The position numbers were made by a program, and so were the translations under genes. Under the pieces are notes generated by a model. It was not told the DNA's origin, did not search any database, and saw only the letters and a program-made list of their open reading frames with translations. Shown here in pieces: positions 1 through 38,284 of a stretch of 38,284 nucleotides of DNA. Numbering within the stretch: position 1 is the first letter of the stretch; the number at the start of each line of letters is the position of its first letter. This DNA comes from a virus: positions 1-38,284 of IMG/VR virus record IMGVR_UViG_3300002301_000005, one strand, 5' to 3'.

Positions 1-65
1 GGGGGTACCCCTAGGGCTGGGGGGTCACTTACATTGTAGGTACTGGGGGCAACCTCCAGGGCTTA
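1..65. repeat. Left copy of the 65-nt exact terminal direct repeat (identical to 38220..38284)
   Basis: Base-by-base comparison of 1..65 with 38220..38284 shows identity. This could be a true DTR or a circular or permuted assembly overlap. Confidence 0.9.
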
Positions 66-261
66 ACGTTCCACGTGAAACATTGGGCGCTCATTGAGAA
101 CTCACTGGGCGCGAACCTTTGCAACCTCAAGCACTGGCGGGGCGGGGCGGCCCGTTCGCTCCATTCAATTGTAAATAACTTTACGTTTAGCACTCGCTGA
201 GGGTGACTGCTAATAATTGGGACAGAGTGGGGATCATCCTCATGCAACTTAAAGCCACAAG

Positions 262-546
262 CCGTTTACCTCACACTCTGATCCGTTTACAGTTCGAGGT
301 AAGTTCGATGAGGTAAGCTAACCCATTGATTCTATTACTATATTACTCTATTACCTTTCTACCTTTTATAAATAATAGAATAATAAGATATATATAATAG
401 TAGTAGGGGGTGTAGGAGGTGGGTAGGGGGAGGGGGTATAGCGGCTCTGAGGTAAAAGGTAAAACCCCCCTAAACCCTTATACCTATTGACTTAGCGGGT
501 AACTCGAACCACTTTAATATGCAAGGTAGCTCAATGTGTGAGGTAA
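262..546. repeat. Cluster of short iterated motifs (AGGTAA/TTACCT, CCGTTTAC, an 11-nt inverted repeat) in non-coding DNA
   Basis: AGGTAA at 297, 311, 450, 457 and 541. TTACCT at 266 and 351. CCGTTTAC at 262 and 283. TTACCTCACAC (266..276) is the exact reverse complement of GTGTGAGGTAA (536..546). Confidence 0.8.
329..441. repeat. Strand-asymmetric low-complexity block: G-free 329..377, C-free 364..441, 8-bp tandem T(C/A)TATTAC x3, then G-tracts
   Basis: Direct reading. TCTATTAC, TATATTAC, TCTATTAC at 331..354. TAGGGGG at 404 and 424. G-runs across 406..436. Confidence 0.8.
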
Positions 547-578
547 ATTCTATTAGGGTTTATACCTATAGATATAGT

Positions 579-606
579 TTGACACTACCTACATTGTATG
601 TATAAT
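579..606 (+). promoter_or_regulatory. Consensus sigma70-type early promoter
   Basis: TTGACA (579..584), 16-nt spacer, TATAAT (601..606). It lies about 50 nt upstream of the first early gene. The spacer contains the TACA-N-TGTA palindrome. Confidence 0.7.
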
Positions 607-656
607 AGGAACTGTAGTAAATCAGTTAATCTAACTTAAAACAAGGAATCAAGATC

Positions 657-1028
657 ATGACACAAGCAACAATGACACCAAGCCAAGCCGAAAAAGAAAA
701 CGATAACGGCTTGCGCCGTATGGTTGAGAATATCGCCCGCCAATTGTCCGAAGGTTTCGACCAGGAAGATGCTGCCGAATACGCAGAAAATGGCGAAGAG
801 TTTACCGCCTGGGATTACACCAAGGATGTGTTAGATATCAATTGGATCTTAAACAATGACCGCACTTATAAAGGCGCCCGCTTGTTGGTAGCTTTTGGCG
901 GTCCTAATATTTGGATCGATACTGTGAATGAGCAAGTAGAAGGCTATTGGTGGGGCGATAAATGTATCGTTTCATATAACGATAGCGTAGGCCTTAATGA
1001 TGTAATTGAAGAATTATTCCACTGTTAA
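657..1028 (+). CDS. Very acidic early protein, 123 aa, unknown function (first gene after the early promoter)
   Basis: ORF track. AAGGA about 10 nt upstream. By my count about 24 Asp/Glu against 9 Lys/Arg. No recognised motif. Confidence 0.8.
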   Translation: MTQATMTPSQAEKENDNGLRRMVENIARQLSEGFDQEDAAEYAENGEEFTAWDYTKDVLDINWILNNDRTYKGARLLVAFGGPNIWIDTVNEQVEGYWWGDKCIVSYNDSVGLNDVIEELFHC

Positions 1029-1041
1029 TAAGGGGGTAATT

Positions 1042-1128
1042 ATGCGCAAGTCATTAGAAATTATTTTATTTATCGTCATGGCCTCAGTGCTGGGAGTCAT
1101 GTTTGCAACTGCATTAATGGGGGTTTAA
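1042..1128 (+). CDS. 28-aa hydrophobic membrane peptide (MRKSLEIILFIVMASVLGVMFATALMGV)
   Basis: Hand-translated, below the track cut-off. AAGGGGG SD at 1030..1036. Fills the gap between neighbouring genes. Confidence 0.5.
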   Translation: MRKSLEIILFIVMASVLGVMFATALMGV

Positions 1129-1130
1129 TA

Positions 1131-1289
1131 ATGAATATGCTATTCAGTGATCTAAAGGTTTTATCAGTTTTCTACATGAACGGGACTAAGTGGGTTAAGC
1201 AATCAAGCCGAACCGCGCATATTTACGGCACTCCATCCCGTTGGTTTTACTTTGGTAAAAACGAAAACGTTAAGAAAGAGACAAAATAA
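1131..1289 (+). CDS. Hypothetical early protein, 52 aa
   Basis: Hand-translated ORF starting 2 nt after the previous stop. Its stop overlaps the next start (TAATG). Confidence 0.5.
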   Translation: MNMLFSDLKVLSVFYMNGTKWVKQSSRTAHIYGTPSRWFYFGKNENVKKETK

Positions 1290-1462
1290 TGAAAACCGAC
1301 TTCAAAGTGTATAAGCGAAAAATCCATGTTTATTATAAAAAGCCTAGCGGGCTCTGGTATGCCTGGAGTACTAACGCTTATAAAACTTGTCGCGATGCAG
1401 TAGCTGCGGCAAAGTTAGAGCGCCCACAATGGGAATTTAAAGCAAGTTTTGCAAAGGATTAA
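1289..1462 (+). CDS. Hypothetical basic early protein, 57 aa
   Basis: Hand-translated ORF (MKTDFKVYKRKIHVYYKK...). TAATG coupling to the upstream ORF. Ends 2 nt before the next ATG. Confidence 0.5.
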   Translation: MKTDFKVYKRKIHVYYKKPSGLWYAWSTNAYKTCRDAVAAAKLERPQWEFKASFAKD

Positions 1463-1464
1463 AC

Positions 1465-1656
1465 ATGATCCACAATTACCACGATGATCCCCGCACTTAT
1501 TCAAGTGTGGCCGAAGCCTTTAAAACGGCAGACTATGCAACGGGTTTATGGCGCTGCACTTCTACCCGCTGGGATCGAGTTCGCGCCCTGGCTGATTGGC
1601 TGGGGGTTTTCTTAATTGTTTTTGGCTTCGGATACTTAATGGGGCGCTTCCTATGA
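1465..1656 (+). CDS. Hypothetical early protein with a C-terminal transmembrane helix, 63 aa
   Basis: ORF track. AGGA SD 6 nt upstream. C-terminus is LGVFLIVFGFGYLMG. Confidence 0.6.
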   Translation: MIHNYHDDPRTYSSVAEAFKTADYATGLWRCTSTRWDRVRALADWLGVFLIVFGFGYLMGRFL

Positions 1657-1787
1657 TTATCTTGCGTTGGCTTGTGCACTATAGAGACAGACAAACGGGG
1701 GACAAGTGCGCCTGTGAGTTCCGAACTCGTAAGCGGGCTGATAACTTCGCCGCCCGTGTAGGTGGAACCGTTGAGCTCTTAACTTAA
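1653..1787 (+). CDS. Hypothetical early protein, 44 aa (shortened from track ORF 1596..1787)
   Basis: The ATG at 1653 forms an ATGA overlap with the stop of 1465..1656, matching the coupling pattern of this operon. Confidence 0.45.
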   Translation: MIILRWLVHYRDRQTGDKCACEFRTRKRADNFAARVGGTVELLT

Positions 1788-1911
1788 AACTATCAGTCTC
1801 AGGCCTTACCTAGTGAGGCTTTAGGCGGTTAATTTTGACCGGCAGGGGCGGCCGTATTCAGTCACGTGCAAACGTGAGGGAAGAGCTCACTTTAAAAATG
1901 GAGGTTTAAGA

Positions 1912-2130
1912 ATGCAATTAGCACATGAAGAAGCCCGCTTATACGCGGCTGGTGACGTAAAGGGGGCGGCCTTAATAGCTGAACTAGTGGCACTCAAGGC
2001 CGCAGCAAGTGCCCTGGTGGATCTAATTGAGGACAGTGTGAGGGACTCAGACGATGACGTCACGGCCACAATTGACACAACGGAGGAGGCTTATCAGGAA
2101 CTACTGGCCGCCTTAGATCTAGTCTTATGA
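1912..2130 (+). CDS. Acidic helical early protein, 72 aa
   Basis: ORF track. GGAGG SD at 1900..1904. Ala/Leu/Asp/Glu-rich. Confidence 0.7.
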   Translation: MQLAHEEARLYAAGDVKGAALIAELVALKAAASALVDLIEDSVRDSDDDVTATIDTTEEAYQELLAALDLVL

Positions 2131-2273
2131 TCATCACCCTTATCGCTTGGATAATCTCCTTCATTATCGGCGCTATGACGATGGCGGTCGTTTTATGGGC
2201 GGTGCGCATATTGTGGAAGTGCTTGATTGAAGGGGTGGAGTGGATAGACAACGGAGGCAATCCCTTTGATTAA
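2127..2273 (+). CDS. 48-aa membrane protein (MIITLIAWIISFIIGAMTMAVVLWAV...)
   Basis: Hand-translated. ATGA overlap with the previous stop. Long hydrophobic N-terminal segment. Confidence 0.5.
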   Translation: MIITLIAWIISFIIGAMTMAVVLWAVRILWKCLIEGVEWIDNGGNPFD

Positions 2274-2352
2274 TTCAATTTCAATCTACCATAAACACAA
2301 AAGTAAAAATTTTTTTGGGAACTTTGAAATCATTTTATGAAAGGTCAACCAC

Positions 2353-3003
2353 ATGATACAAATTATTAAACCATTCGATCAGTGCCTTTTGATTCAGTTT
2401 GACAACAAACGCGATCTGTCCCTGTCCTTTTGCCGAATCCAAGAGTTTCATGAGTCTAAGCTCGCTGATATTAAGGGGGTCCCCGCCTCTTTTGCGGATT
2501 TTATTTACGCTCACATGGATTCTAAAGGCGTGATCACTTACTTCAATGAATGGGATGGCTACAACTTTAACGATAAAGTATGGCGCAAATGGCTACCTTG
2601 GGAGCGTACTAAGCATGAGAAGCAGCTTATTAGCATCATGGAAGATGAATTAGATATTCGCGCCCCCTTTTATGTCATTGGTACGTTGATAGGTGACACT
2701 GCTACCGTCAATCATGAGTTAGCTCATGCCCTGTGGTATCTCAATTCAAATTATCACAAGATGGCTAGGGCGATCCTCAAAGTATTTAAAGAAAATGACT
2801 GTTTTGACTATGGGCGCATGCGTAAAGCGTTATCCGATATGGGCTATCACGATGATGTACTTGAAGATGAGCTCCAAGCCTATATGTCCACCGGTACATT
2901 GGCCGAGCTTAAAGAGATTGATTTTCACGCAGTAGTAAAACCATATGTAAACCGTTTCAGATCAAACTTTAAAGGAGCATTAAATGAACAACAAACCCTA
3001 TAA
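2353..3003 (+). CDS. Early protein with an HExxH zinc-metallopeptidase-like motif, 216 aa
   Basis: ORF track. VNHELAHALWY motif. Family not recognised. Confidence 0.7.
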   Translation: MIQIIKPFDQCLLIQFDNKRDLSLSFCRIQEFHESKLADIKGVPASFADFIYAHMDSKGVITYFNEWDGYNFNDKVWRKWLPWERTKHEKQLISIMEDELDIRAPFYVIGTLIGDTATVNHELAHALWYLNSNYHKMARAILKVFKENDCFDYGRMRKALSDMGYHDDVLEDELQAYMSTGTLAELKEIDFHAVVKPYVNRFRSNFKGALNEQQTL

Positions 3004-3148
3004 ACCTGAGCCACACCCTATGCAAAACCGTATTGATGACGCTAGATCTATACCCAGCCTTGTGACTGGGGGCAAGCGTGAAAAGCCTACAAATGAGATA
3101 GAACCTATCCCTTTTTATGGGCTTATGGCATTGAGGAGTGAGAAATGA
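2984..3148 (+). CDS. Hypothetical protein, 54 aa
   Basis: Hand-translated. AAAGGAG SD at 2971..2977. 20-nt overlap with the upstream gene. Its stop overlaps the next ATG (ATGA). Otherwise a 141-nt gap would remain. Confidence 0.5.
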   Translation: MNNKPYKPEPHPMQNRIDDARSIPSLVTGGKREKPTNEIEPIPFYGLMALRSEK

Positions 3149-3504
3149 ACGCAAATGAACTAGTAGCGTGGGAAGGTGCAGAAGAATGGGAACCTCTTGC
3201 ATGGGAATTATGTGCTGATGAGCATGGGGAAGAATCCTGTAACGATTTGATTTGGGATATGGGGGTTATTCCTGAGCCTTGGGGAGAAAGATGGCAAAAG
3301 TATGAAGATGAAGCGAAGCGCATGATTGCGATGGTAAGAAAATGCACCCATCCAGTAAAAGAACTAACAGATGAGGAAATAGCTGGAGCAGTTGCTAGAG
3401 GATGGTGTAGCGAAAAGAACTCAATGAAAACAATGGATTCTGATTTATCTTGGGCTATTGTTGAAGAATTAAAGGTAATACTAAGAAAGGCACAAAAGAA
3501 ATGA
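3145..3504 (+). CDS. Acidic Trp/Glu-rich early protein, 119 aa
   Basis: ORF track. Translational coupling on both sides. Confidence 0.7.
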   Translation: MNANELVAWEGAEEWEPLAWELCADEHGEESCNDLIWDMGVIPEPWGERWQKYEDEAKRMIAMVRKCTHPVKELTDEEIAGAVARGWCSEKNSMKTMDSDLSWAIVEELKVILRKAQKK

Positions 3505-3797
3505 GAATATTAATATTCATTATTGGGCTAGTGGTTGGCTATTCATGGGGTGGAAGTTGTCACGCCCAGGCCTTATTCCCACCTCAAAACCCTTGGAGTC
3601 AACCCCCTAGCCAAGTGGTCAACATTAGCAACGCACAAGGTACACCTTTGGGTACGGCCACAACCTATGGTGATACTACGTATTACGCTAATGCTGCCGG
3701 TAAACCTTTGGGCTACACTCAAAGTACTCCTGCGCCACAAGCAGCGCAACCGTATTACTTACCTCCAACTTTACCATTACCAAGGAGCTACAAATGA
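3501..3797 (+). CDS. Secreted Pro/Gln-rich protein with a signal peptide, 98 aa
   Basis: N-terminus MRILIFIIGLVVGYSWGGSCHAQA looks like a Sec signal ending in AQA. ATGA overlaps at both ends. Confidence 0.65.
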   Translation: MRILIFIIGLVVGYSWGGSCHAQALFPPQNPWSQPPSQVVNISNAQGTPLGTATTYGDTTYYANAAGKPLGYTQSTPAPQAAQPYYLPPTLPLPRSYK

Positions 3798-4333
3798 TTT
3801 ACTTACTCTATATTCTCATCGTCCCAGTTCAGTTAGTTCTTGCCTACATTGTGTCTTACCCATTGGCTTTAATCTTGCCACTGTTTGCTTCAAGTGTTTT
3901 TGGGCCAATCGATAACAATTCAGGTACAGGGTTTGGGCCACGCTTACCTAATTGGCTGGCGTGGTTTCAAACTTGGGATAACTCATTGTTTGGTGATAGT
4001 ACCTTTCAATCGATTAATGGCACTAGCTATCTAAGTATGGTGAAGTGGCTAATTCGTAACCCATTGCCTTGCTTTGCCATGCGTGTATTAACTAATGACA
4101 CTTACACAATCTCTGGTAATAACGCAGTATCAGATGGTGCGCGAGGTGTGGCCGGATCAGTGATGGTTAAGTCCAATGGCCTATTTCAATGGGTATGGAT
4201 TAAACAAATCAGCTCAACAAAGTGCATTTACATTAATTTGGGCTGGAATTTGCGGGCGATGACTATGGGTGCAACAACCCCATACAAGGCAACATTTTCA
4301 TTTTCCCCACGTCTTTCAGGGTTTAGTTCATGA
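3794..4333 (+). CDS. Membrane protein, 179 aa, unknown function
   Basis: Hydrophobic N-terminus (about 2 TM helices) followed by a soluble domain. ATGA coupling at both ends. Confidence 0.7.
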   Translation: MIYLLYILIVPVQLVLAYIVSYPLALILPLFASSVFGPIDNNSGTGFGPRLPNWLAWFQTWDNSLFGDSTFQSINGTSYLSMVKWLIRNPLPCFAMRVLTNDTYTISGNNAVSDGARGVAGSVMVKSNGLFQWVWIKQISSTKCIYINLGWNLRAMTMGATTPYKATFSFSPRLSGFSS

Positions 4334-4512
4334 CTCCATCGATCATTAAAGACGTGCGCAAACAATCGGGCCTCACGCAAACGCAGGCAGGCATGATGAT
4401 AGGTGCGGCCTTATCTACTTGGCAGGCGTGGGAAGCTGGGACACGTAACATGCCCCAGGCTAAATACAACCTTTTCCTATTAATGACCGGCGTTACGCCG
4501 CCACAGCCTTGA
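4330..4512 (+). CDS. XRE/Cro-type helix-turn-helix regulator, 60 aa
   Basis: The GLTQTQAGMMIGAALSTWQAWEAGTRNMP pattern is typical of XRE-family HTH domains. Last gene of the early operon. Confidence 0.7.
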   Translation: MTPSIIKDVRKQSGLTQTQAGMMIGAALSTWQAWEAGTRNMPQAKYNLFLLMTGVTPPQP

Positions 4513-6814
4513 GGTGGGATGGCTGGGTTTGATCGCTGCTGTATTGATCAGCGACAACCCTGCCACTCTTACTAAAGCTAGGATGATTCTCTTTAACGTA
4601 TAAGCGCGGCTTGCAGCCATCAGGGCTCACCGCGTTATTGACTTGCCCGTTAGATAACCCTGGGTGCGGCACATAATCCATAGCCTTGAGAAGATCACGG
4701 CGCTTATTGGGTGGGTATTGACGTTCCGCGCCCACTTGCTTAATCAATTCATCTAGGAAGTGTGAGCTAATCCAGCCACACCTAAACCCAATCCGCTCAT
4801 TCTCGATGGCGTTTTGAATCTCTTGCTCTAAGCGACCTGCCGACTCCATCAACGCCTCTTCAAAACTAGATGTGGTGGGGGCGCGATGGCAATCGCCTGC
4901 CGGATTGAGCTCAGCAGGTATAGGATAAGTCTGCAAGTACTCAGTCACAATGGCGTAGCCGTCCCGCTTAAGCCATGAATATAGGTCAGGGAAGTAACTA
5001 CCGGCCATTCCGTCCCGCTTGATGTCCTCGTAAGTCTGCTGCTTGCAATAGAACACCGCCAAGCGGCGATCATCGCGAGTCTTACGGACGGCATCCTTAT
5101 GGTTCGAGTTGAGGATAAAGTTGGCACAAACGGCCCGTGACGCCTTTGCCCCACCCTTACCCTCAATCTCGATCCAATCGTCGGTGAGCATCGGTTTTAA
5201 GGCTTCTGCAAGCTCTGATTGGTGCTCACCAATGAATACGTCCTCAACACTAATGAATATTCTACCTTCAAGCCAATCATTAAAGCGGCTCGATAGCTCT
5301 TTTGCTTTTGGAGTGTGGCAATATTCGCGCCCGACGGCCTCGGTAACGCAGCGAGACAATAATGTCTTACCGTTACCTGGAGCGCCTTGAATGAGTGGCG
5401 CCCACTTAAATTTAACACCAGGGTACTGAACCACTGCGGCCATGTAGGCCAAAATGATTTGACGGTCATGCTCGTTAGGAAGGATCTTTTGTAAGTGCTG
5501 CAAGAAGGGCGCTGGGTTACCGCGCTTGCTAGGGGTAGAAATCTCGCTGTAGGTATTCACATAAATTCGATTACCACGACTCCAAATATCGGCAGCGGGG
5601 CGAGACGGTACAAACTCACCGGCATGTACTTTAGGAAAGCGTAAAGCCTGTGATTGCGTGAAGGCTTCCCACGCTGACTTGGTAGTCTTAGTATTGCTCT
5701 TATCGAGCACAAAGGAATAGCCACCACACATAGCATCAAAGCGCGATTGATTGAGCATGTGGCCACCTGGCATTAAGATGGAGTGAGCGTCAGAGACGTA
5801 CACGCAACCATCAAATAATAACTTTTGAGCGTCGGGGTGAATGTAAGTCTCGCCCTCCACATCGCGAGCCTTAACCACCAGCTTATTATCTTCAACGCTC
5901 TTATATTTGCACACTTCTTTTTGTTTAGCCACAGCCTGTAAAATCGTGCGCGGTAGATAATCTTCGCGGTCATACTTATCACGCTTGAGTGCAGAAATAA
6001 GCATTAAACGTTTCATGCGCTCGCAGTCTTTACCAGTCCAAAATGCTAAGTGTTGAGCTAAAGCTGCATCGGCGGTGCTCTCATCGTATGGGCGACCTGC
6101 ACCATCGGGGTAAGACTTACCTAGCGCCGCGGCATCACCAGTCCATAAGTCTTTAAATGTCGCCTTAGATCCAAATACACTACCTGAGCTCTTGGCATTG
6201 CAAGCATGTGAGATTAACTGCTCATCTTCAAGGGGACCGCTCCATTCCTCAACGGGGCCAAGCGACCAGCTCGCTTCTTGTAATTCTTCAGCAGTCTTAG
6301 GAAAGTAGCGATTAACTAATGCAGTAATGCCAGCGGTGCAGTCTTGCAAAGCGTTTCCGGTAGTACCTTCAGGATTGCCAAGTGCAACGAATCGACCCGT
6401 GTGATAGAGCTCGATTCCAGATCCCGAAGGGCCGCGGGTCTTATGCGGTGGAATTTGGCCGGTACCAAATAAATGCAGCCCGCGCCCTGATACGGAAACT
6501 TCAATAGCTGCGCCTGGCAATAAATTGCATATTTCTTGAGCAAGTGGGGACCACCCGCTAGGTAGCAAACACTCGTCAATATCAACAAACCAAAAGGGAT
6601 CGTTATCAGTAAAGACAAATCCCACTTGGCCGTTACCACAAGCGTAAGCGGTGTCGTAATCAGTCCAAATCGCTGGATCGTGTGCGTCGGCCACATTGCC
6701 GGTACGCCAATCGACTGGCATCTTATCCATCTTGCCAGGGCGTGAACTCGGTTGCAGTTTGTAAACAATGAACTGCCGGTAAGTATTTAAAGGTTGAAGT
6801 GCGGCAGGTAGCAT
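4493..6814 (-). CDS. Bifunctional AEP primase-polymerase / SF3 (D5 or P4-type) helicase
   Basis: N-terminal prim-pol motifs (FVDIDE, SVSGRGLH). Central Walker A GAPGNGKT. 773 aa. Confidence 0.85.
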   Translation of the reverse strand: MLPAALQPLNTYRQFIVYKLQPSSRPGKMDKMPVDWRTGNVADAHDPAIWTDYDTAYACGNGQVGFVFTDNDPFWFVDIDECLLPSGWSPLAQEICNLLPGAAIEVSVSGRGLHLFGTGQIPPHKTRGPSGSGIELYHTGRFVALGNPEGTTGNALQDCTAGITALVNRYFPKTAEELQEASWSLGPVEEWSGPLEDEQLISHACNAKSSGSVFGSKATFKDLWTGDAAALGKSYPDGAGRPYDESTADAALAQHLAFWTGKDCERMKRLMLISALKRDKYDREDYLPRTILQAVAKQKEVCKYKSVEDNKLVVKARDVEGETYIHPDAQKLLFDGCVYVSDAHSILMPGGHMLNQSRFDAMCGGYSFVLDKSNTKTTKSAWEAFTQSQALRFPKVHAGEFVPSRPAADIWSRGNRIYVNTYSEISTPSKRGNPAPFLQHLQKILPNEHDRQIILAYMAAVVQYPGVKFKWAPLIQGAPGNGKTLLSRCVTEAVGREYCHTPKAKELSSRFNDWLEGRIFISVEDVFIGEHQSELAEALKPMLTDDWIEIEGKGGAKASRAVCANFILNSNHKDAVRKTRDDRRLAVFYCKQQTYEDIKRDGMAGSYFPDLYSWLKRDGYAIVTEYLQTYPIPAELNPAGDCHRAPTTSSFEEALMESAGRLEQEIQNAIENERIGFRCGWISSHFLDELIKQVGAERQYPPNKRRDLLKAMDYVPHPGLSNGQVNNAVSPDGCKPRLYVKENHPSFSKSGRVVADQYSSDQTQPSHLKAVAA

Positions 6815-7131
6815 TATTCTTGTCCCATCATAAGCGTGTGTTCCATGGCGGCACGTTTGAGCTCTTCGCTTGCGTGATGTGCCTTAGACTCATTGGCGGT
6901 AAGCCCTTGAGCAATCACTTGAAGATCGTGCTTAGCAATTGCGTGACTAATAATGGCGCGACGTAAATGATTCATCGTGCCAAAATAAGTCGTAATCAAT
7001 CCCGTTGAACAACATGCCTTGATAGCAAGTGCATCCCGTGTGATCTTTTGATAACCGATCTCATGAGACAGCTCTAATGCCGCCGCTAATATTTCGGACT
7101 TACGTACTTCTTCCCCGCGTCTAACTTTCAT
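6814..7131 (-). CDS. Mini TetR-like HTH DNA-binding protein, 105 aa, no ligand-binding domain
   Basis: ILAAALELSHEIGYQKITRDALAIKACCSTGLITTYFG matches the TetR N-terminal HTH pattern. TAATG and ATGA coupling. Confidence 0.6.
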   Translation of the reverse strand: MKVRRGEEVRKSEILAAALELSHEIGYQKITRDALAIKACCSTGLITTYFGTMNHLRRAIISHAIAKHDLQVIAQGLTANESKAHHASEELKRAAMEHTLMMGQE

Positions 7132-7490
7132 AACTCACCCGTTGTAAACTTCGCGTCGCCGCCAAGTATTAAAATTAATTCGACCCATTTCATCTGTGCT
7201 AGATCCCGTGGATTGTTGGGATTGAACTTCCAATCGGATCGTTTACATTCTCTTGAAATGAACTGACCGATCACACTGCCTACCATGTCTTGCGTAATGA
7301 GAACGGGCTTAATGCCGATCAAGTCACCTGACTTAACCTCTTCGTTGACGGCTTTAGAATCATTAGCTAATCCCCAGCGAACGAAAGAGCCACTCTCTAA
7401 CTTACCTGCGCCTACGTTGTTGCGCCATAAGCGCCAACCTAACTCTGAGGCTTGAAGTCTTATTTGATTTTGTATCTCGGCTTCGTTCAT
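7128..7490 (-). CDS. VRR-NUC domain nuclease
   Basis: GDLIGI ... ECK ... QMKW arrangement (D, ExK, QxxW) is typical of VRR-NUC. 120 aa. Confidence 0.7.
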   Translation of the reverse strand: MNEAEIQNQIRLQASELGWRLWRNNVGAGKLESGSFVRWGLANDSKAVNEEVKSGDLIGIKPVLITQDMVGSVIGQFISRECKRSDWKFNPNNPRDLAQMKWVELILILGGDAKFTTGEL

Positions 7491-7672
7491 TGCGCCATCC
7501 CCAAATCAGCAAAGGGGTTACATAAAGCTGGAATCTTTGCGTTAAACTCCCAACTTTCATAAGCGTCAATTATTGTCACCCCACTGCCTTGGCAAGTAAG
7601 CCAAGTTTTATTGTCAGTAACAGTAAGGCCACAAAACCATTGACCGTTAATAAATTTAATGCGCGGCTTCAT
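7487..7672 (-). CDS. Hypothetical protein, 61 aa
   Basis: ORF track. ATGA overlaps with both neighbours. Confidence 0.55.
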   Translation of the reverse strand: MKPRIKFINGQWFCGLTVTDNKTWLTCQGSGVTIIDAYESWEFNAKIPALCNPFADLGMAQ

Positions 7673-9261
7673 TTACTGATCCTCTCTAAAAGTTCTTCCG
7701 ACTCTTTGCGATTCAAAGTTTGAGCCGTCAATACATCAATTCCAAAGGTGTGATAGAACCTGCGCTGCGCAGTTGGTATATCTTCACCTTGTTCTGTTCT
7801 TGCACCACCCCAAATCGCCATTGCTTCTCGTAGAGCAACTTGGGCTTCCTGTTTTTCACGGTGGCGCTTCTTGATGGCACCCACAACTTCAGGGCCAGCA
7901 CCATAGGGAAAAGTCGGCTGAGCGTCTATTTCACCACGAATTTTAGCTAAAGCCTCTGGACTGAGTTCCATTAAGTCCCCATCTACCTCATCGGGAGTCG
8001 ATCTTCCAGCGGGCTCAGGCTCAAATCCACAGTAAGGGCAAGCCTTGTATATACGCTCATAGGCTGATATGCACTTAGGGCATGTCTTAATAGGGATTAC
8101 CCCATCCATAGTTCCCCTAGATCTGCGCTCCCTACGATCTAAACTCCATTCTCGATAAGCGTCGGGTAGCCCATGCCGGTGAACATTACCTACATGGTCA
8201 ATGATAATGGCCCGATCTTTACCCTCTTTAATGCGCAATGCGCGTCCAAATTGCTGACAATAAAGTGAATAAGATTGAGTGGGGCGAGCAAAAGAAACCA
8301 CCTCCAAAGCGGGCAGATCAAACCCTTCCCCAAATAAATCGACGTTTACAAGCTGCTTGATCTCACCGGCCGCAAACCTTCGGAGGATGGAGGCACGTAA
8401 GGTATCAGGGGTTTTAGCTGATACCACCTGGCTTTCAACACCTTTAGATCGATACGCTGTGGCTATCTCTTGAGCAGATTCGACATCCACGGCAAAAGTC
8501 ACACCTAACTTACCGCCAGCAATCTTAATGTAATGGGCGACCACATCACCAACAATATGGGACTCATGGACGGCTTTAGCGAGCTTTGGAGGGCTAAAGT
8601 CCCCTGAAGCTGACAAAGGTACTGCCGTCATGTCAATGTCTGAAGGTGGAGCGAATATACGGTATTCCGTAAGCCATCCTTCGTTTATCAATTGGCGCAT
8701 AGTGGGACCTTCAACCATAAAGTCAAAAAGCCCGTCTGCATGGCTACCAAGCCCATTCCCGTCTGCTCGGCAAGGTGTGGCTGTCACCCCTAAGCCCCTA
8801 GCGTTGGGGAACATAGCCATGGCCGCTCCCCACTTGTTTTTGCGTAAAACGTGATGCGCTTCATCAGTGACAGTAAGAGACACCTGTTTAAACCAAGGGT
8901 CAGTGACATCCATGCGGATCAAAGTATCGACCCCTGCCACAGCATGCTTATTAAGAGGGTCAACAAAGTTACGACCTAACTCGGTTAAATGAATCTGTGT
9001 GCAAGTCTTAGCGATGGTCTTAGGCCCAATAATGCGATGGCGAACCCCGTAACGAGCGAGCGCCAAGCTAATCTGAGTAACTAACTCTTGGCGGTGCGCA
9101 ATAGCCACACAGGCACCTTGCTCTTCAGACATGATGTTGCTAAATGTGACAGTTTTGCCACCCCCAGTAGGGATGACTAATAATGTATTCTTACTGCCCG
9201 AAGCCCACGCTGAGTAGATCTCAAATTTTGCCTGGGCTTGGAATGGCCTTAATTCGGTCAT
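7669..9261 (-). CDS. SF2 DEAD/DEAH-box helicase with a C-terminal zinc ribbon
   Basis: Motif I PTGGGKT, motif II DEAH, motif III TATP, motif VI QQFGRALR. CPKC...CPYC ribbon. Confidence 0.9.
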   Translation of the reverse strand: MTELRPFQAQAKFEIYSAWASGSKNTLLVIPTGGGKTVTFSNIMSEEQGACVAIAHRQELVTQISLALARYGVRHRIIGPKTIAKTCTQIHLTELGRNFVDPLNKHAVAGVDTLIRMDVTDPWFKQVSLTVTDEAHHVLRKNKWGAAMAMFPNARGLGVTATPCRADGNGLGSHADGLFDFMVEGPTMRQLINEGWLTEYRIFAPPSDIDMTAVPLSASGDFSPPKLAKAVHESHIVGDVVAHYIKIAGGKLGVTFAVDVESAQEIATAYRSKGVESQVVSAKTPDTLRASILRRFAAGEIKQLVNVDLFGEGFDLPALEVVSFARPTQSYSLYCQQFGRALRIKEGKDRAIIIDHVGNVHRHGLPDAYREWSLDRRERRSRGTMDGVIPIKTCPKCISAYERIYKACPYCGFEPEPAGRSTPDEVDGDLMELSPEALAKIRGEIDAQPTFPYGAGPEVVGAIKKRHREKQEAQVALREAMAIWGGARTEQGEDIPTAQRRFYHTFGIDVLTAQTLNRKESEELLERISK

Positions 9262-9282
9262 GAAAATATTTATTAAAAGTTA

Positions 9283-9311
9283 TTGACGATGTTGTCATTA
9301 TCGTTTATTCT
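9283..9311 (+). promoter_or_regulatory. Candidate sigma70 promoter for the + strand replication operon
   Basis: TTGACG (9283..9288), 17-nt spacer, TATTCT (9306..9311). A strong AAGGAG SD precedes the ATG at 9362. Confidence 0.45.
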
Positions 9312-9324
9312 GCATCCGTGTCAA
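9297..9324 (-). promoter_or_regulatory. Candidate sigma70 promoter for the - strand helicase/primase operon
   Basis: On the minus strand: TTGACA (9324..9319), 16-nt spacer, GATAAT (9302..9297). It overlaps the divergent + promoter. Confidence 0.5.
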
Positions 9325-9361
9325 GTAGTTTTGTAAATTAAATTTAACCAAAGGAGTAAAT

Positions 9362-10066
9362 ATGAGTACGTCTATAACCCTTACGAATATTGAAGAAATG
9401 AAGCATAGCGACGTTGTAATGGCGTTGGAATTTATTGCTAAGAAGATTGGCTTTGATCAGCCAAAGCAAGAAGCTGAACCTGATTCGAACACTACAACTG
9501 AAACTCAACCTGAGATCCCATCGTTTACTAACGCACCAGGCGCAGCCGGTATTGATGTTGATACGTCAGGTTTACCTTGGGATGGCCGTATTCATGCCAG
9601 CACTCGTAGCAAGACAGTTGATGGTAATTGGAAAATGCGCCGTGGTGTGGATGACGATATTGTTTCAGCCGTATTGAACGAACTGCGTCAAACAATGGGC
9701 TTGGCTCCAACTGAAGTAGTGCCACCGTCACCATTAACACCTCCACCGTCTCAAGTGTTTGCACAACCAGCAGCACAGGTGCCACCGCCCCCTTTTGCAC
9801 CTCCTGTCGCGCCCCCTGCTCCCCCAATGGCTACGTTGCCTACGGAGATCCCCCAGGTTGGTACTGCGACTGGTGCATCCCCTTCTGAGCAGATTACTTT
9901 TCCTAAGTTGATGCAGAAGATCACAGCGGCGTTTGCAGCTAAGACTTTAGACCAAGCAGCAATTGGCGCGGCAGTACAAGCAGCAGGTTTACCTTCATTA
10001 CCAATGTTGGCTTCACGCCCTGATTTAGTTCCAGTTGTGGCCACAGCTTTAGGATTAGCACTATGA
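9362..10066 (+). CDS. Hypothetical protein with an LPWDGRIH motif and a Pro/Ala-rich linker, 234 aa
   Basis: ORF track. AAGGAG SD. First gene of the operon. Function not recognised. Confidence 0.75.
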   Translation: MSTSITLTNIEEMKHSDVVMALEFIAKKIGFDQPKQEAEPDSNTTTETQPEIPSFTNAPGAAGIDVDTSGLPWDGRIHASTRSKTVDGNWKMRRGVDDDIVSAVLNELRQTMGLAPTEVVPPSPLTPPPSQVFAQPAAQVPPPPFAPPVAPPAPPMATLPTEIPQVGTATGASPSEQITFPKLMQKITAAFAAKTLDQAAIGAAVQAAGLPSLPMLASRPDLVPVVATALGLAL

Positions 10067-11160
10067 GCGTACACGCTATATTAGCCCCCAGCTCTGCATC
10101 ACGTCGTATGCAATGTCCTGGTTCACGGGTAATGGAAGCGACGTACCCACAGGCTGAGGATGACCCACGCGCATTGGAGGGCACTCTTGCTCACTTAGTA
10201 AACCAAGCGATATTTGGCAATAAGCCACTACCCGACGGCCATACTGAAGAAATGCTTGAGGGTGCTGATTTGTGGATGGACGTAATTACTAAAGTGCTTG
10301 CACGATCTGAGTCAGTTCAATTTGGCTTTGAGCAGTGGTTGACGATTTATTCGGTTCACTCTGAGTGCTCTGGTACACCTGACTTTTGGTCATACGATAA
10401 CGAGAACAAGATCATTGATGTTGTTGACTATAAGTTTGGTCATCGTTACGTTGATGTCTTTGAGAATTGGCAGTTACTTGAGTATGCAATCGGCGTGTGC
10501 GATCACATCAAGGTATTTCGCAATGATCTCAAGGTGATTCGCTTAACTATTGTGCAACCTCGTTGCTATCACCGTGAAGGCCCAGTTCGCACATGGGAGG
10601 TCACGCCCGATGATTTAGCCAAGTATATGACTCGCTTACAAAAGTCTGAGTCTGAATCAATGAAGCCTGATTGTCCTGTTCGCACTGGCTCTGAGTGCCG
10701 CGATTGTTCAGCTCGTCATGCGTGTACTAATTTACAGCGCGAGGCGTTTCATGAAGTTGAAATGAGTGTGGTCAATGCGCCGTTTGATTTGCCAGCCAAT
10801 GTGCAAAGCTGGGAGCTGCGTAAGATCAAGCGAGCAATTGATATTCTCAAAGCCCGTGAGAGTGGGCTTGAGAATGAAGTACTAGCCAAACTAAAACAAG
10901 GTACGCCGATTGCTGGATGGCGCACTGAGCAAGGTATGGGTAGAGAGAAGTGGAGCAAACCTATTGATGAAGTTTTAGCTTTAGGTCAGATGATGGGTGT
11001 TGACATTGCTAAACCCTCAGCTATTACTCCAAAGCAAGCGATCAAGGCTGGATTGTCAGCAGAGATCGTAAGTCAATACAGTGAAACCCCAAAGGGTGAG
11101 ATCAAGTTAGTTGAAGATGATTTGAACCGCGCCCGTTTAATTTTCAAGGATCAATCATGA
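10063..11160 (+). CDS. PD-(D/E)xK nuclease, DUF2800 or Cas4-like, with a 4-Cys cluster
   Basis: N-terminal SASRRMQCPGS. DVVDYKFG core. C-terminal CRDCSARHAC (CX2CX5C) as in Cas4 and AddB Fe-S nucleases. Confidence 0.75.
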   Translation: MSVHAILAPSSASRRMQCPGSRVMEATYPQAEDDPRALEGTLAHLVNQAIFGNKPLPDGHTEEMLEGADLWMDVITKVLARSESVQFGFEQWLTIYSVHSECSGTPDFWSYDNENKIIDVVDYKFGHRYVDVFENWQLLEYAIGVCDHIKVFRNDLKVIRLTIVQPRCYHREGPVRTWEVTPDDLAKYMTRLQKSESESMKPDCPVRTGSECRDCSARHACTNLQREAFHEVEMSVVNAPFDLPANVQSWELRKIKRAIDILKARESGLENEVLAKLKQGTPIAGWRTEQGMGREKWSKPIDEVLALGQMMGVDIAKPSAITPKQAIKAGLSAEIVSQYSETPKGEIKLVEDDLNRARLIFKDQS

Positions 11161-11363
11161 GCACTAAGCGAGAACGAATTGCAGAATTAGCGAAGCTAGA
11201 GTACGCAACCTTATCAACCATTAATGCTAATCAACAACGTAATGTTGGAGGTATGGATTATGACGAGCGTGAGCAGTTTCACGTAGAGCAAACCCTTTTG
11301 CGTTCGGATTTAATTGACATTCAACGCAAGATTCAAAACGAACTTAATTCAATCGAGGAATAA
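11157..11363 (+). CDS. Hypothetical protein, 68 aa
   Basis: ORF track. ATGA overlap with the upstream gene. Confidence 0.6.
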   Translation: MSTKRERIAELAKLEYATLSTINANQQRNVGGMDYDEREQFHVEQTLLRSDLIDIQRKIQNELNSIEE

Positions 11364-11368
11364 ATATC

Positions 11369-12202
11369 ATGGCAAGAACCAATTTCACCACTCCAGTTGG
11401 CCGCTTAGTAATGGGCTCTTTGTATAAGCCACAAACTACTGACGCTGACGGTAAACCATTAGTTGTTAAGTCTGGCCCTAATGCCGGTCAACCTAAAGTA
11501 ACTTATTTCTTTGCGTTAGCTATCCCTAAGAACCCTGGCGAGACTCATTGGTCTCAAACTACTTGGGGCGCAACGATTTATAAAGCTGGAGCTGAAGCGT
11601 TCCCACAGGCTTGCCAAGCACCATCTTTTGCATGGAAAGTTGTGGATGGCGACTCCACTATTCCTAACAAAAAAGGCATTGCCCCAATTACTCGCGAAGG
11701 TTATAAGGGCAACTGGGTAATCTCATTTTCTAGCGGGTTTGCACCAAAGATTTATAACAATGATGGTAGCCAAGCAATTGTTGAACCTGATGCAGTTAAG
11801 CTCGGTTATTTTGTTCAAGTCAATGCTGATGTGGATGGCAACGGCAGTAATCAAAACCCTGGCGTTTATATCAATCACAGCATGGTGGCGTTATCTGCCT
11901 ATGGCCCTGAGATTGTTGTTGGTGCCGATGCGTCTAGCGTAGGATTCGGTCAAGCCCCATTGCCAGCAGGCGCTACAACTACGCCACCAGCAGCGTTCAC
12001 ACCACCTGCTATGCCTGCACCAGCTTCAATTCCCACTCCTAACCCAGCGTTCTTGCAACCACCAGTGCCTGCTGCCCCAGCGGTACCAGCAGCACCAGCG
12101 CACGTAATGTTACCTCCTGCTAATGGTGCAAGCTATGAGTCCATGATTGCTGCCGGATGGACTGATGCGCTACTTGTTCAACATGGAATGATGCAGGGAT
12201 GA
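11369..12202 (+). CDS. DUF2815-like putative ssDNA-binding protein with a Pro/Ala-rich C-terminus
   Basis: N-terminal TPVGRLVMGSLYKPQ ... VTYFFALAIPK resembles the DUF2815 pattern. It sits in the canonical position between the DUF2800 nuclease and the polymerase. Confidence 0.55.
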   Translation: MARTNFTTPVGRLVMGSLYKPQTTDADGKPLVVKSGPNAGQPKVTYFFALAIPKNPGETHWSQTTWGATIYKAGAEAFPQACQAPSFAWKVVDGDSTIPNKKGIAPITREGYKGNWVISFSSGFAPKIYNNDGSQAIVEPDAVKLGYFVQVNADVDGNGSNQNPGVYINHSMVALSAYGPEIVVGADASSVGFGQAPLPAGATTTPPAAFTPPAMPAPASIPTPNPAFLQPPVPAAPAVPAAPAHVMLPPANGASYESMIAAGWTDALLVQHGMMQG

Positions 12203-13983
12203 TCCCAGTCCCACCAATATGGGTGTTTGACCTTGAGTGCTATCGGGATTATTTCTTGATAGCACTCAAGAATGTCTATTCGCGCCAAATTGAATCCTAC
12301 GAATTTTATCCAGGAATTGAACCTGACTATGAGCGTATTAAGACGAGTCTTACGACGAAACAACTTATTAGCTTTAACGGCATTAATTACGATATTCCTT
12401 TACTACGGCTTTTCTTTGCTAACAATGATAATGCGACTTTAAAGAAGGCTAGTGATGCGATTATTGTTGAGAATATGCGCCCTTGGGAATTAGAAACAAT
12501 GTACGGTGGCGCTGATTTTCACCCTGATCATATTGATCTTATTGAAGTGGCTCCAGGCATGGTGGGCTTGAAGCTCTATGGTGGCCGTATGCACTCACAC
12601 CGATTGCAAGACCTACCAATTGATCCAGCGGCAAATATCACACCCGCTGATCGCCCAATACTTAAAGATTACTGTATCAATGATTTGAATACAACGATCG
12701 ACATGTACTTTCAACTTAAGCCTCAAATTGATTTGCGTGTGGCAATGAGCGCTAAATACGATATTGATTTGCGATCTAAATCTGATGCACAAATTGCTGA
12801 AGCGGTGATTCGTCAAGAGGTTCAAAAGAAAGTTGGCCGTAAGATATATCGCCCTGATATTAGCCCCGATTACACATTTAAATATCGTATTCCTGAGTTT
12901 GTAAGTTTTACGGCACCTGGCATGCAAAAGGTACTGGAAATTATTAGAAATGCAACGTTTACCATCAATGAAAAAGGATCTGTTGAACTGCCTCAGATTT
13001 TTGAGTCTATGCGCATTTGCATTGGCTCTAGTACTTATACTATGGGAATCGGTGGTTTACATAGTAATGAGTCATGTAGCTCCCATGTCTCTAATGAGAA
13101 CGTATTTCTAAAAGATCGCGATGTAACGAGTTACTACCCGTCGATTATTTTGAATCAGAGTCTATACCCCGCACACATGGGCGAAGCCTTTTTAGAGGTG
13201 TATCAAGGTATTGTCTCTCAGCGCATTGAGGCTAAACGTACTGGTGACAAAGTAACTAATGAGGCCATGAAAATTATGATCAACGGATCTTTTGGTAAAT
13301 TTGGTAGCAAGTGGTCAGTTCTTTACTCGCCCGACTTGCTCATTCAAACCACTGTGACCGGCCAACTTGCGCTTTTGATGCTAATTGAGAATATTGAACT
13401 TGCAGGGTTTACTGTAGTGAGTGCCAATACTGATGGCATTGTGATTAAGGGCTATGAATCTAGAGTTGAAGATCTTAATGGTGTAATCTCATATTGGGAG
13501 GCAGTCACAGGGTTTAATACTGAGGAAACTGAATACCGCGCTCTTTATTCAAAAGACGTAAACAATTATGTTGCAATCAAACCTAGTGGTGAAGTCAAAT
13601 TAAAAGGGCTTTATGCTCCAGCAGGTATGCAAAAAAATGTCACTAATTCAATTTGCGTTGAAGCCGTGATTGAGTACTTACGATCGGGAACACCTGTACC
13701 AAGCACAATTATGGGATGTTCGGACGTGCGTAAATTTATTACAATTCGCCAAGTTAATGGTGGGGCTAAATACGATGATCAATATCTTGGTAAGGCTGTT
13801 CGTTGGTACTATCGAAAAGGTGAGGCTCGTTCAATCCGTTATGCAGCTAATAACAATAAAGTTGCTCGATCTGATGGGGCCTTTCCTTTAATGGAGCTAC
13901 CTCCTGCTCTACCGCAAGATGTCGATTACGATTGGTACATCAAGGAAGCACAATCTATTCTCAATGATGTGGGCTATGCTTGA
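12199..13983 (+). CDS. Family B DNA polymerase, 594 aa
   Basis: Exo I VFDLECY. Motif A DVTSYYPSIIL (DxxSLYPS). Motif B KIMINGSFGKFG (KxxxNSxYG). Motif C NTDGIVI (DTD-like). Confidence 0.8.
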   Translation: MIPVPPIWVFDLECYRDYFLIALKNVYSRQIESYEFYPGIEPDYERIKTSLTTKQLISFNGINYDIPLLRLFFANNDNATLKKASDAIIVENMRPWELETMYGGADFHPDHIDLIEVAPGMVGLKLYGGRMHSHRLQDLPIDPAANITPADRPILKDYCINDLNTTIDMYFQLKPQIDLRVAMSAKYDIDLRSKSDAQIAEAVIRQEVQKKVGRKIYRPDISPDYTFKYRIPEFVSFTAPGMQKVLEIIRNATFTINEKGSVELPQIFESMRICIGSSTYTMGIGGLHSNESCSSHVSNENVFLKDRDVTSYYPSIILNQSLYPAHMGEAFLEVYQGIVSQRIEAKRTGDKVTNEAMKIMINGSFGKFGSKWSVLYSPDLLIQTTVTGQLALLMLIENIELAGFTVVSANTDGIVIKGYESRVEDLNGVISYWEAVTGFNTEETEYRALYSKDVNNYVAIKPSGEVKLKGLYAPAGMQKNVTNSICVEAVIEYLRSGTPVPSTIMGCSDVRKFITIRQVNGGAKYDDQYLGKAVRWYYRKGEARSIRYAANNNKVARSDGAFPLMELPPALPQDVDYDWYIKEAQSILNDVGYA

Positions 13984-14974
13984 TATTTATCAAACTGATC
14001 ACATGGAATTAGCGGTGCGTGAAATGTATTTGCGTAATCATCGTTTTGTGGTCTATTGCACTCAAAAAAATAAACGCAAGATCCCATTAAGGTTAAACGA
14101 GGTCAAAGATATACCCATGGTATTGGCTCGAGAATGGGACCCGTTTTTTCAAAAGAGCGTTGATTTTTGGAAAGAAGAAGGGGGTATGCTTTTGTATCGT
14201 CATTTTCCAGTTAATCCGCAGAAAATTTCAGCTGAAGCGGCTTTATTTACTGAAGCGCCTTTATCTTGCATGGAATTTGAAATTCTTAGTTCTGAGATTG
14301 AGCGAGAAGCAGTTATTTATCGCCCACCAACTTGGAACTTACATGAGCACACTCTTGAGTATAAAAACCCAACTAGCAATGTGCACTACACGTTATTTAC
14401 CTTGATTCAATGCCTTATGGGGCGCGAGCTTCCACCTAGACTTGAAGCCGCTTTAGATTACTCAGGTTTTAAAGCCAGAGATAAAGTGGCAGTATTTGAG
14501 GGGAGGGAAGTCGAGGCAATCACAGGTATTGATGACCGTCAATTACGCACGATTCTCAATGGGCGAGGGTTACATAAAGTTTATAATCGGTACCACTGTT
14601 ACACACCTATTATTGAGCCTGAAGATCCCGACCTACTGTACTTTTACAACATGCTTTTGGCCACACCAGCAATGCCTAATAATGAGCGCTATTTGCGAAT
14701 GGATTTGTTTCCTGGACAAGTGCGCCTACCTAGTCAAAATCGATTTATGAGCCGATTAGTTCGCGAAAACTACATCAAGCGCAATCCCTATATTTATGTC
14801 ATTCGCACTGGCTATAAACCTTTGGACTACCCTGTGATTGATGCAATTGCCAACGCTAGGCGCGGTGAATGGTTCCGTATGCGAAACCTTATTGATCAAG
14901 CACCTGAATATCCACTAGTTCAGTGCTTTGAGGATGAAACTCAACTTGAGCAGTCTGAATCCGAACTGACTTAA
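13976..14974 (+). CDS. Orphan protein, 332 aa (start moved to the ATG at 13976, overlapping the polymerase stop)
   Basis: Long ORF. ATGCTTGA overlap with the polymerase stop. No recognised motif. Confidence 0.65.
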   Translation: MLDIYQTDHMELAVREMYLRNHRFVVYCTQKNKRKIPLRLNEVKDIPMVLAREWDPFFQKSVDFWKEEGGMLLYRHFPVNPQKISAEAALFTEAPLSCMEFEILSSEIEREAVIYRPPTWNLHEHTLEYKNPTSNVHYTLFTLIQCLMGRELPPRLEAALDYSGFKARDKVAVFEGREVEAITGIDDRQLRTILNGRGLHKVYNRYHCYTPIIEPEDPDLLYFYNMLLATPAMPNNERYLRMDLFPGQVRLPSQNRFMSRLVRENYIKRNPYIYVIRTGYKPLDYPVIDAIANARRGEWFRMRNLIDQAPEYPLVQCFEDETQLEQSESELT

Positions 14975-15419
14975 TACGCGGGGCACTTTGTTGATAGAGC
15001 TGATTTAGTTCTTGAAGTGTGGCCATTTGGCTAGTATCAGCTTGCTTTTGCGGTGCGCTACCCATAAGGGCAATTGCCGCCTTTAGTTGGACTTCTTTAC
15101 CTGCCGCGCTACTTGCGGACTCCATTGCAAGCCCGTGAATTACCTCAAGGGCCTCAAGGTGATAAGCGCGAGTCAATCGCTCTAGTTCATCTGAGAACTG
15201 CTCGTTGCTCATCTTACGATACTCAGGATCTTGCTTAACTTTGGCTATGGCGGCCACAAATCCTTGAAGCGTATCGGAAGCGCGAATGTAACCGTCTAGT
15301 TCCCTAGCGGTGACACCCAAATAGCAAGAAGATAAGAATAGATCACCCTTAGCTTGAGTCAGAGCAGCTTTAATCGTATCTTCAGTGATTAACCCATCGC
15401 GGAGCAATTCCCTAGCCAT
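14889..15419 (-). CDS. HTH-containing protein, 176 aa; small terminase or regulator candidate
   Basis: N-terminal LSSCYLGVTARELDGYI is HTH-like, followed by a helical C-terminus. Last gene of the late operon. Function uncertain. Confidence 0.6.
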   Translation of the reverse strand: MARELLRDGLITEDTIKAALTQAKGDLFLSSCYLGVTARELDGYIRASDTLQGFVAAIAKVKQDPEYRKMSNEQFSDELERLTRAYHLEALEVIHGLAMESASSAAGKEVQLKAAIALMGSAPQKQADTSQMATLQELNQLYQQSAPRIKSVRIQTAQVEFHPQSTELVDIQVLDQ

Positions 15420-16769
15420 TTAGAACTCCAAGCCTTTTGCGTAGCCCATACGGTGCAATTCAGGTAATTGTTTTTTCATTCTACCCGCGCCAATATCAAG
15501 GCGATAAAACGGGTTATTTGGAATCTTGATTTTTTTAATTGCGTTGTAAGCAGTGCGACGAGCGGCGGTAATGTTATCGCCAGTACCAGTAACAACAAGG
15601 GTATAGTCCCCACAAGTTACCAACCCTGGTAAATCCACAACTTTATCGCCAACCATTGTGGGCGCGGTGCCAATCATAACCTCTGATAAATGGACTTTTC
15701 CTAAATAATCTTCGGCTCCACGGATCGGAATACCGCAAAGATCCTTATTGGTAATCTTGGAATAAGGAAAGTCTGGAAGAGCCATCAAAATGCTCACACA
15801 AACTTCGCCGTCAATTGCTTCAATCGTGTCTTTACCGTTGACTAAATCAAGTTGCCATTGGATTGGATCTTCGTTTTTGATGTGAGCGGTCACATTATGC
15901 TTGGTTGGCCAACCGTCACGCATGGTCCATTCCATTGGCCAAGGACCATCTTTATCGATGATGCAATTGTTGTCAATATAGCCAACGTAACCCAGTTTGG
16001 CGAGTGTGTCCCCGATTGGCAATAATACCTGCTCAGCCAATTTAGAGCGCTTGGTCATACGGCTAAGCGTACCCATTTCACCTGTGGCCACACCTAAATC
16101 GCCGTCCATGAGCTTCTTGTATTCCCAGTTCTCATAGAACCATTTAGACCAGCCCCCAGGGCCGAACCAACCACCCACAGCCATTTCAATACCGTACTTA
16201 CGTTCTTGGAGGATAAATCCGTCTTTCTTAGCCGCTGCCCGTAGGTCATCGCGTTGCCCCCAGCGGCCAAGCATGTAAATTAAATCGGCTGGATCTGAAG
16301 CAACATAGGATAGCGCTTTATTAGCGTCCCCTGAAGGTTTAGATACCAAGAACTCAGGGTTTTTCTTAACAAACGCTATAGCGTCGTTGTAATCATGAAA
16401 AGCCTTGGATGACATGATGGGAATACCGGCTTTAGCCATTGCCTTTTGACCAATATCACGATCGGTCTCCAACTTAGCGGCTTCAGCCGAAGGAGCAAGA
16501 ATTGGATAACCTAATTGGCGGTAAGGCTCCAACATATCAAGCCAGCGAGTATTGTCTGGAAGATAAATCAGGTCAGCCCAATCCATCCATTTTTTCTTAA
16601 TCTCATTAAAATCATCGATTTTTTCAACCATTCCTTTTCCAGATAAGCGGGGAGTACCGTCTTTTCGTGGAGCGTCGTACCATTTAACGTCCCATCCGGC
16701 GTTTTGAGCTCTAAGGGCCATATCGAGGCAGTTAGAGGCGGGATCGATTAATAGTAGTCTTTTGCTCAT
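15420..16769 (-). CDS. Diverged PurD-like (phosphoribosylamine-glycine ligase family) ATP-grasp enzyme
   Basis: DGDLGVATGEMG corresponds to the PurD signature DGDTGPNTGGMG. EWTMRDGWP corresponds to EFNxRFGDP. PurD-like length (449 aa) and N-terminal fold pattern. Confidence 0.7.
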   Translation of the reverse strand: MSKRLLLIDPASNCLDMALRAQNAGWDVKWYDAPRKDGTPRLSGKGMVEKIDDFNEIKKKWMDWADLIYLPDNTRWLDMLEPYRQLGYPILAPSAEAAKLETDRDIGQKAMAKAGIPIMSSKAFHDYNDAIAFVKKNPEFLVSKPSGDANKALSYVASDPADLIYMLGRWGQRDDLRAAAKKDGFILQERKYGIEMAVGGWFGPGGWSKWFYENWEYKKLMDGDLGVATGEMGTLSRMTKRSKLAEQVLLPIGDTLAKLGYVGYIDNNCIIDKDGPWPMEWTMRDGWPTKHNVTAHIKNEDPIQWQLDLVNGKDTIEAIDGEVCVSILMALPDFPYSKITNKDLCGIPIRGAEDYLGKVHLSEVMIGTAPTMVGDKVVDLPGLVTCGDYTLVVTGTGDNITAARRTAYNAIKKIKIPNNPFYRLDIGAGRMKKQLPELHRMGYAKGLEF

Positions 16770-16774
16770 GATTC

Positions 16775-18505
16775 TTATTGTGGTGGGGGTGGTTGATTAT
16801 TTCTTTGATCTTGCTGCATGATTTGATTCAACATTGCTGGGGTAATTCCTTGAACACTAACACTACTTTGAGGCACTTTTGGTAAATTGGCAAAACGAGA
16901 TTGATAAGCGTCTGATGTTAATAAACGAGGTATTCCACCACGCCCAACCAATTCGGCTGCCGCAAGCCCTGGATGTCCAGCCGCGGCGGCACCACCAGCA
17001 ACTAAAAAATCCCAAGCATTAAATGTAGGTTGCGCACCAATTCGAGCGACGTCTTTATTGGCAGTCGGAAAAGCTTGTGTGAACTTAGCGGCTGTTTCCA
17101 TGCCACCAGATAAAGGTTTACCTGAAGCCAAACGGCGGGCTAAACGGGCACCCGATATATCGCCAGTTGAGGCATTAAGGGCATATTCAACATCATAAGT
17201 CTTGGCAATTTGCTGACGGGCTTTTTGAAAAGCGTCTAAAAGTTCAGGTTTACCAATACGAGTCAAATTTTGACCAATCAAATCTTCCATCGATTGAGCC
17301 ACTTCGTATTGAAAACGGCCTAACTCTTGATTCTTGTACGAGTCACTACGAATATTGACTGATGATTGATTTCTCAAACGTTTAACGATTCCCAAAGAAC
17401 CTTCAGGGGTAAATGAATTTTTTTGAAAATCTTTTAACACGGAATTAATTGATTTTGCATCCACACTGGATGGGAACTCACCACTAAGCCCTGTGAATCT
17501 AGCTTGAATCTGATTTAAACGATCTTTGAACTCAGGTGTAGAGACAATTCCTAATTGTGGGTAATCTTTAAGCATTAATCCTATTTTAGATTTTCCATCT
17601 CCGTAATCGGCTTTAATTACTGACTCATAGTCTTTATACGCATCGCGGCGCACTTTGTCTAAGGCACTAGTCGAAATTGGTTCGTTTTCAATCAAACCAA
17701 GGTCTTGTCGAATAAGATTGTTACGAATCTCTTGGTTTTTTTCTGCCAAAGCCGTAGCCACTTTACCTTTACCTGGAATACTCTCAAGCACAGTATTTGG
17801 AAAACTTGGATTGACATCGGACGGAGCGACTACAAATCCAGCTGATTTAGCGTCTTCAAGCGTTTTAGCTTTAATTGCATCTTGTGGACGAGGTACTTCA
17901 TAAGTCTTACCTTTAAATCCGAATGGGATGAGCCCTCCGGCTACTCCAGCAATTGCTTGACCAGTTGGACCCACTCCCATTTCAGAGGCACCTTGACTTG
18001 AGGTACCTCCAGTGAATCCACTAGCAGCTTGAGCTATTGGGCGAGCAGTTAAATTACTAGCGAGCTCAGGCGCACGTTGCGCCATTCCTGGCACTGACCC
18101 TAATCCCATTGAACCAATAGCCGCCCCAGTACCTTGAACTCCTGCGCTCATTACACGTTCAGCAGAAGTCTGCGGTACTGGAAGATCAGCTTTGTTAGCC
18201 ACATACGCACCAGCACCAGGATTCTGCATGCCTACCGCTTGGCTGATTTTTTGAGCAGCATTTGGGAATCCCAACAACCCAGCAGCTCCAGATACAGCTT
18301 CACCCACGGCTCTTACGGGAGCAGTAAAGCCTTGCTCAAGTCCGGTTAATGCTGCACGACTAGCTATTCCGGCTTCTCGACCCAGTGTGGCTTCAGGGGC
18401 TTTAACTTCAGCTTTAAGCGGTGCTCCACTATCTACTGAAGTAGCAGTTGATAAATCAAACCCGCTAGATGACGCGGGTTTGGCAGTAGCTAGATCAAAA
18501 GCCAT
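16775..18505 (-). CDS. Large Gly/Ala-rich virion protein, internal or ejection protein candidate, 576 aa
   Basis: Low-complexity Gly/Ala-rich N-terminal half. Position in a run of three large genes downstream of the lysis cassette. Confidence 0.5.
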   Translation of the reverse strand: MAFDLATAKPASSSGFDLSTATSVDSGAPLKAEVKAPEATLGREAGIASRAALTGLEQGFTAPVRAVGEAVSGAAGLLGFPNAAQKISQAVGMQNPGAGAYVANKADLPVPQTSAERVMSAGVQGTGAAIGSMGLGSVPGMAQRAPELASNLTARPIAQAASGFTGGTSSQGASEMGVGPTGQAIAGVAGGLIPFGFKGKTYEVPRPQDAIKAKTLEDAKSAGFVVAPSDVNPSFPNTVLESIPGKGKVATALAEKNQEIRNNLIRQDLGLIENEPISTSALDKVRRDAYKDYESVIKADYGDGKSKIGLMLKDYPQLGIVSTPEFKDRLNQIQARFTGLSGEFPSSVDAKSINSVLKDFQKNSFTPEGSLGIVKRLRNQSSVNIRSDSYKNQELGRFQYEVAQSMEDLIGQNLTRIGKPELLDAFQKARQQIAKTYDVEYALNASTGDISGARLARRLASGKPLSGGMETAAKFTQAFPTANKDVARIGAQPTFNAWDFLVAGGAAAAGHPGLAAAELVGRGGIPRLLTSDAYQSRFANLPKVPQSSVSVQGITPAMLNQIMQQDQRNNQPPPPQ

Positions 18506-19965
18506 TATTTGACTTCCTCAAATTGCTTACCATCTGGCGAAACATAAGCCTTATTACCTTTTGCGTCCGTGTGTAAAGTCCACCCCTTAGCGTTGGTATT
18601 TGAAATATTTGATTCGTTTGATCCACCACGCAGTGCTGATTGAACCCCACCCATGATCTCTTTACGAGTCATGTCGTTTGCTTGTTTGGCATTAGCAATA
18701 ATTCGCTTCATACCAGCAATTGAGGCTTGCATTTGAGCTGGAGTTTGAGCACTTTTATACTGTTCTTTGGCGCTGTTTACGTCTTGAACATTAAGGGTAC
18801 CTGGATTACCAGTAATAATTCCCTCAAATTCATTAAATACTGTCTGAGCCGCCTGATCGAGCTTACGAACATTGGCCATCGCTTCTTTGCCACCAGCACC
18901 TTGACGAATTGCCGATAATTGCAAATTAGCTAAAGCTGGGATGTTAGATGGACTTAAAGCCTTCATCGCATCTTCCATTACTGGAATCTCTAATGACAAT
19001 TGATTTTCAGCGCGAGTCAAGTTTTGTGTACGAACTTCAAAACTACGCTTAGCCATCACACGCGATTTAATATCTGCTCCAGCGGAGATCAAATCTTCTG
19101 TGGACATATTATTTTCTTTGGCCAACTTAGCAATATCACTCATTACTGCTGAATATTCACCTGTGCGTTTTGGAGGGCTAACATTATTGATTAAGTATGA
19201 ATAAGTTTCAGCTCGAATACCGTCTGGTGTTGCCCCTTTAGGTAATCCAGGAGTACCGCCACCGCCGCCCGTACCTCCAGCGCCACCGCCTTTTTTACCG
19301 CGATAATCAACTAAAGATTGAGTGTTTTGTTGCTGCAAGCCAAGTTTAGCCACATCCAGTTGCTGCTTTAGCATTAGGGCTTCTTGCTTGTTTTGAGCGT
19401 TCATGATCGGCGCGTATTGGTTGATCACATCCATCCAATATTCTTGCGGTACATTTTGTTGACGTAATGCACTGACAATACCGCCAACCGTAATTTCACC
19501 ATTACCTTGTTGCGGTTGTTGAGCAGGAGCTTGTGGCTGAGCGCCACCAACTGAAGGTGGGGCCATCATTTGTGGCTGACTAGGTTGTGGCGCAGCCTGA
19601 CGTTGTGCGGCAGCACCTTGAACTGTTTGATAAGGTGGGACCGCTGGGGCAGGAGCCTGCTGAGCACCTTGATCCATTCCCATTGGAACTTGTGGCTGAC
19701 CACCAGGAGGAGCCATTGGCTGAGAAGCCTGTCCTGGCATTGGTGGCTGCGGTCCTTGACCCATCGGTTGACTCACTGGGGGCGGGGCAAATAATTGACC
19801 TGCCACACCTGATCCGTACTGAGCCAATGCTAACTCTTTAGCTTTAGCAACGCGTTGCTGCTCAAGGTCATATTGCTGCTTTTTTAGAGCGGCATCTTGC
19901 AATTGAGACGCTTGAAAGTTATTTATACCTTGGGCGGTACCACCAAGTACGCTTCCTAGATACAT
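18505..19965 (-). CDS. Gln/Pro-rich virion protein, internal or ejection protein candidate, 486 aa
   Basis: Long Q/P/A-rich tract, coiled-coil-like middle region, poly-Gly stretch. TAATG coupling to the downstream gene. Confidence 0.5.
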   Translation of the reverse strand: MYLGSVLGGTAQGINNFQASQLQDAALKKQQYDLEQQRVAKAKELALAQYGSGVAGQLFAPPPVSQPMGQGPQPPMPGQASQPMAPPGGQPQVPMGMDQGAQQAPAPAVPPYQTVQGAAAQRQAAPQPSQPQMMAPPSVGGAQPQAPAQQPQQGNGEITVGGIVSALRQQNVPQEYWMDVINQYAPIMNAQNKQEALMLKQQLDVAKLGLQQQNTQSLVDYRGKKGGGAGGTGGGGGTPGLPKGATPDGIRAETYSYLINNVSPPKRTGEYSAVMSDIAKLAKENNMSTEDLISAGADIKSRVMAKRSFEVRTQNLTRAENQLSLEIPVMEDAMKALSPSNIPALANLQLSAIRQGAGGKEAMANVRKLDQAAQTVFNEFEGIITGNPGTLNVQDVNSAKEQYKSAQTPAQMQASIAGMKRIIANAKQANDMTRKEIMGGVQSALRGGSNESNISNTNAKGWTLHTDAKGNKAYVSPDGKQFEEVK

Positions 19966-19974
19966 GATTTATCC

Positions 19975-21078
19975 TTAAAACGACATATAGTCTGTGGAAT
20001 ATTGCCCGCCAGGGGAGGACGCACCACCAAGATAATTCACATTAAATGAATTACCAGCTGTGGGTGTAAAGTTACCACCCACCGATGACCCTGACCATAA
20101 ATTTGTTGAATTTATAGGTTGGTTATAATATTGCGCAGCTACATTACCTAACATTCCACCCATTTGTGCCCCAGCTGCAGCACCAGCAGCTTGCTGTTGA
20201 GCGTTAAATTGTTGTTGAGTTTGCTGGGCGCCCACACCGGCGTTCATATATGGAATAGCTTGATTTTGAACACCGCCGTATAAGTTTGCCAATTGACCCA
20301 TATTAGTCTGATAAGAGGCAGCATTAGTTGCAGGCATCCCCGCCACATATTGTTGGGCTGTGGTTGGAACTTGACCGGCTTGCTGTAAATAACTTGGTAC
20401 TTGCCCTTGAGCTGACAATTGTGCAGCTAAGTCCGCACCCATTAATGTGCCTTGCTGAGCGCCAGCTTGACTACCCGCCGCTTGAGCCTGAATACCTTGT
20501 GTTTGGCGAGCCAACTGTTGATTTTGCCAATCAATATTGAAGTTGCTCATTGCTTGGTTGTATTCGCTGCCGCCCACAGGGGAAACACCAAGGCCGCGCA
20601 TGGCTTGCCCCGCATTGACCTGATCAGATAACTGCTGCTGAGTTCGATCGTATAAAGCGTTTTGTGGGTCAAAAGCGGTTTGCGCTACTTGATTGGCATT
20701 TCCGTAAAGACTTTGTTGTTGACCTTGCGCTGTTTGAGCAGCGCCGCCGTACATATTAGCTTCTTGCCCTGCTAATCCAGCTAAACCAGTGTAAGCCTGA
20801 CCAGCTTGCTGAGCACCTTGTAGGTATTGACTGTAATCAATACCTTGTTGGGCGTTAAGCGATTGCTGATATAACGGTTGAACTGTGGAACCAACTTGAT
20901 TGGCCACATTTTGTTCATTACCAAAGGCTTGTTGCCAGGCAGTGTCGGCGGCTTGTAATCCTTGAGGTGTGTACGCTCCTGATACACCATTGTAGGCACC
21001 TTGATTAGAGCTAGAGCCCCCTAAGAGGCCACCTACAATGCTGCTTCCACCAATGATGGCTGCTGGGATCCATGCCAT
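19975..21078 (-). CDS. Gln/Gly/Ala-rich virion protein with a Gly-rich hydrophobic N-terminus, 367 aa
   Basis: N-terminus MAWIPAAIIGGSSIVGGLLGG. Q-rich low-complexity body. Confidence 0.5.
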   Translation of the reverse strand: MAWIPAAIIGGSSIVGGLLGGSSSNQGAYNGVSGAYTPQGLQAADTAWQQAFGNEQNVANQVGSTVQPLYQQSLNAQQGIDYSQYLQGAQQAGQAYTGLAGLAGQEANMYGGAAQTAQGQQQSLYGNANQVAQTAFDPQNALYDRTQQQLSDQVNAGQAMRGLGVSPVGGSEYNQAMSNFNIDWQNQQLARQTQGIQAQAAGSQAGAQQGTLMGADLAAQLSAQGQVPSYLQQAGQVPTTAQQYVAGMPATNAASYQTNMGQLANLYGGVQNQAIPYMNAGVGAQQTQQQFNAQQQAAGAAAGAQMGGMLGNVAAQYYNQPINSTNLWSGSSVGGNFTPTAGNSFNVNYLGGASSPGGQYSTDYMSF

Positions 21079-21080
21079 GA

Positions 21081-21404
21081 TTACACCTCTTCTTCAGGGC
21101 TATTAATACGAATAAGAACTTCGTCTATTTTAGACACATCCTTTTCAGGTATCGAGTGAACACAGTACCAAATAGCGTCAGTTAAAGCAAAAACCCTGTG
21201 ATTTTTACCTTTTTCCACTTCAATACAGGCTGGAGCCATATAAACTTTGGTCTCGTCATCCACAGTAACTTCCACAGTTCCTTGAGCCACAATCGATAAA
21301 TGGCTGAACTTATGCTTATGCTGCATAAGGGCTTGACCCGCTGGAATGTGGGTCTCTTTAGCGTAAAGGTTATCTGAGAAGTGATGTGTAATGGCTGAGA
21401 TCAT
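21081..21404 (-). CDS. Small cupin-fold protein, 107 aa
   Basis: AGQALMQHKHKFSHLSIVAQG fits the cupin motif G(x)5HxH(x)3-4E/H(x)6G. Confidence 0.55.
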   Translation of the reverse strand: MISAITHHFSDNLYAKETHIPAGQALMQHKHKFSHLSIVAQGTVEVTVDDETKVYMAPACIEVEKGKNHRVFALTDAIWYCVHSIPEKDVSKIDEVLIRINSPEEEV

Positions 21405-21859
21405 TTTGGCCAGGAGCTTTCTATTGTCTGAAGGTCTAGTTCGGTTTTGTCAGCATGCTCTGCCAACGTTGCATATTCACTTGTGCACTCTTGGACCACT
21501 GTTGAGAGGGCTGTGATTCGGTTCTGGAGGGCTTCTCTGGAATTGTTGGACAAGCTGCCGTTGTAGGCATTGAGCTGATCCCGCAACCCGCTAACAACAA
21601 GGCGGTTATAGGAAGTAGTCTTATCAAGATTGATTTTACTTTGCGCGAGATCATATAGTGCCTTGTCTAATTTACCTTGAAGTTCTGTGGATTTAGCTTT
21701 TGCTGCAATTAAGTCTTTATTAAGTTGAACGGCATCTTCCGCTACTCGCTTTTGATACCCAACGTTCTCAAAATGATTAGCTAAAGCCCAACCGCCTCCA
21801 ATAAGGATAGCCACACCCAAAACAATACCAATAATCTTAATTTGAAGCGAGGTTAGCAT
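21401..21859 (-). CDS. Rz-like i-spanin (N-terminal TM helix plus coiled coil)
   Basis: ATG at 21859 with a GGGGA SD. TM helix IIGIVLGVAILIGGGWAL. Immediately downstream of the endolysin. Contains an embedded lipoprotein ORF. Confidence 0.7.
   Translation of the reverse strand: MLTSLQIKIIGIVLGVAILIGGGWALANHFENVGYQKRVAEDAVQLNKDLIAAKAKSTELQGKLDKALYDLAQSKINLDKTTSYNRLVVSGLRDQLNAYNGSLSNNSREALQNRITALSTVVQECTSEYATLAEHADKTELDLQTIESSWPK
21436..21654 (-). CDS. Rz1-like o-spanin lipoprotein, entirely embedded out of frame within the i-spanin gene
   Basis: Signal sequence plus lipobox LLAG|C (MISRKVKSILIRLLPITALLLAGC). Short Pro-rich mature part. Confidence 0.7.
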   Translation of the reverse strand: MISRKVKSILIRLLPITALLLAGCGISSMPTTAACPTIPEKPSRTESQPSQQWSKSAQVNMQRWQSMLTKPN

Positions 21860-22322
21860 TTTGATCCCCAATACAGGTATGGTACTCTTGCTGACGTCGT
21901 TTTGTAAGCCCTGCTAGGGGTTTGCCCTTAAATTGATCCCATTTTAAAATTTCACGGCAAGCACCAGCGTAATCTCCAGCATTTAAACGTCTCACCAATG
22001 TTGATCCACAAAATGCGCTAGGGCCAATGTTGTAAGCCAAATCGATATAAGCGTCGTATTCATTTTGAGCCAACGGGACGTGAACACACGCATTGACTGC
22101 TGATTCATCTTTTTGAACGTCTCTAAGAACTCGCTCAAGTGCTTTAGGTGGCGTGATTCTGTCCCCATTATGAACATCAGGCCCAGTTGACCCAAATCCG
22201 TAAGTTGGCGCGTCGCCTTTAATTGGAGCACTAGCGACAGGGGTATAGCTCTCATTAAGCGCAATTGTTACTAGCCCAACTGCTGTAAGGGATAAAGCGG
22301 CGGTTTTAGTACGCTCAAACAT
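21837..22322 (-). CDS. GH24 lysozyme-type endolysin with an N-terminal SAR-like anchor
   Basis: NEYDAYIDLAYNIGPSAF...GLTKRRQQE is a GH24 pattern. The weakly hydrophobic N-terminus TAALSLTAVGLVTIAL resembles a signal-arrest-release domain. Confidence 0.8.
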   Translation of the reverse strand: MFERTKTAALSLTAVGLVTIALNESYTPVASAPIKGDAPTYGFGSTGPDVHNGDRITPPKALERVLRDVQKDESAVNACVHVPLAQNEYDAYIDLAYNIGPSAFCGSTLVRRLNAGDYAGACREILKWDQFKGKPLAGLTKRRQQEYHTCIGDQNANLASN

Positions 22323-22524
22323 CTTGTTGTGCCACCAAACGAGAGATCATTGCGCCCACTATACAAATAACGGTGAGCGCGGCAAATAAATTCTCATGGC
22401 CTTGAAATTTGTAATCGTACATTGGCAAAATTGCACCAGCCGAAGTAAAAAATATCCCCGCTGCTCCAAATTTTAGAGACCATGCTTTACGCAAAATGGT
22501 TCGCCAATGTGGATAAAGATTCAT
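22315..22524 (-). CDS. Two-TM holin or pinholin candidate, 69 aa
   Basis: Two hydrophobic helices and a charged C-terminus. Directly upstream of and overlapping the endolysin. Confidence 0.6.
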   Translation of the reverse strand: MNLYPHWRTILRKAWSLKFGAAGIFFTSAGAILPMYDYKFQGHENLFAALTVICIVGAMISRLVAQQDV

Positions 22525-22787
22525 ATTTTTGTCGATGCGGCCGCTTTAATTCCATACCAAAGGGCTAACAAAAGACCGCCAATAACGACGGTCACCATTG
22601 CCATTGCCCCATGATCCGACATTTTTCGCAACTTACGCCCAAAACGCAAATCTTCTCTAAAAGCCTCAACTGACTCAGGCTTGTCAATATCTACGCCAAG
22701 AATTGCAAAAGTTTTCTTAATGGCTGAATCCACAGCCGCTTCAATAATAGCTTCGTCGGAAAGACTTGGAGTTCTTGAGGCGACCAT
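22521..22787 (-). CDS. Single-TM membrane protein, 88 aa (holin, antiholin or lysis regulator candidate)
   Basis: C-terminal TM helix AMAMVTVVIGGLLLALWYGI. ATGA coupling to the holin candidate. Confidence 0.45.
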   Translation of the reverse strand: MVASRTPSLSDEAIIEAAVDSAIKKTFAILGVDIDKPESVEAFREDLRFGRKLRKMSDHGAMAMVTVVIGGLLLALWYGIKAAASTKI

Positions 22788-22789
22788 GA

Positions 22790-23776
22790 TTAAGCCTTAA
22801 TAATCTCGTAATCAGCAATATATGGTGGCAAATTAGCATTTGTGCCACTTACACCAGTTGAAGCGTTAGTTGTAGCGACTGTAATACCAGTAACAGCAGA
22901 AGCGGTAGCTGCTGGGCCATTGTCATTTGCTGTACCTGAACGAGCAACACCACCATTTGTAGTTGTTAGATTCCAAGTTTCAATATTATGGTAATGCCCA
23001 GGATCTGTTACTGTAGAAGTTGCAGTATGAGTATGACTTACTACAATAGCATCTGTGCTACCACCAGTTGAACCTAAACCATATAAATTACCTGCACCAA
23101 TATTCATTCTGTCAGTTGAATTTGGGAGGTTAAATGTGCTAGAGCCATCACCAGCACCATAAGTTGTTCCAAGTAATGAAAATAATGCAGAATATACAGT
23201 TCGAGATACAGCTTGGCCACCACAAACTAACCAACCGGCGGGTGCAGTATTTGTTTTCCAGCGCATAGTCGATCCAACGGGGGGTAATGAAATGGTATTT
23301 TCAATTACCCAAGCGCCATTACCACCATTAAATGAAGTGTTATATGTGACTTCAATATTGGCGTTAGCAACAATTTCACCACCAACTAAAGGATTACCGT
23401 ACCAATTAACTATTGGTATAACGCCTAGTGAGCTAGCATTTAAAGTGGAAGCGCCAGTATTAGCCGCGTTTGCTTTAAATCGGTATTTGATACCGTCAGT
23501 TAAAGCTGTAATAGCTGGAATAAATGTCGTGGTATATGCGTTGGCGCTACCCGCTCCAACTATATAATCAGCGTTGGGAGCCAGATAATCTGTACCAGAC
23601 ACGGCAGAAGTCGTGTTCCCAGAACCGTCACCTTTTAATACGTTAGTAGTGATAGTTGCGGCACACGCGTTACCATTAACTTGACTTTGAATCCAAGAAA
23701 ATAACGACATCACTTGAGTCGCATCTTCCGGTTGACCGTTTGCAAGCGTAGTGGGGAAACTTCCAATAATTGTCAT
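22790..23776 (-). CDS. Tail fibre protein with a C-terminal phage tail-collar domain
   Basis: YSALFSLLGTTYGAGDGSSTFNLPN matches the collar-domain signature (LFxxIGTTYGGDGxTTFxLP). Confidence 0.8.
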   Translation of the reverse strand: MTIIGSFPTTLANGQPEDATQVMSLFSWIQSQVNGNACAATITTNVLKGDGSGNTTSAVSGTDYLAPNADYIVGAGSANAYTTTFIPAITALTDGIKYRFKANAANTGASTLNASSLGVIPIVNWYGNPLVGGEIVANANIEVTYNTSFNGGNGAWVIENTISLPPVGSTMRWKTNTAPAGWLVCGGQAVSRTVYSALFSLLGTTYGAGDGSSTFNLPNSTDRMNIGAGNLYGLGSTGGSTDAIVVSHTHTATSTVTDPGHYHNIETWNLTTTNGGVARSGTANDNGPAATASAVTGITVATTNASTGVSGTNANLPPYIADYEIIKA

Positions 23777-23785
23777 AATGAAACC

Positions 23786-25423
23786 TTAATTTTGAAGGGT
23801 GTAGCCAGTTTTTTGAACTCTTGCAAAAAAGCTATCAATAGCCACACCAGCTCCAGCAGTGGCATTTATTTCAATTGCCATTCGGTTAAATACTATTGGA
23901 ACTGGCCAAGCAAGTAAATAGGTTTGTGGGCGAACTAATGAAGATTTCCACAATGAGCCATCGCCCCAATAATTTGAACCCCATAGTGCTCCACTTGGAT
24001 TTGTTTTTACGTTTGTACCAGTAATGTAATTGCCAGCATCGTCAAAAGCACTAATATTGAAGTTTTGAGAAGCCCCCGCGGAACCTAATGCAATGGTTGA
24101 TTCAATAAGTTGATTCATTGCCATTTCGTTTGTATTAGGAAAATCAGCAGTTTTTAAATCTATAAGATAAGTCGCCCCATTATCTATATAAACTGTATTT
24201 GTGCTAGGTACCGTGTAACTTGAAAACAATTTAGCGCCTGATCCAACACCAGAGACAATAAAGTGGTCCCCCGCAGATGAAGCGCAATCGTAAACAAACG
24301 TATGGGGGCCATTCCAACGCATACGTTTGGTATCAAACCAATAATCGTTAGTTGTTACATTACCATCAATAATTGTAGGTATGCACATGCGATATAAGCC
24401 ATTTGAATAAGCTGAGGCGATACGACTTGGTACAGTGCAATAGTTAAAAGGCTGCCGAATATCTGAAGTGGCATTAAATGAACCTAGTTGATTTGACAAA
24501 GGTAATACCGCACCCACTGCACTAACAATGTACGCAGAATCTTGAGATACAAAAATTGTGCCGATTGGGGAGGGTTGAACTGATCTAGGGGCCACACTAC
24601 CTACATTTAAAGATAAATAGTTTAGTGATAATGAACCTGAAATGGCCTCATCGCCCGTGATCTGCCAAATTTGAGATTGTTTAAATACAATTAAAGCCGC
24701 AACAACACCACCAGAAGTTGTTTGTACCGGTAGTCCTGACAAGGCCGTACAACTTGAAGTGTCTCCCACCGTTAATGCTTGACCCGCATTGGTCATACTT
24801 GTAGGCACTAAGACATCACTGTAATAAACAGAATTGCCACAAATAAAATATGCTCTGTTATTAAAGTTAGCGACAAACGTTGGTACGCTAGGTAAACCAT
24901 ACGTTGTGGTATTCATGGTTGTGTAAGCAGGCGCATCGGGGTTGCTTATATTAATCACACCAAAAAAATTACTACCTGATCCAGTGTATCCAGGGTGCGT
25001 AATAATTATTTTTACACCAATGACGGCCATGGTTGGTGGAACCCAAGCGCCCGTTGTCGCTGGAGAAGCCGGTCGCCCTTCAGAATTACCCGAAGTCACA
25101 CCTGAAATGGTAATAAAAGAACTAGTTGTAAGGTTGTAACAAAAAGGCTGATCGTGACCTGCTGTGAGTCCAGTTGAAACCATGCCAAAGACATAATTAC
25201 CAATGACAATTTGGCATGAAACAAAAGTGGGGCTTGTAAATCCACCAAAAGACGTAAGGGCGCTACCCACCCCTGGGCGTGGAATTACACAAGAAGGATT
25301 GGATTGATCAAATACTAAATTTTGTAGATTACGACAAGATCCAGGGAATTTATCGGTTGAATCGTACGCATCAGCAAGGCCGACAGGCGTAAATCGAAGA
25401 ATTCTACCGTCGCGAATACCCAT
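23786..25423 (-). CDS. Large tail structural protein (nozzle or tail tubular B-like by position), 545 aa
   Basis: Size, beta-rich Ser/Thr/Gly composition, and position between the adaptor-like gene and the fibre. No motif recognised. Confidence 0.45.
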   Translation of the reverse strand: MGIRDGRILRFTPVGLADAYDSTDKFPGSCRNLQNLVFDQSNPSCVIPRPGVGSALTSFGGFTSPTFVSCQIVIGNYVFGMVSTGLTAGHDQPFCYNLTTSSFITISGVTSGNSEGRPASPATTGAWVPPTMAVIGVKIIITHPGYTGSGSNFFGVINISNPDAPAYTTMNTTTYGLPSVPTFVANFNNRAYFICGNSVYYSDVLVPTSMTNAGQALTVGDTSSCTALSGLPVQTTSGGVVAALIVFKQSQIWQITGDEAISGSLSLNYLSLNVGSVAPRSVQPSPIGTIFVSQDSAYIVSAVGAVLPLSNQLGSFNATSDIRQPFNYCTVPSRIASAYSNGLYRMCIPTIIDGNVTTNDYWFDTKRMRWNGPHTFVYDCASSAGDHFIVSGVGSGAKLFSSYTVPSTNTVYIDNGATYLIDLKTADFPNTNEMAMNQLIESTIALGSAGASQNFNISAFDDAGNYITGTNVKTNPSGALWGSNYWGDGSLWKSSLVRPQTYLLAWPVPIVFNRMAIEINATAGAGVAIDSFFARVQKTGYTLQN

Positions 25424-25426
25424 GAT

Positions 25427-26119
25427 TTACCACGGGTCAAGTTTTGTTGGGGCCAATGATCCCGCAGTTCTAAAACGGCGCGGATCGAGCTTAACTTCCT
25501 TTACTACTTGTTGCTCATCACCTTCAGTCAATAAATGAATCTGAAGCATGCGCTCACAATCGGCTACAAATCGATCGTATCGAACGTCGTCCGTAATACG
25601 CATTAAACGCATTGCTGTGGCGTGAACCAAGTAATCTTGATCTGCAAACCAAGGTACGGTTGAACTTGTTTCAGGAGTCGTTATATCAGCTCTTTGAACC
25701 ATATAACGATGTTGCATGGTCAAATTTTGATTTGATTGAGGGTAGATATAAAGAAGCCCAAGGCCACCATTACCAACTGGGGACAAATCCGTCGCCCATT
25801 CGTAAGGGTAATTTGATGTTGTGGATTTATTTGGTTCAGAGTCAAACTGAGCGCGATTAGATGGATTTAAGAAATATGGCTGATCTTCAATGTAATACAT
25901 CAGCTCATAAGTGCGTAAATAATCGGCTTCTAAATTAAAAGGACCATTGCTATTGGCAGGAATGGCAATGGTCGTACTTACTAAATTGACCTTTAAATTA
26001 CGATGCAGAACCAAATCGGAGAGGACAAGATTCAGTGCTCGGCCACCTTGAGAAGTAAATCCAGGGCATTTGGCTATTGCACAAGCGTCAGCTACGATTT
26101 GGGCTGCGGTAATCGACAT
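25427..26119 (-). CDS. Tail adaptor or tail tubular A-like protein by position, 230 aa
   Basis: Position and size only. Confidence 0.4.
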   Translation of the reverse strand: MSITAAQIVADACAIAKCPGFTSQGGRALNLVLSDLVLHRNLKVNLVSTTIAIPANSNGPFNLEADYLRTYELMYYIEDQPYFLNPSNRAQFDSEPNKSTTSNYPYEWATDLSPVGNGGLGLLYIYPQSNQNLTMQHRYMVQRADITTPETSSTVPWFADQDYLVHATAMRLMRITDDVRYDRFVADCERMLQIHLLTEGDEQQVVKEVKLDPRRFRTAGSLAPTKLDPW

Positions 26120-26124
26120 GGTTT

Positions 26125-26547
26125 TTAGGCTTTCATTCCAGCCTTCAGTTTAGCATCTTTAATAGCTTTTTCGCCTTTTTCAATATCTTCTTTAGCTTTA
26201 ATCATGCTGCGCTGCATGTTTTCAAGGGTCAGCTTTTCTTGAGAGGTCAATTTCTTACCTTCAGTAGTCGCTTTTTTATCCAAAGAAGCCATTACATCCT
26301 TCATTTGACCCATTGCAGTAACGATCTGGTCACGCTTGGCTTCCAATTCAGGGATTTCAGCGCGAGTGCGTTGACGATCAACCACATCATGCAAAATATC
26401 CACACGGTCATTAATGGACTCTACGGATTCACCAGAGTACAGGTAGCCACTAACGCTAAAGTTTTTACCATTTGGCAAATTAGCGGTTAGTGTGAAGTTA
26501 CCAGTTACGGCCACTTGAGATTCGTCAATTACGTCTGCTTTATTCAT
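26125..26547 (-). CDS. Coiled-coil structural protein, 140 aa
   Basis: ORF track. Lys/Glu-rich helical C-terminal half. Confidence 0.5.
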   Translation of the reverse strand: MNKADVIDESQVAVTGNFTLTANLPNGKNFSVSGYLYSGESVESINDRVDILHDVVDRQRTRAEIPELEAKRDQIVTAMGQMKDVMASLDKKATTEGKKLTSQEKLTLENMQRSMIKAKEDIEKGEKAIKDAKLKAGMKA

Positions 26548-26792
26548 TTGCTCTTACTCCTTGGTTTATATGCTTTCAAATCCTCTGAATGAAGCCTAGA
26601 GACAGGGGTTTTGGACTGTTTTGCCTTATTGGCGATCTTTGCGCCTTCAGTGCGCCCGACAAATTTACCACTATCAGTGACAAATCCGCGTTTACCCGAA
26701 GTATGCAAATCTTTATGCCTCAAGCCCATCGGTTCGGAAGCTACTTTTCCCGATGGTTTCTTGATAGCTACTTTGGCTATTTTTGTAGCCAT
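26544..26792 (-). CDS. Highly basic Lys-rich protein, 82 aa
   Basis: ORF track. ATGA coupling. Confidence 0.5.
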   Translation of the reverse strand: MATKIAKVAIKKPSGKVASEPMGLRHKDLHTSGKRGFVTDSGKFVGRTEGAKIANKAKQSKTPVSRLHSEDLKAYKPRSKSK

Positions 26793-27292
26793 TAGCGAGC
26801 GCCTCTTGCCCTAGCTGCGGCACTAATTAAAGCGTTTTGAGTAGGTCTGCGATAAGCGTTTTCGTTGTCACCGTGGATTGATTTCTCATGTTCCCAGCAA
26901 CGCGCTACGCGGCTTTTTAAATCAACCAATGTCATTGGATCAACTTCATAGGTCTGACCGTGATAATAAGCCACGCCGTTTGTGGTCAAGTCTAATCCGG
27001 CACCAGCAGGCAATTGAATGGTGTAGTAGTACGTTGGGTACTCTACTGTTTTCCATTTTTGCTTCTTTTCATCCTTTTCGCCAGGATTCAAACAAACTTC
27101 AAGGCTAATTGTTTTACCAGTTGGTTGCTCTTCAGTATTGGCTGAAAATTGACCAGCTTGGGCTACAGCAGAAGCTAATTCTTCAGCTTCCGAACGAGCT
27201 TTAGTCTCAACTTTAAGTTTTTTCTGTAGTTCAGCAACTTGTGCTTGTAACTCTTCGTAACTTAATTCTGAATTTTTCTTAACTTCGCTCAT
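26792..27292 (-). CDS. Structural protein, 166 aa, with an N-terminal coiled coil (head decoration or connector candidate)
   Basis: ORF track. Position downstream of the capsid gene. Confidence 0.5.
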   Translation of the reverse strand: MSEVKKNSELSYEELQAQVAELQKKLKVETKARSEAEELASAVAQAGQFSANTEEQPTGKTISLEVCLNPGEKDEKKQKWKTVEYPTYYYTIQLPAGAGLDLTTNGVAYYHGQTYEVDPMTLVDLKSRVARCWEHEKSIHGDNENAYRRPTQNALISAAARARGAR

Positions 27293-27294
27293 GA

Positions 27295-27522
27295 TTATTC
27301 TCCAGTTGGGGCAACTGTTTCAACGGCTGGGGACTCTTCAGTAAGGTCCTCATCTACTGGAAGTGCTGGAGCTTCGTCCACACCTTCAGGTGCGTTTGTA
27401 GCTAATGTTTCATCTACTTCTTGTGTCTCAGCTTCAACTGCTGGGTAAACAGGCTCTGTTACAGGTGTAACGTCTCTGTCATCAGGACGGCCAAAAGAAC
27501 GGTGGGTGACTTCGTGATTCAT
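27295..27522 (-). CDS. Acidic Pro/Glu/Val-rich protein, 75 aa
   Basis: ORF track. AAGGAG SD immediately after the capsid terminator. Confidence 0.55.
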   Translation of the reverse strand: MNHEVTHRSFGRPDDRDVTPVTEPVYPAVEAETQEVDETLATNAPEGVDEAPALPVDEDLTEESPAVETVAPTGE

Positions 27523-27539
27523 GCTCTTACTCCTTAGTT

Positions 27540-27565
27540 AAAAAGGGGGAAGTTACCCTCCCCCT
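27540..27565 (-). terminator. Rho-independent terminator downstream of the major capsid gene
   Basis: On the minus strand, AGGGGGA / loop of 8 nt / TCCCCCT followed by TTTT. It lies 17 nt after the capsid stop. Confidence 0.7.
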
Positions 27566-27581
27566 AATGACCGACTAAATA

Positions 27582-28997
27582 TTACTCGGTCGCTGTACCA
27601 GCAGTGTAGCCTGGTGTAAATGCGCTACCCGATTCAGTACGAGCCAAATACGCATTGTTCAGGATGATAGTGCCGTACATCATCTTCCATGAAACAACGC
27701 GAGTCTGGTTGTGTGGATCGGACTTGTCTGCATCACGCAGATAGTGGTACTCAACATCGTCAAGCAACACCTGACCGTAAGCATCTGTACCAAAATAGAA
27801 CGTTGGGAATACAGTTACGCCAGTCGCAGGAGCGGCAGGAGGAGTCTGAGCTGCGCCTGTACCTGTGATCACAACAGTTGAGCCAGAAGCTAACTGAGTT
27901 GCGTTACCTGCCAAAGGACCTGAAGTAGGGCCTGAAGCAGATAGACCAAGGTTGGCTACAGCAGCAGAAGTGCCGATGTACACGTTAAACACATAACCTG
28001 CCAAAGTTGGAACGGTTACTGAGATTGAGCCTGTTGGGCCAGTCACAGAAATTGCACCAGACGCTTGGTAGATTCGTTGTTCAACGGAAGTAGCAGCAGG
28101 AGCACCAGTTACTTGAACATAGTACGTACCAGTTGCTAATGTACCGCCTGAAGATGAAGCTGTGCCGCTAACGGCAGCCACACCGGTCCAATAAGGGATC
28201 ATGTTGGACTTACAGAAACGTGCACCACCCCATTCGCCCAAATCGCTGTTATACAGACGATTGATGTCAGAGTAAGCCCATGCTGTAGCAATAGTGCTAT
28301 TCTGACGCAAATCTTGAACGACTAATGGGTGTACCAATGCAACATAGTGAGGCATCACGCTTGGCTTGTTGCTTGCCTTAGTTTTGCCATCCATGTCAAT
28401 CATCATATCTTCACGTTCGTCACCCATAAAAGTTGGAGCACCGAAAGTCTCTAAAGCACCAACGATCTTACCAATTTCAACTGGGCTATTTACGTCAGTA
28501 GCCAACAATGAGGCGCGATTGGCCTTACCGTTTGCGTAGTTGACTTGAGTGGCAGTCATGAGGATATTGAGCACGTTACGCTCAATGGTTTCAGGCTGTT
28601 GCAAAGCGATCAAACGAATTGCTTGTTTAAACAATGGGTGTTTGATAGTCATGTCAGCAACGTCGGTCACACGGACCAAGTCACCCCATTGTTGAGCGGT
28701 TGCGCTAACTTGAGCGATTGAGATCGACTCACCAGCAGCAGGTACGCCTTCGGACAATGGTGCGAATGGTAATGGCAAACGCTCATAACGAGTTGCCGTG
28801 TAAGTCACACCAGTATTCTTTTCAATACGCAGTGGTTGACCAAATTGATAAGCAACTAATTGACGTTGCGCAAGACGTAAAACTTCGTCTTGAATATGCA
28901 ATTCAATATCGTTGGCGATAGTTTGACCACCAGCACCAGGAGAGTAGTTTGTTACGCCTGGGCTAAGTAAGCCTTTAAGTAATGTTACAAGTTTCAT
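27582..28997 (-). CDS. Major capsid protein, 471 aa, with a Gly/Ser/Thr/Ala-rich insertion
   Basis: Position directly after the scaffold gene. Strong SD. Followed by a terminator. Size is consistent with an HK97-fold protein carrying an insertion domain. Confidence 0.75.
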   Translation of the reverse strand: MKLVTLLKGLLSPGVTNYSPGAGGQTIANDIELHIQDEVLRLAQRQLVAYQFGQPLRIEKNTGVTYTATRYERLPLPFAPLSEGVPAAGESISIAQVSATAQQWGDLVRVTDVADMTIKHPLFKQAIRLIALQQPETIERNVLNILMTATQVNYANGKANRASLLATDVNSPVEIGKIVGALETFGAPTFMGDEREDMMIDMDGKTKASNKPSVMPHYVALVHPLVVQDLRQNSTIATAWAYSDINRLYNSDLGEWGGARFCKSNMIPYWTGVAAVSGTASSSGGTLATGTYYVQVTGAPAATSVEQRIYQASGAISVTGPTGSISVTVPTLAGYVFNVYIGTSAAVANLGLSASGPTSGPLAGNATQLASGSTVVITGTGAAQTPPAAPATGVTVFPTFYFGTDAYGQVLLDDVEYHYLRDADKSDPHNQTRVVSWKMMYGTIILNNAYLARTESGSAFTPGYTAGTATE

Positions 28998-29014
28998 GAT
29001 AAGTCCTCTAAATA

Positions 29015-29812
29015 TTAAATACGGATATTTTCAAGGCGCTTCGCACGTTTTTCCGATTCAGTCATTCGTCCTGAGCCTGTACTAGCCACATCAGATCGAG
29101 CTCCTGGGGTAGTTCCGCGTCCAGCACCGCCTTTTTTGGGTGGAGTGCTTGAACCGGCTTTGAGCTTTCCGTCTCTTAAATCACGTCCAATGAGCAACGC
29201 AAGTAATTCTTCGCGTGGTGCATTGTTGCCATTTGCACGAAGTCGGGTAAGTTCAGCTTCAACTTTATCTTTATAAGCATTGAACATTTTTGGTTTTTGA
29301 ATTGCCAATTGCTCAAACTTAGTCAGATCAGCTAAATCTTCTGCGCGGCGTAAGGCATTTTGCGAATTTGAGTTGGCTAAACGAGCCTGACGGTTCGCTT
29401 GAATGGCATATTTTTGCCAGTCACTCGATTCAGGGTTACGTAAAACATCCTCTTCTTGCTGCCAAACACGCTGCTCTTCCGTATTTTGTGCTTGTGGCTG
29501 TGATGGTTGACGGCGAGCCGCTTCCAATTCAGCTTGCGCTTGAGCTAACTTAGCTTCTGCGTCCTGTGCTCTCTTACGGGTTTCAATGATGTCTTTTTGG
29601 GCCCGTGTCATTTGACGTGGGGGTGGGGCATCATCGTCATCTGACGGCGTATCGTCATCTGGTGGCGTATCGTCGTCATCATCTGGCGGCGTATCGTCAT
29701 CATTTGGGGGAACATCATCATCTGGCGGTGTGTCATCACCAAAAGGATCATCTACACCTGGCGAGATTACAGCCAGCATGGCTACTAAATAACTCATTAA
29801 CAATTTCCACAT
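29015..29812 (-). CDS. Scaffolding-like coiled-coil protein with an N-terminal hydrophobic leader and Asp/Pro tandem repeats
   Basis: AAGGAG SD 8 nt upstream of the ATG at 29812. Residues 26-66 read DDTPPDDDVPPNDDDTPPDDDDDTPPDDDTPSDDDDAPPP. The rest is Ala/Gln/Arg/Glu-rich and helical. Confidence 0.6.
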   Translation of the reverse strand: MWKLLMSYLVAMLAVISPGVDDPFGDDTPPDDDVPPNDDDTPPDDDDDTPPDDDTPSDDDDAPPPRQMTRAQKDIIETRKRAQDAEAKLAQAQAELEAARRQPSQPQAQNTEEQRVWQQEEDVLRNPESSDWQKYAIQANRQARLANSNSQNALRRAEDLADLTKFEQLAIQKPKMFNAYKDKVEAELTRLRANGNNAPREELLALLIGRDLRDGKLKAGSSTPPKKGGAGRGTTPGARSDVASTGSGRMTESEKRAKRLENIRI

Positions 29813-29852
29813 ACTTCTTACTCCTTTGGTCGGTTACGCCGAACGGGCGAAA

Positions 29853-30239
29853 TTAACACTTAACGGGTGTCATGCGAGGGTACTCGTAATTCTCCAAGGC
29901 TTTGCGTCGATCTGTGTTGCAAGGGTAAAGCCAATCCTCTTCACGATCAAAACTAAGCACCTGTGATAGCGGCTTTGCCAATCCTTTACTTGCGGCGTAT
30001 CGATCTGCTACAAATTCGGTTTTATGGCAAACCTGCTTAATTAAAACAGGGCAAAACAACAACGTAAGTAATCTTAACTCTGTGTGATGGAACTTGCAAT
30101 GCCCTTCTTCATGAGCCAAAACTGCTTCTTTTTGAGATCTTAACAAATTCCAATACCTCGTTCCCACATAAATTCGTTTCCACCACAGGAAACTGAGGGA
30201 GCGAGCAATCATATTCTCGTTTGTGTAGATTACTTTCAT
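29853..30239 (-). CDS. Minimal M48-like zinc metalloprotease core, 128 aa
   Basis: KEAVLAHEEGHCKFHH (HExxH) followed by EFVADRYAA (ExxAD, third ligand), as in HtpX, Ste24 and BlaR1-type peptidases. No TM helices. Confidence 0.65.
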   Translation of the reverse strand: MKVIYTNENMIARSLSFLWWKRIYVGTRYWNLLRSQKEAVLAHEEGHCKFHHTELRLLTLLFCPVLIKQVCHKTEFVADRYAASKGLAKPLSQVLSFDREEDWLYPCNTDRRKALENYEYPRMTPVKC

Positions 30240-30460
30240 TCTTCTACAGGTGAGGTATTGGCAACATGATCAACGTCGTCTGTGCTTGGCCCTTGATTTA
30301 GCTCGGGATCGGGCTTTTTTACGTTTTGGGCCTGAACTTGAATATTGAACTGCATATCGAGCTTTTGCAAAACCGGATTAGCGAACTTGGCGGGAAGTTC
30401 CATTAATCCAGCCATAATATTTTGTACGTCGGTTTGAGTTAAATCGTGAAAACTAAACAT
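30236..30460 (-). CDS. Hypothetical protein, 74 aa (start moved to the SD-preceded ATG at 30460)
   Basis: GGAG 6 nt upstream of 30460. The track start at 30505 has no SD. Confidence 0.5.
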   Translation of the reverse strand: MFSFHDLTQTDVQNIMAGLMELPAKFANPVLQKLDMQFNIQVQAQNVKKPDPELNQGPSTDDVDHVANTSPVEE

Positions 30461-30513
30461 GATGTGCTCCTGTAGCTTTGGTTGAAATGTAGATAGTGTT
30501 GCCATAAGTGTTT

Positions 30514-30541
30514 AGTTTAGCACTAATGACGAATCGGTCAA
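30514..30541 (-). promoter_or_regulatory. Candidate internal sigma70 promoter inside the late block
   Basis: On the minus strand: TTGACC (30541..30536), 16-nt spacer, TAAACT (30519..30514), within the 30461..30547 gap. Confidence 0.4.
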
Positions 30542-30547
30542 TTAATT

Positions 30548-30718
30548 TTAATCTGCTGGGGTTGGAGTATTACCCTCTGCTACCCATGCAAGGTAGGCTT
30601 GGTAGTCTGTGTTGTCTAAATTTTCATTAAAAGAACAAAAACTGCCATCATTATTGTTACGAATAATATGGGTTATTGAATTTCCGCCAGCATCGTTTGT
30701 TATTAATAATTTATACAT
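30548..30718 (-). CDS. Small XkdW-like, tail-fibre-associated protein, 56 aa
   Basis: ATG at 30718 with a GGAG SD, 1 nt after the fibre stop. The C-terminal YQAYLAWVAEGNTPTPAD pattern is common in small proteins that follow fibre genes. Confidence 0.55.
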   Translation of the reverse strand: MYKLLITNDAGGNSITHIIRNNNDGSFCSFNENLDNTDYQAYLAWVAEGNTPTPAD

Positions 30719-30719
30719 T

Positions 30720-33047
30720 TTATAACTCCGCACTCATTGAAACAAAAGCAGTTGAACTATTATTAGCAATCAATTCATAGGGTCTAAATTGAATTAACCC
30801 TAATGCGACAGTAGCATTTACATCAGAAATTATTGTATTTGATACATCGTATGAAAGAGCAGTAACTGTTATAATTGTATTTCCATCGTATAAACCTAAT
30901 GTGCCACCATAAGAAAGTGTTAAAGATGAACTTCTCATTTGCACAGGATTGTTAAAGATAATTTGAGCACTTGTAGTTGCAGTAGCCATTCCTAAACCAA
31001 ATCTATGAAAAGTATCACCATTACTTGATATTTGCCAGTAGTACCGCTGACACAAAGCTAACTCTTGACCATACTGACGATACTCATAACCAGTAGCAGA
31101 ACTACCTACTTCTAGTTGAACACCAGTAATATAGAAAGTTGCTCCGTTTGTTCCTACTACGGATGTTGCTCCTGTAGGTGCTAAATAGTTGCCAGCTTGC
31201 CATGTATTAGCCGTACCGCTTCTTGTAGAACCCATACCAAGACTAAATGAAACTGCAACACCAATTCCGTTTGTAGCTCCAACCCAAGTACCAGTTGTAT
31301 CTCCTGCGACAGTTACGCTAATTTGTGTCCATGTGTTTGCTGATGAGATTGTGTAACTGTATGGGTAACTTCTATTAAACGCAGAATTTTGTAGCGCTCC
31401 GCCAAAAGTTCCAGTTAATGAGCTATAAACCCAAAATGATAAAGTAACAGTTTTTGCATTGGCAGTACCCCAACCACAGTCGGCAAAATTAAAACCTTCA
31501 ATTGGTTGAGATACTTGGAAGCAATCTCCTGAAGTTACCGAATATGCGGATAAAGAAGTTACACCTAAATAGTTGCTAAACCCTACTGGTGGTGTAACCG
31601 AGCCAGCGTTTTGTTGAACTGAATACTTTGAGGATTGAGATAAATCAAATTTCCATCTATCTAATACATACGGTCCACCACTTGTTGGTGTAAAGCTAGA
31701 AGTGCCGTTATATTGGCTAATTGTCATTGCACCATTGATGATTCTATTTCTAAATGTAGGGCTAGCGTTAGATGGGCTTGTCCAAGTAGGCGCAGAGCCT
31801 GAGCCATTGGTAGTAAATACTTGCCCCGCAGTACCAGGGGCTAAAAACGCAGTAATACCAGCAGTAGTTTGATAGGGTACATAATACACGCCACCACCAG
31901 CAATATTTGTTGCAGTGCCTACTGATAATGCAGATTGTGAAGTCCAAGTTGGTGAGCCAGTACCACCTGAGGTAAATACTTGACCAGTAGTTCCAGCACT
32001 CACAAAAGCAGTTGTGCTTGCGGCGCTTTGATACGGTACATATCCCGAATTGCCGCCAACTAAATTGTTTGCGCTTGCAACACTAAGAGCAGCGGCACTT
32101 GTCCAAATTGGAGCAGAAAATGAACCCAAGGTCATTAAAATTGAACCTGATGTTCCTGCGGCCAAAAAAGCAGTAGTTCCAGCAGCACTTTGATACGGTA
32201 TTGAATATGTTGATCCAGCAGCCAATGAGGTTGCTAAAGCGGCGGTACCGCCAATAGACAAACTTGCCGCGGTACCGGTCAATCCAGTGCCAGGTCCTGT
32301 AAATTGCGTACTAGCAGTGATTGTAGTACCACCCAAAGTGGTAAACGATCCGGTAGCCGCAACTGATCCACCAATAGTAGTGCCATTAATAGAACCACCT
32401 GTAATAGCCACACTGTTTGCATTTTGTGTGGACATTGACCCAAGGCCGCTAATCGCAGTGTTAGGAATAGTGGCTGAAGCGGTCATTACTCCAACGCCGT
32501 TACCATATACATAACCAGTCAGTGTAGTTGCCCCAGTACCACCATTAGCCGCACCCAAAGTGCCCGCCAATGTGATCGCACCCGTAGTTGAAACGTTAGG
32601 AGTAAAACCAGTGGTTCCAGCGCTAAATGAAGTTACACCACTAAACGGGGTCCAAGCAAACCCACCAACGCTAGTCCACTGCAAATACGAACCGCTAGTG
32701 GATGGCGCGGTGATAAACGCCGTTGCGCCAGCGCCAGTTTGGTAGGCCATGTTGTTGGCCACACCACCGGCTAAGTTAGTTGCAGCGGTAGCTAAAGTGG
32801 CAGTTGCCGCATTGCCGCCAATTGACAGGCTTGCGGCAGTTCCAGTCAACCCAGTGCCTGCGCCTGCAAAGCTAGTGGCGTTTAAAACACCTGTGCTAGG
32901 GACATAGTAGAACTTTGAAGATGAAACGTATTCCTTTACTACTTGACCATTTGTAATTGCAGCAAATACAGGATAGCGAACTGAAGCTGTCGAGGTGTCA
33001 TTATTGATTACAACACCTGGTGCGGGTGACGGAATCGGTAAAAGCAT
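30720..33047 (-). CDS. Tail fibre, 775 aa, with about 45-aa internal repeats and a C-terminal jelly-roll-like domain
   Basis: Four copies of NLxGG..YVPYQxxAGxTAFxxAGTxGQVFTxxGxGxPTWTS. GTGLTGTAASLSIGG occurs twice. C-terminal region begins FRNRIINGAMTISQ. Confidence 0.8.
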   Translation of the reverse strand: MLLPIPSPAPGVVINNDTSTASVRYPVFAAITNGQVVKEYVSSSKFYYVPSTGVLNATSFAGAGTGLTGTAASLSIGGNAATATLATAATNLAGGVANNMAYQTGAGATAFITAPSTSGSYLQWTSVGGFAWTPFSGVTSFSAGTTGFTPNVSTTGAITLAGTLGAANGGTGATTLTGYVYGNGVGVMTASATIPNTAISGLGSMSTQNANSVAITGGSINGTTIGGSVAATGSFTTLGGTTITASTQFTGPGTGLTGTAASLSIGGTAALATSLAAGSTYSIPYQSAAGTTAFLAAGTSGSILMTLGSFSAPIWTSAAALSVASANNLVGGNSGYVPYQSAASTTAFVSAGTTGQVFTSGGTGSPTWTSQSALSVGTATNIAGGGVYYVPYQTTAGITAFLAPGTAGQVFTTNGSGSAPTWTSPSNASPTFRNRIINGAMTISQYNGTSSFTPTSGGPYVLDRWKFDLSQSSKYSVQQNAGSVTPPVGFSNYLGVTSLSAYSVTSGDCFQVSQPIEGFNFADCGWGTANAKTVTLSFWVYSSLTGTFGGALQNSAFNRSYPYSYTISSANTWTQISVTVAGDTTGTWVGATNGIGVAVSFSLGMGSTRSGTANTWQAGNYLAPTGATSVVGTNGATFYITGVQLEVGSSATGYEYRQYGQELALCQRYYWQISSNGDTFHRFGLGMATATTSAQIIFNNPVQMRSSSLTLSYGGTLGLYDGNTIITVTALSYDVSNTIISDVNATVALGLIQFRPYELIANNSSTAFVSMSAEL
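31773..32870 (-). repeat. Intragenic repeat region of the tail fibre gene (diverged tandem units)
   Basis: Protein-level repeats span residues about 60-425. The DNA copies at 32814..32858 and 32250..32294 encode the same 15 residues. Confidence 0.7.
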
Positions 33048-33048
33048 G

Positions 33049-33855
33049 TTAGTTACCGGTGAACGATACGAAGTCGCCAGCCGTTCCGTTCAAATAGATT
33101 GGAGATAAGTTGCTAATTGAAAATGACATTGAGGCACCTGGCTGAAGAATGTAGCCATTACCTGAGCCCGTTTGCGTATTATTGACCCCAGTTGGGCCAA
33201 CTGTCATAGGCGCTGAATTATTAATGTTAGCCGTGATAGTCACACCATTAACTAATGCGCCTGTACCAAGTTGAACGGCTGTCCCTGTAGTTGCAATGGC
33301 TTTTTGGCCAGCAATCAATGTATTTTGAATACCACCCAAAGCGGATATATCAGCCGCAATTGAAGTCAATAAAGTAATTTCAGAAGATTGATTAGCGGAA
33401 GTGGCTGCGCCCGTCGGTAACGGTAAGGCTGTAGCACTAACGGCTTGAACTGCTGGAAAGTTATTGACACTAACCGTACTGATAATTGAACTAACAGGGA
33501 TATAAGTACCTGCGGTTGGCGCGGAACTTAGCGTAGTACTTTGGGTAATGTTACGCCAAGTAGTGCCTAAATATTGAGCAGGGGTAACGTTGATATTGTA
33601 TTCATCGACTTGTTGCAAGTAGTCATTTGTAACGTACCCAGTGCCATTCGCTGTGGCAATCCAGTTGATATAACTAAACTGAGTTTCAGATAACTGCGGT
33701 GTGGCAGGGACCCAAGTTTGTGTACTTGAGTTGTAAACATAAGATGCAATACTGAGCAAACCATTGGCCACATAGGGCGCGGCTGAGTCTAATGTATTAG
33801 GGTCAAAGCCAATGTAAATCTGGCGATTAGGATGACCTTGTTGATTGGTACCCAT
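33049..33855 (-). CDS. Ser/Thr/Asn-rich structural protein, 268 aa (fibre adaptor or proximal fibre candidate)
   Basis: ORF track. Beta-rich composition. Immediately upstream of the fibre gene. Confidence 0.5.
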   Translation of the reverse strand: MGTNQQGHPNRQIYIGFDPNTLDSAAPYVANGLLSIASYVYNSSTQTWVPATPQLSETQFSYINWIATANGTGYVTNDYLQQVDEYNINVTPAQYLGTTWRNITQSTTLSSAPTAGTYIPVSSIISTVSVNNFPAVQAVSATALPLPTGAATSANQSSEITLLTSIAADISALGGIQNTLIAGQKAIATTGTAVQLGTGALVNGVTITANINNSAPMTVGPTGVNNTQTGSGNGYILQPGASMSFSISNLSPIYLNGTAGDFVSFTGN

Positions 33856-33857
33856 GA

Positions 33858-36020
33858 TTAACCTCTAGGTATGCCACCAGGCATTGCGTCAGGGTGAATT
33901 GCGCCAGGAGGTTGCTGACCTGGGCGCGGCATTTGCGGCTGAGCACCCATGCGCGGTGTTCCCGCTACACCAGGGGCGGCACCACCTGGCACTCCTGGTT
34001 GACCTTGTGGTGGTTGCTGAGGTTGCGCCATTTGACGTTTTTTCTGCAACTGTTCCATGTGCTTTTGAATATGCGCTCGAACCATTCCAGTACTATCACC
34101 CGTCATTTGACCTGCTTGAGCGTGTTTTTGAATATGCTCTGCGTCGTCATCAGCTTCATGAACTTCTGTCAAAATGTGATTGACCATCATTTCATTCTCA
34201 ATATCAGGGTCAATCGTGAACTTATTGCGATCATCGATCAAGATCTGATTACCCAGCTCAGGACCAAAGACATTCTCAACCATTGTGTCAAGTATTGGAG
34301 TAATGTCAAGGCGGCGACCATTAAGCTGCTGTGGTGGAATACCACGCAAGACGTTCATGGTGGCAATCTGTTGCTGCATGCGCTGCATGTTCATCACAAA
34401 CGATGTACCAGTCCATTGGAAGAAATAGCGCTGTCCCCATTGATTTGGTGGAATGGATTGAACCGTAGCTTTAACACCAAGCTCACCAATATTGAGTATC
34501 GAGACATCATCTTCACGGAATTGGCAATCGTATTCAAAGAAGCGCTCCATCAATGGATTTAATATCTCTTCTTCAAATCGCTCAGCGTGATCAACAATGG
34601 CCACGGATTGCTCTTGCATTTGGGCGCCAACCGCTTGGGCGTTTTTCTTACCCTGCTGCTTACCCATCATCGCTTCATTAGATTCCAAAGACTGATGAAT
34701 ACGCGCTTCGATTGCGCCACACATTTGAACTGAGTCTTTCCACAACTGAGGGAAAGATTGGAACTTGGTAGAGTTAGGGTCAACTGGCCACACGGCAGCT
34801 AAACCAAACACCATCATGGCGTAGTTTGGATTCTTTTCAGGATCGGTCATAACGACTGGTAGCAATGAGTACATTGCGGAGTCTTGGCCCATATTCCAAA
34901 AGTCGTTTAAGTTCCACTGTAGGAACTTGACGGCTTCAATCTTGGACACACCGTTAAATGATCCACTTAATCGATCGACTGGGGCTGACAGAATTGGACG
35001 TTTTTGACCCCATTGCGGTGCCTTGATAATACCAATGATTTCGTTTTCACCAGCGTAATAAACGTAGGCCAGTTCTTTTTTACCTTTTTCAAACTCTAAG
35101 CGAACGTGGGCCTCGTAAATCAAAGCGTACTTGAAGGTACCTTCGGTTTTAACACCAGCGTCCGATGTGCGAGCTTTTTGAGGATTAACTTTCTCTTGGC
35201 CTTTACGGTTGCTCATCCAAGTAGAGAGCTCGCCTTTATTCTCAAGGTCAATTTCAAAAATACCCTCATCCATCATCTTTTGCACTTGATCTTTAGACAT
35301 GCGCAATTTGATGCAGGTAATGTCGGCCTTCTCAACGCTAGAAGCAGTTGGGGGTATCACCACTAAATCTTCTGTGGCCACATCCACAATCTCAGGACCT
35401 TCTTCCAATACCTCCATGGTATCTTCTGATTCTTCCAAATCAGTCGGATCTTCCATTTCAAGCGTCTCGCCATCAATAGTCTCGAGAACTGGATTGCGTT
35501 TTACAAAATCAGTAATAGTTTTGTAGTTGCGCTTCCAGTCGATATACAAACTCCACTGACCGGTCACATCACCCGAAATCAAAATCGAACGAACGACTGA
35601 CTTCAAATTGGTGCTGCGGATATAGTGCTCTAGCAATGAGAGCTGTGGTCCAGGCGTTTGTGGATCAGATCCAACAGCCTCGACGTGAGTGTATTTATTT
35701 GGGAATAACTGCTTTAGCGCACGTTTAGAGCGAGCATTGATCGCATCGCGAACGGCAGGGACATAGCACCGTGAGTTACCCACATACTGCTGATTGGTAT
35801 CAGGCTGAGCATTGTAAATATTCCAATATTCAACAATGGCATCATTGGCTTCTTCACGATTTTTATACGCTTGCTGGATGGTTTTATAAAACCCTTCACA
35901 CTTTTCGTAAATATCAGAGTCGCGCTTACTGGCCCAATTTTCAATCTCTTTTTTCTCGATTGAGTCTTTCTCGATTGCTGGGCTATCGACTTTCTGAAGT
36001 TCGGGTTTCTTTTTAGCCAT
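33858..36020 (-). CDS. Portal protein, 720 aa, with a Gln/Pro/Gly-rich C-terminal tail
   Basis: Size and position immediately after TerL (TAATG overlap). Confidence 0.75.
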   Translation of the reverse strand: MAKKKPELQKVDSPAIEKDSIEKKEIENWASKRDSDIYEKCEGFYKTIQQAYKNREEANDAIVEYWNIYNAQPDTNQQYVGNSRCYVPAVRDAINARSKRALKQLFPNKYTHVEAVGSDPQTPGPQLSLLEHYIRSTNLKSVVRSILISGDVTGQWSLYIDWKRNYKTITDFVKRNPVLETIDGETLEMEDPTDLEESEDTMEVLEEGPEIVDVATEDLVVIPPTASSVEKADITCIKLRMSKDQVQKMMDEGIFEIDLENKGELSTWMSNRKGQEKVNPQKARTSDAGVKTEGTFKYALIYEAHVRLEFEKGKKELAYVYYAGENEIIGIIKAPQWGQKRPILSAPVDRLSGSFNGVSKIEAVKFLQWNLNDFWNMGQDSAMYSLLPVVMTDPEKNPNYAMMVFGLAAVWPVDPNSTKFQSFPQLWKDSVQMCGAIEARIHQSLESNEAMMGKQQGKKNAQAVGAQMQEQSVAIVDHAERFEEEILNPLMERFFEYDCQFREDDVSILNIGELGVKATVQSIPPNQWGQRYFFQWTGTSFVMNMQRMQQQIATMNVLRGIPPQQLNGRRLDITPILDTMVENVFGPELGNQILIDDRNKFTIDPDIENEMMVNHILTEVHEADDDAEHIQKHAQAGQMTGDSTGMVRAHIQKHMEQLQKKRQMAQPQQPPQGQPGVPGGAAPGVAGTPRMGAQPQMPRPGQQPPGAIHPDAMPGGIPRG

Positions 36021-38011
36021 TATCGTTTAGGTAAAGCGCTCAAGTAAGGGGTTCCAGTGGAGTTTACAGCATTTGCACTTGTCTTTGATAACCGATTATC
36101 AGGCTGATTCATAGCAAAGGTCAATGCCTCTAAACCCTCAATTAGTGTTTTTGCTGAATTTCTTTGCGGTTCGGCCCCACGCTCGCCACCAGACTTGATT
36201 GGCCAGTGATAACCGCCCGATAGTGCCTTTAAGGTATTTTCAGCGCGATCATCAACTTGAAACATGCGTCGCCCATTCATTTCAGTACGAATCATGGGGC
36301 TTAACGCCGATCGGCTCATGACCGCGTTCTCTGCTCGATTAGGAGTAAATCCCGATGACTTCAATGCACTGATCAACGGGTTTCGACCCACCTGATCGTA
36401 CATATCTGCCGGTACCCAAGTTGTGACCTTACGTCCAGGGTACACCGCCCGAATGAGTGCGACCACATCGGGGATCGCATCGTTTGGCATTAAGGGTGAC
36501 ACCCAGTCAGCAAGTACGGTCATGTTCCGACCATTAACCGCCACTAGGCAAGCTGTGGTTTCAGTGCCCGTGGCATTACACGCCAAGAGCAAAGCGTCTC
36601 GCCGACCTAACTCTGCATCCTGAACAATGTTGGCTTGACCAAAATCCCCATAGACCGGCACCCCAGAGAACACCCGAAGTGAATAAGCCAAGGCGTTTAG
36701 GATGTCTCGTTTACCCGAAGGGAAATTCAAAATCTGACTGATGAGCTGTTGGTGTTTGGCGCGACCCCCAACCAAAATAATATCCCCCGCTACAAAAAAC
36801 GGACGCAGACCCATGATGAACTGAGCCTTGTCCCGATCTTGTGGAGCATTGATTGGGCGAATATCTAAGTGTTTACCCGTAGTAAGCGAGTGGGCGCGAA
36901 TTGGTTGCAAGAGCCAGTCATCTAACGAGTTCTTCTCAATCACTACCTCAGCATCGTTATGGCGCTCACTCATTTCAAACGCGCCCTTCACGATCTCATC
37001 GGGCTGCCAATAGTGGCCCCCAGACTCATGAACGTAAATTGTCGTCCCCATTCGAGACACGGTGACGGTACCCGTTTGGTCAGACTTTTTCACTTCCACC
37101 GTACGAGCGGGGTCCATGATGACCACACGGGGGGAGTAGGTGGTGGGCGCAATGTCAGCAACCGCAATCATTTCTTCGGTAAATGGCTTACCTTGGGAGC
37201 CCGCAGCAATCAGCATGTATTCCTGCATGAACTCGCGCAGCATCCCCTCCCTGGCGTATTGATCCCGCTTTTCCCTGATCCATTCGATTGGGTAACGGTC
37301 AGGCCAAAGGGATTGAGCCTCCGGATCATCAATATCGCGATCACAGATCGGAAACTTAGCACTGACCCAGCTAGGCGAATTTAACGCCCGTGTGATTAAA
37401 CAATCATCGGCCAACGGGGTTCCGGTAATCCGAATCTTCCCAAATTCTTTATCCATCGCAGGCATGAGCTGCAAATGAATCTTTTTCCAGTTTTTATCTA
37501 CCGTGAAGGTATCGCGCACCGACTCTGAATTTTCAATGTCATCTAGGTAAGCGCGATCGGGGCGCATGTCAAAGTGCTTGTAGCCTCGAATCTCCTCTTC
37601 CCAACCGTGAGCCTCAAGAAGCACCCCGTTTGTAAACAGGATTTTATTTTCAGCCCACACTGTCCCTTTTAAATCGCCAAACAGTTGCTTGAGTTTTCCA
37701 TTGGTCAAAACTTCATGCTTGATTGCTGAGAGACGTTGGCAGGCTTTGGTATAAGTTTCACCAAAGATTAAACAGTACTTAAAGTTGGCAAATCCCGCTT
37801 CCATCAGTAAGAACTCTTCTGAGAGCGTGGACTTGGCACCTTCTCGAAAAGCCTCAATACATACATTTTCATCGGCACTCGCCCACAAATCCATGATTGA
37901 AATATGGAAGGGTGGCGAAGCCTGACGGTGACGATGATTGAACAACATCGCTGAACCGAGCGCTCTGTCGGTACTGATGGCCTTGAGGATGGCTTCGTTA
38001 GATAGTGACAT
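36020..38011 (-). CDS. terL: Terminase large subunit
   Basis: Walker A-like REGAKST, Walker B AYLDDIEN, coupling motif ITGTPL, and a C-terminal nuclease-size domain. Start set at the ATG at 38011, because the upstream track extension (GTG at 38146) runs through DNA-level repeats. Confidence 0.85.
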   Translation of the reverse strand: MSLSNEAILKAISTDRALGSAMLFNHRHRQASPPFHISIMDLWASADENVCIEAFREGAKSTLSEEFLLMEAGFANFKYCLIFGETYTKACQRLSAIKHEVLTNGKLKQLFGDLKGTVWAENKILFTNGVLLEAHGWEEEIRGYKHFDMRPDRAYLDDIENSESVRDTFTVDKNWKKIHLQLMPAMDKEFGKIRITGTPLADDCLITRALNSPSWVSAKFPICDRDIDDPEAQSLWPDRYPIEWIREKRDQYAREGMLREFMQEYMLIAAGSQGKPFTEEMIAVADIAPTTYSPRVVIMDPARTVEVKKSDQTGTVTVSRMGTTIYVHESGGHYWQPDEIVKGAFEMSERHNDAEVVIEKNSLDDWLLQPIRAHSLTTGKHLDIRPINAPQDRDKAQFIMGLRPFFVAGDIILVGGRAKHQQLISQILNFPSGKRDILNALAYSLRVFSGVPVYGDFGQANIVQDAELGRRDALLLACNATGTETTACLVAVNGRNMTVLADWVSPLMPNDAIPDVVALIRAVYPGRKVTTWVPADMYDQVGRNPLISALKSSGFTPNRAENAVMSRSALSPMIRTEMNGRRMFQVDDRAENTLKALSGGYHWPIKSGGERGAEPQRNSAKTLIEGLEALTFAMNQPDNRLSKTSANAVNSTGTPYLSALPKR

Positions 38012-38018
38012 AAGGGTC

Positions 38019-38046
38019 AGTATAGCGGAACTCTTGATGACTACAA
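38019..38046 (-). promoter_or_regulatory. Candidate late promoter ending 7 nt before the terL ATG (possible leaderless transcript)
   Basis: On the minus strand: TTGTAG (38046..38041), 16-nt spacer, TATACT (38024..38019). There is no SD before the ATG at 38011. Confidence 0.3.
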
Positions 38047-38087
38047 GCACCCATGCAACGAGTTGATGACTACAAGCACCCATGCAA
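38034..38087. repeat. Two perfect 25-bp direct repeats (TTGATGACTACAAGCACCCATGCAA) with a 29-bp period
   Basis: 38034..38058 and 38063..38087 are identical on reading. Confidence 0.9.
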
Positions 38088-38219
38088 TGTAGGTAAAGGG
38101 TTATAACTATGCGCAGTTTCGGAGACGGGCCGCCCGCAAAACCCACCCCGTCGGGGGGTAGGCCCTGGGGGTTACCAAAGTTAGTTAGCGCTTACTTACT
38201 TAGGGAGGCGGCGGGGGCT

Positions 38220-38284
38220 GGGGGTACCCCTAGGGCTGGGGGGTCACTTACATTGTAGGTACTGGGGGCAACCTCCAGGGCTTA
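38220..38284. repeat. Right copy of the 65-nt exact terminal direct repeat
   Basis: Identical to 1..65. Confidence 0.9.

Follow-up and report, generated by a model that had tools for sequence, protein, structure and literature searches.

PurD (EC 6.3.4.13; TIGR00877; PDB 1GSO, 2YW2, 2YS6, 2QK4) is built on a four-domain N-B-A-C ATP-grasp architecture. Viral genes annotated as purD or GART appear in metagenome catalogues, in which they are read as purine biosynthesis genes (PMC11360552, PMC11097641), and phosphoribosylamine-glycine ligase has been reported to reach a higher abundance in viruses than in cells (PMC11360552). Other described systems comprise enzymes whose genes lie amid late virion genes, namely the MuF/portal-linked "polyvalent protein" cargo and injected enzymes of the T4 Alt type. 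MuF/portal fusions are taken as packaged, injected cargo, and the domains covered by that work do not include a PurD-like ATP-grasp (PMC5512222).

We analyzed a window of 38,284 nucleotides of viral DNA (IMG/VR record IMGVR_UViG_3300002301_000005), which encodes a 449-aa PurD-like ATP-grasp ligase in its late virion operon (Table 1). Automated pipelines assign the same annotation to such genes as to the catalogued viral purD/GART genes, and close homologues of the ligase carry the JGI name "phosphoribosylamine--glycine ligase".

Table 1 Features of the ligase locus and its neighbours, with positions in the window
Feature	Position	Strand	Remark
176-aa all-helical protein, optional neighbour	14889..15419	(-)	Starts right after the ligase stop codon
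PurD-like ATP-grasp carboxylate-amine ligase, 449 aa	15420..16769	(-)	Fold and family matches, residue signature
C-domain YRLDIG motif and family-specific C-terminal tail L..GY	15441..15506	(-)	Arg423 invariant; tail not in E. coli PurD
EWTMRDGWP, residues 280-288	15906..15932	(-)	Pairs with EFNCRFGDP of E. coli PurD
DGDLGVATGEMG loop, residues 222-233	16071..16106	(-)	Pairs with E. coli PurD DKDTGPNTGGMG
ATP-binding Lys144 and diverged B-loop	16311..16340	(-)	KPSGDANKAL against PurD KADGLAAGKGV
N-terminal segment IDPASNCLDMAL, residues 8-19	16713..16748	(-)	Sits where PurD has GNGGREHALAW
576-aa Gly/Ala-rich protein (-1), ends ...NNQPPPPQ	16775..18505	(-)	Putative internal/ejection protein
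486-aa Pro/Gln/Gly-rich protein (-2)	18505..19965	(-)	Putative internal/ejection protein
367-aa Gln/Gly-rich protein (-3)	19975..21078	(-)	Most widely conserved of the three low-complexity proteins
107-aa small cupin (-4)	21081..21404	(-)	

The ligase falls into a sister family of PurD

Membership in the ATP-grasp superfamily is supported by a GARS_A match in Pfam (E=3.5e-9, 37.2 bits) that exceeds the gathering score of 27, together with the presence of the ATP-binding Lys, the Mg-binding Glu, and the acyl-phosphate-stabilising Arg. The GARS_C match (E=6.9e-7, 29.9 bits) stayed under its gathering score of 34.8, and the Pfam family GARS_N was not detected in the ORF. The purD model TIGR00877 covered residues 29-428 (E=2.5e-29); at 102.3 bits, the score reached about one third of the equivalog cutoff of 288. 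Sequence matches in the PDB were exclusively to PurD (top 2yw2, 4e-15). The AlphaFold (AF2) model (pLDDT 96) displays the four-domain N-B-A-C PurD fold along the full length and resembles PurD structures at E~1e-30 and TM 0.68-0.78. The top 15 Foldseek matches were PurD throughout (E 2e-30 to 2e-23, TM 0.67-0.81), with PurK/biotin carboxylase as the second-ranked fold class (1e-18). At about 20% identity, PurD is the nearest relative in sequence and structure alike, and the likeness over the whole ORF, which an earlier note on this DNA had pointed out, holds in Pfam, TIGR00877, the PDB, and the AlphaFold model.

We aligned the ligase to E. coli PurD and took residue roles from the literature (PMC2978367, PMC8880213). 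Retained positions comprise the ATP-binding Lys (Lys144, 99% conserved in the family), the Mg-ligand Glu280 (PurD Glu286), Arg284 (PurD Arg290), Lys216 of PurD, and the C-domain R-x-D-I-G. In contrast, the GGREH(A) motif is lost, which in the human enzyme provides Arg13/Glu14 of the proposed PRA phosphate/ribose site (PMC2978367). The corresponding position reads IDPASNCLD in the window ligase, and its segment IDPASNCLDMAL is devoid of the Arg, Glu, and His of that site; the segment is variable across the phage clade and L/I/G-rich among cell-type relatives. At the glycine site, Asp293 is replaced by Trp287 and Glu295 by Thr289 (family consensus Y/W and T), and the glycine-binding Asp214 by Glu216. 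The Mg-ligand Asn288 is replaced by Thr282, Gly229 by the family-specific Glu231, and Lys105 by Arg. In addition, the B-loop differs and is shorter, and the ligase carries an additional C-terminal tail, which ends in ...WGYL in cell-type relatives. The motif correspondences of DGDLGVATGEMG and EWTMRDGWP, the Thr at the Mg-ligand Asn, and the diverged glycine-rich ATP loop had all been noticed before and are borne out by this alignment. With GGREH, Asp293, and Glu295 lost, not all PurD substrate residues are conserved.

The loss of GGREH and the changes of N288 to T, D293 to W/Y, E295 to T, and G229 to E are common to the phage clade and to 118/118 cell-type relatives; Thr282 is found in all of the latter and in 95% of phage-type members. 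In canonical PurD encoded by contigs of gut phages, the GGREH, Asn288, Asp293, Glu295, and Gly229 motifs are all intact, and the difference between the ligase and PurD is therefore not alignment noise. Residues conserved in at least 90% of the family are E101, R104, K144, E195, E216, K218, G226, G233, E280, R284, G286, P288, R423, and D425, with K144, E195, K218, E280, and R284 reaching at least 96%. Inteins at the two catalytic motifs were found in 18 members among the 150 best representatives, where the first site lies directly ahead of Thr229 in many homologues and the second in the EWTMRDGWP region. The ORF is thus a member of a distinct and uncharacterised sister family of PurD rather than PurD proper.

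It has to be considered that a dead PurD fold might have been recruited to serve in the virion as a structural or internal protein, in line with the location of the gene in the structural block, the lost Mg-ligand Asn, and the diverged B-loop. However, conservation of the ATP-grasp catalytic residues stays at 90-100% across members from phages and cells whose overall identity is about 30%, the Thr that substitutes for Asn is itself conserved, and both catalytic loops are intein targets. A dead fold is hardly credible in view of this pattern, which points to an enzyme that is catalytically active.

Family members reside outside purine operons

The earlier note had regarded the enzyme as lone and divergent. 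Instead, it belongs to a very large and well-conserved family that includes cellular members. We found homologues on at least 537 IMG/VR viral contigs and in at least 589 GTDB species genomes, chiefly of CPR bacteria and DPANN archaea, with bacterial and archaeal members being 58-71% identical. In INPHARED, the gene occurs in a single record, the metagenomic MW202796.1, and no cultured phage with the gene was found in that collection. The relatives in Planctomycetes, CPR, and DPANN have housekeeping genes as neighbours, and homologues in CPR/DPANN often adjoin SET-domain methyltransferases.

No purine genes were present among the window ORFs of at least 90 aa that were scanned, which agrees with the earlier note, and pur genes were likewise absent from the recurrent neighbours of ligase homologues at 79 cellular and 109 viral loci. 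Unlike PurD, the family was never found in a purine operon; its genes lie in a virion operon or occur as lone cellular genes.

These observations bear on the reading of the gene as an ordinary auxiliary metabolic gene (AMG), according to which a diverged yet functional PurD makes glycinamide ribonucleotide and boosts the purine supply in infection. The complete PurD fold, PurD as top match in every library, the retained Arg284, Lys218, and Glu280, and the purD/GART AMG annotation in viral metagenome studies (PMC11360552, PMC11097641) speak for such a role. However, the TIGR00877 score is far under the cutoff, GGREH, Asn288, Asp293, and Glu295 are all replaced by conserved substitutes, further purine genes are missing from the window and from the surroundings of the 79 cellular homologues, and genuine PurD genes on phage contigs look canonical. 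Moreover, the family is concentrated in CPR/DPANN, which are generally not known to synthesize purines de novo. A stand-alone PurD is also less plausible because PRA is very unstable; its half-life is 5 s at 37 °C, and direct transfer from PurF to PurD has been suggested (PMC2978367). We consider an ordinary PurD very unlikely at this locus.

The doubt of the earlier note that this is a simple AMG is therefore corroborated by the loss of GGREH, the replacement of Asp293 by Trp and of Glu295 by Thr, and the low score. To call the ORF a "purine auxiliary gene" is probably wrong, because PurD substrate residues are missing and because the gene is a member of a sister family, of a virion block, and of a group that extends into ultra-small microbes. 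While the catalogue studies read purD/GART as purine biosynthesis (PMC11360552, PMC11097641), the residue analysis opposes this for the family described here. If catalogued viral purD genes belong to it, the inference of purine metabolism is probably wrong for them as well. The family is concentrated in phages, CPR bacteria, and DPANN archaea, which generally depend on hosts for nucleotides. It is large and strongly conserved, and identification of its substrate would fill a real gap.

Since relatives in CPR, DPANN, and Planctomycetes sit amid housekeeping genes, the ancestral function of the ligase is cellular and unrelated to virions, and it could lie in small-molecule metabolism. The commonest neighbour of cellular homologues is a SET-domain protein of the protein methyltransferase type (18/79 loci). 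Polyamine-type neighbours, i.e. a pyruvoyl arginine decarboxylase, an Orn/Arg decarboxylase, or a saccharopine/carboxyspermidine-dehydrogenase-like gene, were found at 4/79 loci and in two further cases found ad hoc. In two homologues, a C-terminal extension bears a DxDxT-like motif that may represent a HAD phosphatase, an assignment without support in Pfam or the PDB; a phosphatase at this position would point toward a phosphorylated small substrate.

On this basis, the phage enzyme might be a late-expressed but unpackaged amide ligase that couples a carboxylic acid with polyamines or other amines of the cell and has kept the chemistry of its CPR/DPANN relatives, be it to tune polyamine levels or to supply a metabolite needed at assembly or lysis. 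The cell-type relatives with the full residue signature in cellular, non-phage contexts, the adjoining polyamine-type genes, the possible HAD-like extension, and the GNAT-like gene that 37 related phage loci carry at position -4 are consistent with this. However, polyamine neighbours are rare compared to the SET-domain protein, the HAD assignment has no backing in Pfam or the PDB, and a small-molecule role would leave unexplained both the strict placement behind ejection-like proteins and the portal-MuF fusion described below. We regard such a role as possible but doubtful.

The ligase is a core gene of a late virion operon

The minus-strand operon runs in the order TerL-portal-...-MCP-...-tail fibre-endolysin-spanin-cupin-three low-complexity proteins-ligase. 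This arrangement recurs across 109 viral loci and prophages, and the location behind three low-complexity proteins and outside a metabolic cluster, as described in the earlier note, is borne out; the gene order around the ligase also holds in Manatee Spring phage and in Burkholderia prophages. In 66 of the 109 viral loci no further gene follows the ligase on its strand, and in 30 just one does. The ligase is present in 64/65 loci anchored on the -3 protein, whose Burkholderia prophage counterpart is 40% identical. The ligase is a core gene of the late virion operon in this group of ~40 kb phages. Searches of Pfam and other family collections gave zero matches for the three upstream proteins, and their "ejection-type" label is putative, based on position, size, and composition. 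Elsewhere, position -4 is occupied by the GNAT-like protein mentioned above or, in Burkholderia prophages, by an Asp/Asn beta-hydroxylase and a cupin.

The proteins at this end of the operon differ in how fast they evolve. While the ligases of the window and of Burkholderia prophages are 61% identical, the respective -1 proteins are unalignable. The -1 stop codon and the ligase ATG are separated by a 5-nt gap in the window, where no Shine-Dalgarno sequence precedes the ligase gene, and ATGA overlaps occur at this boundary in 23/59 unique junctions. A C-terminal Gln/Glu is found in 35/59 of the -1 proteins compared to 148/1263 other proteins, and a [YF]GG motif lies near the C-terminus at the protein level, so that a -1 protein typically ends in Gln/Glu, often after Y-G-G; in Burkholderia the C-terminal residue is Pro. 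The Gln/Glu bias is in part forced by the ATGA overlaps, and it could reflect common ancestry instead of a tie to the ligase.

One homologue links the family to the phage head. P0281 (1236 aa) combines portal, GARS_A/C, and Phage_Mu_F in one ORF with the family signature kept, and its gene directly follows the large terminase gene. It is the only portal-MuF fusion among the 150 best representatives and was found on three contigs. As in the injected cargo, the enzyme gene is located amid late virion genes, and P0281 carries its ligase lodged between portal and Phage_Mu_F domains as in the cargo architecture (PMC5512222). In contrast to this cargo, the window ligase is a stand-alone, single-domain rather than a multi-domain protein. 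Position in the late operon is also no proof of packaging, because endolysin and spanin genes share that operon.

The location bears in addition on a role in DNA or nucleotide hypermodification, in which an acid would be joined to an aminated base, or an amine to a carboxylated base, of phage DNA. Ribosylamine is a substrate in PurD-type chemistry, and the DNA polymerase of this phage shares 48-50% identity with those of phages of the Seuratvirus/Nonagvirus type, which are known for 7-deazaguanine DNA. Furthermore, a nearby opposite-strand gene in 10 related loci gave a weak match to amino acid:DNA transferase (E=0.0055, below cutoff). However, DpdA/Que, an hmU synthase or kinase, and aGPT-Pplase were not found in the window, the ligase lies in the virion block away from replication and nucleotide genes, and its cellular relatives occur outside DNA-modification contexts. 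Taken together, hypermodification appears highly improbable.

Proposed function of the ligase

We propose that the enzyme is an active, late-made amide ligase that acts on or with internal proteins of the virion, being either packaged and delivered or modifying these proteins during assembly. We assign to this reading a probability of roughly 50%. By analogy to PurD, the enzyme would use ATP/Mg to convert a carboxylate into an acyl-phosphate and then transfer the acyl group to an amine, yielding an amide. Variable or hydrophobic residues replace the PRA phosphate/ribose site, and the substrates would be other than those of PurD. Since Trp/Tyr and Thr take the place of both acidic residues that bind the glycine amine, the acyl donor probably lacks a free alpha-amine; with the phosphoribosylamine phosphate/ribose site gone, a sugar phosphate is probably not the amine acceptor. 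Glycine, which the earlier note had considered as the ligated acid, is unlikely for the same loss of amine-binding residues. From its further candidate targets, i.e. a nucleotide, a DNA base, a cell-wall amine, or a virion protein, only the virion protein gains support, which is indirect.

The ligase would be translated right after the -1 protein, which is the largest of the three fast-evolving low-complexity proteins, and would then either be packaged with the internal proteins and delivered into the next host or modify them in assembly. In a podophage-like lineage, a conserved enzyme with a constant place after the ejection-like proteins makes a candidate packaged effector or virion-protein modifier. 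As acyl donor we favour a peptide C-terminal carboxylate, for example that of the upstream protein. RimK, tubulin tyrosine ligase, and LysX/LysW apply ATP-grasp chemistry to a peptide carboxylate and modify protein C-termini. The lost alpha-amine site, the coupling to the -1 gene, and the Gln/Glu-biased C-terminus would fit the same mode of action. However, these enzymes belong to another, RimK/TTL-like ATP-grasp clade, whereas the window enzyme is PurD-like, and the resemblance is functional speculation rather than homology. In the most specific form of the proposal, the ligase is packaged or assembled with the three internal proteins and catalyzes a so far undescribed modification of a virion protein, namely ATP-dependent amidation or ligation at the C-terminal carboxylate of the upstream protein, or is injected and acts on a host target; the same PurD-derived chemistry would then make it a C-terminal ligase of peptides or proteins in CPR/DPANN as well. 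This elaboration is tentative, and we consider it unlikely in all its parts.

The downstream 176-aa protein is an optional neighbour

The ligase and the 176-aa ORF are co-oriented and abutting, as the earlier note had stated, with a junction that reads ...TTC TAA ATG GCT.... The protein had also been described there as a helix-turn-helix (HTH) partner of the ligase. Pfam gave no HTH match. The AF2 model (pLDDT 65) comprises a three-helix N-terminus (13-22, 27-34, and 38-47; pLDDT about 80), and the structural neighbours of the model, of the HTH or small terminase (TerS) type, were all insignificant, with no Foldseek match under E=0.035. The sole hint at a function that recurs is a weak TerS signal. 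A weak match of the window protein to the TerS family phrog_2538 (E=0.0066) and weak TerS matches in 4/34 homologues suggest that the protein may be the missing small terminase, as no other TerS candidates were found upstream of TerL. However, nothing in Pfam, NCBIfam, or the PDB indicated TerS, and TerL (36020-38146) is not adjacent but lies ~20 kb away at the opposite operon end. The protein is lineage-specific and helical, and it possibly binds DNA. The 176-aa gene is missing from distant relatives and present in 29 of the 109 related viral loci, and its pairing with the ligase is not obligate.

The ligase belongs to a sister family of PurD

The 449-aa ORF, referred to here as the ligase, is a phage-clade member of a large and uncharacterised sister family of the glycinamide-ribonucleotide synthetase PurD. 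The earlier note had described a diverged PurD-like ATP-grasp enzyme followed by an abutting 176-aa partner, and all of its concrete observations on the two ORFs are present in the window. Against Pfam, GARS_A scored above and GARS_C just below the threshold, residues 29-428 matched TIGR00877 (purD), and every match among PDB sequences at E ≤ 1e-5 was a PurD chain. An AlphaFold model, obtained with an input alignment of 85 homologues, reached a pLDDT of 96. When this model was compared with solved structures by Foldseek, the best 15 matches were all PurD (E of 2e-30 to 2e-23), while PurK, biotin carboxylase, PurT and YwfE began only at 1e-18. No close viral structural relative was found in BFVD, where the best match had an E of 2.5e-10 and a TM of 0.49.

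Alignment with E. coli PurD (from NC_000913) bore out each of the motif correspondences proposed before, including the replacement of Asn288 by Thr282 (E. coli residues are given first, those of the ligase second). The sulfate/phosphoribosylamine (PRA) site of PurD includes Arg13 and Glu14 of the GGREH motif (PMC2978367), a position at which the ligase reads DPASNCLD. Glycine is bound in PurD by Asp217, Arg292, Asp295 and Glu297 in human numbering (PMC2978367), with Asp212, Arg287 and Glu292 as equivalents in a thermophile enzyme (PMC8880213). We found Asp293 replaced by Trp287, Glu295 by Thr289 and Gly229 by Glu231, and the ATP-grasp core kept (E101, R104, K144, E195, E216, K218, E280, R284 and R423/D425). 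The substitutions do not represent random decay, because identical ones are fixed across the family. The earlier doubt about an ordinary purine gene still holds, in view of these family-wide changes, the lack of purine neighbours and a score of 102 bits on the purD equivalog model, for which the cutoff is 288; the changed residues are more telling than the low score. From its sequence, we predict that the ligase is active as an ATP-dependent amide ligase whose substrates differ from those of PurD.

Inteins occur in 18 of the 150 best representatives of the ligase (P0042, P0048, P0106 and members of P0161-P0293, of Hint or LAGLIDADG type; the window copy is not among them), and P0283 carries two. 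Only two insertion sites are used: one precedes Thr229 of TGEMG, the other is at Arg284/Asp285 in the E-W-T-x-R loop. This pattern fits the view that both loops belong to a conserved functional core.

Spread of the family and its cellular members

The ligase has more than 1,300 homologues in the 90%-cluster database, many of them on contigs of 37-41 kb, and 147 representatives at E < 1e-30 in the 50%-representative library. Copies from the Burkholderia cepacia complex share 61% identity with the window ligase and are annotated as 'phosphoribosylglycinamide synthetase C domain-containing protein'. WP_124861846 and a B. ubonensis copy (CP013370) are examples of prophage-borne members in Burkholderia. 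The only INPHARED record with a homologue from the ligase's own family is metagenomic (MW202796.1, 44% identity). When the ligase part of the fusion protein P0281 served as the query, we found a second subclade, which shares about 30% identity with the window ligase and has its members in MAGs from CPR bacteria, DPANN archaea and Planctomycetes. Among GTDB species representatives, at least 589 genomes, mainly Patescibacteria and DPANN, contain a relative, with 58-71% identity to a Nealsonbacteria query protein in bacterial and archaeal genomes alike. All 118 cell-type proteins analyzed lack GGREH and have Arg105, Glu214, Thr288 and Arg290; in addition, Glu229 is present in 117, Tyr293 in 115 and Thr295 in 105 of them (E. 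coli numbering). A profile of this clade still found solely PurD in the PDB, which implies that no member has a solved structure. A literature search retrieved no paper on the ligase family or on a phage PurD-like virion gene.

Across 79 genomic loci of cellular relatives, we observed neither a purine gene nor any dominant neighbour. A SET-domain protein is encoded within a few genes of the ligase in 18 of these loci and a DUF2156/LPG_synthase_C-like protein in 10, often alongside SET; the other recurrent neighbours are housekeeping genes (SecA, LepA, HPF, MurJ, MurB and YceG). Taken together, this context makes the ancestral role of the ligase a cellular one other than purine synthesis. An arginine decarboxylase gene adjoins the Nealsonbacteria copy and an Orn/Arg decarboxylase gene lies near one archaeal copy, which prompted us to consider a link to polyamines. 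A census of the 79 genomes gave no arginine decarboxylase and only four saccharopine-dehydrogenase-like neighbours; with polyamine-related genes only sporadic beside the ligase, we regard this link as a minor alternative.

Proteins of the cell-type clade in loci L013-L098 (CPR, DPANN and other MAGs) are routinely annotated as purD. Two homologues, P0291 and P0292 (loci L011 and L012), have a C-terminal extension of ~100 aa in which a DxDxT-like motif was spotted by eye (GFDLDKTL and GFDFHGTL). The extension may be a small HAD-type phosphatase; neither Pfam at E values up to 5 nor a PDB sequence search supported this. Calls of purD as an auxiliary metabolic gene in viromes (PMC11360552, PMC11097641) need to be checked for the residues of the ligase family. 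Unlike the window ligase, the PurD proteins of two human faecal contigs deposited as 'Bacteriophage sp.' (MT835525.1 and MT836023.1; loci L209 and L210) are fully canonical, and GSGGREHA, GLALGKG, TGGMG and RFGDPE were seen in such gut contigs among the weaker tblastn matches.

Position of the ligase in the virion operon

The window comprises an entire phage genome of some 38.2 kb. Its late genes form a single long operon, in which the spanin gene is followed by those for a 107-aa protein, three proteins of 367, 486 and 576 aa that had no family matches, the ligase and the 176-aa protein. We found neither promoter-like nor terminator-like sites above chance in 14500-19000, so it is simplest to read these genes as belonging to the late transcript. 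The ligase ATG lies 5 nt past the stop codon of the 576-aa ORF and is not preceded by a Shine-Dalgarno sequence.

Main features of the window
Feature	Position	Strand	Remark
Early and replication genes	roughly 650-14974		
Primase	4493-6814		early/replication region
Helicase	7669-9261		early/replication region
Exonuclease	10063-11160		early/replication region
gp2.5-like SSB	11369-12202		early/replication region
DNA polymerase	12199-13983	+	early/replication region
176-aa ORF	14889-15419	-	
Ligase, 449 aa	15420-16769	-	
576-aa ORF (-1 protein)	16775-18505	-	
107-aa ORF	21081-21404	-	
Spanin	21401-21871	-	late operon
Endolysin	21837-22322	-	late operon
Tail fibre	22790-23776	-	late operon
Major capsid protein	27582-28997	-	late operon
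265-aa ORF	29015-29812	-	just before the capsid gene
Portal	33858-36020	-	late operon
Large terminase	36020-38146	-	first gene of the late operon

This arrangement is not restricted to the window. The subclade of the window ligase is present on at least 537 IMG/VR contigs, mostly of 38-46 kb. In 109 viral loci, the gene order upstream of the ligase is conserved; no further gene follows the ligase on its strand in 66 of them and a single one does in 30, and homologues of the 176-aa protein account for 29 loci. The ligase has a fixed place behind ejection-like proteins, at the distal end of the virion operon. Position -3 relative to the ligase is taken by a protein of ~330 aa in 58 loci (40% identity between the window and Burkholderia), position -2 by one of about 430-490 aa and position -1 by one of 570-1500 aa. 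The -1 proteins fall into many mutually unalignable clusters and contain no Pfam domains. Among the 65 loci that were anchored on the -3 protein and had enough downstream sequence, 64 encode the ligase, which makes it a core and far better conserved member of the block. In size and composition, the three low-complexity proteins are like the ejection proteins of podoviruses, and on that basis they are putative ejection proteins.

A small enzyme-like protein occupies position -4: 37 loci have a GNAT-like one, the window and nine others a small cupin, and Burkholderia prophages an Asp/Asn beta-hydroxylase together with the same cupin. Position -4 is therefore a slot for an enzyme that modifies proteins, ahead of the three low-complexity proteins. 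The 107-aa ORF of the window is 40% identical (E = 4e-23) to the small cupin encoded after the beta-hydroxylase in Burkholderia prophages; its PHROGs label is 'short tail fibre / tail fibre adhesin'. Ten related phages encode a 118-aa DUF6378 protein on the opposite strand beside the ligase (locus L139, 2669-3025, and nine others), with a weak sub-threshold match to an amino acid:DNA transferase family (E = 0.0055). The gene is absent from the window.

Candidate substrates of the ligase

We compared 59 unique C-terminal tails of -1 proteins (loci L099-L208) with 1,263 other proteins from the same loci. Gln or Glu is the last residue in 35 of the 59 tails and in 148 of the others (Fisher p = 5e-17), and 9 of 59 tails, compared to 9 of 1,263 others, have a [YF]GG motif among their nine terminal residues; those nine others are the same kind of large protein as -1. 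The window protein ends in ...NNQPPPPQ, that of the Manatee Spring phage in ...NEGQ and those of Burkholderia prophages in ...QRPPTP. The bias in the final codon is partly explained by ATGA stop/start overlaps, which are present in 23 of 59 junctions. We also asked whether 'YGG' results from an underlying GGAGG Shine-Dalgarno sequence and rejected this, since the Gly codons vary (GGC, GGT, GGG and GGA) and a Shine-Dalgarno-like string occurs in only 18 of 87 unique upstream regions.

The tail pattern, together with the lost alpha-amine binding residues and translational coupling, makes a peptide C-terminus a reasonable candidate for the acyl donor. We favour a ligase that would be associated with the virion and act on a peptide substrate; the main alternative is an enzyme with a small-molecule role that would conjugate amines. 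A suggestive single case that bears on the virion association is P0281, one ORF of 1,236 aa that immediately follows the large terminase gene of a 65-kb contig. In this ORF, a ligase domain that shows the family signature (TGETGT, EWT..RPGYP and YRTDIG) lies between a portal domain and a C-terminal Phage_Mu_F domain. Enzymes fused to MuF or portal proteins have been read as packaged and injected (PMC5512222), and the fusion may link the ligase to the capsid interior. Two other apparent fusions were discarded: P0180, in which a low-complexity N-terminus precedes the ligase, has a C-terminus that looks frameshifted, and the additional N-terminus of P0364 (659 aa) looks like a miscalled start.

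The 176-aa protein

As noted before, the 176-aa ORF abuts the ligase gene: its first base directly follows the TAA, with a GGAG 8 nt upstream. The protein has 38 detectable homologues and is absent from most relatives. It shares 52% identity with the protein at the same position in Burkholderia prophages and is unrelated to that of the Manatee Spring phage. No Pfam domain was detected, and neither a PDB profile search nor Foldseek gave a significant sequence or structural match. Its model consists entirely of helices, with an HTH-like N-terminal part, and has a mean pLDDT of only 65. Since the window has no small terminase candidate upstream of the large terminase gene, the 176-aa ORF may be the missing one. 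Small terminase was indeed the only recurring label, a weak one (E = 0.0066 for the protein itself; 4 of 34 members). Searches of PHROG, Pfam, NCBIfam, PDB profiles and, by Foldseek, BFVD were all weak or negative, as was an hhalign comparison with the candidate TerS of the Manatee Spring phage, and we consider this assignment possible but less likely than not.

The 3' end of the ORF overlaps a convergent 351-aa gene (+) by 86 nt (14889-14974), and we detected no terminator-like hairpin that would separate the two transcription units. Burkholderia prophages encode a homologue of the 351-aa protein (E = 7e-9), likewise convergent and at this same position.

Further features of the genome

No cultured phage is close to the window. 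Its DNA polymerase shares 48-50% identity with those of Alteromonas phage R7M and of Seurat-, CAjan- and related E. coli siphophages. Seurat- and CAjan-type phages of E. coli have DNA modified with 7-deazaguanine; genes of the deazaguanine pathway were not seen in the window. Bases 1-65 are repeated exactly and in direct orientation at 38220-38284, the window ends, reflecting either a circularly assembled complete genome of ~38,219 bp or short direct terminal repeats. A 25-nt sequence, TTGATGACTACAAGCACCCATGCAA, occurs in two exact direct copies (38034-38058 and 38063-38087, 29 nt apart) shortly upstream of the point at which the large terminase gene is likely to start; the listed GTG start at 38146 probably over-extends its ORF. 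Within the 265-aa ORF, an 18-24-nt unit is repeated imperfectly in tandem about five times (29618-29740); judging from its position, the ORF may encode a scaffold-type protein.
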